From a bacterium (GTDB taxonomy: Bacteria > Patescibacteriota > Patescibacteriia > 2-12-FULL-60-25): 64,000 nucleotides of DNA. The stretch is taken from positions 438,625-502,624 of the forward strand of contig JAJYXM010000016.1 of assembly GCA_021796435.1 (NCBI GenBank). Reading direction: 5' to 3'. The position numbers and the translations under genes were made by a program. Of this stretch, positions 1 through 64,000 are shown one piece after another. The notes beneath the pieces were generated by a model that was not told where the DNA came from, did no database searches, and saw nothing but the letters and a program-made list of their open reading frames with translations. The stretch's first letter is position 1; each line of letters opens with the position of its first letter.

Positions 1-509
1 CGAAGAAGAACATCGCCATGCTGGTCAAGGCATTTACGCAGTTCAAGGTTCGCCGCGGCGTAGGCGATCCTTTCAAACTTGTGTTGATGGGACCGCAGGG
101 ATTCGGATATGAAGACATCAAACGCGAAATAGCGAATTCGAGCGTCAAATCCGAGATCCTTGAGTTGGGATATGTGCCGGAGGTTGATAAACCGTACATA
201 ATCTCGGCGGCGCACGCCTTGATCCATCCTGCATTCTACGAGGGGTTCGGCATCCCGCCGATCGAAGCGATGGCCTGCGGTACGCCGGTGATTTCGTCGA
301 ATGCCGCTTCATTGCCCGAGATCATGGGCGACGCGGCCCTGTATTTTTCGCCGGAAGAACCGGAACAGCTGATAGGCATGATGGACAGGCTGATCCAGGA
401 GCCGAATCTGCGGACAACGCTCTCGACGGCTGGTCTTGAGATGGCGAAACGCTATACATGGAAATCAGCAGCCGAGAAGATCTTGCCGGTACTTACACGA
501 TGGGCGTAG
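1..509 (+). CDS. Glycosyltransferase family 4 (GT-B), C-terminal fragment; the gene begins upstream of the window
   Basis: The reading frame is open to the left edge. It carries the GT4 C-terminal signature FYEGFGIPPIEAMACGTPVISS (E-x7-E region) and stops with TAG at 507-509. Confidence 0.7.
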   Translation, partial: KKNIAMLVKAFTQFKVRRGVGDPFKLVLMGPQGFGYEDIKREIANSSVKSEILELGYVPEVDKPYIISAAHALIHPAFYEGFGIPPIEAMACGTPVISSNAASLPEIMGDAALYFSPEEPEQLIGMMDRLIQEPNLRTTLSTAGLEMAKRYTWKSAAEKILPVLTRWA

Positions 510-513
510 AGAA

Positions 514-630
514 AATTACGAATTACGAATGACGAATGACGAATTGTTGGAAGGGGTTGGGTTAATTACGAATGACGAATGACGAATTGTTGGAAGGGGT
601 TGGGTTAATTACGAATGACGAATTGACATC
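514..630. repeat. 43-bp tandem direct repeat, about 2.7 copies (unit aattacgaatgacgaatgacgaattgttggaaggggttgggtt), directly upstream of the regulator gene
   Basis: Read directly: 521-563 and 564-606 are identical, and a third copy at 607-630 is truncated. It has an internal ACGAAT/GACGAAT sub-periodicity and ends in ttgacatcggtATG. Confidence 0.9.
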
Positions 631-633
631 GGT

Positions 634-1401
634 ATGCATGAGGCGACATTGAGGTTGTTGGAACTTGGGTTGAGCAATAAAGAGGCAAGCGTGTATCTTG
701 CGATGTTGGAGATCGGACCAGCTGGCGTACAGGATATAGCGCAGAAAGCCGGGGTAAACCGCTCGACGACTTATCTGACATTGGATGAACTAAAGAAGCG
801 GGGGTTGGCTTCATCCAGTACGGAGAACAAAAAGACCCTGTTCACGGCGGAATCGCCCTCGCGACTTTCTGCTGTCTTGAACAGGGAACGTGATGAGCTG
901 GAGAGCAGGAAGAAGAAACTGCAGGAATCGATTCCTTATTTCATGGCGCTCTACAATGCGATCGATGACAAACCGCAGGTCAGGTTCTTTGAGGGCGAAG
1001 AGGGGATAGTGGCCTTGCGGGAATTCATGGCCCAATCCAGAGGGGAGTATCTGAGCTTCACCGCGATTGATGAAGGGACGTTGCGCATGGCCAACATCAA
1101 TCCTGCACAACGTCTCAAGATGTCGCGTAGAGTGCATGGGAGGTATATTTTTTCGTTGAAGCCTAAGTTCGCGATCCCGAAGATGGATCTGACGAATTGG
1201 CAGGTCAAACAGCTCCCGTACGGCGCTTATCCTTTTACGGGCGAGATAAATATCGTGGATAATAAAGTCGCGGCTTATGTGGTCAAGAACAAGCCGCTCG
1301 GGATTTTGGTCGAGAACAAAGAGATGACGGATCTGTTTCGCGCCATGTTCAATGCGGCGTGGCAGGTGGGTAAACCGGTGGATAAGCGAAAGATGGGGTG
1401 A
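634..1401 (+). CDS. TrmB-family (sugar-responsive) transcriptional regulator
   Basis: The N-terminal winged HTH LGLSNKEASVYLAMLEIGPAGVQDIAQKAGVNRSTTYLTLDELKKRGL matches the TrmB family HTH pattern, and the length of about 250 aa is typical. This is a family-level call only. Confidence 0.7.
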   Translation: MHEATLRLLELGLSNKEASVYLAMLEIGPAGVQDIAQKAGVNRSTTYLTLDELKKRGLASSSTENKKTLFTAESPSRLSAVLNRERDELESRKKKLQESIPYFMALYNAIDDKPQVRFFEGEEGIVALREFMAQSRGEYLSFTAIDEGTLRMANINPAQRLKMSRRVHGRYIFSLKPKFAIPKMDLTNWQVKQLPYGAYPFTGEINIVDNKVAAYVVKNKPLGILVENKEMTDLFRAMFNAAWQVGKPVDKRKMG

Positions 1402-1402
1402 G

Positions 1403-1680
1403 TGAAGACAGGTATTCGCTTTCTTACCTGCGGGTCTCGTTTCAGTCTATCTCGAACAGGTCCTCGGTCAAGAAAGCGAATACCTGTCTTCACTTAGAGG
1501 AAGGGGAAGGATCAGGCGAGGAGCCCGCTTTCTTACCTGCGGGGCTCGTTTCAGCCTATCTCGAACACATCCTCGGTCAAGAAAGCAGGCACCCCATTGT
1601 CACATAGAGGAAAAGGGAGGGGTCAGGCGAAGTGTCAGCTTTCTTACCTGCGGGGCTCGATTTTGTTTATCTTGAACGGT
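1403..1680. repeat. Tandem array (period about 110 bp, about 2.6 units) of a hairpin-forming element with conserved core ...gctttcttacctgcggg(g/t)ctcg...tatctcgaaca..tcctcggtcaagaaagc...
   Basis: Copy A (1403-1492) is bounded by a perfect 23-bp inverted repeat (tgaagacaggtattcgctttctt / aagaaagcgaatacctgtcttca). Copy B is at about 1521-1590, and copy C at about 1631-1680 is truncated. A purine-rich spacer tagaggaaggggaagg(g)atcaggcga lies between units. The array starts 1 nt after the regulator stop codon. Confidence 0.85.
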
Positions 1681-1814
1681 GGATTTTTTGTCTAATTTTA
1701 GGTAAAATTAGTTTTAAGACAAGTGTTTTTCTTTTAATTTACATAAGTTTTTAGTATCTTAGTTTTTCTTCTATTTTTAGGTACAAAATTGGTTTAAAAC
1801 ATTCAGCCTAACAC

Positions 1815-1843
1815 TTGACAAAAGTGTCATTTTGTGTTATTTT
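1815..1843 (+). promoter_or_regulatory. Candidate sigma70-type promoter (TTGACA -N17- TATTTT) in an AT-rich spacer with imperfect direct repeats (ttaggtaaaattagtttt / ttaggtacaaaattggttt)
   Basis: TTGACA lies at 1815-1820 and TATTTT at 1838-1843, about 100 nt upstream of the 1941 ORF. The intergenic stretch 1690-1900 is strongly AT-rich relative to its flanks. Confidence 0.3.
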
Positions 1844-1940
1844 ATTTGGTTCTTTAGACAACCGTTGTCATTCTGATTTGGGGAAATTGCCTCGATTCCT
1901 GCCTGCGCGGGGATGACGAAAGCGGTTTTTCTGAATCAGG

Positions 1941-2483
1941 ATGACAACGAACAACCCCCGTCAAACGGGGGAGAAAGGTTTTGCCGTGAAAAAGTCGTTT
2001 CAGGCTGCAGCGATGGGAATTGCCGCGGCGTTCCTGCTGATCATCATCAGCGGAATCATCTGGCGCGCGTGCGCCAACCACTCCAAGGGTCTCGTGATCC
2101 GGTGGGTTTACCCGCAGGACCATGTGCCATACGGAGTGCCGGTGGTCGAAGGCACGTTTAACTCGTCGGGGAATCAACACCCCTGGCAGAAAGAACTGTG
2201 CGAGATGGAAAGGACAGCGAGCAACGAATACTCGTGCACGGTGGATATCCCATCGGGCAGCGAGTTCTTGTTCGCGATCCGCTACGTCGACTCCAAGACG
2301 GACAAGACGTGCTGGGTCTTCGACCACAGCGCGGATAAGCCGTGCGGAGGCAATGGTGCGGACGCAGGTCGGGTCTTCCTGGCCTTCGAGTCCAAGCCGA
2401 TCACGTTCACCGAGGTCAGCAATGGCCTCAAAGATTCGACAGGCGCTGCGTCGTTCTATGATGCACAAACTTCGATGCCGTGA
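1941..2483 (+). CDS. Small membrane-anchored protein (N-terminal TM helix) with a conserved Cys-containing C-terminal domain shared with the 812-aa lipoprotein
   Basis: Hydrophobic segment AAMGIAAAFLLIIISGIIW. The segment HPW...YSC...CWVFDHSADKPCGGNGADAG aligns with HPW...YSC...CWTFDHSTDFPCGGNGADVG at the C-terminus of the 4428..6866 ORF. Confidence 0.55.
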   Translation: MTTNNPRQTGEKGFAVKKSFQAAAMGIAAAFLLIIISGIIWRACANHSKGLVIRWVYPQDHVPYGVPVVEGTFNSSGNQHPWQKELCEMERTASNEYSCTVDIPSGSEFLFAIRYVDSKTDKTCWVFDHSADKPCGGNGADAGRVFLAFESKPITFTEVSNGLKDSTGAASFYDAQTSMP

Positions 2484-2516
2484 ATGATCCCGTCGATGAC
2501 GGGGAAAGGATTTCCG

Positions 2517-4064
2517 ATGAAGATGAACACGAAGTCACTGGTTGGACTGGTTGCGGTTTCTCTTTCTATGTTCGTCGGTTGCGGCGACAACTCTGAGGGG
2601 CTCATCCCGGGTCTCGACGAGAATGCTGCGGGCAACGCTGGCGGCTATGTCCCGCCTCCGGCCGGAACGGGTGGAAGCACCCAGACCGGCGGAAGTGGCG
2701 GCAGCAATGTGCAGACCGGCGGCGCAGCTGGCACGGGCGGCTCGCAAGCTGGAACCGGCGGGTCCAACTCCAATCCCTCTACCGGAGGGAGCGGCGGAGG
2801 AACTGCGGGAACCGGTGGCGAGGCTGGCAGCGGCGGAACGACAGCGACCGGCGGTTCGGGTGGAAGCACCCAGACCGGCGGAAGTGGTGGATCGAGCGAG
2901 ACCGGCGGAGCGGCGGGCGAGGCTAGTACGGGCGGAAGTGCCGGGACTGGCGGATCGACTGGCGGAACCGGTGGAAGCACCGGAACCGTCTGCACGCCGA
3001 ACGCGTCCGCGCCATGTGCGCTCTCGACGACCTGCATGGGCGAAACGACGTGCAAGAGCGACGGCAGCGGCTACAACGACACCTGCGACGATGTCAACAA
3101 CTGCAACAGCGGAACGGGCGGGAGCTCGGGAAGCGGCGGCAGTGGCGGAAGCGCGGGGACCGGCGGAGCGGCTGGCACGGGCGGATCCGGTGGATCGGTC
3201 AGCACGCTCGGCGAGATGTCGGTCACGATCAATATCCCGGTCTGTTCGACGGATCACGACATCTACATGTTCGCCCAGGATAAGACGCCGCAGTCTGGGA
3301 CCGTCGACTGGAACACGACCTTCTGGGCATCGAATACGAACGAAGGCACGTACACCTTCAAGGTCGCGCCGGGCGACGTCGTCAAGGTCGGGGGCTACTA
3401 TGACCCCGAGGTCGGCAAGGATCCGTGGGCCAAGAAGTTCTGCGACCCCGTGACACTCAAGCGTGTCGTGGCAGTGTGGGCGACGTTCAACGGTGAGTAT
3501 GTGCCGGCGCCGGAGGTGAAGAGCAATGGCGACGGTGGATGTGATTTCTACTTCCACGCCATTGCGCTCGAGCCTACGGCTGACGACAGCGATGGCGACG
3601 GAGACCCGGACGAGGACGACTGCCTGCCTCTCGATCCCCGTGGCTACCATGGCCAGACCGAGTCATGCGGCGACAACCTCAACCTCGACTGCATCGGCGG
3701 GAACGATCCGAGCCGCGTCCGGTATCGTCTCACGACCATCTCCGGACTCAGTCCTGTTCTGCAGGACTGGGATCGGAACGGCCTCGAGTACGGGCTGAAC
3801 TCCGTCGGCTCGGGCATCTACGAGGTGCTCGTCGAGTCGCCCATCGCGCCCAGGGATTTCACGATCAAGATGGGGACAATCAACGGCTGGGCAACTTGGG
3901 ACATCGGCTACAACAACGGTGTATGCAGCCGACCGACGTACGTCCCGGTGACGCTCACCGTCTCGGATGAGGTGAGCAACACTCCCTACAACCTCGTCTC
4001 CGAGGCGTCGTACGATGACGCCACCCATCAGTGGACTTGCCACGATGTGGTGACCAACCTCTAA
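2517..4064 (+). CDS. Secreted lipoprotein with a long Gly-rich (T-G-G-S/A-x-G) low-complexity linker, a Cys-rich segment and an acidic C-terminal domain
   Basis: The start was chosen at ATG 2517, after an SD-like ggggaaagga (the ORF track begins at 2484). The signal peptide plus lipobox is MKMNTKSLVGLVAVSLSMFVGC. The linker contains GGSTQTGGSGGS twice. The protein also has DDSDGDGDPDEDDC and Cys-rich motifs. Confidence 0.6.
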   Translation: MKMNTKSLVGLVAVSLSMFVGCGDNSEGLIPGLDENAAGNAGGYVPPPAGTGGSTQTGGSGGSNVQTGGAAGTGGSQAGTGGSNSNPSTGGSGGGTAGTGGEAGSGGTTATGGSGGSTQTGGSGGSSETGGAAGEASTGGSAGTGGSTGGTGGSTGTVCTPNASAPCALSTTCMGETTCKSDGSGYNDTCDDVNNCNSGTGGSSGSGGSGGSAGTGGAAGTGGSGGSVSTLGEMSVTINIPVCSTDHDIYMFAQDKTPQSGTVDWNTTFWASNTNEGTYTFKVAPGDVVKVGGYYDPEVGKDPWAKKFCDPVTLKRVVAVWATFNGEYVPAPEVKSNGDGGCDFYFHAIALEPTADDSDGDGDPDEDDCLPLDPRGYHGQTESCGDNLNLDCIGGNDPSRVRYRLTTISGLSPVLQDWDRNGLEYGLNSVGSGIYEVLVESPIAPRDFTIKMGTINGWATWDIGYNNGVCSRPTYVPVTLTVSDEVSNTPYNLVSEASYDDATHQWTCHDVVTNL

Positions 4065-4427
4065 GGTCACCAGTCTGGCGCAGGGGCGAGGCAATCTCGT
4101 CCCTTCACTCCTGAAACCGTCAGGGTGCTCCCACGTAGAACGTGGTTGAGCTCCTGGCGGTTTTTCCATACTTAGATATTCGTTCATTTAGATTAAAATA
4201 TTATGTTAAGCAGGTTTTTGCTTATTTTGCCGCCATTATCCCTTTGCTTATTGACAATCCTTACTTTATTTGTTAGGGTCACATATTCCCAAATTGCGCC
4301 ATTTCAGGGCGGGGGATGCCCGGTCTTTTAGGCTGGGAGTGCTCTTCACAAGTTACGAGGAGGTCAGCGGTCATGCAGAGCCAGATCAATCGGTGTTTCG
4401 CGTTCGGCCGAGAGGAGGGCCGGAATC

Positions 4428-6866
4428 ATGCATAGCCACGTCAACTTCAAGTTCATCTCAGGTCTCGCGTTCTTCGTCGCCATCAGCATCAGCGCCTGCT
4501 CGACCGATTCCGGTACGAGCAAGAAGGCGACCGGCACCACGGTGCAGGCCATCGACAGCGACAACGACGGCGTGGCCGACTGTACGGATCCGCTTCGGAC
4601 GTACGTCGACCTGCAGTGCGTCCCTGTCGACAACTGCCCCGCAATGTCGAACCACGACCAGGCGAATATCGACGGCGATAGCCTGGGCAACGCGTGCGAC
4701 AACGATATCGATGGGGACAAAGTCCCCAACTGCGCCGACGATGGCGTGCTCCCGTGCAACGACACGAGCGCGTCGAGCGGTCGTACGGTCGCCTCCGTGG
4801 CGGTCGACAACTGCATGTACGTTCCGAATCCGCCGCCCTCGTGCGAGGGTGATGCGGACTGCGTGTTCGCTGGCGGGACCTGCGTGAGCGGATACTGCTC
4901 GGGCCAGCTCGACTCGGACAACGACGGGTTGGGCGACAAGTGCGACGGCGATTCCGACAACGACGGGATCCTGGACTGCACTGACCCGACCCTGACGTAC
5001 ACGGACCCGGCATGCGTGTTCGCGGACAATTGTCCAACGGTGTCCAACCCCGACCAGTCCGATTCCGACATGGACGGCCAGGGCGACGAGTGCGACAACG
5101 ATAGGGATAACGACGGGATCTGTGATCCCAACGGCCCTACGTTCGGCTGCACCGGGCAGGACAACTGCCCCGACGTCGCCAACAACAACCAGAGCGATTC
5201 CGACAAGGACGGGCTCGGGGACGCTTGCGACCCCGACGACGACAACGACGGCGTGCCGGACACGGCAGACAACTGCCAGTTCACGCCGAACGCGGACCAG
5301 GTCGACACGAACCACGACGGGATCGGCGACGCCTGCGTCAACGATTTCGACGGCGACGGGATCCCCAACGGGAACGACAACTGCCCGCGGGTCCCGAACG
5401 TCGATCAGGCCGACAGCGACCACGACGGCGTCGGAAATGCATGCGAGGGTGATAGCGACGGCGACGGAGTGCAGGATTGCTCGAATGTCGGGCTCCTGGT
5501 CTACACCGACCCGAACTGCATCCCCAAGGACAATTGCCCCACGGTCGCCAACTTCGACCAGCTCGACCAGGACGGCGACGGGATCGGCAATCTCTGCGAC
5601 CCGGATCTCGACGGCGATGGCGTGCCGAACGCGACCGACAACTGCCCGAACCAGGCCAACGCCGACCAGGCGGACCAGGACGATGACGGGATCGGGGATG
5701 TCTGTGACGACGATGTCGACGGCGACGGGATCCTCAACGGGCTCGACAACTGCCCGCGGGTTCCGAACCCCGACCAGGCCAACAGCGACGGCGACGCCTA
5801 CGGCAACGCGTGCGACGACGACAAGGACAATGACGGGTATTGCAACCCAGGCGTGGTCCTTCCGAGCGCGCAGTGCACCGGCGTGGACAACTGCCCCGAC
5901 ATCGCCAACCCGACGCAGTCCGACCTGGACAAGGACGGACTCGGGGACGCGTGTGACGACGACGCCGATGGCGACGGGCAGACCGCCGCCGAGGGAGACT
6001 GCTGCGACAAGGGCTCGGAGATCTCGTCGCTGCGTCAGTGCAACACGCTGACCGCGCCGCTGATCAACACGAACGCGCTCGAGCTCTGCGACCAGCAGGA
6101 CAACAACTGCAACGGCCTGAAGGACGAGGGCGTCGACGACGACCACGACAACTGGTCGAAGCCTGGAGTCCTTCCGGAGCAGGTGTGCCCCACCAACCTG
6201 GGCGGCGCGGATGACTGCGACGACACGGATCCGAACGTGAACCCCGGCAACGGGACTTGCGGCGGAACGGGTGGCGCGGCCGGAAGTGCTGGCACGGGTG
6301 GTACGGCAGGCGCCGCGGGAACCGGCGGAACGGCCGGGACCGGTGGTACGGCTGGCACGGGTGGCGCTGGCGGAGCTGGCGGCACGGGTGGTACGGCAGG
6401 CGCCGCGGGAACCGGCGGAACGGCCGGGACCGGTGGTACGGGTGGTTCGGCTGGTGCGACGACTGACCTCGTCTTCACCTGGACGCCGGATCCGCAGCGC
6501 ATGCCGACGGGGCCGGTCGACATCATGGGATGGTACGTCGACGTCCTGAACGGCGGCGTGCAGCACCCGTGGGGTACGGTCTGCAGCGAGACGATTGCTT
6601 CGGGCATCTACTCGTGCCTGGTCACGCTGCCCAGCGGCGCACACCTCGTGTTCGACGGCCGCTATGCCTACTCGATGGCGAGCGGCGGCTACTGCTGGAC
6701 CTTCGACCACAGCACGGACTTCCCGTGCGGCGGGAACGGCGCGGACGTCGGACTCACCGTGGTCAAGGACGGCGCCGTGGTCGTGCCCTTCACCTACGTC
6801 TGGAACGGCAAGGGCACAGGCCCGGTCGGCGCCGTGTACTTCAACGGCGACCTCATCGTTCCCTGA
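4428..6866 (+). CDS. Large secreted lipoprotein: about 20 thrombospondin type-3 (TSP3) Ca-binding repeats, a Cys-rich metal-binding-like motif, a Gly-rich linker and a conserved C-terminal domain
   Basis: A strong SD (gagaggaggg) precedes the ATG. The signal peptide plus lipobox is AFFVAISISAC. It has many DxDxDGxGDxCDxDxDNDG / DNCPxxxNxDQxDxD units (TSP_3-like). CDQQDNNCNGLKDEG and DCDDTDPNVNPG resemble the Myxococcus-type Cys-rich putative metal-binding motif. Its C-terminal 130 aa is homologous to the 1941..2483 product. Confidence 0.8.
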   Translation: MHSHVNFKFISGLAFFVAISISACSTDSGTSKKATGTTVQAIDSDNDGVADCTDPLRTYVDLQCVPVDNCPAMSNHDQANIDGDSLGNACDNDIDGDKVPNCADDGVLPCNDTSASSGRTVASVAVDNCMYVPNPPPSCEGDADCVFAGGTCVSGYCSGQLDSDNDGLGDKCDGDSDNDGILDCTDPTLTYTDPACVFADNCPTVSNPDQSDSDMDGQGDECDNDRDNDGICDPNGPTFGCTGQDNCPDVANNNQSDSDKDGLGDACDPDDDNDGVPDTADNCQFTPNADQVDTNHDGIGDACVNDFDGDGIPNGNDNCPRVPNVDQADSDHDGVGNACEGDSDGDGVQDCSNVGLLVYTDPNCIPKDNCPTVANFDQLDQDGDGIGNLCDPDLDGDGVPNATDNCPNQANADQADQDDDGIGDVCDDDVDGDGILNGLDNCPRVPNPDQANSDGDAYGNACDDDKDNDGYCNPGVVLPSAQCTGVDNCPDIANPTQSDLDKDGLGDACDDDADGDGQTAAEGDCCDKGSEISSLRQCNTLTAPLINTNALELCDQQDNNCNGLKDEGVDDDHDNWSKPGVLPEQVCPTNLGGADDCDDTDPNVNPGNGTCGGTGGAAGSAGTGGTAGAAGTGGTAGTGGTAGTGGAGGAGGTGGTAGAAGTGGTAGTGGTGGSAGATTDLVFTWTPDPQRMPTGPVDIMGWYVDVLNGGVQHPWGTVCSETIASGIYSCLVTLPSGAHLVFDGRYAYSMASGGYCWTFDHSTDFPCGGNGADVGLTVVKDGAVVVPFTYVWNGKGTGPVGAVYFNGDLIVP

Positions 6867-6885
6867 CCTCCTTCCTCTGACGCTT

Positions 6886-6915
6886 GGGCGAGGCATGCCT
6901 CGCCCCTACACTTTT
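6886..6915 (+). terminator. Rho-independent terminator candidate (perfect palindrome gggcgaggcatgcctcgccc followed by ctacacTTTTgag)
   Basis: A 20-nt perfect GC-rich palindrome lies at 6886-6905 with a T-run at 6911-6914, 20 nt after the stop of the 812-aa ORF. A second hairpin is at 6916-6950 (gagaccgc...gcggtctc). Confidence 0.5.
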
Positions 6916-6979
6916 GAGACCGCTTCGGCAACCCATGCTGAGGCGGTCTCTTCCATTTCAGGGGAGAAACTTCATCAGT

Positions 6980-7021
6980 AGGGGCGAATGATCATTCGCC
7001 CCTACATTCGTATCTGCCTTT
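6980..7021 (+). terminator. Second terminator-like palindrome (aggggcgaatgatcattcgcccct) followed by ...ctgccTTTTTcg
   Basis: A 24-nt perfect palindrome. The tail cgcccctaca is shared with the first hairpin, suggesting a duplicated design. A T5 run lies at 7017-7021. Confidence 0.45.
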
Positions 7022-7040
7022 TTCGTGTTACAATTGTCTT

Positions 7041-8471
7041 ATGCATCAGGTCACCGAAGAGCGCGACTACGCGACGCTCACGTGGGGCATGTTTTTGATT
7101 TTGGTCCTGACTTTGACTTTCACGGCAATCGGACCGCCTTATCTTTCCATCGTCTTGCTCGCCTTGGCCTTCGCCATCCTTTTTGCTTATCGTTTCATCT
7201 ATGCTGCGTTCTATGCCGCTATATTCCTGGTCCCATTTTTGGGCATCATGGTGTCGGTGCCCACAGGAGGGCTCCTGATCGGCCAACTATCTTTCGGCGG
7301 GTCTTTGGATGTTTTTCTGGTGGAGATAGCGATGTTTCCGGTCTTGGCGGCATGGGCCATGCGGCTCATAGCTTTTTGGGTCGGCAGGCATGATGTGAAT
7401 TGGCGCCCCAGATTGCCGTTGATCAAGGAATACCTTCTCCTGTTCTTGGCGCATGTCCTCTCGATCTTCTCATCCGCCTATCCTGATCGGGCTTTCACTC
7501 TGCAGTTCAGCCTGCGCCCCGTGTTGTTCGACTATCTGGCGTTCATCGCCTTGCCGGTCAACCTGATCAAGTCCAAGAAGAGACTGATCGGAGCCTTGTC
7601 CGTGGTCTTGGTGGCCTGCGTGACAGCGGCTTTGACCGGTCTGGTCGCCGTATTTTTTCCGTCTGACCCGAGCATGGTATTGGGTCGCGCCCATCCCTTG
7701 CCGATCTTCGGTGTGAGCGCTTTGGGCGAGAACCATAACGAGTTGGCGGAGATAATGGTCTACGGTTCGTTCTTGGCCTGGGCGCTGGCAATGCTGGTCA
7801 AGGACCAAAGATGGCGCCGTATATTGTTGTGGCTCGGCGCTTTCCAGACGCTTATCGGCATCCTTACCTTCACGCGTACCTTCTGGATCGTATCCGTGTT
7901 GCAGGCCACTTTCCTCGCTTTGACGGTATGGCGAGACAGCGTCAAAAAATATCTTTCGCAGTTGATGATGTTGGGCATATTGTTGCTGCCGTTCGCAATC
8001 GGCGTCCTGTATTATACGACCACTTATACGGCGCAGAGTTCTGATACGACACGTCTTTCGCTTACCGAAATAGCTTTCGATTATTTCAAGGATAATCCGA
8101 TATTCGGGGTCGGGGCGGGCAGCTTCATCCAGCACATCGGCTCGACGGCTCTGTTCACCATCGAGTATGGCGCACCCTTGGACTCGCACGGTTTCATCCA
8201 GAAACTGATGATGGAGACTGGTTCGTTGGGGTTGGCCGCATTGCTCATCTTAGTGGTCGCTTTTGTCCTGTTCGTGCGTCAAGGTTTGCGTTCGGTCGGG
8301 AGCGGACGTAACCAAAAGATCTTGAGCTTGTTCATAGCGGCAGCAGGCGGTGCTTTCGTATATCAGCTTTTCAACACGGATTATTGGACGGGCAAGATGT
8401 GGCTGCCGATCGGTTTATGTCTGGCTGCTTTCCAGGTTTTGGGTCACGAGACGGAAGAAAAAAGAAGTTAG
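7041..8471 (+). CDS. O-antigen ligase / O-antigen polymerase (Wzy_C-like) family polytopic membrane protein
   Basis: About 12 predicted TM helices. A periplasmic-loop region GENHNELAEIMVYGSFLAWALAML resembles the O-antigen ligase domain. The gene lies between the secreted-protein genes and the glycan island. Confidence 0.55.
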   Translation: MHQVTEERDYATLTWGMFLILVLTLTFTAIGPPYLSIVLLALAFAILFAYRFIYAAFYAAIFLVPFLGIMVSVPTGGLLIGQLSFGGSLDVFLVEIAMFPVLAAWAMRLIAFWVGRHDVNWRPRLPLIKEYLLLFLAHVLSIFSSAYPDRAFTLQFSLRPVLFDYLAFIALPVNLIKSKKRLIGALSVVLVACVTAALTGLVAVFFPSDPSMVLGRAHPLPIFGVSALGENHNELAEIMVYGSFLAWALAMLVKDQRWRRILLWLGAFQTLIGILTFTRTFWIVSVLQATFLALTVWRDSVKKYLSQLMMLGILLLPFAIGVLYYTTTYTAQSSDTTRLSLTEIAFDYFKDNPIFGVGAGSFIQHIGSTALFTIEYGAPLDSHGFIQKLMMETGSLGLAALLILVVAFVLFVRQGLRSVGSGRNQKILSLFIAAAGGAFVYQLFNTDYWTGKMWLPIGLCLAAFQVLGHETEEKRS

Positions 8472-8549
8472 CTTCAGGCATCCGATAGTCGGCTTGTCGT
8501 CCATTCCGGTCAAAGGGCGTAAAGCCGGTTTTTTTGCTATACTTAGCGC

Positions 8550-11501
8550 GTGAAGCCTTTTAAGCCGTACCACAATTTTACGGCCTATCATCGTGAACCG
8601 GGAGGTCTGCGAAGGTTGGATTTTTTCGTCGACCGTATCGCCGCTTGGAGCGGCGGACGGCGGACCGCAGAGATAACCGTGTTGGATATCGGTTGCGGTA
8701 ACGGTAACATCAGTTTGCCTTTGGCTAAACTGGGCTATGAGGTCACGGGCGTGGATTATGATGCGGTCTCCATCAAGCGTGCCGAAGTGCAGGCGGAAGA
8801 GCTGGGCCTGGAAGCGAGATTCCTGGTCGGTTCATTCGATCGGGTATCGGGCAAGACATTCGACGTGGTCATCGCCAGCGAAGTCTTGGAACATCAGCAG
8901 GACCCGAAAGCTTTTTTGGAATCGGTCGCGCAGCGTCTTAACCCCGGAGGGTTGCTGTTGCTTTCCGTGCCGAACGGCGGAAGCCTGGAGGAATCCATCC
9001 GTTTCGTCACGACCCATACGCGTCTTGGGCGCAGACTGAAGACGTCGATCAAACGCCGCGTGTTGCATGAGGACGTCCAGACGTCGCAGGACCATCCGCA
9101 TTTCATCTTTTTCCATCTGAGGTCGTTGAGCGATCTGTTGCATGGAACGGGCTGGCGCGTGGATGCGTGGGGACAGGCCGCGGGGGTCTTCAAGGAATTC
9201 TATTATCTGTTAGGCCGTTTTTTCATGCGGCGCGGCAGCGGTACGTTCCATAGGCTGGACAGTTGGGATGCGAGATTCTGCAGCCGGCTGCCCATGGCGA
9301 TGGCTGATGGCTGGTTGATAGCGGCGACGCGCGAGTTGCATGACAAACCGTACATCGTCCACGTGGTGGATACGCTGAACGCGGGCGGTGCGGAACGCAT
9401 GTTGTTCGAATTGGTACGCGGTCTGCCGTCACGCGGATTCAGGGTCAAGGTCTTGGCGTTGTTGCGCGGCGGTCCGTTGGAGAAGCTTTTCAGGGAGGCT
9501 GGCGTAGAGGTGGAAGTCGGGCATTACCGTTGGCCTTGGGCGGCGGATACTTTTTTCCACGCGTATTCGTTCTTCAGGCGTGAAAGGCCGGATGTAGTCC
9601 ATACACACCTTTTCGATTCCGACATCTATGCGCGGGCAGCGGCATATTTCGCCGGTGTATCGATCATCCTGTGGACGGAACATAACGTGAACCTGCAGTT
9701 AGGTGCAGTCCGGCGTTGGCTTAAACATTGTACGAACCGTCTTGCGGCAAGGGGCGTCGCAGTCTCGAATACGGTGAAGGAGTATCTGCGCGTCTCCGAG
9801 GATACGCCGGAAAGTAAGGTCACGGTCATCCCGAACGGTCTGGATTTTTCCCGCATCGCCGTGCGGGAACGCCGGCAGTTCAAGGATGTCCCGGTGTTGT
9901 TGGCCGTCGGCCGACTTTCGCGCCAAAAAGGTTTCGATGTCTTATTGAAAGCATTGGCGCTGGTGAAGCACGAGTGGATCTTGCGCATCGCCGGTGAAGG
10001 CGAGGCAGAGGAAGAGCTTAAGCAACTCGCTAAGCGTCTGGACCTGGAATCGCGCGTCGAGTTTTTGGGTTTCAGCGACGATGTGCCTTCGCTGATGCAT
10101 GAATCCGATGTCTTCTGTTTCCCATCGCGTTGGGAAGGCCAGGGCTTGGCTGTGCTGGAAGCGGCGGCCATAGGCGTTCCGTTGATTGTCTCCGATCTGC
10201 CGGTGATACATGAGTTTTTGCGTCCTGATGAGGCGTTGTTCGTTGAGCCTTGCGATGTTCCGGCGTGGGCGAAGGCGATATCTACTTTGCTGGATAATCC
10301 GGATGAGGCATTACGTTATGCGCAGACTTGCGGGGACAGGTTGCGCCACGAACTTGATCTCGGGAAATTCGTCGATGCATATGCGGGGCTTTATCGGTCG
10401 GAACTTGAGCGAAAAAGAAAATCACGCCTGGTCTATCAGATTGTGCCGACGATGGATCCTGGAGGGGCGGAAAGGTTGGTGCTGGATTTGGCCGAGCGCA
10501 TGCCGGCTTATGGCTACGCGAGCAAAGTCGTGTCTTTTTATGGTGGCGGTAAATTGCAGCAGGAGGCGGAGAGACGCGGGATAGATCTGGCGGTCTTCGA
10601 AAGGCGTGGGCCTTTCAACGTAGTAGGCCTGTTCCGTCTGATCCGTCTCTTTTTGCGCGATAGGCCGCTCATCGTCCATACGCATCTTTTCGGCGCCGAT
10701 TTGTGGGGAAGGCTGGCGGCCAGGATGACTTTCCGCAAAATAGTCTTTTCGACCGAGCACAACGTGAACGTCGACGACAGCGGTACCAAGCGTTTCATCA
10801 AGTGGGCGTTGTCGCCTTGCACCGATGCTTTCGTCGCTGTCTCGTCCGCGGTGCAGCGATTCATGATGAAGGTGGAGCATCTGCCGGAGCGTAAGATTTT
10901 CGTCATCCCAAACGGCATCGCGATGCAGAAGGTGAAGCGCCGCGGTAACAGGAACCTCTCGGAAGTGCCCAGGATGTTGGCTGTGGGTCGTCTCACGGCC
11001 CAAAAGGATTTCGCGACCTTGATCAAAGCGGTCGGAAAATTGGAAAGTGATTTCAGACTGGATATCGTGGGCAGCGGGGAACTTGAACGAACATTGAAAG
11101 AGCAGGTATCCGAAGCCGGCTTGGACAAGAAGGTCCGGTTCTTGGGATACCGGGATGATGTCCCTGACCTTTTGGCTCAGGCCGATATCTTCATCTCGAC
11201 GGCGCGCTACGAGGGTTTGGCTTTGAGTTATGTGGAAGCCGCGGCGGCCGACGTGCCGCTCGTCTTGCCGGATATCCCGCAGTCCTATGAGGTGGCAGGT
11301 AAGGATGAAGCGGAATTCGCCGCCGTGGGGGATGAAGAAGCGTTCGTCCGTGCTTTGCGGAAAATCCTGGCCGATTATCCCTCGGCCTTGAGGCGTAGTG
11401 CGGTCTTGGGTTATCGCGTGCGGCAGAGCTGTTCGGTCGAAGAGATGGCGAAAAAATACGCCGGCCTATACGATCTGTTCCGTTACCTTAAAGGTGAATG
11501 A
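8550..11501 (+). CDS. Tri-domain fusion: N-terminal class I SAM methyltransferase followed by two tandem GT4 glycosyltransferase modules
   Basis: A GTG start is assumed, from the ORF track. MT motif I is VLDIGCGNGNISLPLAKLGYEVTGVDYD and the post-I region is DVVIASEVLEHQQDP. GT4 module 1 is HVVDTLNAGGAERMLFEL ... FPSRWEGQGLAVLEAAAIGVPLIVSD. GT4 module 2 is YQIVPTMDPGGAERLVLDL ... ARYEGLALSYVEAAAADVPLVLPD. Confidence 0.7.
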   Translation: MKPFKPYHNFTAYHREPGGLRRLDFFVDRIAAWSGGRRTAEITVLDIGCGNGNISLPLAKLGYEVTGVDYDAVSIKRAEVQAEELGLEARFLVGSFDRVSGKTFDVVIASEVLEHQQDPKAFLESVAQRLNPGGLLLLSVPNGGSLEESIRFVTTHTRLGRRLKTSIKRRVLHEDVQTSQDHPHFIFFHLRSLSDLLHGTGWRVDAWGQAAGVFKEFYYLLGRFFMRRGSGTFHRLDSWDARFCSRLPMAMADGWLIAATRELHDKPYIVHVVDTLNAGGAERMLFELVRGLPSRGFRVKVLALLRGGPLEKLFREAGVEVEVGHYRWPWAADTFFHAYSFFRRERPDVVHTHLFDSDIYARAAAYFAGVSIILWTEHNVNLQLGAVRRWLKHCTNRLAARGVAVSNTVKEYLRVSEDTPESKVTVIPNGLDFSRIAVRERRQFKDVPVLLAVGRLSRQKGFDVLLKALALVKHEWILRIAGEGEAEEELKQLAKRLDLESRVEFLGFSDDVPSLMHESDVFCFPSRWEGQGLAVLEAAAIGVPLIVSDLPVIHEFLRPDEALFVEPCDVPAWAKAISTLLDNPDEALRYAQTCGDRLRHELDLGKFVDAYAGLYRSELERKRKSRLVYQIVPTMDPGGAERLVLDLAERMPAYGYASKVVSFYGGGKLQQEAERRGIDLAVFERRGPFNVVGLFRLIRLFLRDRPLIVHTHLFGADLWGRLAARMTFRKIVFSTEHNVNVDDSGTKRFIKWALSPCTDAFVAVSSAVQRFMMKVEHLPERKIFVIPNGIAMQKVKRRGNRNLSEVPRMLAVGRLTAQKDFATLIKAVGKLESDFRLDIVGSGELERTLKEQVSEAGLDKKVRFLGYRDDVPDLLAQADIFISTARYEGLALSYVEAAAADVPLVLPDIPQSYEVAGKDEAEFAAVGDEEAFVRALRKILADYPSALRRSAVLGYRVRQSCSVEEMAKKYAGLYDLFRYLKGE

Positions 11502-11502
11502 T

Positions 11503-12723
11503 ATGCGCATACTCCATGTGAATAAATTCTTCGATTTCCGCGACGGTACGGATATCTACATCCAGCGTCTGATGGAGAAGCAGACGGCAGCCGGGCATGA
11601 AGTGCACATCTTGGCGACCTCCTCCGAGAAGAATGTCGAGACTCCGGACAGCCGGTTCTTCGTCAAGCGCCATGATTTTACGCAGAGCGAAGGCATTGAG
11701 AAAGACGCGAGCAAGGCGTTGAGTTTCTTGTGGAACAGCGAAGCCAAGGGCGCCATGCTTAAGGCCCTGGATGAATACAAGCCGGACATCGTACACCTAC
11801 ATAACATCTATCATCATCTGACGACGTCGATCCTGCAGCCCATCAGGCGACGACGTCTCCCATGCGTACAGACTTTGCATGATTATAAGTTGGCGTGCCC
11901 GAACTATAAGATGTTCACCGAAGGTGCGCCGTGTGAACGTTGCAAGGGCGGGCATTATCTGGAAGCGGTGCGACATCACTGTTTGGGCGCGTCGTTCGCG
12001 CCGAATTTTCTGGCGGCTTGCGAGATGGGCCTGACCAAGTTCAACCAATCCTACGAACGCACCGTGAAGTTCTTCATCTGTCCGACCGATTTCGTGGCCC
12101 GGAAGATGCGCGAGTGGGGAGAGCCGCCGTCAAAATTCAAGGTCATACATAATCCAGTCGATGAGTCATACGATCAGGTCGAAGGAACGGAAAATTTCAT
12201 CCTGTATATCGGTCGACTCTCGGAAGAGAAGGGAGTGGACGTTCTGATACGTGCCGCATCGCGTTTACCCGGCTTGGAGCTGAAGATCGCCGGAGCCGGT
12301 CCCCAGGAGAATAAGCTGAAGGAATTGGCTAAGTCGTTGAACGCGGAGAACGTATCTTTTTTGGGTTTTCTACGCCAAGAGCAGCTGAAGGAGTTGCGCA
12401 AGAATTCGCGCGTCATGGCGGTGCCTTCGGTGTGGTACGAGAATGCGCCGTTAGCCGTGCTGGAGGCGATGGCGCAAGGTTTGCCCGTCATCGCATCGCG
12501 TATAGGCGGTTTGCCGGAATTAGTGGATGAGGAAAATACCGGTTGGCTAGTTGCGCCACAGGACATAGACGCTTGGGCAGCGGCTTTGAAGATCGTGATG
12601 GAACAGGATCAGGGAGCATGGGAGAGGATGTCGCAAGCGGCGAAGCATCGTGCACGTGACATGTTCGGTTGGCAAAAACACTTAGCGGAATTGGAAATCG
12701 CCTACCATGAAGCTGGAGCATAA
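11503..12723 (+). CDS. GT4 glycosyltransferase with a Cys-x2-Cys...Cys-x2-Cys insert
   Basis: The start ATG at 11503 lies 1 nt after the upstream stop (the ORF track's 11398 start overlaps the upstream gene). Signature motifs are CPNYKMFTEGAPCERCKGG and VPSVWYENAPLAVLEAMAQGLPVIASRIGGLPELV. Confidence 0.8.
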   Translation: MRILHVNKFFDFRDGTDIYIQRLMEKQTAAGHEVHILATSSEKNVETPDSRFFVKRHDFTQSEGIEKDASKALSFLWNSEAKGAMLKALDEYKPDIVHLHNIYHHLTTSILQPIRRRRLPCVQTLHDYKLACPNYKMFTEGAPCERCKGGHYLEAVRHHCLGASFAPNFLAACEMGLTKFNQSYERTVKFFICPTDFVARKMREWGEPPSKFKVIHNPVDESYDQVEGTENFILYIGRLSEEKGVDVLIRAASRLPGLELKIAGAGPQENKLKELAKSLNAENVSFLGFLRQEQLKELRKNSRVMAVPSVWYENAPLAVLEAMAQGLPVIASRIGGLPELVDEENTGWLVAPQDIDAWAAALKIVMEQDQGAWERMSQAAKHRARDMFGWQKHLAELEIAYHEAGA

Positions 12724-12761
12724 ACGTTGAAAATTTGGCTTTATTTTGCTAAGTTCTATAC

Positions 12762-14771
12762 ATGAGGCGCATCCTGATAGCGGTAATAGTCGCAACCTGC
12801 CTGGTGGGGCAGATGGCGTTTCCGGTCCAAGCTGCGCAAGCGCTGCCTGGGTCGCCGCCGATCATCAACCTGTATCTGGATTGGCAGATGAAAGAAGAGG
12901 ATCTTCCGGCCTTGGCGCGTTGGGATGTGGTTGTGTTGGACGCCAATCAACAGGCGCGTTATCCGGATAAGATATTGAAGTTGCGACAGCTGAATCCGAA
13001 AATCAAGATCTTGGCTTATCTGCCGACCGAGGAATATGCGGTCGCGCATTTCTCGGAACCCGCGAATTATCCTTTCGCCAGGCTGGGTACGGCGATCAAG
13101 GACGATTGGTGGGTCAATGGTCCAACCGGAGCTAAAGTTTATTTCTGGCCGGGCCAACCCATGCTGAATGTTACGGACCAGGGCCAATCGGGCGAGAAGT
13201 GGAACGAATTTTTTCCGCGTTTCATCCGCGACGAGATCATGTCGAGCGGGATGTGGGATGGGGTATTCCTGGATAACGTTTTCGACGGCATTTCGCATTT
13301 CGCGAAGTCGAGCTATGACCTGGACCGGAACGGTAAAGCGGACGATAAGGCGACGGCGGACAAGGCATGGAATGACGGCATGCAGAAGATGCTGCGCCTG
13401 ATCAAGCAATATAACCCTAATGCGATCCTGTTAGGGAATGGCGGCGCAGGTTATGCCGATAAGCTGAACGGCGTGATGTTCGAGCATTTTCCGAGCTGGA
13501 GCTGGGGACCGAATTTCCAGGAAGTGCGGGATACGTTGGCGAAAAACATGACGCCGGCATATACGGCCATCAACGTTAATACCGACAACCGTCCGGAGCA
13601 GACCAATTATCGTCTGATGCGTTTCGGTTTGAGCAGCGCTTTGGCTGCCGGAAGTTCCTATTCCTTCGATCAGGGCGATTACAGCCACAACGTGGTCTGG
13701 TGGTATGACGAATATGAGGTCCCTTTGGGCCAACCTAAGAGCGGGCCGCGTATCCTGGCTGCAGCGACCGGGCAGGGATCCGTGCCGGCAGTGTGGATGC
13801 GCAGTTATGACAACGGCCTAGTCCTGGTCAACAGCACTACGAAGGCGCAAAAAGTCAGCCTCCCAGGGATATTCGAGAAGGTGCATGGTACGCAGGACAA
13901 GAAAACGAATGATGGTTCGGTGGTGGATAGCGTGATGCTTGGGGCACAGGATGGATTATTGCTCATCAAGCGTGTGGCCATAAATGACATCATCGGGACT
14001 TCTTTTGTGAATGGGGCGTTCATCAGGACTTATGACATGAGCGGCAAGCAGACGCAGAATGGTTTTTTTGCGCAGCGCGGCGATGCGCCGAGCGGAGCTA
14101 CGGTATTCGTGGCGGATGTCGATCAGGATGGTTTTGATGATGTGGTTTCCGCGGCTAAAGGGGCAGTGACCGTGAGTTTCGGCGGAACGCGGAAACCAGT
14201 GACCTTCCGACCATACGGTTCGGCTTATACGGGCACGCTTTATCTGTCCGTCGGAAATGCGAATCGCGATGCGGCGCTGGAAATCGTGGTCGGGCGCGAA
14301 GGCAAACCACCGGAGACGCGCGTCTTCACTTGGAGCGGCAAGGAGCTGGCGCGTTGGTCAGCGTATATGCCGCTGTTTTCGGGTGGCGTGCGTGTCGCGA
14401 TGGGTGATCTGGATGGTGATGGCATGCGAGAAATCGTGACAGCGGCTGGACCCGGCGGAGGACCGCATGTGCGTATCTGGAAGACGGACGGCAAGGTCTG
14501 GGGCGGATCTTTCTTTGCCTTCGATCCGAACGAAGCCGGGGGAATATCGATAGCAGTGGGCGATGTCGACAAAGACGGTAAAGACGAGATCATCGTAGGC
14601 TCAGGGCGCGGAGCTAAGCCCAGAGTGCGCGTTTTCGACGCGCGCGGTAATCTTAAGCGAGAAATAGTTCTGGGCGAACAGCCGGTGACTAACGGTATCG
14701 ATGTAGGTGCGGCTGACCTGAACGGCGACGGTATCGATGAGATACTGGTGGGAGGGATGCCCGCGATCTAA
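12762..14771 (+). CDS. Secreted protein with an N-terminal putative glycoside-hydrolase-like (GHL15-like) domain and C-terminal FG-GAP/VCBS beta-propeller repeats
   Basis: Signal peptide MRRILIAVIVATCLVGQMAFPVQAAQA. Four FG-GAP-like units: DVDQDGFDDVVSA, GDLDGDGMREIVTAAGPGGGPHVRIW, GDVDKDGKDEIIVGSGRGAKPRVRVF, ADLNGDGIDEILVGG. The N-terminal resemblance to the hypothetical GH family GHL15 is from memory and tentative. Confidence 0.55.
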   Translation: MRRILIAVIVATCLVGQMAFPVQAAQALPGSPPIINLYLDWQMKEEDLPALARWDVVVLDANQQARYPDKILKLRQLNPKIKILAYLPTEEYAVAHFSEPANYPFARLGTAIKDDWWVNGPTGAKVYFWPGQPMLNVTDQGQSGEKWNEFFPRFIRDEIMSSGMWDGVFLDNVFDGISHFAKSSYDLDRNGKADDKATADKAWNDGMQKMLRLIKQYNPNAILLGNGGAGYADKLNGVMFEHFPSWSWGPNFQEVRDTLAKNMTPAYTAINVNTDNRPEQTNYRLMRFGLSSALAAGSSYSFDQGDYSHNVVWWYDEYEVPLGQPKSGPRILAAATGQGSVPAVWMRSYDNGLVLVNSTTKAQKVSLPGIFEKVHGTQDKKTNDGSVVDSVMLGAQDGLLLIKRVAINDIIGTSFVNGAFIRTYDMSGKQTQNGFFAQRGDAPSGATVFVADVDQDGFDDVVSAAKGAVTVSFGGTRKPVTFRPYGSAYTGTLYLSVGNANRDAALEIVVGREGKPPETRVFTWSGKELARWSAYMPLFSGGVRVAMGDLDGDGMREIVTAAGPGGGPHVRIWKTDGKVWGGSFFAFDPNEAGGISIAVGDVDKDGKDEIIVGSGRGAKPRVRVFDARGNLKREIVLGEQPVTNGIDVGAADLNGDGIDEILVGGMPAI

Positions 14772-14784
14772 CGAACGACATAAT

Positions 14785-16452
14785 ATGCGTAAGCAAAAGA
14801 CAGTCAGCAATGTCCGACGCTCGAGCGGTCTGATGGCTCCGGCGAGCCAGGTCGCGGCTGCGCCAGCGCGCGCGGTGACTTCGCATATACGCCGCATCTA
14901 TCGTGACAAATATGCAGGGCGCCATCGCTTCGCAAGATGGGTGTTCGCGTTCGATGCTTTCATCCTAGTCGTGCTGGGCACGCTGCTGGTTTTCGATCTG
15001 GTGGTGTTTTTTCGCGGCATCCAGACGGCGGATCCTGGCTTGGAGGTAACTTTGGCGACGCCTGAATTGAGCTCGGCTGACGTCGTACCGTTGGAAGTTA
15101 AGGTGCGCGTAACTGACGCGAGGCAACATACTGGGATAAAAGTTGCGTTGCATCTGCCCCAAGAGATGAGTTTGATCCAAGCTTGGCCGGCGCTAGATCG
15201 GGACGGCATGTGGACGATCGGCAGCCTTTCCCCGGGAGAGACCGCTACGCGTAGAGTCTTGGTGCATCTTGATGCGACGATCAACACACGGGTGGATATA
15301 GGTTTCGTGTTGCAGCAATATGATCCAATAATTTTCGAACAAGCCCTTATCGGTACGGATTCGCGCCCTGTGACTTCATCGGCGCTTCGTCTGATGAGTC
15401 TTATGCCTGTGGCTGGAGTTTCGGAAGGCGCGCAGATACCCATCGTCATCGAGAACAGATCGGCAGCCACGAGCAGTCCGATGAATATGATTTTGGCTGA
15501 ATCGATCGGTGCGCCGCATGCAACTCTGGGGAGTGACGGCATCTATAGCTTGCCTGCGTTACCGGCGAACAGCCAGAAGATAGTTTTCTTAAATGTCGGA
15601 ACCGGTCTGGAAGGCGAGCATCTGGCTTTCAGGTTGGAATTGCAGTCGAGGGGGAGGAAGGTCGATCAGCTCGATCTGGATTTGATGCATGAGACACAGG
15701 TACCTGCGGTCGTTGAGGCGCCGCAGACATCCGATTCCGGAGCCGGAACCATCGTGAGATATTCTGGGGCACAGCCTGGTGCGCGTCTCATCCTGTTACA
15801 GAAAGAGATCACTGCTTTCAGACGATCCGCTTTCGAAATCGTGGATTTGCCGGAAGGGAGCGGTGCGGTCGATATCAGCAAAGTCCAAGGTGTGACAGAA
15901 GGTCAGCTCATGCTCGTATCGATCTACGATGGCGATTATTATCATCTGTCTGGTCAGATGCTGGAGCTGACATCGGCAGGTCTGCCTTTCGAGGTGCAGG
16001 CGCGTTATTACACCGCAAGCGGTGATCAGTTAGGTTTGGGTCCCTTGCCGCCGGTCTCAGGAGAGCCGACGCGCTATTGGATCTTGTGGACGCTCGGTCC
16101 GGCTGATCGCTCTTTGCATGATCTCACATATGATGCCCAGCTCGCAGACAACGTGAAGGCGACCGGCAAATATGCATCGACTATCCCGATAAGTTTTTCA
16201 TCTACCGATGCTGCGGTGAAGATGACGGTCGAAGAAGCCGACTTGGCGGGGCTAGGAAAAATAACTTTCGGATATGAAGTCGAGTTAGTGCCGCAAAAAA
16301 ATCAAGAGGGGTTATACGCTAACATCTTGTTGGGTAGCTCCATAGACGCGACGGATGAGTTCGGCAAACATGTGCAGGCGTTTTCGCCGAGTATCGATAC
16401 AGACCTTTCGAACGATGAGAAAGCTCGAGGCAAAGGTACGGTCCAGGAGTGA
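14785..16452 (+). CDS. Hypothetical membrane-anchored extracytoplasmic protein
   Basis: The start ATG at 14785 was chosen (the ORF track's 14737 overlaps the upstream gene). A single N-terminal TM helix is FARWVFAFDAFILVVLGTLLVFDLVVFF. No motif was recognised. Confidence 0.45.
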   Translation: MRKQKTVSNVRRSSGLMAPASQVAAAPARAVTSHIRRIYRDKYAGRHRFARWVFAFDAFILVVLGTLLVFDLVVFFRGIQTADPGLEVTLATPELSSADVVPLEVKVRVTDARQHTGIKVALHLPQEMSLIQAWPALDRDGMWTIGSLSPGETATRRVLVHLDATINTRVDIGFVLQQYDPIIFEQALIGTDSRPVTSSALRLMSLMPVAGVSEGAQIPIVIENRSAATSSPMNMILAESIGAPHATLGSDGIYSLPALPANSQKIVFLNVGTGLEGEHLAFRLELQSRGRKVDQLDLDLMHETQVPAVVEAPQTSDSGAGTIVRYSGAQPGARLILLQKEITAFRRSAFEIVDLPEGSGAVDISKVQGVTEGQLMLVSIYDGDYYHLSGQMLELTSAGLPFEVQARYYTASGDQLGLGPLPPVSGEPTRYWILWTLGPADRSLHDLTYDAQLADNVKATGKYASTIPISFSSTDAAVKMTVEEADLAGLGKITFGYEVELVPQKNQEGLYANILLGSSIDATDEFGKHVQAFSPSIDTDLSNDEKARGKGTVQE

Positions 16453-16477
16453 ATCAGGGACAAGGGAAGGCGAGCCC

Positions 16478-16756
16478 TCATTCAGAGGGAGGACGCGGGG
16501 AATACCTCGCGTTCTTTATTTTCCATTGATCGACCCATTGGCCGATGCCGACTGCGTTGGTCTTGTTGCGGACGCTTGTCTTGCGCTGCGACCAGGTTAC
16601 GAGAGACTCGAACAGGATCTTGTACCTGCCCTGTACGACTATATAGCGGATGTCTCCCGAAGAGATGGCGCGCCTGATGGTGCGTGGGTTTACGCCGAAG
16701 AGTCTCGCGGCTTCGGAGATGGTGACACGTACAGCGTTTTCATTGGACATAGTCAT
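16478..16756 (-). CDS. Small helix-turn-helix DNA-binding protein (excisionase/MerR-like HTH)
   Basis: TISEAARLFGVNPRTIRRAISSGDI matches the excisionase-family HTH pattern (hTh...LGVs..TlrR.i..G.i). It is followed upstream by a 330-bp AT-rich spacer. No integrase is present in the window. Confidence 0.5.
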   Translation of the reverse strand: MTMSNENAVRVTISEAARLFGVNPRTIRRAISSGDIRYIVVQGRYKILFESLVTWSQRKTSVRNKTNAVGIGQWVDQWKIKNARYSPRPPSE

Positions 16757-17085
16757 TTAACTCATTGTAGGCTTATTTCTATTATTTTGTCAACAATAGT
16801 ATGGACAAATAGTCGTACCAAATGAGGTTAAAGCTGGATGAAGGTTAGTCCTTAGGTTTTTATCGATTTTTAGTGCTATATAGGCTTGAAAAAAAACGGA
16901 CATTAGGCTAGTATTAGTACCACCTTTACCTCGTTTGCACCTCAGGACTTTAACATTTGATACCCTGCTTCGAGTTTAGTTTTTAGAAATCCTTGCGGCA
17001 CCTCGTATGATGCGTACTTGGATTTTTAGTAAGACTTTCTTGGAGTCACTTAATCAAATGGCAGAGTCCTAAATCAAACCACTAA

Positions 17086-17679
17086 ATGGCAAATCTCGTA
17101 GATAAATACCTGTTGTACCGCCTTAAGATTGCGCGGGATCCGGAAGCGTTTGCCAAAATTTATGACCGTTACGTGGAAGCGATTTATCGTTTCGCTTTTT
17201 TGAAATTGCCGAGCAAAGAGGACGCGCAAGACATTACGCATGAGACCTTCACCAAGGCCTGGCAGTACATCAACGAAAACAATGAGATAGCGAATATCAA
17301 GGCTTTGTTGTATCGGATAGCCAGGAACCTGATTATCGATAAATATCGCCAAAGAGGAAAAGAAATCAGCGTCCAGTCTGTAACGTTTGACGATGCCGTG
17401 GCGTCTACTTATATACAGGCGCAGGACAGCGACAAGGGCGCGGCAGAGGAAGCGATGCGTAGCGGTGCCGAAGTGGCTTTGCTTCTGCGGAAGATACGTA
17501 TCCTGAAGGAAGACTACCGTGACGTATTGAGCCTGAGGCTGGTGGATGGGTTGTCGTTCGGCCTGATCGCGACGATCCTGGAGAAGAATCCGGGTCATGT
17601 GAGGGTCATCTACCATAGGGCATTGAAAGCGCTGAAAGAGCATGAACAAAGAAGCGACAAAACAGCTGGACAAGATTAA
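17086..17679 (+). CDS. RNA polymerase sigma-70 factor, ECF subfamily
   Basis: Region 2 is IYDRYVEAIYRFAFLKLPSKEDAQDITHETFTKAW. Region 4 is DYRDVLSLRLVDGLSFGLIATILEKNPGHVRVIYHRALKAL. Confidence 0.85.
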   Translation: MANLVDKYLLYRLKIARDPEAFAKIYDRYVEAIYRFAFLKLPSKEDAQDITHETFTKAWQYINENNEIANIKALLYRIARNLIIDKYRQRGKEISVQSVTFDDAVASTYIQAQDSDKGAAEEAMRSGAEVALLLRKIRILKEDYRDVLSLRLVDGLSFGLIATILEKNPGHVRVIYHRALKALKEHEQRSDKTAGQD

Positions 17680-18769
17680 GCTGATGAGACAGTCGATCAA
17701 GCCGGATACGGCTTGGGTTAAGGAAACCCGAGCCACTATTTTGATGCAGGTCAAAAACACTTTGCCGACCAAGAAAGATGCTTGGAGCAAGAAGTTGGGT
17801 CAGGTCTATGGATTCATTTTCCCGCAAGAGATTTTCACTTGGGTAAGCCGTCCGGTGCTGGCTGGCCTAGCTTTGATCCTGGTGGTTGCAGGTGGATCCA
17901 TCATGTCTGTATCGGCTGCGGAAAAATCCTTACCTGGAGATTTTCTGTATGGCCTCAAATTAGCTTCGGAACAAGCGCGGATAGTCATGACCGGACCGAA
18001 GGAGGATAAGCTCAAGCTGAAGACGGAATTCACGTCACGTCGTATCGATGAGCTGAAGCAAGTGGTCAGCATGCCGAACGGCGATACGAAAGATAAGGTC
18101 GTGCAGGTCGCAGAGATCCTGAAGCACGACGTGAAGACCTTGAAGGATCAGTTGAACGATGTGGCACAGAGCGCATCACCGGACGCTACGGCGGCAGCCG
18201 CGAAGATGGTGGACAAACAATCGAACGAAGTCATAGCGGTTTTACGTGATGCTAAAGACAGCCTGCCTCCGGAAGATAAAGAGAAGGTCACGGAAGCGCA
18301 ATCCGCAGCGGCTGATACCGGAGTAAAGGCAATAGAAGTCATGGCGGAAAAGAACCAAGAGTCGGAAGACGTGTTCCCGGCCTCTGACCTGGTCCAGGCG
18401 ATGCAGGATCACGCGAAGATCGTGACGGAAGTCACGCAACTCGATCAACCCCTGGAGTTCGCGACAGGAGCGTCGGGGACGCCTTCGATGGCTTCTTCGA
18501 CTCTGAACATGTTGGCGAATTCCTTGAACTCATCATCCACAGTAGCCGGTCTGCCTGAACTTCTGGATAAGATGAAGGACGAGACGACACAAGCTTTCGC
18601 TCTGCAGAAGACTAAGGACCAACTGGCTGCCGCATCCTCAAGCCAGTCCGGCGTCACGGACGGGTCGTTCGACGAAGGGGAGCAGGCTGTGACATCTTCC
18701 GGTACACAGAGCACTGATGAAGCGGTGGCGTCTTCGAGCAGCGAAAGTGCTGCTTCCGGAACGCAGTAG
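17642..18769 (+). CDS. Putative anti-sigma factor / DUF5667-like membrane protein co-transcribed with the ECF sigma
   Basis: It overlaps the sigma gene by 38 nt. It has a cytoplasmic N-terminus, one TM helix (VLAGLALILVVAGGSIMSV) and a helical extracytoplasmic domain. The DUF5667 assignment is from memory of CPR sigma operons and is unverified. Confidence 0.45.
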   Translation: MNKEATKQLDKIKLMRQSIKPDTAWVKETRATILMQVKNTLPTKKDAWSKKLGQVYGFIFPQEIFTWVSRPVLAGLALILVVAGGSIMSVSAAEKSLPGDFLYGLKLASEQARIVMTGPKEDKLKLKTEFTSRRIDELKQVVSMPNGDTKDKVVQVAEILKHDVKTLKDQLNDVAQSASPDATAAAAKMVDKQSNEVIAVLRDAKDSLPPEDKEKVTEAQSAAADTGVKAIEVMAEKNQESEDVFPASDLVQAMQDHAKIVTEVTQLDQPLEFATGASGTPSMASSTLNMLANSLNSSSTVAGLPELLDKMKDETTQAFALQKTKDQLAAASSSQSGVTDGSFDEGEQAVTSSGTQSTDEAVASSSSESAASGTQ

Positions 18770-19052
18770 GAAACTCCGTAAGTTCTTACGCCTCGCAGGG
18801 TGTCTGTCTCTCGTTGACGGACATCCTGACGGGCGGGGGATGTACCTCCAGAGATTCGTTCGCGTCATGCGCGTTCCGGTCTCGGGAGGAATCAAATCCA
18901 CACGTCCGCTCGTTTGCACACATTCGAGCCAGCCGTAAAGGTCGTCCCCGATGCTTGTCGGGGGGCATGGCAAAATTATTCATCTCCCAAGCGTCAACGG
19001 ATTCCACTAGGATCCCTGACGCAAAACAACTCAAACCCTTAACAGGGTTGAT

Positions 19053-22000
19053 ATGAATCAAATGCTTAAAAAGGTTTTTTCGACCTTCGTCTCCTTGACC
19101 ACCATCGTCTGGTCAGTTGGGATCGGCACTCTGGTCATGCCTGGCATGGCTTCAGCTGCTACCTTGACTGCCGGTGATTTGATCAAGGCATCAGGTCCCG
19201 CGGTGTATTACTACGCCGCCGACGGGATGCGCTATGTCTTCCCGAATGAAAAGACTTACTTCTCTTGGTATAACGATTTCTCCGCGGTGAAAACGATCAC
19301 TGATTCGGAACTCGCTGCTATCTCTATGGGTAGCATCAACGTTACGATGAGGCCAGGTACCAAGCTGGTAAAGATCACCACCGATCCTAAGGTGTACGCC
19401 GTCACTAAGTGCGGCACCTTGCACTGGCTCGAATCCGAGGCAGTCGCCAAGGCTCTCTACGGAGATGCTTGGGCAACTCGCGTCGTTGACGTGCCGGATG
19501 CTTACTTCAGCAACTACACTGTAGGTTCTTCGATCTCCACTAACGTCCACCCGGACGGTACGTTGATAACGTATGCTGGTGATACGCATAAATACGTGGT
19601 CTGGAGCGGCGCCAAGCGCATGTTCAGCTCTGACGCAGCTTTCGCTGCCAATGGCTACAATGCCTTGAACGTCATCACCACCACGATCACCTACGGCAAC
19701 GGTTCAGACGTCGCTGGTCGTGAATCCGACCTGGCCGACACGGTCTGTGCGGGCTCCACCCCGGTTACGGGCGCTTTGACGGTGGCTTTGGCCTCCGACA
19801 CTCCAGCTGGTGCCACTGTCCCGAAGAACGCCGCTTCTGTCCCGCTTATTAAGGTTAACCTGACCGCCGGTTCATCCGACGTGATGGTTTCCGGTCTGCG
19901 TTTCCACCGCGTGGGCGTCGGTTCTGCCGCTGATTTCTCGAACGTCTACCTGTACAATCAGGATGGCGTGCGTTTGACCACCGGTCGCACCATCAACTCA
20001 TCGACTAATGTCGTCGAGTTCAACGCTTTGAACCTAACGGTTCCGGCCGGCTCGATGAAGTCCGTATACGTTTACGGTGACTTCTCGTCCCCGACCGATA
20101 CAGGCGGCGAACATGCGTTCGAAGTCCTGGATGCGGCTTCAGTCGTAGTCAGCGGTTCAGCCACGGTTGGCGGTTCATTCCCGGTCCGCGGCAACGTCTT
20201 CGTTGTCGGTACCGTGTCTGCTGGCACCTTGACCGTAACGAAGGGCGCGACACCTGCTAACCCGAACATCGGTGCAGAGCAAGCTGAAGTTTCCAACTTC
20301 AAGCTCACGGCTAACACGAACGACATTTCGGTCAGCCAGGTCACTCTGTATCAGGGCGGCTCTGTCACGAACTCGGATTTAACGAACTTCAAACTGTACC
20401 AGGGCACGACAATGGTGGCCTCGGCCGCTGCTGTCGAATCCAACGGTCGCATCGTCTTGAAGTTTAGTCCGGCTTACACGATCGCTAATGGCACCACTAA
20501 GGTGTTCTCCTTGAAGGCTGATGTTGCTGGCCGCTCCGGTCGCACCATCAAGACCTACATCGAATACACGACTGACGTGACTGCCAAGGATCTGAAGTAC
20601 AATGCTGGCGCAGCTGTCGATATCGGTACCTCCGGTACCTTCGACGGTACAGGCACCAACTACATCGAAGTCACTACCCAAGGCGGGCAGTTGACAAATT
20701 CGTACAACGGTCCTGCGACGGGAAGCTTGTCTAAGGGTCAGTTGGGCGCCACGATGTACAAGTTCGCATTAACCTCACCGGATAACACGCTCGAGATTCG
20801 CAACCTCCGATTCACCATCGAGAAGGTTGCTGGCGCCGGTTGTTACCTCGTCGGTAGCGCTGGCACGGCATACTTCCGCAACATCAAGGTCAAGAACCTC
20901 GATACTGGCGATACTTGGATGGGTCCGAAGGAATTGACGACAACTGGTTATCCATTATCCGCTACCCAGAACCTGGTATTCACTGACACGCAGAACATCT
21001 CTGCTGGTCAGACGCTCAATCTGGCTGTCGTGGCTGACTTGTCCGCTTCTGAAGACGCCGCTGGCGAATTCTTCGCGAACGGCACTTGTCAGTATCGCAT
21101 TAACTTCGTGGCCTTTGGCTCGAATGACGTGCGCATCGTCGACACGGGTGAATATCTCGCCACTTCGAAGATCGTCCCGAATCAGGCCGTCACCGGCAAT
21201 ACGCAGACCGTCAAGGCTTCCCGCCTGACCGTCTCGCTTGCCTCTAACCCAGTCTCCAGCACGCTCGTGAAGAAACAGCAGAACGTCGCGGTCGCTGGTC
21301 TCGTCCTCTCCGCTTCGGCTGAGTCCGACGTTACCGTCACCAACCTGACGCTCGCTGGCCAGGCTGCTCTCGCTTCCGTCAACTCATTTGGCGGTTCCGC
21401 GACAGCTCTCGCCAACTTCTCGCAACGTGTGACTTCATTGGCTTTGTTCGATGGCGACACCCAGGTAGGTCTCGCCAAGGCTCCTGACACCACGACTGGT
21501 AAGGCTCAGATCACCAACATGAATCTGACCATCACGAAGGGCACGACCAAGACCTTGACGGTCAAGGCCTCGTTCTCTTCCACGGCTTCCACCACGTCAC
21601 CTTACGACAAGGTTGCCGTCGGTGTTGCCTCAAGTGACGACATCACTGCGCAGGATGCTGATTCCAACACGGTAACCCCGTCCTTGGATACAGCTGTCAC
21701 CAACCAGGCTACGGGTGCAACCCCGTCAGTTGTCCAAACAATCCTGAACAGCGGTACCATCACGGTCCAGGCTGACGCCCACCCGGTGTCCAACATCGTC
21801 GTGGCCGGCAAGGATGCCTGGGTCTCGTTCGCTCAGTACAAGGCAACTGCCCAGTACGAAAACATCGAAATCGATCGCATCGCCGTTTTGGCCAGCTCGA
21901 CCAACGGTTTGACGGCTGACAGCGCCGATTTCGTCGCTGTAGCAGTCGCCAAGGATGGTGCGGTCATCGGCCAGGATACCTTCTCCTCTGGTGCCACAAG

Positions 22001-22955
22001 CTCCAAGGATATCGATCTGTCGGCCAACAAGATCACTGTGCCGAAAGATGGTTCCGTCCAGTTCCAGGTTTGGGCTAAGCTTTCTAACGTCCAGGCTTCC
22101 GGTTCTGTCAGCGGTGCCACCACTGGCGTTGCCCGTTCGGGCCACGCTCCGGCTCTCGGCGTAAACGCGGGTCTTCAGAATAACGATTGGGACTCCAACT
22201 ACGTCGGCATGATGAACATGCGCTCCACGGGCGTCGCTTCCGGTGAACGCGTTTACGCGACCTCCGGTGCTGCTCATGGCAACGCTCAGATTATGCGTAA
22301 GACTCTGCCGGTCGTGACCAAGCAGTCGCTCTCGTCGACTACTTTGTCCGACATCGATCAGGACTTGATGAAGTTCCAGATCTCGGCTGACAGCGCCGGT
22401 TCGGTCGCTTGGAAGCAGGCTGTATTCAGCTTCTCCAAGTCGGCTGCCGTCGCCCTGACCAACTTCAGACTGCGCCGCGGTGCAACTGATATGGATACAG
22501 GTGTCTACGCCATAACAAACGCCACTTCGGGTGCTGACCTCGTGAACGGCAGCCTCGCAGCTGGTGAAAACAGCGGTTACATCGCCGTCTCGTTGAAACC
22601 GGGTCAGGAAGAGTCAATCTCCGGCTCCGGCAACGTGTACACCTTGCACGCCACTGTCTCCGGTTCGGCCGCCGGTACGAACGTCACCTTGTCGTTCTAC
22701 CGCGATCCGACCAATCCGCTTGTCACCGGTTACTTGGTGAACAGCGTAACTTCCGGCATTTTCGCCACAGCCAGTGCGAACATCTTCCACATCGATACAG
22801 CAGTAGCTCCGTCCGGTGCATTCGGTGCGGTCGGTTCGTTCCTGTGGTCTGATGACTCTGAAGTACCGCATTCGGCGGCGGTTCAGACATCACGTGATTG
22901 GACTAATGATCTGTACGTTACGGATCTGTCCCAGTCGCAAACCCTCAGTCGCTAA
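19053..22955 (+). CDS. Giant (1300 aa) secreted Ser/Thr/Ala/Gly-rich cell-surface protein (S-layer/adhesin-like) with three N-terminal ~60-aa repeats and a long beta-rich Ig-like body
   Basis: Signal peptide MNQMLKKVFSTFVSLTTIVWSVGIGTLVMPGMASA. N-terminal repeats are (K)VY..(x)DG..(Y)VFP....F..Y (YYYAADGMRYVFPNEKTYFSWY / KVYAVTKCGTLHWLESEAVAKALY / HKYVVWSGAKRMFSSDAAFAANGY). The rest has no Cys and very high T/S/V/A content. A 283-nt leader precedes the gene. Confidence 0.75.
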   Translation: MNQMLKKVFSTFVSLTTIVWSVGIGTLVMPGMASAATLTAGDLIKASGPAVYYYAADGMRYVFPNEKTYFSWYNDFSAVKTITDSELAAISMGSINVTMRPGTKLVKITTDPKVYAVTKCGTLHWLESEAVAKALYGDAWATRVVDVPDAYFSNYTVGSSISTNVHPDGTLITYAGDTHKYVVWSGAKRMFSSDAAFAANGYNALNVITTTITYGNGSDVAGRESDLADTVCAGSTPVTGALTVALASDTPAGATVPKNAASVPLIKVNLTAGSSDVMVSGLRFHRVGVGSAADFSNVYLYNQDGVRLTTGRTINSSTNVVEFNALNLTVPAGSMKSVYVYGDFSSPTDTGGEHAFEVLDAASVVVSGSATVGGSFPVRGNVFVVGTVSAGTLTVTKGATPANPNIGAEQAEVSNFKLTANTNDISVSQVTLYQGGSVTNSDLTNFKLYQGTTMVASAAAVESNGRIVLKFSPAYTIANGTTKVFSLKADVAGRSGRTIKTYIEYTTDVTAKDLKYNAGAAVDIGTSGTFDGTGTNYIEVTTQGGQLTNSYNGPATGSLSKGQLGATMYKFALTSPDNTLEIRNLRFTIEKVAGAGCYLVGSAGTAYFRNIKVKNLDTGDTWMGPKELTTTGYPLSATQNLVFTDTQNISAGQTLNLAVVADLSASEDAAGEFFANGTCQYRINFVAFGSNDVRIVDTGEYLATSKIVPNQAVTGNTQTVKASRLTVSLASNPVSSTLVKKQQNVAVAGLVLSASAESDVTVTNLTLAGQAALASVNSFGGSATALANFSQRVTSLALFDGDTQVGLAKAPDTTTGKAQITNMNLTITKGTTKTLTVKASFSSTASTTSPYDKVAVGVASSDDITAQDADSNTVTPSLDTAVTNQATGATPSVVQTILNSGTITVQADAHPVSNIVVAGKDAWVSFAQYKATAQYENIEIDRIAVLASSTNGLTADSADFVAVAVAKDGAVIGQDTFSSGATSSKDIDLSANKITVPKDGSVQFQVWAKLSNVQASGSVSGATTGVARSGHAPALGVNAGLQNNDWDSNYVGMMNMRSTGVASGERVYATSGAAHGNAQIMRKTLPVVTKQSLSSTTLSDIDQDLMKFQISADSAGSVAWKQAVFSFSKSAAVALTNFRLRRGATDMDTGVYAITNATSGADLVNGSLAAGENSGYIAVSLKPGQEESISGSGNVYTLHATVSGSAAGTNVTLSFYRDPTNPLVTGYLVNSVTSGIFATASANIFHIDTAVAPSGAFGAVGSFLWSDDSEVPHSAAVQTSRDWTNDLYVTDLSQSQTLSR

Positions 22956-22988
22956 TCCTGAAAGCTACGGCTGAAGGATCGACGCGAT

Positions 22989-23012
22989 GGGGTGCACCTC
23001 GCGGTGCACCCC
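22989..23012 (+). terminator. Stem-loop (ggggtgcac ctcgcg gtgcacccc) 34 nt after the giant ORF; further hairpins follow (cccaaga ttcg tcttggg; ccaaaaccc...gggtttttgg)
   Basis: A perfect 9-bp GC-rich stem. No U-tract immediately follows, so it is terminator-like but not canonical. Confidence 0.35.
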
Positions 23013-23130
23013 AGAGGGTCTGGATCGTTTAGACGGTCCGAATATGGCGCCCAAGATTCGTCTTGGGAACGCTACCAAAACCCGGCCACGTCGCGTTTAA
23101 CGCGATTGCGCTGGGTTTTTGGTATGTGGG

Positions 23131-23290
23131 AGAGATGCTGAAACTATGTTTTCAGCTGCGGGGCTCGTCTAATTTATCTCGAACACATCCTCGCTTGAAA
23201 ACATAGTTTCAGCATCTCTTTGAAGGGAAGGAAATAGGCTGCGGAACTCGGCTGCTAGATTTAATATGGCAGCCTCAGACAGTCCTCGAT
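23131..23290. repeat. Two further copies (one intact, one degenerate) of the 1.4-kb hairpin element family
   Basis: Copy D (23131-23219) has the same conserved core (ctgcggggctcgtctaatttatctcgaacacatcctcg) as copies A-C, but completely different flanking arms (agagatgctgaaactatgttttcagc / gcttgaaaacatagtttcagcatctct) that are again mutually complementary. Degenerate copy D' lies at about 23236-23290 (aggctgcggaactcgg...cagtcctcgatc) with arms aggctgc/gcagcct. Purine-rich gaagggaaggaaa spacers recur. Confidence 0.8.
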
Positions 23291-23459
23291 CCCAAAAAGT
23301 CTAACTTTCAGCCTTGAAGAGGGAAGGAAAGGAATTGAATAGGAATCGTTTATTTTAATTTTTTGAGAAGGCACATTTTTTGCATACCAGCTACTAGCTA
23401 CTAAATACTAACAACTAAATACCAGCCCCACCCCTAGCTCCCTTTACCCCGCTTATGTT

Positions 23460-25850
23460 ATGCTAAAGCCCGCTATGAATAGACAAACGTCAGTCAATGT
23501 TTTAAAGGCTATTAGTTATGTGGGCATATATGGCGGGTTGTTGCTGCCGTTGGTTTTTGTCCCGGTCGTGATATTCCCGTTCGTGTTCTCAAAACTGATT
23601 TTTTTTCAGGTGTTGATCGGCCTGACTTTTCCGGCGTACATTGCCTTGGCTTGGGCTGAGCCTAAATTCCGGCCGCGCTGGTCTCCTTTATATATAGCGA
23701 TTGTCGCTTATTTCTTGGCCGTCGGTCTATCGGTGATCTTCGCTGTTGATGTGCAGCGCGCCTGGTGGGGTAACCAGGAACGCATGAATGGGTTATTCAC
23801 GGTGTTGCATTTCTTTTTGTGGTTCACGATGGCGAGCGGAGTCTTGCGTTCTTGGGTACAGTGGAAAAAAGTCTTGATATATGAAGTGGCTCTTTCCGGA
23901 ATCATGGCGAGCGTCGCATTGCTTCAGCTGGTCTATCCCGCACTGCTCAAGTTCCCGGCAGGACCCCGTGTAGGCGGGTTGCTCGATAATCCGATATACA
24001 TGGCGGGTTATCAGATATTCAATCTGATGTTCATAGGTCTGTTGTGGATGAAGGTAAAGAATCGAGCGTTCAGGCTGTTCCTGATAGCCATGGCCTTATT
24101 GGACATGGGCGCTTTCATCGCGGCCCAATCGCGCGGTGCGCTGGTCGGGTTGTTCGTGGCGATCGGCGTCTTCAGCATCACTTATGCGCTGCTCACGCCG
24201 AACAAAAAGACCAAGTTCGCGGTGTTAGGCATAGCTGCTTTCGCGGTCATAAGTTACGGCATCGTGTTCGCTTTCAAGGATACGGAATTCATCATGAATA
24301 CGCCGCTGCACCGATTTACCGATTTGTCGGGTACCACAGAGACGCGTTTCATCGCATGGGACATAGGTTGGCATGGATTCCTGGAGCGACCTTTGACCGG
24401 CTGGGGATTCGATGATTTCCATATCTTGTTCAATAAAAAATATCAGCCCAAGTCCCTGGAATACGGCTATTACGAGACATGGTTCGATCGAGCGCATAAT
24501 ACCGTAATCGACATGCTATCCATGACCGGAATCTTCGGCTTCCTCACTTTCTTCGGGATTTTCGCGGCATTATATTACATCGTCATCAGAGCATATCGTC
24601 GTGGCTGGATAGATATCCCTTTGGCGAGCGTCTTCATTGGCCTACCTTTGGGTTATTTCGTGCAGAATCTGTTCGTTTTCGATCAGCCGGCTGGTTTCAC
24701 CATGAGCTATCTGATGTTCGCCATCGTAGCGAGCATGGCTTATCCGGATTTCGCAGGGAGTAAAGCCGAACCGGTTGAGAAGGCAACGGAGAAGACGACG
24801 GCACAGATAAAGCCGGTCCCTTGGATAGCGTTCGGATTGATCCAGTTGGTGGCGCTATTCATCGTCTATCGCACGTCCGTCTTGCCTGCCGAGGCATCGT
24901 ATTACACCATAAAGTCGAATAATTATTTCATGGGGCGAGCATTCGACGTCGCCTTGATGTATGCGCAGAAGGCAGCGGTGATCCCTACGCCATATCTGGA
25001 TGAACAGACATTCCTGCAGTCCCGCAACCTGATCACCCTGGACGAATCGGGACAGATCGACCAGTTCAAGAATTGGAGGACCTGGTACAGCCTGATCATC
25101 GACCTGAACGAGAAATATCTTAAGGATCACCCCGATAATACGAATCCTCTGTTCATATACGCAAGATTCCTGCACGCCATGTCGAAATATTATCCGGAGG
25201 ATACAGCGAAGGCAGAAGCGGAGTATAAGGAAGCGATAAGGACGAGTCCGGAACGTCAGCAGCTGTATTATAGCTTGGCACGGTTCTATCTGGAGAAAGG
25301 CAGGAAACAAGAAGGTCTTGATGCGTTCAAGCAAGCATTGGAGTTCGACACGAAAATCGGCGAAAGCCATTGGTATGTGGGCTTGTCGGAACTGTACGAT
25401 TTCGGCCAACGCGAAGAAGGCGCCAAAGAGATCGCGGAAGCGTTCAAGGTCATCTCGCCTTATCAGCTCAAAGATGTGAGGGAGGCGGTCGCCGCGGCTG
25501 ATGCTTATTCGATATTAGGCGATAAGCAGGGCATGCAGGCCTTGATACCAAAATTGCCCAACTTGACCGGCGGGAGCGTCCCTTTTTATCTGGAGATCGC
25601 CAGGTCTTGCGAGAAGTTGGACATGATAGAAGAGCGCAACTTGATATTAGGCGCTCTACAAAAGGCTGACCCGACTTTGGGTCCGAGGTTGGAACCGTTA
25701 CAGAACGGCTCAGCGACATCGATAGACGACAGTTTGAAGATAACCGAAGCTGAGGCACAGGCTGCAGCAGCGGCGGCTCAGGCACAGACTTCGGTCTCCA
25801 GTACAGTGCCGGTCGAAACAAACTCGAGCGCCGCAGGGCCGAGGAAATAG
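23460..25850 (+). CDS. O-antigen ligase/Wzy-like polytopic membrane domain fused to a C-terminal TPR-repeat domain
   Basis: About 12 TM helices, then AQSRGALVGLFVAIGVF (Wzy_C-like). C-terminal TPR-like helices are AEAEYKEAIRTSPERQQLYYSLARFYLEKGRKQEGLDAFKQALEFD. Confidence 0.6.
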   Translation: MLKPAMNRQTSVNVLKAISYVGIYGGLLLPLVFVPVVIFPFVFSKLIFFQVLIGLTFPAYIALAWAEPKFRPRWSPLYIAIVAYFLAVGLSVIFAVDVQRAWWGNQERMNGLFTVLHFFLWFTMASGVLRSWVQWKKVLIYEVALSGIMASVALLQLVYPALLKFPAGPRVGGLLDNPIYMAGYQIFNLMFIGLLWMKVKNRAFRLFLIAMALLDMGAFIAAQSRGALVGLFVAIGVFSITYALLTPNKKTKFAVLGIAAFAVISYGIVFAFKDTEFIMNTPLHRFTDLSGTTETRFIAWDIGWHGFLERPLTGWGFDDFHILFNKKYQPKSLEYGYYETWFDRAHNTVIDMLSMTGIFGFLTFFGIFAALYYIVIRAYRRGWIDIPLASVFIGLPLGYFVQNLFVFDQPAGFTMSYLMFAIVASMAYPDFAGSKAEPVEKATEKTTAQIKPVPWIAFGLIQLVALFIVYRTSVLPAEASYYTIKSNNYFMGRAFDVALMYAQKAAVIPTPYLDEQTFLQSRNLITLDESGQIDQFKNWRTWYSLIIDLNEKYLKDHPDNTNPLFIYARFLHAMSKYYPEDTAKAEAEYKEAIRTSPERQQLYYSLARFYLEKGRKQEGLDAFKQALEFDTKIGESHWYVGLSELYDFGQREEGAKEIAEAFKVISPYQLKDVREAVAAADAYSILGDKQGMQALIPKLPNLTGGSVPFYLEIARSCEKLDMIEERNLILGALQKADPTLGPRLEPLQNGSATSIDDSLKITEAEAQAAAAAAQAQTSVSSTVPVETNSSAAGPRK

Positions 25851-25885
25851 TAAGGGAAGGCGCTTTAGCGGACGATATCCGAGAT

Positions 25886-27100
25886 TTAGACGTCGGTTTT
25901 ACCCATGAGCGCATCACGGTTGCCTGCGTAAGTGTTTGCCCAGCGGAAATATTTTTCGACGATCAGCGGACCAGCATGAGCCAGCTCCGCTGATTCGTTT
26001 ACGTCATCCAAAATGTGCCGCATCGCGTCGGTGATATCCTCCGTTTTTTCTGGCCCGACGATGATGGCGGCTGATGGACCATCATCTTGTTTCGTCATCC
26101 AGCGGTTAGCGCCGACGTCAGTAGCGATGATGGGTATGCCGGAAGACATGGCCTCGAGCAAGGTCCAGGGCATACCTTCCTTTACGGAAGGCAGGACGAA
26201 AGAATCGAAGGCGCGATATAGCTCGTTCGCGTCTTCGCGTTGGCCGGTCAGGATTACGCGTTCCAGCTTCAGCGTTTCGCGTTTGATCTTCAGCTTCCCG
26301 AATTCAGGGCCATCGCCGATTATCACGAAGCGGCAGCCGGGAAATTCATCATGGATCGGTTTCAGGGCATCCAAGTAGGCGAGAAGGTTCTTGGTGGCGT
26401 AGGCGTTGGCGATGGTGCCGAACACGTATGCGTCAGACGGAATACCTAAACGCCTACGCGCCTCATCACGCGTAAAAAGGTGTTGCGTAAACTTATCCGA
26501 CAAGCCATTAGGCACAGTGATGATCTTTCCGCGAGGAAGGAACCCTAGGCGATGGGCCAACTCCTCATCGCCAGGGTGGACGGTGATGATGACATCCTTG
26601 TATCTCGCCGAAATTTTTTCGGCCTCGCGATAGATCCAGCTTTTCCAACGTGGCAGCGGCTCCAGGAAAGACCAGCCACCTATGCGATATACGACACGCG
26701 GTTTTGCTGTTGATGCTCTGGCCGCTAGACTGCCGATGACTCCCATCTTGGAACTGTTCAGGTGGATCGCTTGAGGCCTGAAAGTGTCGATGAGCTTTTT
26801 TATTTCGCGGTATGCGAGATAATCCTGGATAGGATTTATTTCGCGCCTCATGTGTTTCAAACGTACAGTCCGTAAACCGGCATCCTGCGCGGCGCGCCAT
26901 AATTTGCCGTCACCGCCGGCGGCCAATGTGACTTCAAAACCATCTGATGACAACGATGCAGCGAAATTGACCAAAAAAGATTGGACCCCGCCCCAGTCAG
27001 CTTGGGTGACCAGGAGTAAAATTCTTGGCTTGGCATTTTCTTCCATCTTGGCGAGTGCCATATTTAGGGTTAACATAGCTAAATCACCGGAAAAATACAA
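25886..27100 (-). CDS. GT4 glycosyltransferase, divergently oriented to the downstream asnB-like gene
   Basis: N-terminal ILLLVTQADWGGVQSF and C-terminal VLPSVKEGMPWTLLEAMSSGIPIIATDVG. The start is uncertain: alternative in-frame ATGs lie at 27076 (preceded by ggtga), 27061 and 27046. Confidence 0.7.
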   Translation of the reverse strand: MYFSGDLAMLTLNMALAKMEENAKPRILLLVTQADWGGVQSFLVNFAASLSSDGFEVTLAAGGDGKLWRAAQDAGLRTVRLKHMRREINPIQDYLAYREIKKLIDTFRPQAIHLNSSKMGVIGSLAARASTAKPRVVYRIGGWSFLEPLPRWKSWIYREAEKISARYKDVIITVHPGDEELAHRLGFLPRGKIITVPNGLSDKFTQHLFTRDEARRRLGIPSDAYVFGTIANAYATKNLLAYLDALKPIHDEFPGCRFVIIGDGPEFGKLKIKRETLKLERVILTGQREDANELYRAFDSFVLPSVKEGMPWTLLEAMSSGIPIIATDVGANRWMTKQDDGPSAAIIVGPEKTEDITDAMRHILDDVNESAELAHAGPLIVEKYFRWANTYAGNRDALMGKTDV

Positions 27101-27174
27101 ACGTTCCAGGTCTGAAGACCATAAATACGGGGCTTTACATTTTTCAGCGCGTTCTCTAAGTTCAATTGTAGATT

Positions 27175-29064
27175 ATGTGCGGAATCGCGGGTGTCATCAA
27201 AGCAGACGGATCCGCTCCTGAAGAGGGGTTGCTTAGGTCAATGTCGCAAAGCATCGCACATCGCGGTCCGGATGGTTCGGGTATCTGGTCGATGCCGGGA
27301 GTAGGTTTGGTGCATAGGCGTTTGGCGATCATCGAACTGAACGATTTCGGCCATCAGCCGATGGTCGATGAGACGGGTAATCTGGCTTTGGTCTTCAACG
27401 GCGAGATCTATAACTATAAGCAGCTGCGTGACGAGCTGATCGCATTGGGTACTCGATTCCGTACGAACACGGATACGGAAGTGATAATCGAAGCGTATCG
27501 TGTCTGGGGAACTGGCTGCCTGAAGAGATTCCGTGGCATGTTCGCCTTCGCGTTGTGGGACAGACGAGAGAACAGACTGTTCGCCGCCCGTGATGCGATT
27601 GGTAAGAAGCCGTTTTTTTACGCCCTGACCGCTGATGGCGATCTAGCCTTCGCTTCAGAGATCAAAGCCATACGTGAGTTCATGCCGCTGCGTCCGGATT
27701 GGAACGCCGTACGTCTGTTCTTAGGTTTGCAGTACGTACCTTCTCCCTTGAGCGGATTCGAAGGCGTGAGGCAGCTCCCGCCCGGTCATTATTTGGTTTG
27801 GCAGGACGGTCAATTGGACGTGGCGAGACATAATGACTGGAACGATTACCGCAATCTCGGCGAGCATGATGATTCCGTCCGCGAAGACTTGTTGGCGAAC
27901 ACACTACTCCAAAAACTGGAAGATTCGGTCGCGGCAAGGCAACTTGCGGCCGATGTACCAGTCGGGGCATTCCTTTCCGGCGGCATAGATTCGGCGGCGG
28001 TCGTGGCAATGGCCGTGAAACACGTCACACGGCCCCTACAGACATTCACCATGGGTTTCCCGGTCATGCGGTTGGACGAAAGACGTGAAGCAAGGGCGGT
28101 CGCCAAGCATTTCAACACCGACCATTACGAATTCGAGGCGAGACCGGATGACATGATGGCTCTGTTGGACGAGTTGGTGGCGCATTATGATGCGCCGTAT
28201 GCCGATTCATCCTCTTTGCCTGTATGGTTGTTGTCGAAAGAGACGGCCAAAGAGATCAAAGTCGTATTGAATGGCGACGGCGGCGATGAACTTTTCGGCG
28301 GTTATCGTCGTTATGGCGCATATGAAAGGGCATTACGCCTGTGCGAGGTCCCGGTGATAGGTTCCGTGGCCGCGCCGGCTTCGATGTACGTCGGTAAGGT
28401 CTTGCGGGACGTACGGTTCAAGCGCATGGGCGAAACGGTCAGGACGCTGAGAGTCTGTCGTGAGCTGGCCTACGGCGAATTGTTTTGTGGTTCATATTTT
28501 TCGACCAAGCGCCTGCCCAGCGTCTTCAGACGCGACTTCCTGGATAAGACAGAGGGTGCGGACGCGGTACAGTTCGTGGCGAAACAGATGGATGGGGGAT
28601 TCGGTCTGCGGGCCGCGATGTTCTTCGATCTGACCTCTTATCTGCCGGATGACCTGAACGCGAAGATGGATCGGGCGACGATGCGCTTCGGGTTGGAGGC
28701 AAGAGCTCCTTTCCTGGATCAGGAGATGGTGAAATTCGCGCTTTCCGTCCCGCTGAAATATAAAATCAACCGCGGGAAGAAGAAGATCTTGCTGAAGCGC
28801 GCATTGGAAGGGATCCTGCCAGAAGAAGTGTTGAACCGGCCAAAACGCGGTTTCCAGGTCCCGTTGGCCGAATGGTTCCGTGGGCCGATGGCGAAGGTGC
28901 TCGAAGAAAGGTGTTTGGGTACAGATAGTCCGTTGCGGAGCATAACGGACGAAGATGGCGTAAGGCGATTGATCAGCCGGAACAAACAAGGTTTCGATCA
29001 CGGCAACCGTTTGTGGATGCTGTTGACCTTGGCGAGTTGGCTCGAAAAGAATTCCGGCTTATGA
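27175..29064 (+). CDS. asnB: Asparagine synthase (glutamine-hydrolysing) family amidotransferase, paralogue 1
   Basis: N-terminal nucleophile MCGIAGV, class-II GATase domain, and Asn-synthase PP-loop domain (LSGGIDSAAV). The length of 629 aa is typical of AsnB/WbpS/PseA-like enzymes. Confidence 0.85.
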   Translation: MCGIAGVIKADGSAPEEGLLRSMSQSIAHRGPDGSGIWSMPGVGLVHRRLAIIELNDFGHQPMVDETGNLALVFNGEIYNYKQLRDELIALGTRFRTNTDTEVIIEAYRVWGTGCLKRFRGMFAFALWDRRENRLFAARDAIGKKPFFYALTADGDLAFASEIKAIREFMPLRPDWNAVRLFLGLQYVPSPLSGFEGVRQLPPGHYLVWQDGQLDVARHNDWNDYRNLGEHDDSVREDLLANTLLQKLEDSVAARQLAADVPVGAFLSGGIDSAAVVAMAVKHVTRPLQTFTMGFPVMRLDERREARAVAKHFNTDHYEFEARPDDMMALLDELVAHYDAPYADSSSLPVWLLSKETAKEIKVVLNGDGGDELFGGYRRYGAYERALRLCEVPVIGSVAAPASMYVGKVLRDVRFKRMGETVRTLRVCRELAYGELFCGSYFSTKRLPSVFRRDFLDKTEGADAVQFVAKQMDGGFGLRAAMFFDLTSYLPDDLNAKMDRATMRFGLEARAPFLDQEMVKFALSVPLKYKINRGKKKILLKRALEGILPEEVLNRPKRGFQVPLAEWFRGPMAKVLEERCLGTDSPLRSITDEDGVRRLISRNKQGFDHGNRLWMLLTLASWLEKNSGL

Positions 29065-30176
29065 AGATCGTGATCGTCACGCCGCTTTATCCGCCGGATA
29101 TCGGAAGGCCGTCAGAATACGTCAAAGGACTTGCGGAGCGGGCGAAAGGATCGTTCGACGTCACCGTAATGACATACGGGTCTATCCCGGAGGAAGTCCC
29201 GGGGGTCCACATATGCGCGGCGCATAAGGACTGGCCAATCCCGTTGCGCATGGTCGAGTTCACTTTTCGTCTGTGGAAAGAAACTCACCAAGCCAATGCG
29301 CTGTGGGTCTGTGATGGAGCATCGATCGGTCTGCCGTCGGTCATCGTCGGGAAATTGCGCGGCATCCCGATCTTACGTTACGTATTGATGGATGAGGCTC
29401 GGGAGAGGGAGGCGCAATCTCGTACAGGAACCGACGGAAAGATATCGAGCGGAGCGAGATTGAAAGTGAAGACGGTACGCGCGCTGCAGGATTTCGTCTT
29501 AAAACAAGCTTACAGGGTCTGTGTTCCCACTGCGTCGCAGGAGTTCGGCCTGGTCAAAATTGAATCTTCGCGGGTAGAGATGTTGCCATTCCCCGCGGAG
29601 GGGCTACAGATCGCACCGTTCCCTCCAGAAAAACATCCTTGTGAGGTGTTGACGTTCGCCTGGTGCTTGAAGCCGGATGATGTGCGGACTTTGGTCTTGG
29701 CCCTGAAAGAGGCCGCCTCCGTACAGCCTGAGCTGCACCTGACGATAATGAGTGAGGCGCCATGGAAAGATGAGGCCATCAAGTTCGCGCAAGAATCGGG
29801 CGTCGCGGACAAGATTCGCTTTTTGGGTTATGTATCACGCGTAGAGACGGCTTTTCTGTTGCGTTCTTCGGGTTTGTTTTTCCTGGGACAAGGCGATTCC
29901 GATCTGCACCGCGAGGTAGCGATGGCATTTGAAGCGGGTATCCCGATCGTCGCGACGGAAAGTGACGACCATAAGGAAATGATCATGCATGGCACGTCTG
30001 GGTTGCTTGTCCCGCCTGGGGACGTCAGAGCATCAGCGATGGCGATCGAACGACTTATCGAAGATGCCGTTCTTCGTGACGTTTTAATCGAAGGAGGAAA
30101 GCGGGAGCTCAAGGCGAAGTTCAGCTGGGATGCCCACCTTGATGCCTTCAGACGCATGGTCGAAAATGCGCGATGA
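29061..30176 (+). CDS. GT4-like glycosyltransferase, translationally coupled to asnB paralogue 1 (ATGA overlap)
   Basis: Start ATG 29061-63 overlaps the asnB stop TGA 29062-64. The N-terminus is MKIVIVTPLYPPDIG and the C-terminal motif is AMAFEAGIPIVATESDDHKEMIMHGTSGLLVPPGD. Confidence 0.65.
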   Translation: MKIVIVTPLYPPDIGRPSEYVKGLAERAKGSFDVTVMTYGSIPEEVPGVHICAAHKDWPIPLRMVEFTFRLWKETHQANALWVCDGASIGLPSVIVGKLRGIPILRYVLMDEAREREAQSRTGTDGKISSGARLKVKTVRALQDFVLKQAYRVCVPTASQEFGLVKIESSRVEMLPFPAEGLQIAPFPPEKHPCEVLTFAWCLKPDDVRTLVLALKEAASVQPELHLTIMSEAPWKDEAIKFAQESGVADKIRFLGYVSRVETAFLLRSSGLFFLGQGDSDLHREVAMAFEAGIPIVATESDDHKEMIMHGTSGLLVPPGDVRASAMAIERLIEDAVLRDVLIEGGKRELKAKFSWDAHLDAFRRMVENAR

Positions 30177-31269
30177 TATGGGTATGATCGACGCCAAAAC
30201 CACATGGGAAAGATATTGTGCCGAAGAATTGGTACGCACACGTCCCATCTTGGAACGACATGGGTTTGAGTTGGACGAGACGCAGGTACACCTTGGAGGG
30301 GAGCGCGCCGTGATAAGCGGCAACAAATTGGTGCTCGTCGGACGACGAATCGCTGACGGGAAGAGGGTGATCATCAAAGCCAGCAGTCAAGATGACGGAA
30401 AGCGTGAATTACTTCAGGAGCGGACAAGCCGCGAGCTCCTGCGGCGCATCAACTTCGCCTATGCCGTGCTGCTGTCTCCGGAGGATCTAGGATGGTTCGA
30501 GGAGGGCGGTTCCATAGTGTCCGTCACCGCATTCCTCGAACAGGATCATGCGTTTTTGGAGCGTCCCTTGATCGAGCAATTCTTCCTGGCCATGAAGGCT
30601 TTCGAGATACAGGAGAGCTTCCATGCCGCGACATACGAACAGACACGATCGATCCAGGGTGTATTAGGTTTTTATCATGCCACGACATATCTCGAACGAT
30701 TCGAAGACTATCGGCGTGCGATCCTTGTGCGTAAGCTCGAGCGTTCTGGCGTCGAATCCATGCTCGATCGGGCTGCAAAGAAACTGGAAGACGGCAAGGA
30801 GAGGATCGAGCAGTACGGAGGATTCCTGACGCATACGGATTTTGTCCCGCATAATTTCCGCATCATCGGACGTGACATCTATCTGCTCGACCATTCTTCC
30901 ATCAGGTTCGGCAACAAATATGAGGGTTGGGCACGATTCCTCAATTTCATGCTATTGCATCATCGTGAGCTTGAGACCGCGGTCCTGAAGTATTTGGCGA
31001 ATAACAGGACGTACGAAGAGTCGGAGGCACTTGTTCTTATGCGGATATACCGTTTGGCGGAGATCGTGGCCTATTACGTAAAGCGTCTGGAGAGGTCAAC
31101 CGGCAATCTGCACGAACTGGATAGTGCGCGGGTGGAATTCTGGTTGGATGCATTGGAGGCACAGGTAGATGGAAAGCCTTTATCGGAGGAGCGCATCCGA
31201 GCCTACAGACAAAAAAGAGACGCCCTACGAAGCGAGGATGAAAAACAAAGGCAACGCGGGTTGCATTGA
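30166..31269 (+). CDS. Phosphotransferase (APH / choline-kinase-like) family protein
   Basis: A catalytic-loop-like HTDFVPHNF and LLDHSS (the H-x-D-x4-N ... D pattern of APH/ChoK kinases). The start is ambiguous among ATGs at 30166, 30178 and 30184. Confidence 0.4.
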   Translation: MRDDMGMIDAKTTWERYCAEELVRTRPILERHGFELDETQVHLGGERAVISGNKLVLVGRRIADGKRVIIKASSQDDGKRELLQERTSRELLRRINFAYAVLLSPEDLGWFEEGGSIVSVTAFLEQDHAFLERPLIEQFFLAMKAFEIQESFHAATYEQTRSIQGVLGFYHATTYLERFEDYRRAILVRKLERSGVESMLDRAAKKLEDGKERIEQYGGFLTHTDFVPHNFRIIGRDIYLLDHSSIRFGNKYEGWARFLNFMLLHHRELETAVLKYLANNRTYEESEALVLMRIYRLAEIVAYYVKRLERSTGNLHELDSARVEFWLDALEAQVDGKPLSEERIRAYRQKRDALRSEDEKQRQRGLH

Positions 31270-31356
31270 TTTGGCGAGGATTAATCGAAATGGCGTTCTT
31301 GTCGCTGCGTAACTTGGCCGTTTTTTTGTTCAATTTGTCTCAAACGTCGGATTGTT

Positions 31357-32568
31357 TTAATCCCAAAGTCGGTCAAAGATATGTGTTTTCATGTCTTTGG
31401 CGATAGCATCCCAATCGTATGACCGTAGTATCAGCGCACGCGCGTTCTCTGTGGTCTGACGCACTTCATCCGGATGTGAAAGGATATATCCGATCGTTTC
31501 CGCGATCTGTTCCGGCCTGTCGGGGTCTACGGCCCAACCAGTCGGAGTCTTGTCCGGATTGCGTTTAGCATCGAAGAGGAATTCGGCGATGCCGCCGGAC
31601 TGCGAAGCGACGACGGGCAGTTTCGAGGCCATGGCCGAAAGGAACGCGTTGCCCAAACCCTCAGTGCGGCTTGGACCGACGAAGATGTCGGCAGCTTTGC
31701 GGTAGGCTGTGACTTGTGAACGGTCTACCCGTCCGGTGAAAGTCAAGCGGTCCGCTACATCGAGTTCCTGCGAAAGATCCTTGAGCATCTTCTCGTCCGG
31801 GCCGTCGCCGACAAGCACGAGGCGGACGTTCTTCGGCAAAAGAGGTAATGCGCGGATGACCGTATCATGTCCTTTCTGGTGAACAAGCCGCGCGGTGTTC
31901 ATCAGGATGATTTGGCCGGGTCGCTTATCGATCGTTTGTTTGGCTTTCTCGATCTCTTCGGCCGAAACGTCCTGATGGATATCCCTTGGGTTGGCGCCGT
32001 TATGGATTATCTCCAATGGACCTTTGAAACCGCGTTTTTTGGCCCAGTCGGCGAGATAGGTGGAGATGGCTTGGATCATGGTCGCTTGGGTGAAAGCCCG
32101 TGTGAATAGGGGCCAGAGCGGTCGCATGACGTGTTCGATGTGTTCGATCGGATCGCCTTCCTGCAGGGTCAGGAGATAGGGGACACTGGGGTGGCAGAGC
32201 TTGAAGATAGCTGCAGGTACGCCGGATGAGTGCGCCATGAGCGCCCAGATCGCATCGAATTTGAGTTTCTTGTGCAGCCGGCAGGCAGTCCAGGCGGCAT
32301 AGAACTGGAAGAGCGGCTTGTTGAGTTTAAGCGGCCAGCGCCCCAGGTCCTCGAAGGTGGGTTTTTTTGAGGTGAAACCGATCCGATGGACGGTGACATT
32401 GCCGATTTTTTCGGTCTTCGGAAGTCCGCTGTCGAAACGCAAGGTCACCAGGTGGAACTCTATTTCGTCCGGGCTGATGCGGTCCGTGATCTCTTTTACC
32501 GCTGCCTCTGCGCCACTGACGAAGCTCGGATAGTACGTCAGCGAAAATATGAGTATGCGTTTTTTCAT
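31357..32568 (-). CDS. GT4 glycosyltransferase
   Basis: The start was chosen at MKKRILIFSLTYYPSFVSGAEAA (the ORF track extends 8 codons further). The C-terminal motif is GPSRTEGLGNAFLSAMASKLPVVASQSGGIAEFL. Confidence 0.75.
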   Translation of the reverse strand: MKKRILIFSLTYYPSFVSGAEAAVKEITDRISPDEIEFHLVTLRFDSGLPKTEKIGNVTVHRIGFTSKKPTFEDLGRWPLKLNKPLFQFYAAWTACRLHKKLKFDAIWALMAHSSGVPAAIFKLCHPSVPYLLTLQEGDPIEHIEHVMRPLWPLFTRAFTQATMIQAISTYLADWAKKRGFKGPLEIIHNGANPRDIHQDVSAEEIEKAKQTIDKRPGQIILMNTARLVHQKGHDTVIRALPLLPKNVRLVLVGDGPDEKMLKDLSQELDVADRLTFTGRVDRSQVTAYRKAADIFVGPSRTEGLGNAFLSAMASKLPVVASQSGGIAEFLFDAKRNPDKTPTGWAVDPDRPEQIAETIGYILSHPDEVRQTTENARALILRSYDWDAIAKDMKTHIFDRLWD

Positions 32569-32670
32569 ATGTCGTCGATTCACAATGGCCATGTCATCCT
32601 CCGGCTTGACCGGGGGATCCGGTAGCCAGATTTCCCGGTTGAATCGTGGAATGACACATGCGTCTCTAGA

Positions 32671-33540
32671 TTACATCTGTCGTTTAGCCTCCTCAATGTA
32701 TTCCTTCAGTGACCTGGCTTGCTTCCATCCGAGAGCGGAGATCTTATCCGAGTTGGGGACTGCATCTTCACGCGTCGTTTTGGTCGGAGGCAGCATCGTG
32801 ATCTTTCCGCCGAACATCTCCGCGACTTCAAGCAGGGAATAGTCGTCATCCGACGAGATGCCGTAATCGTCGCCTTCACCTTTTTCACCAGCGAGAAGTA
32901 TGCCGGAGATCGTGTCAGCGACATGCGTGAAGAGACGGCGCTGCGTGCCGGGGGAGCGGACGGTCAAAGGTTCACCTTTAAGGAATTGCTGACGGAAAGT
33001 CTCGATGACCGTGCCATATCCGTCGAAGGCGCGTTCGCCTGGACCATACACGTTGTAGAAATAGGTGATGGCATAAGGAAGCGCATACCAGCGGCCGTAG
33101 TCGTTCACGAGGTCAGACATGGCGGCTTTGGCCCAGGTGTACGGTGCCAAGTCCTTGCCGAGAGTCCCATCCGCACGCGGGCCGACGCCTTTGGTGGAGG
33201 AACCGGCGTAGACCAATTTGCATCCGTGACCACGCCAGAATTCCAAGACGCCGAGCGTACCTGCGATATTGAGATCCCAGATTAATCCCGGTTCTTCCAG
33301 ACTTTGTGCGACGCGTGAATATTCTCCAAGGTGGTAGATGATATCCGGCCTTACGTCGATGTGGCGCGCGATGTCTTTGGTGTGGCCTTCGACATATGCG
33401 ACGCCTGCCACGTGGTTATCGCGTGAACCGGTGAAGTAGTTGTCGAGGCAAATGACGCGATGCCCGGATTGTGCCAAGGCTGCGCAGAGATGTGAGCCGA
33501 CGAATCCGGCTCCTCCGGTGACTAGGATGGTTTGAGGCAT
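32671..33540 (-). CDS. NAD-dependent epimerase/dehydratase (SDR), UDP-glucuronate decarboxylase (UXS)-like
   Basis: The true start is at MPQTILVTGGAGFVGSHLCAALAQSGHRVICLDNYFTGSRDNH (Rossmann GxxGxxG plus the UXS-like DNYFTG motif). The ORF track's longer 388-aa form has an implausible 99-aa leader. Confidence 0.65.
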   Translation of the reverse strand: MPQTILVTGGAGFVGSHLCAALAQSGHRVICLDNYFTGSRDNHVAGVAYVEGHTKDIARHIDVRPDIIYHLGEYSRVAQSLEEPGLIWDLNIAGTLGVLEFWRGHGCKLVYAGSSTKGVGPRADGTLGKDLAPYTWAKAAMSDLVNDYGRWYALPYAITYFYNVYGPGERAFDGYGTVIETFRQQFLKGEPLTVRSPGTQRRLFTHVADTISGILLAGEKGEGDDYGISSDDDYSLLEVAEMFGGKITMLPPTKTTREDAVPNSDKISALGWKQARSLKEYIEEAKRQM

Positions 33541-33667
33541 ATGTCGGATAAAGGGTAGTATTTTTAGTGGTTTTGCGCAATGAAAGCGGTTGAATGACGA
33601 TTGACGCGGTGGGCGTCTTATGTTATCAAGCCTGCATCTGTCCTTTCGGCAATCGAGGTGATATCCG

Positions 33668-34438
33668 ATGATCGAGATAAAGACCGATGTGAACAAGCTG
33701 ATCGTCCGGCCGACGCCGGAAGAGGTGAAGGAGATTTTTGCCCATGCGCCGCATGTCGCGGAGAAGATCCTGCGGCATCTGTCCCGACAGACGGGTCGGG
33801 CGGAAGCGGGCGAGACGGAATGCTTGGCGATCGCCACGTTGGACTACAACCCGTACTACGTCCAGGTCATCTATGACACGCTGAAGCGCAACGGGAAGAA
33901 GGGATCGCAGTTCATGCGGTTTTACTACTTCACCGAAGCCATGCGTTGCCTGGCGGTGACCGAAGATGCACGGGTCGTGATGATCCGGGAATTCAGGCGG
34001 ACCCGCGGCGAGTGGGTGCAGATGCTTCCGGCTGGCGGAGCCAAGGCGGGCAAGGTGCTTGAGGTGATGGTGCGCGAGCTCTTCGCCGAAGCGGGTGCCC
34101 GGCTGACCGACGGAAGCCGCGTCGTCAGCCTGGGACGCAGGTACATGGACGACGGCATCTTCTCGGAGCGACTCAATCTCTTGGCGGCCGATCGACTGCA
34201 CGTCGACGCGATCCATTCGAATGAAGAAGAGTGCATTTCCGGCACAGTACTGGTGCCGTGGCGCGAGTGGCGTGCGAATGCGCTGGACGGCATGTACGAC
34301 GACGTCTTCTGCGAGCTCCTGGCGGGCCGCTGCACGTATGATTTCCGCGCCAAGCGGATCAGGGTGCGGGGAAAGACGGATGTGCTCGTCAAGCAGCAGG
34401 CCGTAACGACTGCGGTCGCGACAATCGGAGGTGACTGA
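33668..34438 (+). CDS. Hypothetical protein with a degenerate Nudix-like box
   Basis: EWVQMLPAGGAKAGKVLEVMVRELFAEAGA approximates Gx5Ex7REUxEExGU with substitutions. The antisense 329-aa ORF is Arg/Ser/Pro-rich and was judged spurious. Confidence 0.4.
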   Translation: MIEIKTDVNKLIVRPTPEEVKEIFAHAPHVAEKILRHLSRQTGRAEAGETECLAIATLDYNPYYVQVIYDTLKRNGKKGSQFMRFYYFTEAMRCLAVTEDARVVMIREFRRTRGEWVQMLPAGGAKAGKVLEVMVRELFAEAGARLTDGSRVVSLGRRYMDDGIFSERLNLLAADRLHVDAIHSNEEECISGTVLVPWREWRANALDGMYDDVFCELLAGRCTYDFRAKRIRVRGKTDVLVKQQAVTTAVATIGGD

Positions 34439-35057
34439 AGTGGTGACTGCGATATTGACCGACTTCGGGAAGGTGGTGTGCGACTTCAATCGCGATTGGG
34501 TCATCGCCGGATTCTGCTCACGTCTGCCTGGCACGCCGTCCGAGGTCATCAAGGAAGCCCTAAGCGGAGAGAAGGGACGAACGCTGCTCCGCGAGTTCGA
34601 ATGCGGGAGCATCACGGAAGATGACTATGCGAGGCGTCTCCTGTCGCTCATGGGGGTAAAAGGCATGGGACGCGAGAAGTTCTGGCGCATCCACGTCAAC
34701 ATGTTCACACCCAACTGGGACGTCATCCGGCTGTGGCAAGAGCTGCAGCGCGTCCATGGGGTGAAGCTGGTGGCTGTGACCGACACCGATCCGCGGCGTC
34801 TGGAATACATGAAGACCATCTCCATGCTCAAGTTCGATGGCGTCGCCGCAAGCTTCATGGTCGGACATCAGAAGCCGCACGAGAGCATCTTCAAACTAGC
34901 CTTGGAAGTCGCGGAAGTTACGCCTGAACAGTGCATCTTCGTGGATGACATCGAGGCGAACGTCCAGGCAGCAGAGAAGCTCGGTATCAACGCCATAACG
35001 TTCAGCGATGCGCCGCATCTCATGCATCGGCTGTGTCACTTCGGCTTGGTACTTTGA
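34431..35057 (+). CDS. HAD-superfamily hydrolase (HAD-IA-like phosphatase)
   Basis: Motif I-like ILTDFGKVV, motif II VAVTDTD, motif III/IV K...FVDDIEANVQAAEKLGINAI. A GTG start is assumed. Confidence 0.55.
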   Translation: MTEVVTAILTDFGKVVCDFNRDWVIAGFCSRLPGTPSEVIKEALSGEKGRTLLREFECGSITEDDYARRLLSLMGVKGMGREKFWRIHVNMFTPNWDVIRLWQELQRVHGVKLVAVTDTDPRRLEYMKTISMLKFDGVAASFMVGHQKPHESIFKLALEVAEVTPEQCIFVDDIEANVQAAEKLGINAITFSDAPHLMHRLCHFGLVL

Positions 35058-35139
35058 GCCGTCAGCGCCCTGCGGAGAAGCTATCCGCAGGGCGTTTACT
35101 TTTGCCCCAATCTACCGTAAAGTTGCGGTATAACCAAAG

Positions 35140-36264
35140 ATGAGAATCGTCTTAGCGACAGGCATATATCCGCCTGAAATAGGAGGTCCGGCGAGTTTCA
35201 CGCGCGAGTTGGCACGTGAGCTAAAAAAACGTGGCCATGAGGCGTCGGTTGTTTGTTATGGGGACGAGAAGACGTTGACCGATGAGGGCTGGGAAGTCGT
35301 CGCGGTCTCCCGTGCCGGCGGTCCGTTATTCAGATATCTTCGTTATGCCTGGAAAGTTTTTTTTATGGCGCGGATGTCTGATGTGGTTTTTCTGCAGGGG
35401 CCGGTTTCGGAAGGGCTGCCTGGCACCATCGGTGCCATCTTGGCGGGCAAACCGACGATGATGAAGATAGTCGGGGACTACGCTTGGGAAATCTATCGGC
35501 AGAAATCCGAGCGCAACAGTGAATTGCTGGACGAATTCGTCACGCATCGACACGCCGGCACGGTCAGGATCCTCGAATCCATCGAGAGATGGACGACACG
35601 GCGTGCGACTCTTGTGGTGACGCCGAGCCGTTTCCTGAAGACCATCGTCATGGCTTGGGGCGTACTTCCGGAAAAGATAAAAGTCATCTACAACACGATA
35701 CCGCCGTTGCCCTCTACGGAGGCGCGTGACGTCCTGCGCGGACGTGTTGGCCTTGAAGAAAAAAAAGTCATCCTGACCGTGGTGCGCGCGGTCCCCTGGA
35801 AGCATGTAGATTTTTTATGCGATGTCCTGTCTAGATTGCCGGAAGATTTCAGATTAGTGCATGTGGGCGACGGGCCGTCCTTGGCAACATGGAAAAAACG
35901 CGCACAGGAATTAGGTGTAGCCGATCGAGTGATTTTCGCGGGCAAGCAACCGCGTGAGAAGGTGGCGGAATGGTATGCGATGGCTGACGTTTTCGCGTTA
36001 CCCTCCGGCTACGAGGGTTTTCCGCACGTGGTCGCCGAGGCCGCATCCGTCGGTCTGCCGAGCGTGGTCAGCGATAAAGGAGGCAACCCGGAAACGCAAG
36101 AATTATTCCCGCGATTCGTCGAAGTCGCGCCATATCTGGATGTCACGGCTTGGACTGACGCTTTGGGCCGGCCAAGGCAAAGGCTACAGCCCGAGTTCGT
36201 GCAGAGCTTCGGGGAATTGGCCGACGAATATATCAAGATGATGCAAAAAGTATGCGGGTGCTGA
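35140..36264 (+). CDS. GT4 glycosyltransferase
   Basis: MRIVLATGIYPPEIGGPASFTRELARELKKRGHEASVV and ADVFALPSGYEGFPHVVAEAASVGLPSVVSDKGGNPE. Confidence 0.8.
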   Translation: MRIVLATGIYPPEIGGPASFTRELARELKKRGHEASVVCYGDEKTLTDEGWEVVAVSRAGGPLFRYLRYAWKVFFMARMSDVVFLQGPVSEGLPGTIGAILAGKPTMMKIVGDYAWEIYRQKSERNSELLDEFVTHRHAGTVRILESIERWTTRRATLVVTPSRFLKTIVMAWGVLPEKIKVIYNTIPPLPSTEARDVLRGRVGLEEKKVILTVVRAVPWKHVDFLCDVLSRLPEDFRLVHVGDGPSLATWKKRAQELGVADRVIFAGKQPREKVAEWYAMADVFALPSGYEGFPHVVAEAASVGLPSVVSDKGGNPETQELFPRFVEVAPYLDVTAWTDALGRPRQRLQPEFVQSFGELADEYIKMMQKVCGC

Positions 36265-37301
36265 TGTTGAGCCGTGACGCTTCGGGGTTGAAGCCTGATT
36301 CATCGACCGCGAAGCGTTGGCGTCTTTTACGCGACGCGGGTGTCGAACTCGAGGTCATCGTCGCATCAAGAGGAACCGGTTCCTGGGAAGAGACGGGGCT
36401 GAAAGTCAGAGGGACGGGTGGCGATGTCCTGACCAAGTGGTGGAATGCTTGGAAACTAGCCCGGTACGCGGCACACGGTACGCGGTACGATCTAGTTACG
36501 GCCCAGGATCCTTTTGAGCTCGGTCTCATCGGTCATCTCTTATCGAGTAAGCTGCATATCCCGTTCGAGATCCAGGATCACGGAGGATTTTTTGATGGAG
36601 AAAAAGCTGATGAGCCGTTGTGGTCCTTGCGTTCGAGGATGGCCAGTTGGTTGGCGAAGCGGGCGAATCTGATACGCACGGTCAGCCCGAGAAGTCTTGA
36701 TGAGTTGAAGAAGGACGGATCGGGAAAAAAAGTTTATTGGATGCCGATCTCCGCGGAGTCGAGGTTCGCGGGGCTTGAGCGCGCAGCGGAACCTTTCCAT
36801 GTGGTGAGCGTCGGCAGATTGGTGACGGTGAAGGATTTCGATCTGCTGATCAAGTCTTTCGCCATGCTCAAACAGAGACATGGAGAAGCGAGGCTGACTA
36901 TCGTAGGCGAGGGAGCGGAGAGACGGAATCTAGAGGACTTGGTGCAGAGCCTGGATCTCGTCGGTTCGGTGGATCTGCCAGGAGCGGGTGACCCGGCGCC
37001 TTTCCTGAAGAAAGCGGCGGTGTTCGTGATGCTTTCGAGACATGAAGGATGGGGCATCGCTTCCATCGAAGCGGCTTTGGCGGGCGTGCCGATAGTCATG
37101 ACCGATACCGGTTGTGCACGATGGTTAGAGAAGCGCGTTGGGGCTAGCGTAGTCAGCACCGATGAAAAAGAACCGGAAAAGATAAGCAGATCCATCGAAG
37201 CGCAGGCAAAATCGTCAGGCATGAGATTGGATGCGTCTTCGCTCGAGACGCAAGAGCAGGCTACAGCGACGCAGGTGGCGAGATGGTCTGAATTATGTTA
37301 G
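36252..37301 (+). CDS. GT4 glycosyltransferase
   Basis: MRVLMLSRDASG ... VMLSRHEGWGIASIEAALAGVPIVMTDTGCA. It overlaps the upstream gene by 13 nt. Confidence 0.75.
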   Translation: MRVLMLSRDASGLKPDSSTAKRWRLLRDAGVELEVIVASRGTGSWEETGLKVRGTGGDVLTKWWNAWKLARYAAHGTRYDLVTAQDPFELGLIGHLLSSKLHIPFEIQDHGGFFDGEKADEPLWSLRSRMASWLAKRANLIRTVSPRSLDELKKDGSGKKVYWMPISAESRFAGLERAAEPFHVVSVGRLVTVKDFDLLIKSFAMLKQRHGEARLTIVGEGAERRNLEDLVQSLDLVGSVDLPGAGDPAPFLKKAAVFVMLSRHEGWGIASIEAALAGVPIVMTDTGCARWLEKRVGASVVSTDEKEPEKISRSIEAQAKSSGMRLDASSLETQEQATATQVARWSELC

Positions 37302-37311
37302 TTTTCCTGAT

Positions 37312-38388
37312 ATGAAAAAGCTTTTGTTGCTGGTCGGAGCCAGGCCGAATTTCATCAAGATAGCGCCTTTATATCGCGCCTTGAAGGAGCGGGGAGCCGG
37401 GCTGACCTTGGTGCATACTGGTCAGCATTACGATAAGGCGATGTCGGAAGTATTCTTCAACGAATTGGACATACCGGCACCTGACGCGAACCTAGGCATA
37501 GGTCCTGGGACGCGCATCGAGCAGACGCGAAAGATCGTGGCAGGACTGCGGCCTTTGCTTGAGACGGGGGAGCACGAGGCCATCGTCGTGGTCGGTGATG
37601 TCACATCCACCGCCGCCGGAACGATGGCTGCCATCGCGTGCGGCGTACCGGCGATGCATGTCGAGGCGGGTCTGCGCAGTTTCAATTGGCGTATGCCGGA
37701 GGAACTGAATCGCATGATTGCGGATCATCACTCGGACCATCTGTTCGTATCCGACAAAGATGGCTTGAAGAACCTGAAGAACGAGGGCATACCGGACGAA
37801 CGCATGCATTTCGTCGGCAACATCATGATCGACAGCCTACGCAGCATCGAACCTGCGGCCGATGCGTCAAACGTGTTGACGAGGCTCGGACTGGAATCGA
37901 AGAAATACGGATTGATGACTTTACATCGTCCGGAGAACGTAGATCGTCCTGAAGTTTTCGTTCCTTTGATTGCGGCGCTGCGCAAGGTGTCGGAGAAATT
38001 GACTTTGGTTTTTCCGGTTCACCCTCGTACAAGAGGTAAAATCGAATCCGTCGAGGGTGGTTTGGGCGATGGCATAAAATTGATCGATCCAGTCGGTTAT
38101 ACCGAGATGGTGGCTTTGATCAAGAACGCAGCTTGCGCTTTGACCGATTCAGGCGGACTCCAGGAAGAGACTACCGCACTCGGCGTCCCTTGCCTGACTT
38201 TGCGCACCGAAACGGAGCGTCCCTGTACCGTCACGGAAGGAACGAGCGAAATCGTCGGCACCGATGCCGAAAAGATAATGGAGGCGCTGGACAGGGTCTT
38301 GCGCGGCGAGTGGAAGAAGGGTCGGCTTCCGGAACTATGGGACGGAAAGACCGCCGGAAGGATAGCTGATATCATCATCAAATTATGA
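37312..38388 (+). CDS. wecB: UDP-N-acetylglucosamine 2-epimerase (non-hydrolysing)
   Basis: The start was chosen at MKKLLLLVGARPNFIKIAPLYRALKE (WecB N-terminal signature GARPNFIK). Other motifs are HTGQHYD and VHPRTR. The ORF track's 37231 start adds an Arg-rich leader. Confidence 0.8.
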   Translation: MKKLLLLVGARPNFIKIAPLYRALKERGAGLTLVHTGQHYDKAMSEVFFNELDIPAPDANLGIGPGTRIEQTRKIVAGLRPLLETGEHEAIVVVGDVTSTAAGTMAAIACGVPAMHVEAGLRSFNWRMPEELNRMIADHHSDHLFVSDKDGLKNLKNEGIPDERMHFVGNIMIDSLRSIEPAADASNVLTRLGLESKKYGLMTLHRPENVDRPEVFVPLIAALRKVSEKLTLVFPVHPRTRGKIESVEGGLGDGIKLIDPVGYTEMVALIKNAACALTDSGGLQEETTALGVPCLTLRTETERPCTVTEGTSEIVGTDAEKIMEALDRVLRGEWKKGRLPELWDGKTAGRIADIIIKL

Positions 38389-39410
38389 AAAAGCTGAAGC
38401 TCCTATTCATCACACCTAAGATCCATGAGCAGCATGATGATTTCGCGTTCACGAGCCTTTGGGCGCGTGCTTTTTCCGATGCCGGTTTCGAGGTAATGAC
38501 GATCTGCATGGAAAAGGGCGAGAGCTCGTTGCCTTTTCCGGTCTATTCGATGGGTAAAGAAGATGGTTTGCCGAAGTGGCGTTCCGTCTTGCGTTTTTGG
38601 CGTCTGATAATCGGATTGAAATATGATCGTGTGTTCGTCCACATGAGCGCGCCTATGCTGGGTGCCGGATGTTGGTGGTGGTGGCTGCGCGGCATCCCGA
38701 CATATTTTTGGTACACGCATTATACCCAGCCGATGTCGCTCAAGATCGGAGGGCGCATGGTCAAGCGCATGTTCTGCGCGATGCAGGGCAGCCTGCCGCA
38801 ATACGACAATGATCAGCGGAAGATCGTCACGGGTCATGGCATTGATACGAAATTCTGGGACGTACCGGAGGCGTCTGACACAGAGCGCGAATCAGCGACA
38901 CACCTACTGGCCGTGCATCGCATCTCGCGTTCAAAGCGGCTAGATTTACTGATCAAAGCGATGGAATTCTTGCCAGCTGAATATACCTTGACGCATTACG
39001 GCCGTACGCAGGATCCCGGAGATGACGTGAAGTTTGAAGGCGAGATCAAAGAGCTGATAGCGAAGTTAGGGTTGGAGAACAGGGTTAAGCTGATGGGATC
39101 GGTCCCGATGCCGGAGCTGCGTAAGGTATATCCGCGCTACAGGGTAATCGCGAACATGGTGCCGCAGACCATTGATAAAAGCGCGATAGAAGCGATGTAT
39201 TGCGGTCTGACGCCAGTCTTGGCGCGAGATCATGCTGCGGCGATAGGCTTGCCTTCTGCACCGAAGAGCGAAGATCCGAAGGACGTCGCGGATTACATTC
39301 TGAACTTAAGATTGATGAGCCGAGAGGAGCTAAAGAAAATCATAGATGAGAAGCATAGTCTCGCGAGCTTAGTTCAGAAGATGTCGGTATATATCCGCGA
39401 GGGAAACTGA
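38385..39410 (+). CDS. Putative glycosyltransferase (GT-B, GT4-like C-terminal half)
   Basis: ATGA overlap with wecB. The C-terminus NRVKLMGSVPMPELRKVYPRYRVIANMVPQTIDKSAIEAMYCGLTPVLA is GT1/GT4-like. The N-terminal half is divergent. Confidence 0.45.
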   Translation: MKKLKLLFITPKIHEQHDDFAFTSLWARAFSDAGFEVMTICMEKGESSLPFPVYSMGKEDGLPKWRSVLRFWRLIIGLKYDRVFVHMSAPMLGAGCWWWWLRGIPTYFWYTHYTQPMSLKIGGRMVKRMFCAMQGSLPQYDNDQRKIVTGHGIDTKFWDVPEASDTERESATHLLAVHRISRSKRLDLLIKAMEFLPAEYTLTHYGRTQDPGDDVKFEGEIKELIAKLGLENRVKLMGSVPMPELRKVYPRYRVIANMVPQTIDKSAIEAMYCGLTPVLARDHAAAIGLPSAPKSEDPKDVADYILNLRLMSREELKKIIDEKHSLASLVQKMSVYIREGN

Positions 39411-39412
39411 TT

Positions 39413-41272
39413 ATGTGCGGCATCAATGGTTTGAGTTATCGCGATCCGGAGGCTTTGCGCCGCATGCATGCCGCGACGCGTCATCGCGGACCGGATGATG
39501 AAGGGTTCTTCGAAACGGATGAGGTTTCTTTGGCGCATAACCGCCTGTCGATCATCGATCTTTCACCCGGCGGACATCAGCCCATGACCACGCCGGATGG
39601 CCGCTATACCGTCGTCTTCAACGGCGAGATCTATAATTACCGTGAGCTGCAGCGACAGCTGGAGATGCTGGGCAAGAAATTCGTTTCGCAATCGGATACG
39701 GAAGTCTTGCTGCAAGCCTTCGCTGTCTGGGGTCTTGATTGTCTGCCTAAGCTGAATGGGATCTTCGCTTTCGCCTTGTGGGATCGGGATGGTGCGGAGC
39801 TTTTCCTGGTGCGTGATCCGGTGGGCGTCAAACCTTTATATTATTCGTGGAACGAAGGAAAATTGGTTTTTTCATCCGAACTTAAGTCCATTTTAGCTGC
39901 AGGGGTGCAAAAACGCATTGATAAGACCGCCTTGAACCTGTATTTCCGTTTTCTGTATGTACCAGGTACCCGCACGATGTTCGAGGGAATCTCGAAATTG
40001 CGGCCAGGCCACGTGCTGCGTCTGAAATCAGGTGAGGTGACGATCAACCCTTGGAGCGAAGTGAAGGAAGGACCATATCTGGCGCAATATCCGGCCGCCA
40101 TGCAAGCCGTAAGGGATGGCGTACGCGCCGCAGTCGGCAGGCAACTGGTCTCGGACCGTCCGTTAGGAGTCTTCCTTTCTGGAGGCATAGATTCGACTTC
40201 GGTCTTGGCCATGATGCGTGAAACATCCGGCGTAGGGCGGATCAAGACATTCTCCGTCGGCTACGAGGCGACGGAGGAAAGCGACAAATACAATTCTGAC
40301 GCGAATCTGGCGAGACGGACCGCTAAGTTCTTCGATACCGAGCATCATGAATTCACCATAAACGGGCGCGATGTGGCAGGATGTTTCGAAGATATAGTCT
40401 GGCACATGGACGAACCCGTCTCGAACCACATACAGCCGTCGACATATCTTTTGGCCAAGTTCGCCAAACCGCAGATCACGGTCGCTTTGGGCGGCGATGG
40501 GGGAGATGAGTTGTTCGGCGGATATGATAGATATTGGCTAAGTGCGTTCGTCGATAGAGTGCGTGCACTGCCATCGCCGATGCGACACAGGTTGGCTTTG
40601 CAGCTCGTGGAAAAGGTGTCCGGACGTAAAGGTCTGACGGAAAAGATATCCATTCCGCAAGGCATGGAGAGGTTTTTTGCCTTCATCGGGCAAAAGGACG
40701 AACAAGCGCTACGTTTCATAAAAGATGGCAATAAGATGCCACAAGCCGGTGCGCTGGTATTCGCCTCTTATTTCGATCCGCTGTGGAAGGATTTCACCGA
40801 TCAGTTCATGGCCATCGATGCGCAGACTTGGTTGCCTGACGAGTCGCTGGTCAGGTCCGATAAGTTGACCATGGCGCACGCCTTGGAGGAACGTGTCCCG
40901 CTTTTGGATCTCGAGCTCTGGAAGTTGGCGTATCGCATCCCTTCAGCCTGGAAGATGAACCGACCATCCCAAGGCAAACGCATCTTGGTCGATGCGATGC
41001 GGCCTTATCTGCCCCCGCACGTCCTGAAGGTGAAGAAGCAGGGTTTCTTTTCGCCGGCGGCGAAGTGGCTACGTGGTGACTTGGAATCGTTCGCTCGTGA
41101 TGTCTTGAGTGATGGATATGCATCGGGAAGCGGAGAGTTCGTTGATTTAGCCGAAGCTCGACGCGCCCTGGATGACCATATATCGAAAAGGCAGTACGGC
41201 TTGAACCAGGTCTGGTCAGTGATGACGTTCCAGGTCTGGTACAGGAAATTTATGAGTGATTATTCAAATTGA
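39413..41272 (+). CDS. asnB: Asparagine synthase (glutamine-hydrolysing) family amidotransferase, paralogue 2
   Basis: MCGINGL, GATase-2 domain, PP-loop LSGGIDSTSV. The start is 2 nt after the upstream stop. Confidence 0.85.
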   Translation: MCGINGLSYRDPEALRRMHAATRHRGPDDEGFFETDEVSLAHNRLSIIDLSPGGHQPMTTPDGRYTVVFNGEIYNYRELQRQLEMLGKKFVSQSDTEVLLQAFAVWGLDCLPKLNGIFAFALWDRDGAELFLVRDPVGVKPLYYSWNEGKLVFSSELKSILAAGVQKRIDKTALNLYFRFLYVPGTRTMFEGISKLRPGHVLRLKSGEVTINPWSEVKEGPYLAQYPAAMQAVRDGVRAAVGRQLVSDRPLGVFLSGGIDSTSVLAMMRETSGVGRIKTFSVGYEATEESDKYNSDANLARRTAKFFDTEHHEFTINGRDVAGCFEDIVWHMDEPVSNHIQPSTYLLAKFAKPQITVALGGDGGDELFGGYDRYWLSAFVDRVRALPSPMRHRLALQLVEKVSGRKGLTEKISIPQGMERFFAFIGQKDEQALRFIKDGNKMPQAGALVFASYFDPLWKDFTDQFMAIDAQTWLPDESLVRSDKLTMAHALEERVPLLDLELWKLAYRIPSAWKMNRPSQGKRILVDAMRPYLPPHVLKVKKQGFFSPAAKWLRGDLESFARDVLSDGYASGSGEFVDLAEARRALDDHISKRQYGLNQVWSVMTFQVWYRKFMSDYSN

Positions 41273-41275
41273 TTT

Positions 41276-41818
41276 ATGAAATTCGTTAATCCAGAACCAC
41301 CTGATGAGTTGCTTCGTCAGTTTGATAAAAACGAGAACGAAATTGAGCCACGTACAAGACAATGGATATGGGATCATCCAGAGTATGAACCGTATCATGC
41401 TGTTGGCGAGATATGGCTCATTAACCGTCTTGGACAAATATGCGTCTCAAAGCGATCCGAGAGTTTAAGAGGTAATCCAGGAAAGTGGCAAACAAAGTTT
41501 GGCGGAAAAGTGCCTGTGGGTTCTACGCCGCACGAAACAGCGATGAGGGAACTAGAGGAGGAAGCGGGGATTGTCCCAGTTTCAGACCGCATGTTTCTAG
41601 TCGAAAAAACAAAACGCGCTGAGAGATACATCTATCCGTTTGATGGACTTACGGAAGAATTGAGATTTAATGACGGAGAGATTGTGGCGGTGCGTTGGTT
41701 GACGATTGATGAATACCATGAGGAACTGAAATCCTCTCCTGATGTGTGGTGTAATTTGATAAAATTTAATCAGGAGAAGATTATCCTTGAATGGATAAGT
41801 GAGCACTGTGGCGATTGA
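41276..41818 (+). CDS. Nudix hydrolase
   Basis: Canonical Nudix box GGKVPVGSTPHETAMRELEEEAGIV. The gene and its 3' spacer are visibly more AT-rich than the surroundings. Confidence 0.8.
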   Translation: MKFVNPEPPDELLRQFDKNENEIEPRTRQWIWDHPEYEPYHAVGEIWLINRLGQICVSKRSESLRGNPGKWQTKFGGKVPVGSTPHETAMRELEEEAGIVPVSDRMFLVEKTKRAERYIYPFDGLTEELRFNDGEIVAVRWLTIDEYHEELKSSPDVWCNLIKFNQEKIILEWISEHCGD

Positions 41819-41929
41819 GCGGCTTGTCCAGATGGGCGTGTTTAGCCTGGTCACGAAGACTCTGGTCTTCGAGGGCAAATACCAAGAGTTTTCTTTTTTC
41901 GGATGTTTTGTGTAACATAGCGCTAAACT

Positions 41930-42772
41930 ATGAAAGATGACGCATTGAAAGCCAAGGTACGTACTTGGTGGAACGATAATCCGTTCGCATATCTCCTCAG
42001 TGTAGATGAAGAAGGCTCTTGGGAGTTCTTCAGGAATGTAGACCGTAAGGTCATGAAGTGGATGTCGCCATGGGCACATACCAAGTACCCCTTATTGTCT
42101 AATTTGGTGGATTATAAGGCCTTGAAGGGCAAGAAAGTCCTGGACATCGCATGCGGTACGGGTTGGACGACCGAGCAGTTCGTGCGTGCCGGAGCGGAAG
42201 TAACGGCGGTCGATTTAACTCCGAATGCCGTCGAGCTGACTAAGAAACGCATGCAGCTTTATGGATTGAATGCGACGGTGCAGGAAGCGGATGCGGAGAA
42301 TCTGCCCTTCCCTGACGAGTCGTTCGATTATGTCATGGCTTGGGGATTCCTGATGCATACTCCGGATACCGAAAAGGCCATCAGCGAGATCAGACGCGTG
42401 ATGAAGACAGGGGGCAGGGGTGGCGCCATGATGTACAACAAGAATTCGATCCATTGGCGTTGGGCTTTGTGGTTCGGCAAGGGTGTCCTGCAGGGCAAAC
42501 TCCTGAAGATGAAACCGCAGGAGATCGCTAATCGTTATACCGATGGGGCAGATGTTGGCGGCAACATGCTGACGAAATTCTATACACCGGATGAGTTCGA
42601 GAAGATGTTCTCCATCTTCAAGACGCGGAAAGTAGTAGTTTGCGATCGTCCTGAAGTAGCCGACAGTCTGCCGATGCGTCGTTTGCCGTTAGGTCGTTAC
42701 TTACCTATGTTCGTGAAGCATTGGATCGCGGCGCATTGGGGGCAGACAGCGTGGATAGAATTCGAGAAATAA
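41930..42772 (+). CDS. Class I SAM-dependent methyltransferase (Methyltransf_11-like)
   Basis: VLDIACGTGWTTEQFVRAGAEVTAVDLTPNAVE ... VMAWGFLMHTPD ... GGRGGAMMY. Confidence 0.75.
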   Translation: MKDDALKAKVRTWWNDNPFAYLLSVDEEGSWEFFRNVDRKVMKWMSPWAHTKYPLLSNLVDYKALKGKKVLDIACGTGWTTEQFVRAGAEVTAVDLTPNAVELTKKRMQLYGLNATVQEADAENLPFPDESFDYVMAWGFLMHTPDTEKAISEIRRVMKTGGRGGAMMYNKNSIHWRWALWFGKGVLQGKLLKMKPQEIANRYTDGADVGGNMLTKFYTPDEFEKMFSIFKTRKVVVCDRPEVADSLPMRRLPLGRYLPMFVKHWIAAHWGQTAWIEFEK

Positions 42773-43575
42773 TGAAGACCAAAAAACAAATCAGCGACGC
42801 ACTTCGTAAGTCTTTCGATCTGTTGGGTGGTGCGGCAAGGGATGAAGAGTCCGAATGGAACAGGCTCGTCTTGACGCTTGGTTTGGCCGATGAACTCTCG
42901 GGCGATCTGGAAGGTAAGCGTTTTTTGGATGTCGGCAGTTCCGTCGGGGTGATGCCTTTGGCGGCGTCCTTCTTCGGTACGCAGAGTTCGTACGGACTCG
43001 ATAAATTCATCTTTCCGGATACTTTCGAGAACCCTTTCAGGATGACCCACGAACAGTTCGAGACGTTGCGCAAGGTGTGGGCGGAAAACAATACCGAGGT
43101 CATAAAACATGACATCAAGGACCCTATGCCGTTGGCCGACAGCTCGGTTGATGTGATCATGTGCAATGCCTTGATCGAACACGTGCATGGTCTGCACAAG
43201 CACCTTTTCTCCGAATTCGAACGTGTCTTGGCGCCGGGTGGGATCGTCATCGTGACGACGCCGAACATCGCCATGTTATTGAAGCGGTTGCGTTTTCTGG
43301 TTGGTCGTACGCCACTCTGGGACTTCAGGGATTATTTCGAATCCGGGAAGGAGTTCACTGGGCACATCCGCGAGTTCACGGTCAGAGAATGTAGGCAGAT
43401 GCTGGAATGGAGCGGATTGGAACCGATCAAAGTATATTCACGCGCGACATATTTCAAATGGAAGTGGCTGCGTAAACCGCACAAATGGATGCAGCTGATG
43501 ACTCAAGGTCTGTCTTTCCTGTCGCCGAACTTCGGAGACTTGGTGATAGCCATAGGGCGTAAGTCGAGGGATTGA
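42772..43575 (+). CDS. Class I SAM-dependent methyltransferase
   Basis: A TAATG overlap with the upstream MT. KRFLDVGSSVGVMPLAA ... VDVIMCNALIEHVHGLHKHLFSEFERVLAPGGIVIVTTPN. Confidence 0.6.
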   Translation: MKTKKQISDALRKSFDLLGGAARDEESEWNRLVLTLGLADELSGDLEGKRFLDVGSSVGVMPLAASFFGTQSSYGLDKFIFPDTFENPFRMTHEQFETLRKVWAENNTEVIKHDIKDPMPLADSSVDVIMCNALIEHVHGLHKHLFSEFERVLAPGGIVIVTTPNIAMLLKRLRFLVGRTPLWDFRDYFESGKEFTGHIREFTVRECRQMLEWSGLEPIKVYSRATYFKWKWLRKPHKWMQLMTQGLSFLSPNFGDLVIAIGRKSRD

Positions 43576-43579
43576 CGAT

Positions 43580-44401
43580 ATGGAGAAGATTAAGGCTACG
43601 GCGACGATGTTGACTTTCAATAATGCTGCGACAGTCGCCAAGAGCTTGGAGTCGGTCAAAGATTTCGACGAAGTGCTCGTACTGGATGGCGGAAGTACTG
43701 ATGGCACTTTAGAGCTTCTGCGGCGATATGGAGCGCGGATAGAGAAACAGTCGGATGCTCCAGGAAAGATTTCGGATTTTACGGCAGTACGCCAGAGGTC
43801 GTTCGAACTGGCTAAACATGACTGGATCTTCTGGATCGATTCGGATGAATACGCGGATGATCGCCTGCTCGTCGAACTGCGTGAAGCAGTCGAACATGGA
43901 GACGCGGATTCCGCCTATCGCGTAGAGCGTGTGCCTATCATCGACGGCAAGATAATCAGGTTCGGTGCCCTGTTGCCTGATAAGATCGTACGTCTGGTGA
44001 ACCGCAAGACCGCGCATTGGGCTAAGAGCAAGCGGGTGCATGAACACGTGACGTTGGATGACAGTGTGGATGTCATCGATCTTCAGGGGAGCATGTTCAC
44101 ACCGTGGGAAAGCCTGGAGGAATATCAAAGACGGGATAAATACTATCTCGGTTTAGCCTTTTCGCGTCCCGTAACACGCAGGCCGTCTCTGTATCGGACG
44201 GTGAAATCGATACTGAAAAATTCGGCCTTAGCCGCATGGTTGCCGATCAAATGGTCTTATCTTGAAGTGCGCCATGGCTTCTCAACGGAAGTGATGCCTT
44301 GGGCATATCAGTGGAGATTCTCAAGATATTATTTGGCTATTGTGAAAGAAAGGCTAAAACAGTATCTTTATGGAAGAAGGTATGTCCCACCTACCGTCTG
44401 A
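43580..44401 (+). CDS. GT2 (GT-A fold) glycosyltransferase
   Basis: ATATMLTFNNAATVAKSLESVKDFDEVLVLDGGSTDGT ... WIFWIDSDEYADD (DxD). Confidence 0.75.
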   Translation: MEKIKATATMLTFNNAATVAKSLESVKDFDEVLVLDGGSTDGTLELLRRYGARIEKQSDAPGKISDFTAVRQRSFELAKHDWIFWIDSDEYADDRLLVELREAVEHGDADSAYRVERVPIIDGKIIRFGALLPDKIVRLVNRKTAHWAKSKRVHEHVTLDDSVDVIDLQGSMFTPWESLEEYQRRDKYYLGLAFSRPVTRRPSLYRTVKSILKNSALAAWLPIKWSYLEVRHGFSTEVMPWAYQWRFSRYYLAIVKERLKQYLYGRRYVPPTV

Positions 44402-45104
44402 ATTTAAGCATCTTGAGGGCAAAGTCTTGAGTAGCCGGGTATACCCCGAATTTTTTAGCTTACGGGGGGATGAGGAAATCCTGAATGTCGGTAGTGGCGA
44501 GGGACCGCAGATGGTGGTATATGCGGGCAGATTCAAGAGTATGTTGGGTGTGGATATAATGCCCGATAGACTGGCTGGATTCAGGAAACTAGGTGACTCG
44601 TTACATCAAAATGTCGAGACGCTGGAATCGAATGTCGAATCCATCGGATTGCCAGATGCGTCATTCGATGTCGTGATGGCGATTGACACCATCGAGCATG
44701 TAGAACATCCGGATAAACTGTTGAGTGAGGTTTTTCGTTTGCTCAAGCCTGGAGGCAGGATGCTGATCACTTTTCCTGCCATGCACGATAAGTTCGTGGA
44801 TGGCTTGTCGGCTTTGAAGGTTTTTTTCACGCGGCAGAAGAAAACGCAGCGCGAGGGTTGGCATCCGGATGACCATCAGCACGAATATCCCGTCGGAAAG
44901 TGGGTGGGTATGGTCGAGGCTGCAGGACTCAGGTCGAAACGTAGCCGAGCGACGACCATGTTCCCGCCGTTGCATCTGTATGGCGTGCCGCGTTTTTGGT
45001 TTTCGTGCGGAATCCTGCACGCTATCGATAAAGCGGTCTGTTCGATCCCGGGCGTGATGAAGCTGGGGCAAACAGTCATGGTCGAATTTGTGAAACCTGT
45101 ATGA
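44370..45104 (+). CDS. Class I SAM-dependent methyltransferase
   Basis: ILNVGSGEGPQMVVYAGRFKSMLGVDIMPDRL ... VVMAIDTIEHVEHPDKLLSEVFRLLKPGGRMLITFP. The start may instead be 44382. Confidence 0.65.
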   Translation: MEEGMSHLPSEFKHLEGKVLSSRVYPEFFSLRGDEEILNVGSGEGPQMVVYAGRFKSMLGVDIMPDRLAGFRKLGDSLHQNVETLESNVESIGLPDASFDVVMAIDTIEHVEHPDKLLSEVFRLLKPGGRMLITFPAMHDKFVDGLSALKVFFTRQKKTQREGWHPDDHQHEYPVGKWVGMVEAAGLRSKRSRATTMFPPLHLYGVPRFWFSCGILHAIDKAVCSIPGVMKLGQTVMVEFVKPV

Positions 45105-46237
45105 AGATTTTTTATGTGACGAACGTCAGGTTTCCGACGGAAAAAGCGCATGGTTGGCAGATAGCTAAGATGTGCGACGCCTTTGCTGCTTTGGGACACA
45201 ATGTGACGTTGGTCGTTCCGGATAGGATAACGCCGATCAAGGAGGATGCACGCAGCTATTATCAATTGACGCAGGAGTTCGAAATAAAGAAACTCAAGAT
45301 CTGGGATGCTTTGGATGTCCGCTGGATACCCAGGCTTCCGGCTTTTCTGTTGACCGAGTGGTCGTTCAAGCGGGCGGTGAAGAAGTGGATGTATAGCGTA
45401 GGTGAGGGAGATGCTTTGGTCATAACGCGCGACCAGTTCTTGGCCAAGCAGTTGGTTCGTCCGGGGTGGAAGGTGATCTTCGAAGCGCATGATATATCTC
45501 CGCGTTTCTTTTGGTTACATCGGAAGTTGGCACGCTGTACTGATCTGCTTGTGGCGAGCAACGAGTGGAAGAAGAATGAGATACTGAAGCGTTGGGGGAA
45601 AGACCTCAAGGGAAAGGTCATCGCGCTGCAGAACGGGATCGAGTTGAAACCCTACCTCGAGATGCCGACGAAAGAAGATGCGAGAAGAACACTCGAATGG
45701 GAAAAGGAAAAAAAGGTGGCTCTGTATACAGGTCATCTGTATGATTGGAAAGGGGTTTATGTCTTGGCTGATGCGAGCAAAGAATTGCCGCTTGGCTCTG
45801 AAGTCGTGATGCTTGGAGGAACCCCGGAAGATGCGAAGAGGATGCGCGAATATGTCGAGAAAAACGATCTGAACAAGATCCGGCTTGTCGCGCATGTACC
45901 GCACAAAGACGTGCTGACATATCTCGCCGCGGCCGACTGTCTGGTCATACCGAATACCGCCAAGTCTTGGAATTCGCTATATACGACATCGCCGATAAAA
46001 TTGTGGGAATACTTGGCGGCGCGACGGCCGGTGGTGGCCAGTGACTTGCCGAGTCTGCGTGAATCAGTCACAGATGAAGAGGTCTTTTTCGTGAAACCGG
46101 ATGATCCACGTGCCTTGGCGCAAGGCATAGAAAGGGCGTGTACTGACGATGGCGGACGGGTGGAAAACGGCTGGAAGAGGGCGCAGAGCCAGACTTGGCA
46201 AGCGCGAGCGAAAAAGATAGTCGAGGCAGTCTTATGA
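45101..46237 (+). CDS. GT4 glycosyltransferase
   Basis: MKIFYVTNVRFPTEKAHGWQIAKMCDAFAALGHNVTLVVPD. The C-terminal half is GT1-like (LVIPNTAKSWNSLYTTSPIKLWEYLAARRPVVASDLPSL). Confidence 0.7.
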   Translation: MKIFYVTNVRFPTEKAHGWQIAKMCDAFAALGHNVTLVVPDRITPIKEDARSYYQLTQEFEIKKLKIWDALDVRWIPRLPAFLLTEWSFKRAVKKWMYSVGEGDALVITRDQFLAKQLVRPGWKVIFEAHDISPRFFWLHRKLARCTDLLVASNEWKKNEILKRWGKDLKGKVIALQNGIELKPYLEMPTKEDARRTLEWEKEKKVALYTGHLYDWKGVYVLADASKELPLGSEVVMLGGTPEDAKRMREYVEKNDLNKIRLVAHVPHKDVLTYLAAADCLVIPNTAKSWNSLYTTSPIKLWEYLAARRPVVASDLPSLRESVTDEEVFFVKPDDPRALAQGIERACTDDGGRVENGWKRAQSQTWQARAKKIVEAVL

Positions 46238-47589
46238 GCAGCGTATATAAGGACATCGCAAAAGGATCGGCCATCATCATGGCTTCGCGTTTGGTGCTCA
46301 AACTTTTTTCCATCGTGAGCTACTTCATGATCCTGCGGGCATTGAGCCTCAAGGATTATGGTTTCGTCTCGTTGGCGCTGTCGATCTCCGGTCCGGCTTT
46401 GTCCATCAGTGGTTTGGGCTTGGATGATCTGCTTTTATCGCAGGGTGCGAGGGCGCGCGGCGAGAAAACATATGGCGAGTTCTCCAGCGTCTTTGGGGGT
46501 TTCGTGCTCGTGCGTTTGTTGATATTGGCAGGGATCACGGCATTACTGCTTTTCATCCGTAGTCTGCTCGGCCAACAATATCTCGAGGTAGTCAACCAAT
46601 ATCTGTGGCAAGCCATCTTGTGGATCTGGGTCGTAAACATCCGTTGGATAGGGGACGGTATGACCCAGATGTTCGAGAAGTTCAAATTGTTCTCTGTAGC
46701 CAATGTCACGGAGAGTGCCTTGCGCGCGGGTATCGTCCTCGTCCTTTATGTCATAGGGCATCTGAATATCGGGACCGTGCTCTGGGCTTACATCCTATCC
46801 AAAGGCCTGCCGACCTTCATGGTGTTGCCCGCCATGAGGCACCTAGGCGGTTGGGGCAGACCGATCCTGAAGATCAAGATGTTTTTTTCGTACCTCAAAC
46901 AGAAGGGCGCTTGGGAAACTGTGCGTATGTTGTCCGGCAGTCTGCTTTCGGGGTTGAACCAATGGATCGTCGCAGGTCTGTTGGGCCTTGAGGCGGTCGC
47001 CATATATAATTTCGCTTCGAGCCTGAATTCCCTGTTGGCGCAATTTTCGCCTTTCCGACAAATCCTTTATCCGATCGTCTCCAGGTTGAGTTCGGAAGCC
47101 GAGTCCGCTTCCGCGTTGGCCAGGAGGATGTCGAAATACTCCATATGGTTGGCGAGCTTATTGCTTATGGCCGCGACTTTTGGAGCGCCTCTGGGCGTAT
47201 GGCTGTTGGCGCCGAAATACCTGAACGCTATCCCGGCATTCTATCTGCTCATGCTTTCACAGCTGACGAATGCGGCGACGGTCTCGCACGGTCCTCTGAT
47301 GTACTCGAACAATGAACAGAAGTATCTGCTGAAGCTGTCGATCTTCGGAACGGTCTCAGGCGTGACGGTCATGCCGCTGCTTACCTGGCTTTTCGGTGTT
47401 TATGGAGCGATCCTCGAGAGCCATTTCTCCACCGTTTTGATCTCTTGGTTGCGAGAGAAACGATTGCGGGAGAAACACGGGATAAAGACTTTCGTCTTTT
47501 CTGACATTTTCGTCATCGATGCATATGACAAGCAGGCGATAAAGAAAGTTTGGCAAGCCGTCGTCCTTAGGTTAAGGAATGCTCTATGA
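46234..47589 (+). CDS. wzx: Polysaccharide biosynthesis protein / Wzx-type flippase (MOP superfamily)
   Basis: ATGA overlap with the upstream GT. There are 12-14 predicted TM helices. The N-terminus MASRLVLKLFSIVSYFMILRALSLKDYGFVSLALSI is typical of the Polysacc_synt family. Confidence 0.6.
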   Translation: MSSVYKDIAKGSAIIMASRLVLKLFSIVSYFMILRALSLKDYGFVSLALSISGPALSISGLGLDDLLLSQGARARGEKTYGEFSSVFGGFVLVRLLILAGITALLLFIRSLLGQQYLEVVNQYLWQAILWIWVVNIRWIGDGMTQMFEKFKLFSVANVTESALRAGIVLVLYVIGHLNIGTVLWAYILSKGLPTFMVLPAMRHLGGWGRPILKIKMFFSYLKQKGAWETVRMLSGSLLSGLNQWIVAGLLGLEAVAIYNFASSLNSLLAQFSPFRQILYPIVSRLSSEAESASALARRMSKYSIWLASLLLMAATFGAPLGVWLLAPKYLNAIPAFYLLMLSQLTNAATVSHGPLMYSNNEQKYLLKLSIFGTVSGVTVMPLLTWLFGVYGAILESHFSTVLISWLREKRLREKHGIKTFVFSDIFVIDAYDKQAIKKVWQAVVLRLRNAL

Positions 47590-48977
47590 AGAAGATATTC
47601 ATCACGCTTTCGAGAGGTTTTTTGGCGCGGAACATATTGCAGACCGATATTTTTTCCGACCTCTTGGCTCGGGGAGACGAGTTGGTCATCGCGACGCCCG
47701 GGGTGGATGACCCTGATTTCATCAAGACTTTTTCTCGTCCGGGCGTAAAGATCATCGGTTTTCACGTCCCTAGGTGGACCTGGTTGGACAGGAGGTTGGC
47801 GGGGTTCCACCACAATCTTCTGTGGAGCGGCACCGTCAGATTCACGGCTAAGTATGGGATATACAAGTCGGGAAAATTCCAGTCTTTCCGATATGTCTTA
47901 CAGCTGTTGCTGTTCAAACCGTTATCTTACATTCCGCAGTTGCGCTTGATTGTGCGTTGGCTAGATTCCATCCTTCGTCCTGCTCCGGAAGAGGCGCTTG
48001 AGCAGTTGCGGGCGGAAAAACCGGATTTGGTTTTTTTGACGAATCCCATGGAGGATGCGGATAGCTTCTACATCAAAGCCGCTAAGCAGCTCGGCATGAC
48101 TACGGTCGGTCTGGTGAAGAGTTGGGACAACATGTCGAAGACGAGCTTCCGGATTCTGACCGACTACGTATTGGTCTGGGGAGAATACATGAAAGAAGAG
48201 GCTATGAAGTATCAGCTCTATCCGAAAGATAGGATCTTCGAGGTCGGAGTGCCGCAGTTCGACATCTACAAGACGCGGAAAGGATTGAGGCCAAAGGATG
48301 AATTCCTCGAATCAATGGATTTGGATGTGGGGCGCAAGACCATCATCTTCGGATCAGAAGGGAAGGTCACGCCGTATGATCCGGAGATAGTCGCCGGTAT
48401 CGCTGACATGATCGAACGAAACGAGTTGGTCGAGCCATGTCAGGTGCTGGTACGGCCGCATTTCGGATATAAGAATGATGCGGATAAGTTCGATCCTGTG
48501 GCCGCGCGGCGACATCTTGCCATGGATAGGTCCAACACGCCGCGACCCGTATTTTATGATCAGTGGGATTATTCCCGTGAACATTTTTTGCGCTTGGCCG
48601 AGATACTGCAGGCAGGTGATGTGATGGTGACGACTGCCTCGACTTTGGCTATAGACGCGGTCATGTTCGGCATGCCGGTGATCGCCATCGCTTTTGACGG
48701 AGAGCATCATTTTTCCCACGAGGAATCGGTTGCGCGATGGTATGAGACAGAGTACTATAGCCACGTCCTGAAGACCGGAGCCGTCGTAATCGTCAGGAAT
48801 TTCGCGGAATTACGGGCGGCGTTGAACGCGATCTTGGAGAAGCCTGACGAAAGGAAGACGCAAAGAGCTGAGCTGGTAAGGCGGTTCGCCGGAAGATTCG
48901 ACGGGAAAGCAGGCGAGCGTATAGCGGCGTATCTCTCCGAGCTGGCCGAAACAGGCAAAATAACAAAAGAATTATGA
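47586..48977 (+). CDS. GT-B-fold surface-carbohydrate biosynthesis protein (TagF/CDP-glycerol glycerophosphotransferase-like or related)
   Basis: ATGA overlap. FGSEGKVTPYD ... VLVRPHFGYKN ... GDVMVTTASTLAIDAVMFGMPVIAI resembles the C-terminal nucleotide-binding half of TagB/TagF-like enzymes. This is a weak family call. Confidence 0.4.
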   Translation: MKKIFITLSRGFLARNILQTDIFSDLLARGDELVIATPGVDDPDFIKTFSRPGVKIIGFHVPRWTWLDRRLAGFHHNLLWSGTVRFTAKYGIYKSGKFQSFRYVLQLLLFKPLSYIPQLRLIVRWLDSILRPAPEEALEQLRAEKPDLVFLTNPMEDADSFYIKAAKQLGMTTVGLVKSWDNMSKTSFRILTDYVLVWGEYMKEEAMKYQLYPKDRIFEVGVPQFDIYKTRKGLRPKDEFLESMDLDVGRKTIIFGSEGKVTPYDPEIVAGIADMIERNELVEPCQVLVRPHFGYKNDADKFDPVAARRHLAMDRSNTPRPVFYDQWDYSREHFLRLAEILQAGDVMVTTASTLAIDAVMFGMPVIAIAFDGEHHFSHEESVARWYETEYYSHVLKTGAVVIVRNFAELRAALNAILEKPDERKTQRAELVRRFAGRFDGKAGERIAAYLSELAETGKITKEL

Positions 48978-49750
48978 GTGAAAAATCAGCGACATACGAA
49001 AAAAAGACGGGCGCTTTATACGGTTCATTGTTTACGGCGTACGACGACAAGAAGTTCGAGGAATCGGTCGCATTGTTCGGGATGCGCCATAAGAAGTGGG
49101 GCATCGATACCGAATGGTTCCGCGGCAAGGAGTGTCTGGATGCGGGCTGTGGTGGGGGAAGATATCTGATCGCCCTTTCGCGTCTGGGCGCGAAACGCGT
49201 GGTAGGCATAGACATCAGCGCCGATGCCGTCGCGGCAGCTAACCAGCGCATACAGGATAAGGGATTCGGTGGAATCGCCGAGGCGAAGCAGGCTTCGGTC
49301 CTTGAGATACCTTTTCCGGACGCGTCTTTCGACTATGTCGTCTCATCCGGCGTGATCCATCACACACCTGATCCGAAAAAAGGTTTCGACGAATTAGTCC
49401 GTGTCTTGCGACCCGGCGGAAAACTGTTCTTGTCGGTTTATGGACGCGGCGGGTTGGTCTGGATGGTGAATGACATCGGACGATTGATTGCACGTGTAGT
49501 ACCTTTCAAGACGATGGAGGCGCTGTGGAAGGCGATCGGAATCCCGGCCAATAAACGCTACAACTATCTCGATAATATGTATGTGCCGTACTGCTACCGC
49601 TATACCGAAAAGGAGATACGGAAGTGGTTGGCTGACGCCGGGTTCGAGAATGTACAACGTCTGAAGTTCGAACGTTACGATTATTCCACCTTGTGGTCGC
49701 GTATCATGCACGGTGAAGGCTGGTTGCAGTTCTACGCGGATAAAAAATAG
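48974..49750 (+). CDS. Class I SAM-dependent methyltransferase (paralogue of 50460..51299)
   Basis: CLDAGCGGGRYLIALSRLGAKRVVGIDISADAV ... DNMYVPYCYRYTEKEIRKWLADAGFENVQRLKFERYDY. Confidence 0.75.
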   Translation: MSEKSATYEKKTGALYGSLFTAYDDKKFEESVALFGMRHKKWGIDTEWFRGKECLDAGCGGGRYLIALSRLGAKRVVGIDISADAVAAANQRIQDKGFGGIAEAKQASVLEIPFPDASFDYVVSSGVIHHTPDPKKGFDELVRVLRPGGKLFLSVYGRGGLVWMVNDIGRLIARVVPFKTMEALWKAIGIPANKRYNYLDNMYVPYCYRYTEKEIRKWLADAGFENVQRLKFERYDYSTLWSRIMHGEGWLQFYADKK

Positions 49751-49756
49751 GAATTT

Positions 49757-50449
49757 ATGGGTTTGGGCTTCTTTACGACCGATCAGATGCCCGATAGACA
49801 AGCTGAAGTCAGTGGAGAACTGAAGCGACAGCCGTCTTGGGTTTTACGAGATGGCTTGTTGCAGCGGGTCTTAGGTGGCTTGGATAAGACGGCGTCGATA
49901 GTGGATTTGGGTAGCGGCAGCGGAGAGACCGAGAGGCAGCTCTTACAATTAGGATTCACGAATATTACGACGGTCGATATCGGGGATTATCTGGATTTTC
50001 CGGGTAAAGACACAGCGGCAATCAAGCAAGTCAGGGCCGACCTCTCGAAAGACGTGTTGGATATCCCCGCTGAATCCGCTGACGTGGTCTTGGCGTTACA
50101 GATGCTGGAGCATCTGGAGAATCCGTGGCATTGTGCGCGGGAGATTTTGCGTATCGCAAAGCCTGGTGCGATCATTTTCGTCTCGATCCCTGATGCGACG
50201 AGTTTCATTAACCGGATGATCTATCTTTTCAGGGCTGACGTACCCACGTATGCAGTGAAGAACAACCATATCTCGTTATTCACCAAGGCGCTGTTCAGTA
50301 AGCTTTGGGGTGGAAAGGTAGAGTTCAAAACGACGTTCCATTCCGAGGCGTATTTCAAGCTCTTCAACCGGAAGCTGAGGTTCAACGGTAATTCGTGGTT
50401 CGGCAGGCTGTTCGCCCGAAAAGTGGCGTATTGCTTAATGCGGCGATAA
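49757..50449 (+). CDS. Class I SAM-dependent methyltransferase
   Basis: IVDLGSGSGETERQLLQLGFTNITTVDIGD ... VVLALQMLEHLENPWHCAREILRIAKPGAIIFVSIPD. Confidence 0.65.
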   Translation: MGLGFFTTDQMPDRQAEVSGELKRQPSWVLRDGLLQRVLGGLDKTASIVDLGSGSGETERQLLQLGFTNITTVDIGDYLDFPGKDTAAIKQVRADLSKDVLDIPAESADVVLALQMLEHLENPWHCAREILRIAKPGAIIFVSIPDATSFINRMIYLFRADVPTYAVKNNHISLFTKALFSKLWGGKVEFKTTFHSEAYFKLFNRKLRFNGNSWFGRLFARKVAYCLMRR

Positions 50450-50459
50450 CCGTTAATAT

Positions 50460-51299
50460 ATGCCCGTTATGAATGAAACACCTATCCTCAAAATACCATT
50501 ACGACCTGACTGGAAGTTCGTCCCGACCAACATAGAAGATTCGACGGGCAAGATATATGACAATCTTTTTTCCGCTTACGACGAGAAGCGTTTTGAGGAG
50601 TCGGTGGAGCTGTTCCCGATGCGCCAGCAGAAGTGGGGCATATCGCTGGATTGGTTCAAGGATAAGGTGTGTTTGGATGTAGGCTGTGGCCAAGGCCGTT
50701 TCGTGACTGCGCTAGGTAGGCTGGGAGCCGCAAAAGCCATCGGCGTTGATATCAATGAGAAAGGTCTGGAGGCTGGCCGGAATCGCCGTTGGTTCAAGGA
50801 GTTGAATAACGTCGAGCTGATGAACTCTTCGGCCGGAGATCTGCCGTTCGTGGACAGCTATTTCGATTACGTCATCTGTTCTGGAGTGCTTTTGCTCATG
50901 CCCGAACCAAAGAAAGGTTTTGATGAGTTGGTGCGCGTGACCAAACCTGGAGGACGTATTTTCCTTTCGATGTACGGCAAAGGCGGACTCAAATGGGCGG
51001 TGAATGACTTCTTCCGCTTCTTCCTGATCCGTTGGGTGCCATTCGCGTTCACCGAGAAGGTTTTCAAGGCCGTAGGCGTGCCGCCGAATAAGCGCTACAA
51101 CATTTTGGATAACCTTTATACTCCATATACGCATCGCTACACCGAGAAAGAGATCCGCAAATGGTTCGAGGATGCTGGTTTCGAGAATATCCGCCGCGTG
51201 AAGTTCGAGCGTTATGATTACGAGACTTGGCAGAGCAGGTTGATTCATGGGGAGGCGTGGATACAGATAATCGCCGATAAGAAACCGGCAAACACTTAA
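50460..51299 (+). CDS. Class I SAM-dependent methyltransferase (paralogue of 48974..49750)
   Basis: CLDVGCGQGRFVTALGRLGAAKAIGVDINEKGL ... DNLYTPYTHRYTEKEIRKWFEDAGFENIRRVKFERYDY. Confidence 0.75.
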   Translation: MPVMNETPILKIPLRPDWKFVPTNIEDSTGKIYDNLFSAYDEKRFEESVELFPMRQQKWGISLDWFKDKVCLDVGCGQGRFVTALGRLGAAKAIGVDINEKGLEAGRNRRWFKELNNVELMNSSAGDLPFVDSYFDYVICSGVLLLMPEPKKGFDELVRVTKPGGRIFLSMYGKGGLKWAVNDFFRFFLIRWVPFAFTEKVFKAVGVPPNKRYNILDNLYTPYTHRYTEKEIRKWFEDAGFENIRRVKFERYDYETWQSRLIHGEAWIQIIADKKPANT

Positions 51300-51406
51300 A
51301 TCTGGCGTGCTACGTCGTTAGAACCTGCGCTACTCGCTCTGCGTACGCTTGAGTACGCGTCGCTCCGTTGCTCGGTTTTTCCTAGTATCACATCCAGATT
51401 AAAGAG
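51296..51406. repeat. Hairpin-forming intergenic element, family 2 (copy E), between the MT gene and neuB
   Basis: Terminal inverted repeat ttaaatctgg / ccagattaaa. Core ctcgctctgcgtacgcttgagtacgcg and cgctccgttgctcggtttttcct. It starts at the MT stop codon. Confidence 0.75.
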
Positions 51407-51460
51407 TTTGCTTACGCGAACCAGTTGACGGGATGAGAAAACTCCCTTAATCTCATCTAG

Positions 51461-52594
51461 ATGTCGATATTTTTCGATTCTCCGCAAGGAAAACGCGGGT
51501 TGGGCGAAGGCCATCCGGTTTTTGTCATTGCCGAGATCGGCAAGAATTTCATCCAGACGGAAGAGCCTAAGACGACCGAGGAATATCTCGAGAACGCGAT
51601 AGCTCTGGTGAAAGCGGCGAAGGATGCGGGGGCTGATGCGGTGAAATTCCAGACGCATAACTTCGTGGATGAGCAGGCGGATATCGATGTGGTCTCTCCG
51701 CATTTCCGTGGGTCGGACAGGTACAACTGGGTCAAGCGTAATGACCTTTCGACTCCGGTCGAGACTTTCTGGAGGCCTTTGAAACAAGCTTGCGACGAAA
51801 TCGGCATAACTTTCTTTTCGACTCCCATGAGCCGTGGTGCGGCGCATAAGCTGGATCAGATAGAGCCGGTATTATGGAAAGTCGGTTCGGGAGACGTCTT
51901 GGATTTCGTCATGCTTGATCATCTGCGTACGAGCGGGAAACCCATCATCATCAGCTCCGGCATGAGTACGCTGGAAGAGGTCGATAAGTCGATCGCTTTC
52001 TTAAAGGAAAAGACGGATCAGGTCGTGCTGCTGCATTGTGTTTCGCGCTATCCTTGTCCACCGGAAGACCTGCATCTAAAGACGATCGAATTCTTCAAGG
52101 AGCGCTATGGCATCCCTGTCGGATTTTCCGATCATTCGACCACTATCCATTCGTCCATGGCGGCAGTAGCTCTTGGCGCGTCGGTGATCGAGAAGCATTT
52201 TTCTTTCGGTAGGGAACTTTGGGGCTCTGATCATAAGGTGTCATTGACCCCGCAAGAGATGGCGGAGCTTGTGAGCGGCATACGCCGGATGGCTGAGGAT
52301 CGAGTCTATAGGGATGAGATCTTGCGTCATGAGTTGGTTCAGAAGGGGATGGGTGAGAAAGAGAAGGTGATGGACGAAGGTGAAGCCGTATTCCGTCCGT
52401 TATTCCGTAAGACGCTCGTCGCGGCGCATGACTTGCTGGCCGGGACTGTTATCGAAGAATACCATCTGCACGCCAAACGTCCGCAAGCACATCTGTTCGG
52501 TCTAGCGTCAGAGGAATACGGGAGGATATTGGGAAGAAAACTGAAGCACGATCACAAGGGCGGGGAGCCTTTTGCGGAAAACGATTTTGAATAA
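51461..52594 (+). CDS. neuB: N-acylneuraminate-9-phosphate / N-acetylneuraminate synthase family (NeuB/PseI/LegI-type nonulosonic acid synthase)
   Basis: NeuB motif VIAEIGKNF ... GADAVKFQTHNF. C-terminal SAF domain TLVAAHDLLAGTVIEEYHLHAKRP. Confidence 0.8.
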   Translation: MSIFFDSPQGKRGLGEGHPVFVIAEIGKNFIQTEEPKTTEEYLENAIALVKAAKDAGADAVKFQTHNFVDEQADIDVVSPHFRGSDRYNWVKRNDLSTPVETFWRPLKQACDEIGITFFSTPMSRGAAHKLDQIEPVLWKVGSGDVLDFVMLDHLRTSGKPIIISSGMSTLEEVDKSIAFLKEKTDQVVLLHCVSRYPCPPEDLHLKTIEFFKERYGIPVGFSDHSTTIHSSMAAVALGASVIEKHFSFGRELWGSDHKVSLTPQEMAELVSGIRRMAEDRVYRDEILRHELVQKGMGEKEKVMDEGEAVFRPLFRKTLVAAHDLLAGTVIEEYHLHAKRPQAHLFGLASEEYGRILGRKLKHDHKGGEPFAENDFE

Positions 52595-52676
52595 TTATTT
52601 TTCGAGCTTTAGGGCCTAGTAGGCTTGACAAAAACGCCAAAAAAGAGTAAGACGCTTTGAACAAGGGGAGGGTCGA

Positions 52677-53618
52677 ATGAATCTCTTTGGCGTACTTTTG
52701 ACATTATTCGGGGCTTTGATGGTGGCGATATACGCCATCGCGCTTCGCGCCATGCTGCATCGAGGCAAAAGCGCAGAAGAAAGGCCGGAAGAGAGTGTGC
52801 TGAACGGCGGCGTCATGACAGTCGCAGCCGTCTCGCTCTTCATCTTGGTGTCCGTCACGCGGACTTCGATAGATCTTGCTCCTGGTTTCTGGAAGTATGT
52901 CGCAATCACCGGATTGCTGAACATACTGATCAGTTACTTGGGGTTCAAGGCGCTGCAGACCAAGGATGACGTATCGCTTGTCGTACCGATCAAGGACACG
53001 ACGCCGGCGGCGATCGTCCTGACCTCTTGGATCATCGTGGGGGAACGCCCATCGACGATGGGGTACGTCGGTATCCTGTTGCTCGTGGCCGGTACCTACA
53101 CCCTGAACATCCAAGGCCTGATCGATCAGTTGCACAGCGGACGCTGGACCTGGAAGGCGTTTTTGGAGCCTTGGTTGGCTCTAGGCAGGTCGCGTGGTGT
53201 GCGTTTGGCGTTCGCTGCTTCGGCAGTCGGTTGCCTAGCGATACCGTTCGATGGCCTCGCTTCGCGATCCGGCCCGCCGCTCTTCGCGCTTGCCTGCGTC
53301 ATCAGCTTCTCTGCAGTCGCGCACTCGATTCGGGCATTGGCCTCGGGTGCGGGAAGGCAATTCTTCGATCGACGGCGCGGCATGCCTTATGCGGCGTTGG
53401 TCGGAGGGGCATTGTTCGCGGCTGCCACCGGTCTCTTCTGGTGGTCGTTCCGGTTCTTGCTCGTCGCGTATCAGGCGACCGTCAAACGCTCGGAGACGTT
53501 CTTCGTGATCGTTCTCGCTTTCCTTATCCTTCGTGAGCGGAAATCTTTCCGGTCACGGATGGTGGCGGTCTTGCTTATGTGCATCGGTACCATCCTCATC
53601 GCAAGGTCACGTGGTTGA
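52677..53618 (+). CDS. EamA/DMT-superfamily-like 10-TM membrane transporter
   Basis: Two repeated 5-TM halves. No specific motif was recognised. Confidence 0.45.
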   Translation: MNLFGVLLTLFGALMVAIYAIALRAMLHRGKSAEERPEESVLNGGVMTVAAVSLFILVSVTRTSIDLAPGFWKYVAITGLLNILISYLGFKALQTKDDVSLVVPIKDTTPAAIVLTSWIIVGERPSTMGYVGILLLVAGTYTLNIQGLIDQLHSGRWTWKAFLEPWLALGRSRGVRLAFAASAVGCLAIPFDGLASRSGPPLFALACVISFSAVAHSIRALASGAGRQFFDRRRGMPYAALVGGALFAAATGLFWWSFRFLLVAYQATVKRSETFFVIVLAFLILRERKSFRSRMVAVLLMCIGTILIARSRG

Positions 53619-53630
53619 AAGGGAATCGTC

Positions 53631-54734
53631 ATGCAGACACAGACAACACAGGGTCAGGATCCGAGGAATTCAGTGTTTCAGGGCTTGTCGGGAATCCTCT
53701 ACGCGGCGTGCGAGCCCATCGCGCCTTCATACCGCATGCAGTCGCAGACGGCGGCAGCATGCGCCGACGCAGTCTGTCCTGGTGGTCTCGCGGGCAAGCG
53801 GGTGCTCGACATCGGCTGCGGATTCGGCACAACGGCGCTCGCCATCGCGGCGCATGCGCCAGCCGAGATCGTCTGCGTCGACACCTCGCAGGTGCATCTG
53901 AACCTGCTCGAGCACACCTTCTTCGGGGATACGAGCGCCGAATCCTTCCTGCGCAGCGTGCAGGCGGAGGAGGTACTCGGGAAGTACTTCGAGCCGACGG
54001 TCGAACTCCTCAGCTCCATGCGGCGCGAGTTCCGAGCGAGCCGCTTCGTCCGGCGGGGTGGGAAGCTCTATACGTTTCTCGCTTCTTCGCTGGATCTCAC
54101 GCCCGAGATGATCGGGGGCGAGGTCGACGCGATCGTGGGGAACAACTTCCTGCACTGGCCATGCAACCAGCGTCGCGCGCAGTACGTCAAGGACGGCGAC
54201 GCGGAGAATGCGCTTGAGCGTGCCAAGGACGATGCGCTCAAGGCTTTGGCTGCACTGAAGAAGCCGGACGGCGTCATGGCTCTGCTCGAACCGATCGACT
54301 TCGTCCGTACCGATGACACCGCGGCGTACCAGGATATGGTGGCGCACGCCTTGGCCAACCATCCGGCGTTCGTGGCCCTGCATTCCGGGATCAACGATCG
54401 CTTGAGGGTGCGCTACGGCATGGACCGCAGGATGCCGTCTCTCTCGCCGATCTTCGAGCTCGAAGCGATGCCAGCGCTTTTCCGGCGAAACGGCCTCGAG
54501 CTCATGAATGTGGCCCAGTTCGAGCGCGTCATGCCCGTAACGTATGGTGACGCCTTGGACTTCATGTTCGTGCGCCTTCCCATGGTGCTGGGCGGCCTCG
54601 ACATCCCGTTCGACGCCAAGCTCGCCCTGGCCAAGGAGATCGAGATCAGGCTGCGCTACGAGGCGACCGAGATGAAGCCCGAGATCCTCAGCACTCCGCT
54701 CCACGGCCAGTACTTCGTCTTCCTGGCCAAGTAG
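53631..54734 (+). CDS. Putative class I SAM-dependent methyltransferase with a long C-terminal extension
   Basis: Motif I VLDIGCGFGTTALAIAAHAPAEIVCVDTS. This gene has markedly higher GC than the island average. Confidence 0.5.
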   Translation: MQTQTTQGQDPRNSVFQGLSGILYAACEPIAPSYRMQSQTAAACADAVCPGGLAGKRVLDIGCGFGTTALAIAAHAPAEIVCVDTSQVHLNLLEHTFFGDTSAESFLRSVQAEEVLGKYFEPTVELLSSMRREFRASRFVRRGGKLYTFLASSLDLTPEMIGGEVDAIVGNNFLHWPCNQRRAQYVKDGDAENALERAKDDALKALAALKKPDGVMALLEPIDFVRTDDTAAYQDMVAHALANHPAFVALHSGINDRLRVRYGMDRRMPSLSPIFELEAMPALFRRNGLELMNVAQFERVMPVTYGDALDFMFVRLPMVLGGLDIPFDAKLALAKEIEIRLRYEATEMKPEILSTPLHGQYFVFLAK

Positions 54735-54855
54735 TCCTTCCTCAATAATCGCCTGTCGGTGCTCACCGGCAGGCGATTTCCATTTTCATACCTTGGCTTG
54801 ACCAGAATCCAATTTTGGACTAAGGTCTGACATCCCTTTCACAAGGAGTAGTGGA

Positions 54856-55920
54856 ATGTCGGAGAATCAGGTTTCTGTTGTTTTCGTCACCAAAGACAAG
54901 GGCGGATTCGAGGCCAGCTACCCGCTGGCTCAAGAGCTGAAGCGTAGGGGCCACCAGGTCAAGGTCTTCGCTGAAGGCGTCTCCCTCGAACTCTGGAGAG
55001 CGTCCGGTCTCGAGCCGACCTTCGCTGGTTCCCTCGACTTCAGGCGTGAGCCGAACGAGGTGGATGCCAAGGTGCTGCTTTCCGTGGTCAATCCAGACAT
55101 AGTCGTCGCCACGATGGGTTCGCCCATCAACCTCGAACTCGAGTGCGGGAAGGCGGCCAACGATCTCGGCATCCCTTTGGCCATCATCGAGGATGTGTGG
55201 GGGACGTCGGGACGCATGACCTGCCCGGCCCAACTGGCCTTCACAGTCGACGACTTCGGTGTGCGACTCATGCGTGCACTTCCTCAATTCGCCGCAGCCA
55301 AGATCATCGTCGCCGGTAATCCTGGCGTAAGCGCGTTCGAGGTTCCGTCGGGAATCGAGGAGCGGGTAGAGCGGCTGCGTGAAGAGAAGGGGACGGTCGT
55401 CATGTTCGCCGGCGAAGGACCGGGTACCTCTGAGCTCCTGGTCATGACGTTCCTTTCGCTACGCAAGTCGAAAGAGCGTTGCGTCGTCGTGCCGCGCTTC
55501 CACCCCAAGTACCTCAACGTCCCTGAGAACAGGGTACTCTGGGAGGGGATCGTCGAGGCGATGGCGGGTGACAACGTCGCGGTCACCCGGGTCTTCGATG
55601 ACGTGTCGGATACGCGTGCCCTTGCGGCGCTATCTGACGTCACGATTTCCGGTTCGAGTACCGTCCTGCAATATGCGGCGAAGTTCGGCCGCATGTCGGT
55701 CAGCATCACGACGGAACTGACACGCAAGTTGCTCGGCGAGCAGGTGGCTTACAACGAGTACCCCGGCATCAAGCTCGGAATCGCCGTGCCTCTGCGTGAA
55801 CCCTGCGACATCATCTCTCTTGCGCGCGAAGCAGCTCCTGGAATGCGTGTGAATGCCAAGCACGTCTTCCGCGTGTTGCCGATCGAGGAGATCGCCGACG
55901 CCGTCCTTTCCCTGGCCTGA
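54856..55920 (+). CDS. Hypothetical protein, possibly GT-B-like
   Basis: VVFVTKDKGGFEASYPLAQELKRRGHQVKVFAEG resembles the N-terminus of Rossmann-like GT-B proteins. No diagnostic motif was found. Confidence 0.35.
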   Translation: MSENQVSVVFVTKDKGGFEASYPLAQELKRRGHQVKVFAEGVSLELWRASGLEPTFAGSLDFRREPNEVDAKVLLSVVNPDIVVATMGSPINLELECGKAANDLGIPLAIIEDVWGTSGRMTCPAQLAFTVDDFGVRLMRALPQFAAAKIIVAGNPGVSAFEVPSGIEERVERLREEKGTVVMFAGEGPGTSELLVMTFLSLRKSKERCVVVPRFHPKYLNVPENRVLWEGIVEAMAGDNVAVTRVFDDVSDTRALAALSDVTISGSSTVLQYAAKFGRMSVSITTELTRKLLGEQVAYNEYPGIKLGIAVPLREPCDIISLAREAAPGMRVNAKHVFRVLPIEEIADAVLSLA

Positions 55921-56018
55921 ATCTTCAGGCGTTCCTCTTCTTGCCTTAGCCCGCACTCTTGTCTTAGAGATTGCGGGCTTTCGTATTACCAAAATTTAGG
56001 CTATCGTGTCGATTGACT

Positions 56019-56447
56019 ATGACGAATAAATGCCTCTATATCCCAAAAGAACGAATCGATGAGACCCTGGCTCAAAGTCCACAAACGGGAAAAAGATTGC
56101 TTGAACCGCTTAAATCCTTTTCGGCCGAGCATGCTGCACCTTTTAATATCCTCGAGGATTGTCAGGTCTCGAACGACGCCGAAATCCATCAGCATGAGTC
56201 GGATCTTTGGTACTGCATCGAAGGCGAAGTGAGGTTCGTTTGCGGAGGGCAAATGGTCGACCCTTGGTTCAAGCAGTTGCCGGACGGTACAGAAGACAGG
56301 CGAGAGATCAAAGCCAAGACCATCGAGGGCGGTGAGGAAATCCTGTTGCATGCCGGCGATTGGCTTTGGATCCCCGCAGGTGAAGCGCACCAGCATTTTT
56401 GCGCAGATACGGCGCGTTTAGTGATAATCAAGATCCCGAAAGTTTGA
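56019..56447 (+). CDS. Cupin-domain protein
   Basis: Cupin motifs EIHQHESDLWYCIEGEV and LHAGDWLWIPAGEAHQH. The start was chosen at MTNKCLYIP (the ORF track's 55971 adds 16 aa). Confidence 0.55.
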   Translation: MTNKCLYIPKERIDETLAQSPQTGKRLLEPLKSFSAEHAAPFNILEDCQVSNDAEIHQHESDLWYCIEGEVRFVCGGQMVDPWFKQLPDGTEDRREIKAKTIEGGEEILLHAGDWLWIPAGEAHQHFCADTARLVIIKIPKV

Positions 56448-56529
56448 GGTTCGATTCTTGAGGTCGTTTTTCCTGTGCCGCCTGTTGACTTTTGGGCGGA
56501 AAAAAAGTAGTTTAGGGAGGCAAAATATC

Positions 56530-57723
56530 ATGTCTGACATCGAGAATATCGACTCCGAGATGAGGCGGAAACGTAAGATCTGCGTCGTCATCATCGGTCG
56601 GGCGAACTACGGACGCATCAAGACCGCCTTGGAAGCGATCCGTAAACACCCTGATCTGGAACTGCAGATAATCGGCGGTTCGTCTTTGTTATTGGAACGG
56701 CACGGCAAGGGAGTGGAAGTGATGCGAGCCGAGGGTTTTGAAGTCGATCATGAGGCTTATATGGCGGTGGAAGGAGAGACGCCTCTCACCATGGCTAAGT
56801 CGGTCGGTCTGGGCATCTTGGAGATCACTAATGCCTTGAACCGATTGAAGCCGGATGTCGTGCTTACGATCGCTGACCGTTTCGAGACCATCGCTACCGC
56901 TATCGCCGCGTCATACATGAACATCCCCGTCGCGCACACGCAGGGCGGTGAAGTCACAGGATCCATCGATGAACATGTACGCCACGCGGTCACCAAATTG
57001 GCGCATATCCATTTTCCGGCGACTCAGTTGAGCGGCGAGCGTCTGATCAAGATGGGGGAAGAGCCGGATACGGTTCATGTGACAGGTTGCCCGGCCATCG
57101 ACATCGTCGCGCAGATGGACAGGAATTTCACGCCGGAAGAGATCGAACAACTCGGTTATCAAGGCGTGGGTCCGAAAGTCGACGTGACCAAGCCATATGT
57201 CCTGATGATGCAGCATCCGGTGACGACCGAATATGGTTCGGGCCATGATCAGGTGATGGAGACCGTCGAAGCCATCAAGATGACCGGGATGCAGGCGATC
57301 GCCTTGTGGCCGAACATCGATGCCGGTTCGGACCAGATCTCGAAGGCGCTGCGTATCTTCCGTGAATTCAATCCTGAAGTGCCGGTACGTTTCTATAAGA
57401 ATTTCCCGCCAGAGACCTATGCGCGGGTCTTGGCGAATGCGGCTTGCGCCGTCGGTAACTCGTCCTCTTTCATCCGCGAAGGGAGTTATCTCGGTACCCC
57501 AGCCATAATCGTCGGCACGCGGCAACACAATCGTGAGCATGGGAGGAACGTGCTGATGGATGTCCCACACGATCGCCAAGCGATATTCGAGGCACTGCAG
57601 AGACAGCTGGCGAACGGACGTTACGAATCGGATCCAGTATTCGGCGATGGCAGGGCCGGTGAGAGGATAGCCGAGATACTGGCGCGCGCAGAATTCCGGG
57701 TCCAGAAGAGCATCACCTATTGA
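56530..57723 (+). CDS. neuC: UDP-N-acetylglucosamine 2-epimerase (hydrolysing), NeuC family
   Basis: NeuC signature GGEVTGSIDEHVRHAVTKLAHIHF. The start was chosen at MSDIENID, ATG 56530. Confidence 0.75.
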   Translation: MSDIENIDSEMRRKRKICVVIIGRANYGRIKTALEAIRKHPDLELQIIGGSSLLLERHGKGVEVMRAEGFEVDHEAYMAVEGETPLTMAKSVGLGILEITNALNRLKPDVVLTIADRFETIATAIAASYMNIPVAHTQGGEVTGSIDEHVRHAVTKLAHIHFPATQLSGERLIKMGEEPDTVHVTGCPAIDIVAQMDRNFTPEEIEQLGYQGVGPKVDVTKPYVLMMQHPVTTEYGSGHDQVMETVEAIKMTGMQAIALWPNIDAGSDQISKALRIFREFNPEVPVRFYKNFPPETYARVLANAACAVGNSSSFIREGSYLGTPAIIVGTRQHNREHGRNVLMDVPHDRQAIFEALQRQLANGRYESDPVFGDGRAGERIAEILARAEFRVQKSITY

Positions 57724-57728
57724 TATAT

Positions 57729-58679
57729 ATGTCTAAAACCGTCATCCTCGAACCGACTAATTACAGCCCCAAATCGATTGCGCTATATTCGCAACTGGGT
57801 AGTGTCAGTTCTGAAGCATTGGAGGGCGAGGCGCTGGATAGGGAATTGGCTGATGCGGAGGTTATTGTCCTCCGTTTGGCTTTTTATATCGACGCGGCGT
57901 TCATGGACAAAGCCCCTAAGCTCAAGATCCTGGCGACGCCTACGACCGGACTGAACCACATCGATGTCGTCGAAGCCGAAAAGCGCGGTATCAGGATAAT
58001 CAGCCTTAAAGGTTGGCGCGAAGTGACTGAAAAGATATATGCGACATCTGAACACACGATCGGGCTCATGTTGGCTTTGTTGCGGAAATTGCCGTTCGCC
58101 CATAACCACGTAGTGGCTGGAGGTTGGGACCGAAACCTTTTCGTCGGCCATGAGATCAGCGGCGCTACGATCGGTATGCTCGGTTGCGGCCGTCTGGGTT
58201 TTCGTGTGGCGGAGATACTCGACAAGATGGGCGCCAAGGTGATCGCTTACGATCCATACCAGAAGAATATCCCGACATGTGTGGAGATGGTCAGTGATCT
58301 TCAGGCCTTTTTGGGTCGTGCCGACATCGTTTCCGTACACGTATATCTTACGGATGAGACGACGCACATGTTGAGCAAACAGGAATTCGCTTGGATGAAA
58401 CCCGGGGTCAGGCTGGTCAACACGGCGCGTGGACAGATCATCGACGAAGTCGCGTTGCTTGAGGCTCTGGAGTCGGGGCATCTAGCCGGAGCGGCGTTGG
58501 ATGTGTTGGAGAACGAGGCGGCGGACGGGAAATTCCTGGAACATAACGCTTTGCGTGGATTCGCGGCCACGCATGACAATCTGATCCTGACGCCGCATAT
58601 AGGCGGCGCGACGCGTGAGTCGATGGCGATGACGGAAGACGCGATCGCCGGAGCCGTGGTCGAAGCCATGAATGAATAA
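57729..58679 (+). CDS. D-isomer-specific 2-hydroxyacid dehydrogenase family (PGDH/GDH-like), NAD-binding
   Basis: GATIGMLGCGRLGFRVAEILDKMGAKVIAYD (GxGxxG), the catalytic region VNTARGQIIDEVALLEALESGHLAGAALDVLENE, and the terminal LTPHIGGAT. Confidence 0.7.
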   Translation: MSKTVILEPTNYSPKSIALYSQLGSVSSEALEGEALDRELADAEVIVLRLAFYIDAAFMDKAPKLKILATPTTGLNHIDVVEAEKRGIRIISLKGWREVTEKIYATSEHTIGLMLALLRKLPFAHNHVVAGGWDRNLFVGHEISGATIGMLGCGRLGFRVAEILDKMGAKVIAYDPYQKNIPTCVEMVSDLQAFLGRADIVSVHVYLTDETTHMLSKQEFAWMKPGVRLVNTARGQIIDEVALLEALESGHLAGAALDVLENEAADGKFLEHNALRGFAATHDNLILTPHIGGATRESMAMTEDAIAGAVVEAMNE

Positions 58680-58684
58680 ATATT

Positions 58685-59392
58685 ATGAACGATTTGAAGG
58701 TATTGGCCGTGATCACGGCGCGTGGAGGCTCAAAAGGAATACCACGCAAGAACATAAAGGATCTGGCGGGAAAACCGCTGATAGCCTGGACCATAGAGGC
58801 GGCGCAGGGGAGTAAACTCTTGACCGACTATCTTGTATCGACGGATGATCAGGAGATCGCGGACATCTCGCGGCAGTGCGGTGCACCTGTGCCGTTCATG
58901 CGTCCGGCTGAACTGGCGACAGATACGGCGACGAGTATGGGCGTGGTGCAGCATGCCTTGAAGTGGCAAGAGGAAAATGAGGGTAAGACATATGACGCAT
59001 TAATGATCCTGCAGCCGACGAGTCCGTTGCGTTCTTCGCAGGATATCGACGGTTGTATAGAGAAGATGGCTGAGACGGATTGTGATTCTGTCATGAGCAT
59101 GGTCAAACTGACCGACTTCGCGGCCAAGAAACTCAAGGTGCTGGATGGTGACAAGATAAGACCGTGGATGGAGGACGAGGGTAGAGAAAGCAGCTCGCGC
59201 CAGGCTTTGGGTGACGTGTACAAACGTAATTGCGCCGTATATCTGACTAAGACGGAAAGGATCATGGAAGGGGATCTGTTCGGTCATGATTCGAGGGCTT
59301 ATGTCATGCCTGAAGATGTCTCTACGGACATCAATACTCCTTTGGATTTTGAGTTACTGGATTTTTTGATGCGAAGAAAGTTGATGAAATAA
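58685..59392 (+). CDS. neuA: N-acylneuraminate cytidylyltransferase (CMP-nonulosonic acid synthetase)
   Basis: LAVITARGGSKGIPRKNIKDLAGKPLIAWTIEAA and ILQPTSPLR, the classic CMP-NeuAc synthetase motifs. Confidence 0.85.
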   Translation: MNDLKVLAVITARGGSKGIPRKNIKDLAGKPLIAWTIEAAQGSKLLTDYLVSTDDQEIADISRQCGAPVPFMRPAELATDTATSMGVVQHALKWQEENEGKTYDALMILQPTSPLRSSQDIDGCIEKMAETDCDSVMSMVKLTDFAAKKLKVLDGDKIRPWMEDEGRESSSRQALGDVYKRNCAVYLTKTERIMEGDLFGHDSRAYVMPEDVSTDINTPLDFELLDFLMRRKLMK

Positions 59393-59395
59393 ACT

Positions 59396-61237
59396 ATGTG
59401 CGGGATTGCCGGGTCATTCGGACGAGGTGCTGACTCGGCCGTTGTCAGACGCATGATAGATGCGTTGGCGCATCGCGGTCCTGACGGCGAGGGCTTGTTG
59501 GAACTGTCCAACGGTACGATGGCGCATCGTAGATTATCCATCATCGACCTGTCTGACGCAGGAAAACAACCGATGGTCTCGCATGACGGTCGTTTCGCCA
59601 TAACCTTCAACGGAGAGATCTATAACTACAAGGAATTGCGTGAAGAGCTGATCGGTTATCCTTTTTCTTCCCAGACGGATACGGAGGTGATCTTGGCCGC
59701 ATGGGAAAAATGGGGCGAGGCCTGTTTGGATCGGATGCTCGGTATGTTCGCCTTCGCGATCATCGATAAGACCACGGGCGAGGTGACTGTCGTACGCGAC
59801 CGATTGGGCATCAAGCCGCTTTTTTATGCTTTGCAGGACGGTAAACTGTTCTTCGCTTCAGAGATCAAAGCTTTGTTGGCGGCGGGTGTCAGGGTCGAAC
59901 CGAACGAAAAAATCATCTCGCACTATCTTCTGCGGGGATATTATGATCATTCAGAGGAGACGTTCTTCAAGAATATATTGATCTTGCGCGGTGGGCATCT
60001 GTTGAGGTTCTGCGAGGGCGAGCTAGAAACCAAACGCTGGTGGTATTTGCCCGAACGGGTGGAGGGTATCGCTTCCTTATCTGACGATGAGCTGGTGGAA
60101 AGTTTCCGCGCATTGCTAGACGATAGCCTGCGCCTGCATCTGCGCAGCGACGTCCCGGTCGGGGTGAATCTCTCGAGCGGAATCGATTCGTTGAGCCTGT
60201 TCTTCGAGCTTAACCGGATAATGGACCTCAAGTCCTTGAACATCTTCTCCATGGGTTTCGAGGAGAAGGCGTATGATGAGACGGAGGACATAATGCATCT
60301 GTCGCATGATTTCGGCGTACCTTTCCATCGGACAGCGATAGAACCAGGGGTATTCAACCGGACGATCGACCAGACGGTAGCCGCCCTCGACCAGCCATTC
60401 GGAGGAGTATCGACGATGGGTTATTACGATCTGATGTCGTCCCATCGCAAGAATGGCGTGATCGTCGTGCTGGAAGGTCAAGGCGTGGATGAGATCCTGG
60501 CAGGATATCGGTATTTCTACGGCCCTTATTATCGCGATCTCGTCAGACAGGGGCGTTTGGGTGAGATAGGGGCCGAGATAGGCCGCGCCGCCCAAGATAA
60601 CAATCCACTCCATCTCTTGCAGTCGGCACTGGCTTTCGGCAAGACCTGGCGCGACGCCGGAAAGTCGGCTTTCCAGGATGGGACTAAGTTTTTGCGTTTC
60701 GATTGCCTCAAGGAGTCATGGGTGGCAAAAGCCGGCAAGTATGCCGCGCCTGAATTCGAGCGGCCTTTCCCGGATCATCTGCGGAATGCGCTTTATAGGG
60801 ATACGATATATACCAAATTGCCTCGTGTCTTGCGCTTCAATGACCATATATCGATGGCGCATGGACTGGAGTTGCGCGTCCCATATCTGGATCATCGCAT
60901 AGTCGAGTTCGCATTCTGTCTTGAGGATCGGTGGAAGATACGCGGAGGAAAAAGCAAATTCATGTTACGTGAGGCCATGCGCGGTGTCGTGCCGGAAGAT
61001 CTGCGCACGCGGCAAAAGCGCCCGCAGTCTTCACCGCAGACGACGTGGTTCAAGACACGACTGAAGGATGATGTATTGCGTGAATTGTCCTCAAGAGCCT
61101 TGAAGGAATTGCCTATGGTAGATGCGGAAAAGGCTCAAGAGAGCTTCCGTCGTTTCGTCGGGAACGAGAAGGATAATAATTCGTTTTTCTACTGGCAGCT
61201 GATTAATCTTGCTAGATGGTATAAAATGTACTTCTGA
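59396..61237 (+). CDS. asnB: Asparagine synthase (glutamine-hydrolysing) family amidotransferase, paralogue 3, immediately downstream of neuA
   Basis: MCGIAGSF, GATase-2 domain, PP-loop LSSGIDSLSL. It lies 3 nt after the neuA stop. Confidence 0.85.
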   Translation: MCGIAGSFGRGADSAVVRRMIDALAHRGPDGEGLLELSNGTMAHRRLSIIDLSDAGKQPMVSHDGRFAITFNGEIYNYKELREELIGYPFSSQTDTEVILAAWEKWGEACLDRMLGMFAFAIIDKTTGEVTVVRDRLGIKPLFYALQDGKLFFASEIKALLAAGVRVEPNEKIISHYLLRGYYDHSEETFFKNILILRGGHLLRFCEGELETKRWWYLPERVEGIASLSDDELVESFRALLDDSLRLHLRSDVPVGVNLSSGIDSLSLFFELNRIMDLKSLNIFSMGFEEKAYDETEDIMHLSHDFGVPFHRTAIEPGVFNRTIDQTVAALDQPFGGVSTMGYYDLMSSHRKNGVIVVLEGQGVDEILAGYRYFYGPYYRDLVRQGRLGEIGAEIGRAAQDNNPLHLLQSALAFGKTWRDAGKSAFQDGTKFLRFDCLKESWVAKAGKYAAPEFERPFPDHLRNALYRDTIYTKLPRVLRFNDHISMAHGLELRVPYLDHRIVEFAFCLEDRWKIRGGKSKFMLREAMRGVVPEDLRTRQKRPQSSPQTTWFKTRLKDDVLRELSSRALKELPMVDAEKAQESFRRFVGNEKDNNSFFYWQLINLARWYKMYF

Positions 61238-61405
61238 GGAGACTTTTAATTCTGGCGCATGACTGCGTCAAAGCCTCCGCTGCTTGCTCTGCGTACGCTC
61301 CAGTACGCGCCGCGCCCGCCATGCAAGCCTTGCTTGCAAGGCGTTGCGGGCGGGTCGCTCCGCTGCTCGGCGTTTCCTTGTCCTGCATCCAGAATTAAAA
61401 GTCTC
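61238..61405. repeat. Hairpin-forming intergenic element, family 2 (copy F) with an extra internal GC hairpin
   Basis: Perfect 17-bp terminal inverted repeat gagacttttaattctgg / ccagaattaaaagtctc. It shares ctcgctctgcgtacgctccagtacgcgccgcg and cgctccgctgctcggcgtttcct with copy E. An inserted palindrome cgcccgccatgcaagccttgcttgcaaggcgttgcgggcg is unique to this copy. It starts at the asnB stop. Confidence 0.75.
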
Positions 61406-61432
61406 TTGTTTCGAAGGCTTGATACAACAGAG

Positions 61433-62320
61433 ATGAAAAAAATAAAATCATCAAAATCGTACCAATGTCCGGTCTGCGGCAGCGAGTCTTCTGAAACCCT
61501 AGACAGCCGACGCCTTAACGGTCACGAACATAAGAACCTGATCTGCGGATCCTGTGGCATGGTTTGGGTCTCGACAAGGCAGCCAGCAAAAACCTATGAC
61601 AAGTTTTATCGCAGCGGATATGCGGTCGGCGTTTATGGCTTGAAAGACGGGAAAGAGGGTCTGGATGAAGTATTGGAATGGCGCGTGCGACGGAGTAAGG
61701 AGAAACTGGCAAATTTCGGTTCCGCTTGGGCACGCGGGTCGAGGGTCCTGGAGATCGGCAGCGGTATTGGAGCATTGTTGAAGTATCTCAAAGATGAGTA
61801 TCGTTGTAAGGTTTGGGGCATCGAGCCGGAACCTGCTTTTGCCGAACTAAGCCAGAAAGAATTGGGGCTAGATGTTTTTGCCGGCACGTTCGAACAATGG
61901 ACGAAAAATCATCCTAAAGGTTTTCCTCTTAAGTACGACCGGATAGTGCTGGATCAGGTCTTGGAACATATCCTGGAGCCCGTGGATTTTTTACGACGAG
62001 TCGCGGAAAGGCTTGAGTCTGACGGGAAGATATTCATCAGCGTACCTAACGTAACGGCGCCGAAGGACAGGCAAAAGGATTTTTTCATCTTCGAACACGT
62101 GTCATCCTTCTCGCCCTTCGCCCTTTGGCTGCTTTTGGCGCGATGCGGATTTAAGATCGTGAGGATGCATGCCGAAAAGCCAGGATCGCTTCAAGTCATG
62201 GCGATGAAGTTCGGTTCACCCGAAAAAATGATCGATGCCGATGAGGTAGGAAAGCCGCAAGACAAATCCATGATCCTCAGACGCTTTAAAGCATTGGAGA
62301 AACATGGGCGGAATAAATAG
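61433..62320 (+). CDS. Class I SAM-dependent methyltransferase with an N-terminal Cys4 zinc-ribbon
   Basis: The start was chosen at MKKIKSSKSYQCPVCGSE...CGSCG (the ORF track's 61259 start lies inside the repeat element). MT motif I is RVLEIGSGIGALLKYLKDEYRCKVWGIEPEP. Confidence 0.65.
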   Translation: MKKIKSSKSYQCPVCGSESSETLDSRRLNGHEHKNLICGSCGMVWVSTRQPAKTYDKFYRSGYAVGVYGLKDGKEGLDEVLEWRVRRSKEKLANFGSAWARGSRVLEIGSGIGALLKYLKDEYRCKVWGIEPEPAFAELSQKELGLDVFAGTFEQWTKNHPKGFPLKYDRIVLDQVLEHILEPVDFLRRVAERLESDGKIFISVPNVTAPKDRQKDFFIFEHVSSFSPFALWLLLARCGFKIVRMHAEKPGSLQVMAMKFGSPEKMIDADEVGKPQDKSMILRRFKALEKHGRNK

Positions 62321-63734
62321 GGCGATCCAGGCATGGCGAACTGCATCGAAGGATCGTAAGTTTTGGGTCGCTCTGTCTTTGATCGCCGTTTTCGGTTTCG
62401 TGTGGGGTCGTCAAAATCTGCTGGATAGTCCGCGTCCATGGTTCGATGAGGGAATATATCTTCAGGTCGCCAAGAACGTCGCGCAGGAAGGGCTTTGGGC
62501 CTTGCGGGTTTCGCCGCATCAGACGGTGGGTTTGGAGTACATCACGGTCGGATTTCCGGTCATATTGCCGGTAGCATTCTCGATCAGGATATTCGGAGCG
62601 TCGCTTTTGGCGGCACGGAGCGTGATGTTGGCATGGATCGTTTTGGGTATATTGCTTGCTGGTTATTTGGGTTATCGCATGTACGGCAGGAAGGCAGGTT
62701 TGGCCAGTGCATCATTCCTGGCAAGTTTCGGACCATGGTATGCGAACGGGAAGAACGTGATGGGTGAGGTGCCCGGTCTGGTGTTGATGATGGCATCTCT
62801 GATTTTTTTGACGAGGATCGAGAAAGGAGAAAGGCATTGGTGGGATTTTTTTTGGCTCACGACTTTCGCCTGTCTGGCTGCCGTCAGCAAACCATCATTC
62901 CTGGTCTTGGGTCCGGCGATGGTCTTGGCGATAGCGGTTCTGCTATGGCGCGGCTTCAGGCCTACTTGGTCGATCGCGGCGGCTATAATCGTACCGATAG
63001 TTTCGGTGTTCGCCGTCTGGATGTGGACCCAGTTCGGAGGGTTCCCGGGGAGCGAGGTCTTGCATCACTACCTGAATCCTTATGGATTGGATGAGGTGGG
63101 CGCAGTCATGCGCGATAATTTTTTCGGCATGCTGAGCCATGTGACGCCATTGCATCTTTTGTTGATGCTGGGTTTGATAGTTTGTGCGATTTACATACGT
63201 GGTCGGAAAAGGATCAAAGCGATCGAATATGTTTTGATGACGGTGATCCTGATGACCTTGCTCAGCTATCTGCGTACAGCGGGTTGGTATAGGTATTTTT
63301 TCGTGGCGCAGATCTCGTGTTTCTTGCTTCTGCCGTTGGTCCCTATGGTATTTTCCGGAAAACTCCATCATGCGAAGCAAGCATGGCTCATGCCTGTCTT
63401 CGTCATTTTCTTCATCGCGATGAACCTGGTCGCTCTGATCCGTGATCCGGCACCGATGTATGGGCAGGGTTGGCGGAAAATAGAGGATTGGCTCAAGTCG
63501 GATAAAGCTTCAGGCAGCATCATGTTCGTGAACGTACCGGAAGCCGTATATTTTTTCAGAGGGAAAGAATACAGCCAGTTTTTGAGGATCACAGACAAGT
63601 TGAGTTTAGGCGATCTGCGTGGCGGAACTGATATGATAGTGGCGCCGAATCCGCTTCCGGATAAGCTGATCCTGCCTTACGATTACCATCAATCCGAACA
63701 GCTAGGTAGCTACGCTATTTGGCGGAAGGACTAA
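62304..63734 (+). CDS. GT-C-fold glycosyltransferase of the PMT / ArnT (GT39/GT83-like) family
   Basis: About 11 TM helices. A first-loop acidic motif WFDEGIYLQVAKNV (a DE-like catalytic loop) and the overall topology are typical of the dolichyl/undecaprenyl-phosphate-sugar:protein or lipid glycosyltransferases. Confidence 0.55.
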   Translation: MGGINRAIQAWRTASKDRKFWVALSLIAVFGFVWGRQNLLDSPRPWFDEGIYLQVAKNVAQEGLWALRVSPHQTVGLEYITVGFPVILPVAFSIRIFGASLLAARSVMLAWIVLGILLAGYLGYRMYGRKAGLASASFLASFGPWYANGKNVMGEVPGLVLMMASLIFLTRIEKGERHWWDFFWLTTFACLAAVSKPSFLVLGPAMVLAIAVLLWRGFRPTWSIAAAIIVPIVSVFAVWMWTQFGGFPGSEVLHHYLNPYGLDEVGAVMRDNFFGMLSHVTPLHLLLMLGLIVCAIYIRGRKRIKAIEYVLMTVILMTLLSYLRTAGWYRYFFVAQISCFLLLPLVPMVFSGKLHHAKQAWLMPVFVIFFIAMNLVALIRDPAPMYGQGWRKIEDWLKSDKASGSIMFVNVPEAVYFFRGKEYSQFLRITDKLSLGDLRGGTDMIVAPNPLPDKLILPYDYHQSEQLGSYAIWRKD

Positions 63735-63789
63735 GCGAACGTGCTCGACAGCTCATCGGCGATAGCTTATGATGTGGCATATCTGAAAT

Positions 63790-64000
63790 ATGGATAATGT
63801 CGAGTTTTTCCTGGAAAAATTCTCTTCTGTTTACCCCTATTCGCATTGCGTCTGGAGGATAGATGAGGCTGCAGCTTTGGCGGACAACCTGCCGTTCAAG
63901 GGCGTGACGTTCGATCTAGGTTGCGGTGACGGAAGCTACATGAAGATCATGCTGGAGAGGGTCGGCAAGCCGGAAAGGTTGATTGGTCTGGACCCGCAGG
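63790..64000 (+). CDS. Class I SAM-dependent methyltransferase, N-terminal fragment (continues past the window end)
   Basis: MDNVEFFLEKF ... GVTFDLGCGDGSYMKIMLERVGKPERLIGLDPQ (motif I). The frame is open to the right edge. Confidence 0.45.
   Translation, partial: MDNVEFFLEKFSSVYPYSHCVWRIDEAAALADNLPFKGVTFDLGCGDGSYMKIMLERVGKPERLIGLDPQ

Follow-up and report, generated by a model that had tools for sequence, protein, structure and literature searches.

What role does an asparagine synthetase-like amidotransferase play when its gene lies directly behind that of a CMP-nonulosonic acid (NulO) synthetase? This question is raised by positions 51461-61237 of a 64-kb stretch of DNA (64,000 nucleotides; the window) from a Patescibacteria bacterium, which are the core of a CMP-NulO module within a large Wzx/Wzy-type surface-glycan island. 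The genes named there by the original prediction are all on the + strand, at the coordinates given below, and have strong family matches: NeuB, NeuC, NeuA, a cupin, a D-2-hydroxyacid dehydrogenase (HADH), an EamA transporter and an AsnB paralogue (AsnB3) were confirmed, while a methyltransferase gene (53631-54734) and an open reading frame (54856-55920) had been missed. As a moderately probable reading of the sequences, we propose that AsnB3 is a NulO-tailoring amidotransferase in a Neu5Ac-type CMP-NulO module with an HADH accessory set.

All three core enzymes are intact in the window. The NeuB-family synthase with its SAF domain (51461-52594, + strand; PF03102, 233 bits; SAF, 35 bits) is a genuine member of this family and not a KDO-8-P-type synthase, as KDO8P/DAHP synthase models give only 21 bits. 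Its scores with TIGR03569 (258 bits) and TIGR03586 (208 bits) are below the respective cut-offs of 399.65 and 340.25. It falls into a Patescibacteria clade (100% bootstrap) that is equidistant from NeuB, PseI and SpsE. NeuB phylogeny had been suggested as a means to identify the sugar but fails in this respect: the window NeuB shares 29% of its residues with that of E. coli K1, 31% with a PseI and 37% with a NeuB-family protein of Azospirillum. Members of the same clade were found in 147 stretches of GTDB genomes (each species represented by one), mostly from Patescibacteria, in which NulO genes are common; a NulO pathway is not as notable for this lineage as had been claimed. The hydrolysing UDP-sugar 2-epimerase of the NeuC/LegG family (56458 or 56530 to 57723, + strand) reaches 355 bits with TIGR03568 (cut-off 236) and merely 73 bits with the wecB model. 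The CMP-nonulosonate synthetase-like cytidylyltransferase of the NeuA/PseF family (58685-59392, + strand; PF02348 (CTP_transf_3), 84.5 bits) scores 164.5 bits with TIGR03584 (PseF; cut-off 205.7) and at most 56 bits with KdsB models. Among the window's open reading frames of at least 150 aa we found no DegT aminotransferase, PglF/LegB-type dehydratase or hexapeptide acetyltransferase. Given that the legionaminic/pseudaminic precursor set (4,6-dehydratase, aminotransferase, N-acetyltransferase), which would provide a 2,4-diamino precursor, was not found within the 64-kb window, the NulO backbone would most simply be of the Neu5Ac type.

AsnB3 (59396-61237, + strand; Asn_synthase, 222 bits; GATase_7, 156 bits) starts 3 nt past the neuA stop, as originally described. 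This glutamine-dependent AsnB-family amidotransferase keeps the MCG N-terminus, the glutaminase residues, the PP-loop and Lys449, but has lost the TT.R segment, and the motif LSGEGSDE of E. coli AsnB reads LEGQGVDE, the catalytic Glu348 being replaced by Gln. The equivalent human variant, E364Q, is inactive (PMC6748925). LEGQGVDE is present in 97 of the best 120 matches of AsnB3. The protein scores 246 bits with NF006949 (asparagine synthetase B; cut-off 499) and 371 bits with TIGR03108 (cut-off 817). Two further paralogues on the + strand are of the GDGGDE type: AsnB1 (27175-29064; TIGR01536, 475 bits; TIGR03108, 536 bits, below the cut-off of 817; motif LNGDGGDE) and AsnB2 (39413-41272; TIGR01536, 448 bits; motif LGGDGGDE), the latter flanked by a GT4 glycosyltransferase and WecB on one side and a NUDIX gene on the other. 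Both carry Asp at Glu348 and have lost the TT.R segment; at these two sites all three paralogues differ from true asparagine synthetase B. Pairwise identities are merely 31-33% (AsnB3 to AsnB1, 33%; to AsnB2, 31%), and AsnB1 and AsnB2 are old paralogues whose type differs from that of AsnB3. The step from three AsnB paralogues to several amidated sugars, as originally proposed, would be speculative; the copies are of two types, and the window has no uronic-acid dehydrogenase. Judged by its sequence, AsnB3 does not qualify as a housekeeping asparagine synthetase.

The genomic context ties AsnB3 to NulO genes. In the closest Patescibacteria relatives, AsnB3 orthologues lie directly 3' of neuA, and loci L002-L004, L006 and L018, at 57-67% identity, retain the order NeuB-NeuC-HADH-NeuA-AsnB-methyltransferase-PMT_2. 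Ten distant members of the AsnB3 clade (42-45% identity) were picked from the best 120 matches, blind to context. NulO genes were found within 9 kb in all ten (NeuB in eight, HADH in six), although in L091 this was a cytidylyltransferase alone, 8 kb off and behind an IS element. Four of the ten (L089, L090, L092, L097), from Gemmatimonadota and from metagenome contigs without classification, share the order NeuB-HADH-NeuC-(x)-NeuA-AsnB; in Alphaproteobacteria and Woesearchaeota the same cassette genes occur in rearranged order. In five lineages, AsnB comes right after NeuA, with 0-7 nt between the two. The link between an AsnB paralogue and the NulO module that had been predicted is therefore well founded, resting on the LEGQGVDE motif in the closest relatives, the neuA adjacency and the ten blind picks. 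Since these came from the best 120 matches only, the association holds for the AsnB3 clade (at least 40% identity) and is not shown for every LEGQGVDE-motif protein. Of 80 Patescibacteria NulO loci, only 5 had AsnB and 38 had HADH, a pattern expected of an optional tailoring step.

The HADH (57720 or 57729 to 58679, + strand; PF02826, 182 bits) has intact catalytic Arg/Glu/His and GxGxxG motifs and scores 228 bits with the PGDH model, below the cut-off of 454. Cassette HADHs are 40-57% identical among themselves, and natural fusions are known elsewhere between HADH and CTP_transf_3, with either one first, and between HADH and a UbiE-type methyltransferase. Because of the fusions to NeuA-like domains in other organisms, we infer that HADH belongs to the NulO pathway. 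Together with NulO genes, AsnB3, HADH and a UbiE-type methyltransferase recur as an accessory set across distantly related bacteria and archaea. Within the sub-clade of the window, the NeuC-HADH-NeuA-AsnB block resembles cassettes from outside Patescibacteria more than it does the ordinary NulO genes of that group (NeuC, 52-54% identity to the former and 38% to one ordinary Patescibacteria NeuC), and from this similarity it appears to travel as a unit.

The module is embedded in further + strand genes, several of which recur in other NulO loci. Upstream, a Wzx-type flippase gene (Polysacc_synt; 46195-47589; PF01943, 59 bits) lies directly 5' of a gene for a TagF/BFO_1060-like GT-B protein (47586-48977; PF04464, 41 bits), and the same pair precedes NeuB in L005, L006 and L018. 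The GT-B protein, which scores 68 bits with NF046086 (BFO_1060 family glycosyltransferase) and 41 bits with TIGR04396, both below cut-off, is likely the NulO transferase; Pse or Leg transfer in Tannerella forsythia requires BFO_1060/Tanf_01245 (PMC5420450). Genes of this kind were present in 31 of 80 Patescibacteria NulO loci, and one of them, in L020, matches polysialyltransferase as well. Three SAM methyltransferase genes follow. The first (48974-49750; UbiE-type; PF08241, 100 bits) is of the cassette type, with 37-44% identity to the methyltransferase immediately 5' of AsnB in L086, L087 and L090; the second (49757-50449) matches PF13489 with 60 bits; and the third (50460-51299) is a UbiE-type paralogue of the first (56% identity; 35-37% to cassette methyltransferases). 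Behind neuB lie the EamA/DMT-family membrane transporter gene (52677-53618; PF00892, 67 bits; weak TPT match), of a kind recurrent in Patescibacteria NulO loci, and the gene for the SAM methyltransferase MT_a (53631-54734), which has weak methyltransferase matches, an insertion in its domain and a GC content of ~0.60 versus 0.52 in the surroundings, and is common only to the window, L005 and L006. The adjacent reading frame of 354 aa (54856-55920) matched nothing in Pfam, NCBIfam or the PDB sequences. Its AF2 model (pLDDT 56) has a two-Rossmann beta-alpha pattern and Foldseek matches to UDP-GlcNAc 2-epimerases and GT-B glycosyltransferases (E ~3e-8, TM 0.3-0.4), pointing to a probable GT-B fold; homologues adjoin NeuC in L005, L011, L015 and L017. 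The small metal-binding cupin (Cupin_2; 55971-56447, likely start 56019; PF07883, 38 bits) has the HxH...E and ...H metal motifs and was present in 14 of 80 Patescibacteria NulO loci (45-65% identity). Downstream, the SAM methyltransferase MT_b (61259-62320, with the start uncertain and at 61559 in the gene caller's output; PF13489, 68 bits; possible N-terminal zinc ribbon) follows AsnB3 in the Patescibacteria sub-clade (49% identity to the L002 orthologue). It is followed by a PMT_2/ArnT-like GT-C membrane glycosyltransferase (62304-63734; PF13231, 31 bits), and the order AsnB, methyltransferase, PMT_2, EamA is kept in L002 and L003.

AsnB3 might instead amidate the carboxyl group of a different sugar of the same glycan to a uronamide (ManNAcAN/GalNAcAN), by a reaction of the WbpS type or of the type yielding ManNAcCONH2 in T. 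forsythia, and adjoin neuA only through the shared island; we regard this as rather unlikely. Conversion of a carboxylate to a carboxamide is canonical AsnB-family chemistry, multi-AsnB islands are common, and a fusion of UDP-sugar 6-dehydrogenase and HADH is known elsewhere (P0390). The window also encodes WecB, the source of UDP-ManNAc, as predicted (37231-38388; TIGR00236, 290 bits, cut-off 210); the SDR likewise claimed to be UXS-like could not be typed as such (32671-33837, - strand; best NCBIfam matches at most 77 bits, far under every cut-off). In T. forsythia, ManNAcCONH2 is part of the glycan, and asnB, wecB and wecC all lie in its gene cluster (PMC6120980). However, no uronic-acid dehydrogenase, i.e. 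UDP-sugar 6-dehydrogenase (UDPG_MGDP_dh), was found in the 64-kb window, nor was UDPG_MGDP_dh found in the compact cassettes L089, L092 and L097. Moreover, AsnB follows NeuA in the five lineages whichever glycosyltransferases surround the pair, and all ten blind picks of the clade lie near NulO genes.

It is improbable that the product is a legionaminic- or pseudaminic-type 5,7-diamino NulO whose precursor genes lie elsewhere in the genome, with NeuC acting as a LegG-type hydrolysing epimerase. TIGR03568 presumably takes in both NeuC and LegG, PseF is the best model for the cytidylyltransferase (164 bits), and pseudaminic acid synthase is the best solved-structure match of NeuB (137 bits). Many related loci have a second NulO gene set. 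Against this, the aminotransferase, 4,6-dehydratase and N-acetyltransferase missing from the window were also not found in L089, L092, L097 or the Patescibacteria locus L020, the window NeuB scores lower with the PseI model than with the NeuB model (208 and 258 bits), and PseG, the hydrolase of the Pse pathway, belongs to a family other than NeuC. A housekeeping role of AsnB3 and its two paralogues, as asparagine synthetases or peptidoglycan amidotransferases (LtsA/AsnB1-like, acting on mDAP) placed in the island by chance, is very unlikely: although all three exceed the TIGR01536 cut-off (427-475 versus 267 bits), bear the NCBI name asparagine synthase and have intact glutaminase and PP-loop residues, and long AsnB-like proteins of Gram-positive bacteria amidate peptidoglycan, they depart from asparagine synthetase B at Glu348 and TT.R, stay at 246-325 bits with NF006949, are divergent copies each flanked by glycosyltransferases, and AsnB3 clade synteny with NulO genes is kept across phyla.

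If AsnB3 is a NulO-tailoring enzyme, hydrolysis of glutamine by its N-terminal Cys-glutaminase domain would supply ammonia, and a carbonyl oxygen of the (CMP-)NulO would be adenylated by the PP-loop domain, after which the ammonia would take the place of AMP; HADH and the cytidylyltransferase would act on the same sugar. Dividing this reading roughly by target, we tentatively put first the 5-N-acetyl group, which would become a 5-acetimidoyl (acetamidino) group at the CMP-sugar stage and possibly be N- or O-methylated next by the neighbouring methyltransferases. Conversion of the C1 carboxylate to a charge-neutral carboxamide appears less probable, and action at another NulO position doubtful. 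To our knowledge, conversion of an amide to an amidine by an AsnB-family enzyme is without precedent, and we know of no natural NulO C1-amide. That NulO genes are repeatedly joined by AsnB3-type enzymes and HADH, in bacteria as well as archaea and over large evolutionary distances, suggests a modification of a sialic-acid-like nine-carbon sugar that has yet to be described.

Compared with known systems, the window has the same three enzyme families in one operon as E. coli K1 kps region 2 and N. meningitidis SiaA/SiaC/SiaB. As in the Neu5Ac pathway, there is a TIGR03568-passing 2-epimerase, a SAF-domain NeuB and a CTP_transf_3 protein, with no diamino-sugar precursor genes. Identities to E. 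coli K1 are low, however (NeuB 29%, NeuC 27%, NeuA 32%), the window NeuB and NeuA are below the equivalog cut-offs, and the conserved partners HADH, AsnB-like protein, methyltransferases, cupin and EamA are absent from the K1 cluster. AsnB3 shares its two-domain architecture with E. coli AsnB, human ASNS, WbpS, LtsA/AsnB1 and the PEP-CTERM-associated TIGR03108. From asparagine synthetase B it keeps Cys1, the glutamine-binding residues, an SGGxDS-type PP-loop, Lys449 and Asp351/Glu352; it differs in Glu348 to Gln, in the absent Thr322/Thr323/Arg325 segment and in lying among NulO genes rather than genes for amino acids or peptidoglycan; WbpS and LtsA/AsnB1 are among the carboxylate-amidating AsnB-like enzymes.

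The protein O-glycosylation cluster of T. forsythia (pseBCFHGI, asnB Tanf_01265, wecB/wecC, mtfJOY, gtfS/BFO_1060 family) resembles the window in uniting NulO genes, an AsnB homologue, WecB and several SAM methyltransferases in one island, with a Wzx flippase and a TagB/BFO_1060-like NulO transferase (a candidate in the window). T. forsythia makes Pse5Am7Gra and has asnB in its Pse glycan cluster, yet is reported to be without a pseA or ptmG homologue (PMC5378307, PMC6120980), and AsnB has been proposed as the putative source of the acetamidino group (PMC6120980, PMC5420450). Unlike the window, this cluster has a full Pse pathway and WecC; as described, no 2-hydroxyacid dehydrogenase is named in it, and the gene for the glyceroyl group is called elusive. 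As its glycan also contains the uronamide ManNAcCONH2, its AsnB may equally well make this instead.

In Campylobacter the acetamidino group is put on at the CMP-sugar stage (PMC5378307, PMC6120980). The PseA/PtmG (LegA)/WbuX/WbpG enzymes (TIGR03573) convert acetamido to acetamidino on CMP-NulO, the outcome proposed for AsnB3, with which they have PP-loop ATP pyrophosphatase chemistry in common. PseA had been called AsnB-like, which is wrong in the family sense: AsnB3 has no match to the WbuX/PseA model (TIGR03573), and these enzymes are without a fused Ntn-glutaminase domain. The known acetamidino enzymes PseA, PtmG and WbuX are of another PP-loop family than AsnB, and PseA-type enzymes receive ammonia from HisH/HisF-like partners. 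The adjacency of AsnB and methyltransferase genes seen here has a parallel in C. coli, where PtmH, a neighbouring methyltransferase, N-methylates the amidine.

On the + strand, genes run without interruption from 46.2 to 63.7 kb. The run opens with a Wzx-type flippase (46195-47589; PF01943), a TagF-like GT-B protein (47586-48977; PF04464) and three SAM methyltransferases (48974-51299). These are followed by a NeuB-family synthase (51461-52594), an EamA transporter (52677-53618; PF00892, 67 bits), a methyltransferase with an insertion in its domain, here called MT_a (53631-54734), a 354-aa ORF of no family (54856-55920), a small cupin (56019-56447; PF07883, 38 bits), a hydrolysing NeuC (56530-57723), a D-2-hydroxyacid dehydrogenase (HADH; 57729-58679), a NeuA-like cytidylyltransferase (58685-59392) and, 3 nt after neuA, the AsnB-family amidotransferase AsnB3 (59396-61237; Asn_synthase and GATase domains). 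A methyltransferase (61259-62320; PF13489, 68 bits) and a PMT_2/ArnT-like GT-C protein (62304-63734; PF13231, 31 bits) complete the run, upstream of which lie AsnB1 (27175-29064), AsnB2 (39413-41272), WecB, approximately 12 glycosyltransferases and two Wzy_C proteins. The genes listed in the original prediction were correct as named; the list omitted MT_a and the 354-aa ORF, and its 'UXS-like' label for an SDR is unverifiable. The core of the island, a NeuC/NeuB/NeuA module within a surface-glycan island, is a known kind of system.

At least 10 SAM-dependent methyltransferase genes are packed into 20 kb of the glycan island (41930-62320), and farther upstream (8550-11501) a methyltransferase is fused to two GT4 modules in a 983-aa protein, suggesting that the glycan is heavily methylated. 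The two Wzy_C/O-antigen-ligase-like membrane proteins are encoded at 7041-8471 and 23460-25850, the second being fused to TPR repeats. Regulatory genes inside the island encode a TrmB-type protein (634-1401) and, together with a DUF5667 partner, an ECF sigma factor (17086-18769). An 812-aa ORF (4428-6866, + strand) is crowded with Asp-rich, calcium-binding thrombospondin type-3 repeats (PF02412, 198 bits). Opposite to it on the antisense strand lies an ORF of exactly equal length (4458-6896, - strand), in a region with a GC content of 0.62 compared with approximately 0.52 elsewhere. Four large ORFs belong to no Pfam family (19053-22955, 1300 aa; 14737-16452, 571 aa; 2484-4064, 526 aa; 30130-31269, 379 aa).

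The synthase matched the NeuB family with 233 bits (PF03102, cut-off 22) and carries a C-terminal SAF domain (PF08666, 35 bits). Models of DAHP/KDO8P-type synthases reached only 21 bits, which excludes this alternative and bears out its assignment as a genuine NeuB-family enzyme. It scored below both equivalogs, TIGR03569 (NeuB; 258 versus 399.65 bits) and TIGR03586 (PseI; 208 versus 340.25 bits), and matched the solved structures of PseI (137 bits), N. meningitidis NeuB (133 bits) and B. subtilis SpsE (128 bits) near-equally. Sequence identity was 29% to E. coli K1 NeuB, 31% to a Priestia PseI encoded in a pseC/G/H context, and 37% to an Azospirillum NeuB-family protein. In a neighbour-joining tree (300 bootstraps) with references including E. 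coli K1 NeuB, a PseI and a Leg-like synthase, the Patescibacteria sequences formed one clade (100%) and those of the corresponding NeuB/HADH/NeuC/NeuA/AsnB gene set outside Patescibacteria, hereafter the cassette, another (100%); the two were united with only 44%, and neither could be attached to any of these three references. NeuB phylogeny, proposed earlier as a means to name the sugar, thus assigns no product. The E. coli K1-type references were the annotated neuB, neuC and neuA of UTI89. A 514-aa ORF from a PLSDB hit was rejected as an E. coli NeuB reference as it is not a NeuB; the record (NZ_CP141089.1, 'E. coli strain KE47 plasmid unnamed1', 4.9 Mb; locus L093) is a chromosome filed as a plasmid, and its weak NeuB-like match falls within this ORF.

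NeuC is a hydrolysing 2-epimerase of the NeuC/NnaA type (TIGR03568, 354.7 bits versus a cut-off of 235.9; wecB model, 73 bits). NeuA contains a CTP_transf_3 domain (PF02348, 84.5 bits), reaching 164.5 bits with the PseF model TIGR03584 (cut-off 205.7) and at most 56 bits with KdsB models. A search of the ORFs in the 64 kb window gave no DegT aminotransferase, PglF/LegB-type dehydratase or hexapeptide acetyltransferase, and the precursor set for Leg or Pse (4,6-dehydratase, DegT aminotransferase, N-acetyltransferase) is missing from the window. Given the NeuC-type epimerase and the absence of diamino-sugar genes from the window, a backbone of the Neu5Ac type is the simplest reading. A nonulosonic acid (NulO) pathway, regarded in the original prediction as notable for this lineage, proved to be ordinary there: a search of one genome per GTDB species returned 147 relatives of the window NeuB, the best 80 of which (51-81% identity) came nearly all from Patescibacteria, with a few from Woesearchaeota and some from assemblies with doubtful-looking labels. 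The 90%-identity cluster of AsnB3 includes MDQ7815029.1 ('Patescibacteria group bacterium').

All three AsnB paralogues have the architecture of the AsnB superfamily, a class II (Ntn) glutamine amidotransferase fused to a PP-loop synthetase. An alignment of E. coli AsnB with five AsnB-like proteins (three from the window and two from the compared locus L002) showed the Met-Cys N-terminus, the glutaminase site (Arg49/Asn74/Glu76/Asp98; E. coli numbering), the PP-loop and Lys449 to be invariant; Asp351/Glu352 are also kept in the window proteins, and the loop of AsnB3 reads SSGIDS versus the usual SGGxDS. All three paralogues depart from true AsnB at two sites: the E. coli LSGEGSDE motif with the catalytic Glu348 is changed to LNGDGGDE in AsnB1, LGGDGGDE in AsnB2 and LEGQGVDE in AsnB3, and the YDVTTIRAST segment (Thr322/Thr323/Arg325) is replaced in each. 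Human ASNS cannot do without the equivalent residue, Glu364, and its E364Q variant is inactive (PMC6748925). For the Glu348-to-Gln proteins found here, the annotation 'asparagine synthase (glutamine-hydrolyzing)' is probably wrong. Neither AsnB3 (371 bits) nor AsnB1 (536) nor AsnB2 (436) reached the cut-off of 817 for the XrtA/PEP-CTERM amidotransferase (TIGR03108), and the PseA/PtmG/WbuX family (TIGR03573) was absent from the nine NCBIfam families matching AsnB3 at E ≤0.001. The likeness to PseA drawn earlier thus holds at the level of the PP-loop superfamily and does not extend to the PseA/WbuX family. Because their pairwise identity is only 31-33%, the three proteins are, as judged by sequence, old paralogues of two types; a recent duplication was rejected on the same grounds.

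Of the 120 best AsnB3 hits, 97 carried the LEGQGVDE motif, and orthologues with at least 49% identity share contigs with the closest NeuB relatives. The order NeuB-NeuC-HADH-NeuA-AsnB-methyltransferase-PMT_2 was kept in the loci read (L002-L004, L006, L018). We then drew from these hits a blind sample of ten more distant clade members (42-45% identity), their context not being known at selection. NulO genes were located within 9 kb in all ten, NeuB in eight and HADH in six. Four displayed the order NeuB-HADH-NeuC-(x)-NeuA-AsnB (L089, L090, L092 from Longimicrobiales, and L097), two carried the same genes rearranged (L087, Alphaproteobacteria; L088, Woesearchaeota), and the weakest, L091, had a cytidylyltransferase only, behind an IS element. 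Conversely, among 80 Patescibacteria NulO loci an AsnB lay within the flanks of only 5, compared with 38 for HADH (22 of the 34 loci of at least 18 kb). This asymmetry shows that AsnB depends on the NulO context and not vice versa, as expected of an optional tailoring enzyme. The window NeuC is closer to cassette NeuCs from outside Patescibacteria (52-54% identity) than to an ordinary Patescibacteria NeuC (38%), so NeuC-HADH-NeuA-AsnB seems to have been exchanged as a block. In L086, L087 and L090, the gene directly preceding AsnB encodes a methyltransferase whose window orthologues (37-44%) are the two paralogous methyltransferases encoded shortly before NeuB. A tblastn search of PLSDB for a cultured carrier of the cassette, using an alphaproteobacterial LEGQGVDE AsnB, gave no match above 38% identity.

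HADH is a D-isomer-specific 2-hydroxyacid dehydrogenase (PF02826, 182 bits; PF00389, 50 bits) whose motifs GMLGCGRLG, NTARG, DVLENE and TPHIGG leave the GxGxxG NAD-binding site and the catalytic Arg/Glu/His intact. It resembles phosphoglycerate dehydrogenase (1wwk, 160 bits) and reaches no equivalog cut-off (PGDH model, 228 versus 454 bits); HADHs of different cassettes share 40-57% identity. An exhaustive HMMER search, from which the closest 150 representatives were taken, revealed natural fusions of HADH with CTP_transf_3 in both orders (HADH first in protein P0266; CTP_transf_3 first in P0275, P0360 and P0366), with a UbiE-type methyltransferase (P0258) and with a UDP-sugar 6-dehydrogenase (P0390). 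Judging from the fusions with CTP_transf_3, HADH would be a partner of the CMP-NulO synthetase. NulOs are 2-keto-3-deoxy acids, the class of product made by the 2-hydroxyacid dehydrogenase family. Reduction of a NulO at C2 would, however, block CMP activation. We know of no NulO pathway that uses a 2-hydroxyacid dehydrogenase, and no paper in the literature searched joins the two terms.

Of the remaining gene products, the TagF-like protein is the strongest candidate NulO transferase. It matched the BFO_1060 family (NF046086) over residues 137-256 only, with 67.7 bits against a cut-off of 200, a resemblance that we regard as only a lead. In T. forsythia, transfer of Pse and Leg derivatives depends on members of this family, Tanf_01245 and TFUB4_00887 (PMC5420450). 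The TagF-like protein of L020, an ordinary Patescibacteria NulO locus, also matches polysialyltransferase. This locus further contains a TylC3-like sugar C-methyltransferase adjoining neuC (1686-2999; Methyltransf_14, 150 bits), two EamA genes and a GFO_IDH_MocA oxidoreductase. Cupin and EamA genes recur in Patescibacteria NulO loci; the window cupin carries a His/His/Glu/His metal motif and found no informative match among solved structures. The 354-aa ORF had only three homologues by word search, and its AF2 model is poor (pLDDT 56); a fold search supports at most a GT-B fold, which it probably adopts. Together with MT_a it forms a segment (53631-55920) with a GC content of approximately 0.60 versus 0.52 around it, and both genes are common only to the closest relatives (L005; MT_a also in L006), which suggests their recent insertion between neuB and neuC.

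Taken together, the data lead us to propose, tentatively and with rather less than even confidence, that LEGQGVDE AsnB-like proteins are a dedicated, unrecognised family of NulO amidotransferases which, with a NulO-specific HADH and a UbiE-type methyltransferase, would turn a Neu5Ac-type sugar into a derivative not yet described. Lateral transfer would have carried the pathway between Patescibacteria, DPANN archaea, Gemmatimonadota and Proteobacteria. With ATP and with ammonia drawn from glutamine, AsnB3 would convert one of the carbonyl groups of the NulO. This step would most likely follow CMP activation, because asnB3 is coupled to neuA and because in Campylobacter, as cited in PMC5378307, the amidine is added at the CMP-sugar stage. 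Candidate products would be 5-acetimidoyl or N-methyl-acetimidoyl neuraminic acid, or a charge-neutral C1-carboxamide.

Ranked first, though still doubtful, is conversion of the 5-acetamido to a 5-acetamidino group. Loss of the carboxylate-activating Glu distinguishes the LEGQGVDE clade from its presumably carboxylate-amidating paralogues, and acetamidino NulOs are common. The methyltransferase adjacent to AsnB, which we take to recall the PtmG/PtmH pair, was counted in favour as well. T. forsythia moreover makes an acetamidino NulO with an AsnB in its cluster, and this asnB-bearing organism is reported to have no homologue of pseA or ptmG (PMC5378307). Amidation of the C1 carboxylate to a carboxamide is the less likely of the two conversions. 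It would follow the canonical chemistry of the AsnB family. The clade is also found with a second NulO type, a sign that its target may be shared by all NulOs. Such LEGQGVDE-type loci (L086, 2829-6814; L099, 955-2598) contain a short NeuB, an HAD phosphatase, GFO_IDH_MocA and an SDR; L086 additionally encodes an AMP-binding ligase with a carrier protein and a polysaccharide deacetylase, and L099 a B12-binding radical SAM enzyme. These gene sets hint at further N-acyl or C-methyl NulO variants. Formation of a uronamide on another sugar, along the lines of the WbpS comparison made earlier, is improbable to a similar degree; no UDP-sugar 6-dehydrogenase (UDPG_MGDP_dh) gene was found among the window ORFs. 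A housekeeping or peptidoglycan role of AsnB3 is unlikely; all three paralogues passed the broad TIGR01536 model (427-475 versus 267 bits), and none reached the cut-off of 499 for asparagine synthetase B (NF006949, 246-325 bits).

NulOs affect recognition at the cell surface, the attachment of phages and interaction with hosts, and to our knowledge very few NulO-modifying enzymes have been identified. Two points appear to be new: that the Glu348-to-Gln clade around AsnB3 and the orthologous HADH belong to the conserved accessory genes of NulO loci in both bacteria and archaea, and that gene fusions support a NulO-linked HADH. Nothing here is categorically new, and the locus gives a specific and testable starting point for finding new NulO chemistry. 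The conserved set (neuB, HADH, neuC, neuA and a LEGQGVDE-type asnB, and optionally a methyltransferase and a TagF-like transferase) is compact and heterologously expressible, offering a route to a new NulO derivative and to two activities without a characterised representative. A C1-carboxamide NulO, if real, might escape DMB-based surveys, since DMB needs a free alpha-keto acid. In episymbionts such as Patescibacteria and DPANN organisms, which live on other cells, surface sugars of this sort are plausible determinants of attachment. In the literature searched, no paper pairs Patescibacteria with nonulosonic acids, and only a T. forsythia paper connects acetamidino with asparagine synthetase. 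The O-glycosylation cluster of that organism is the closest described arrangement to the island studied here.
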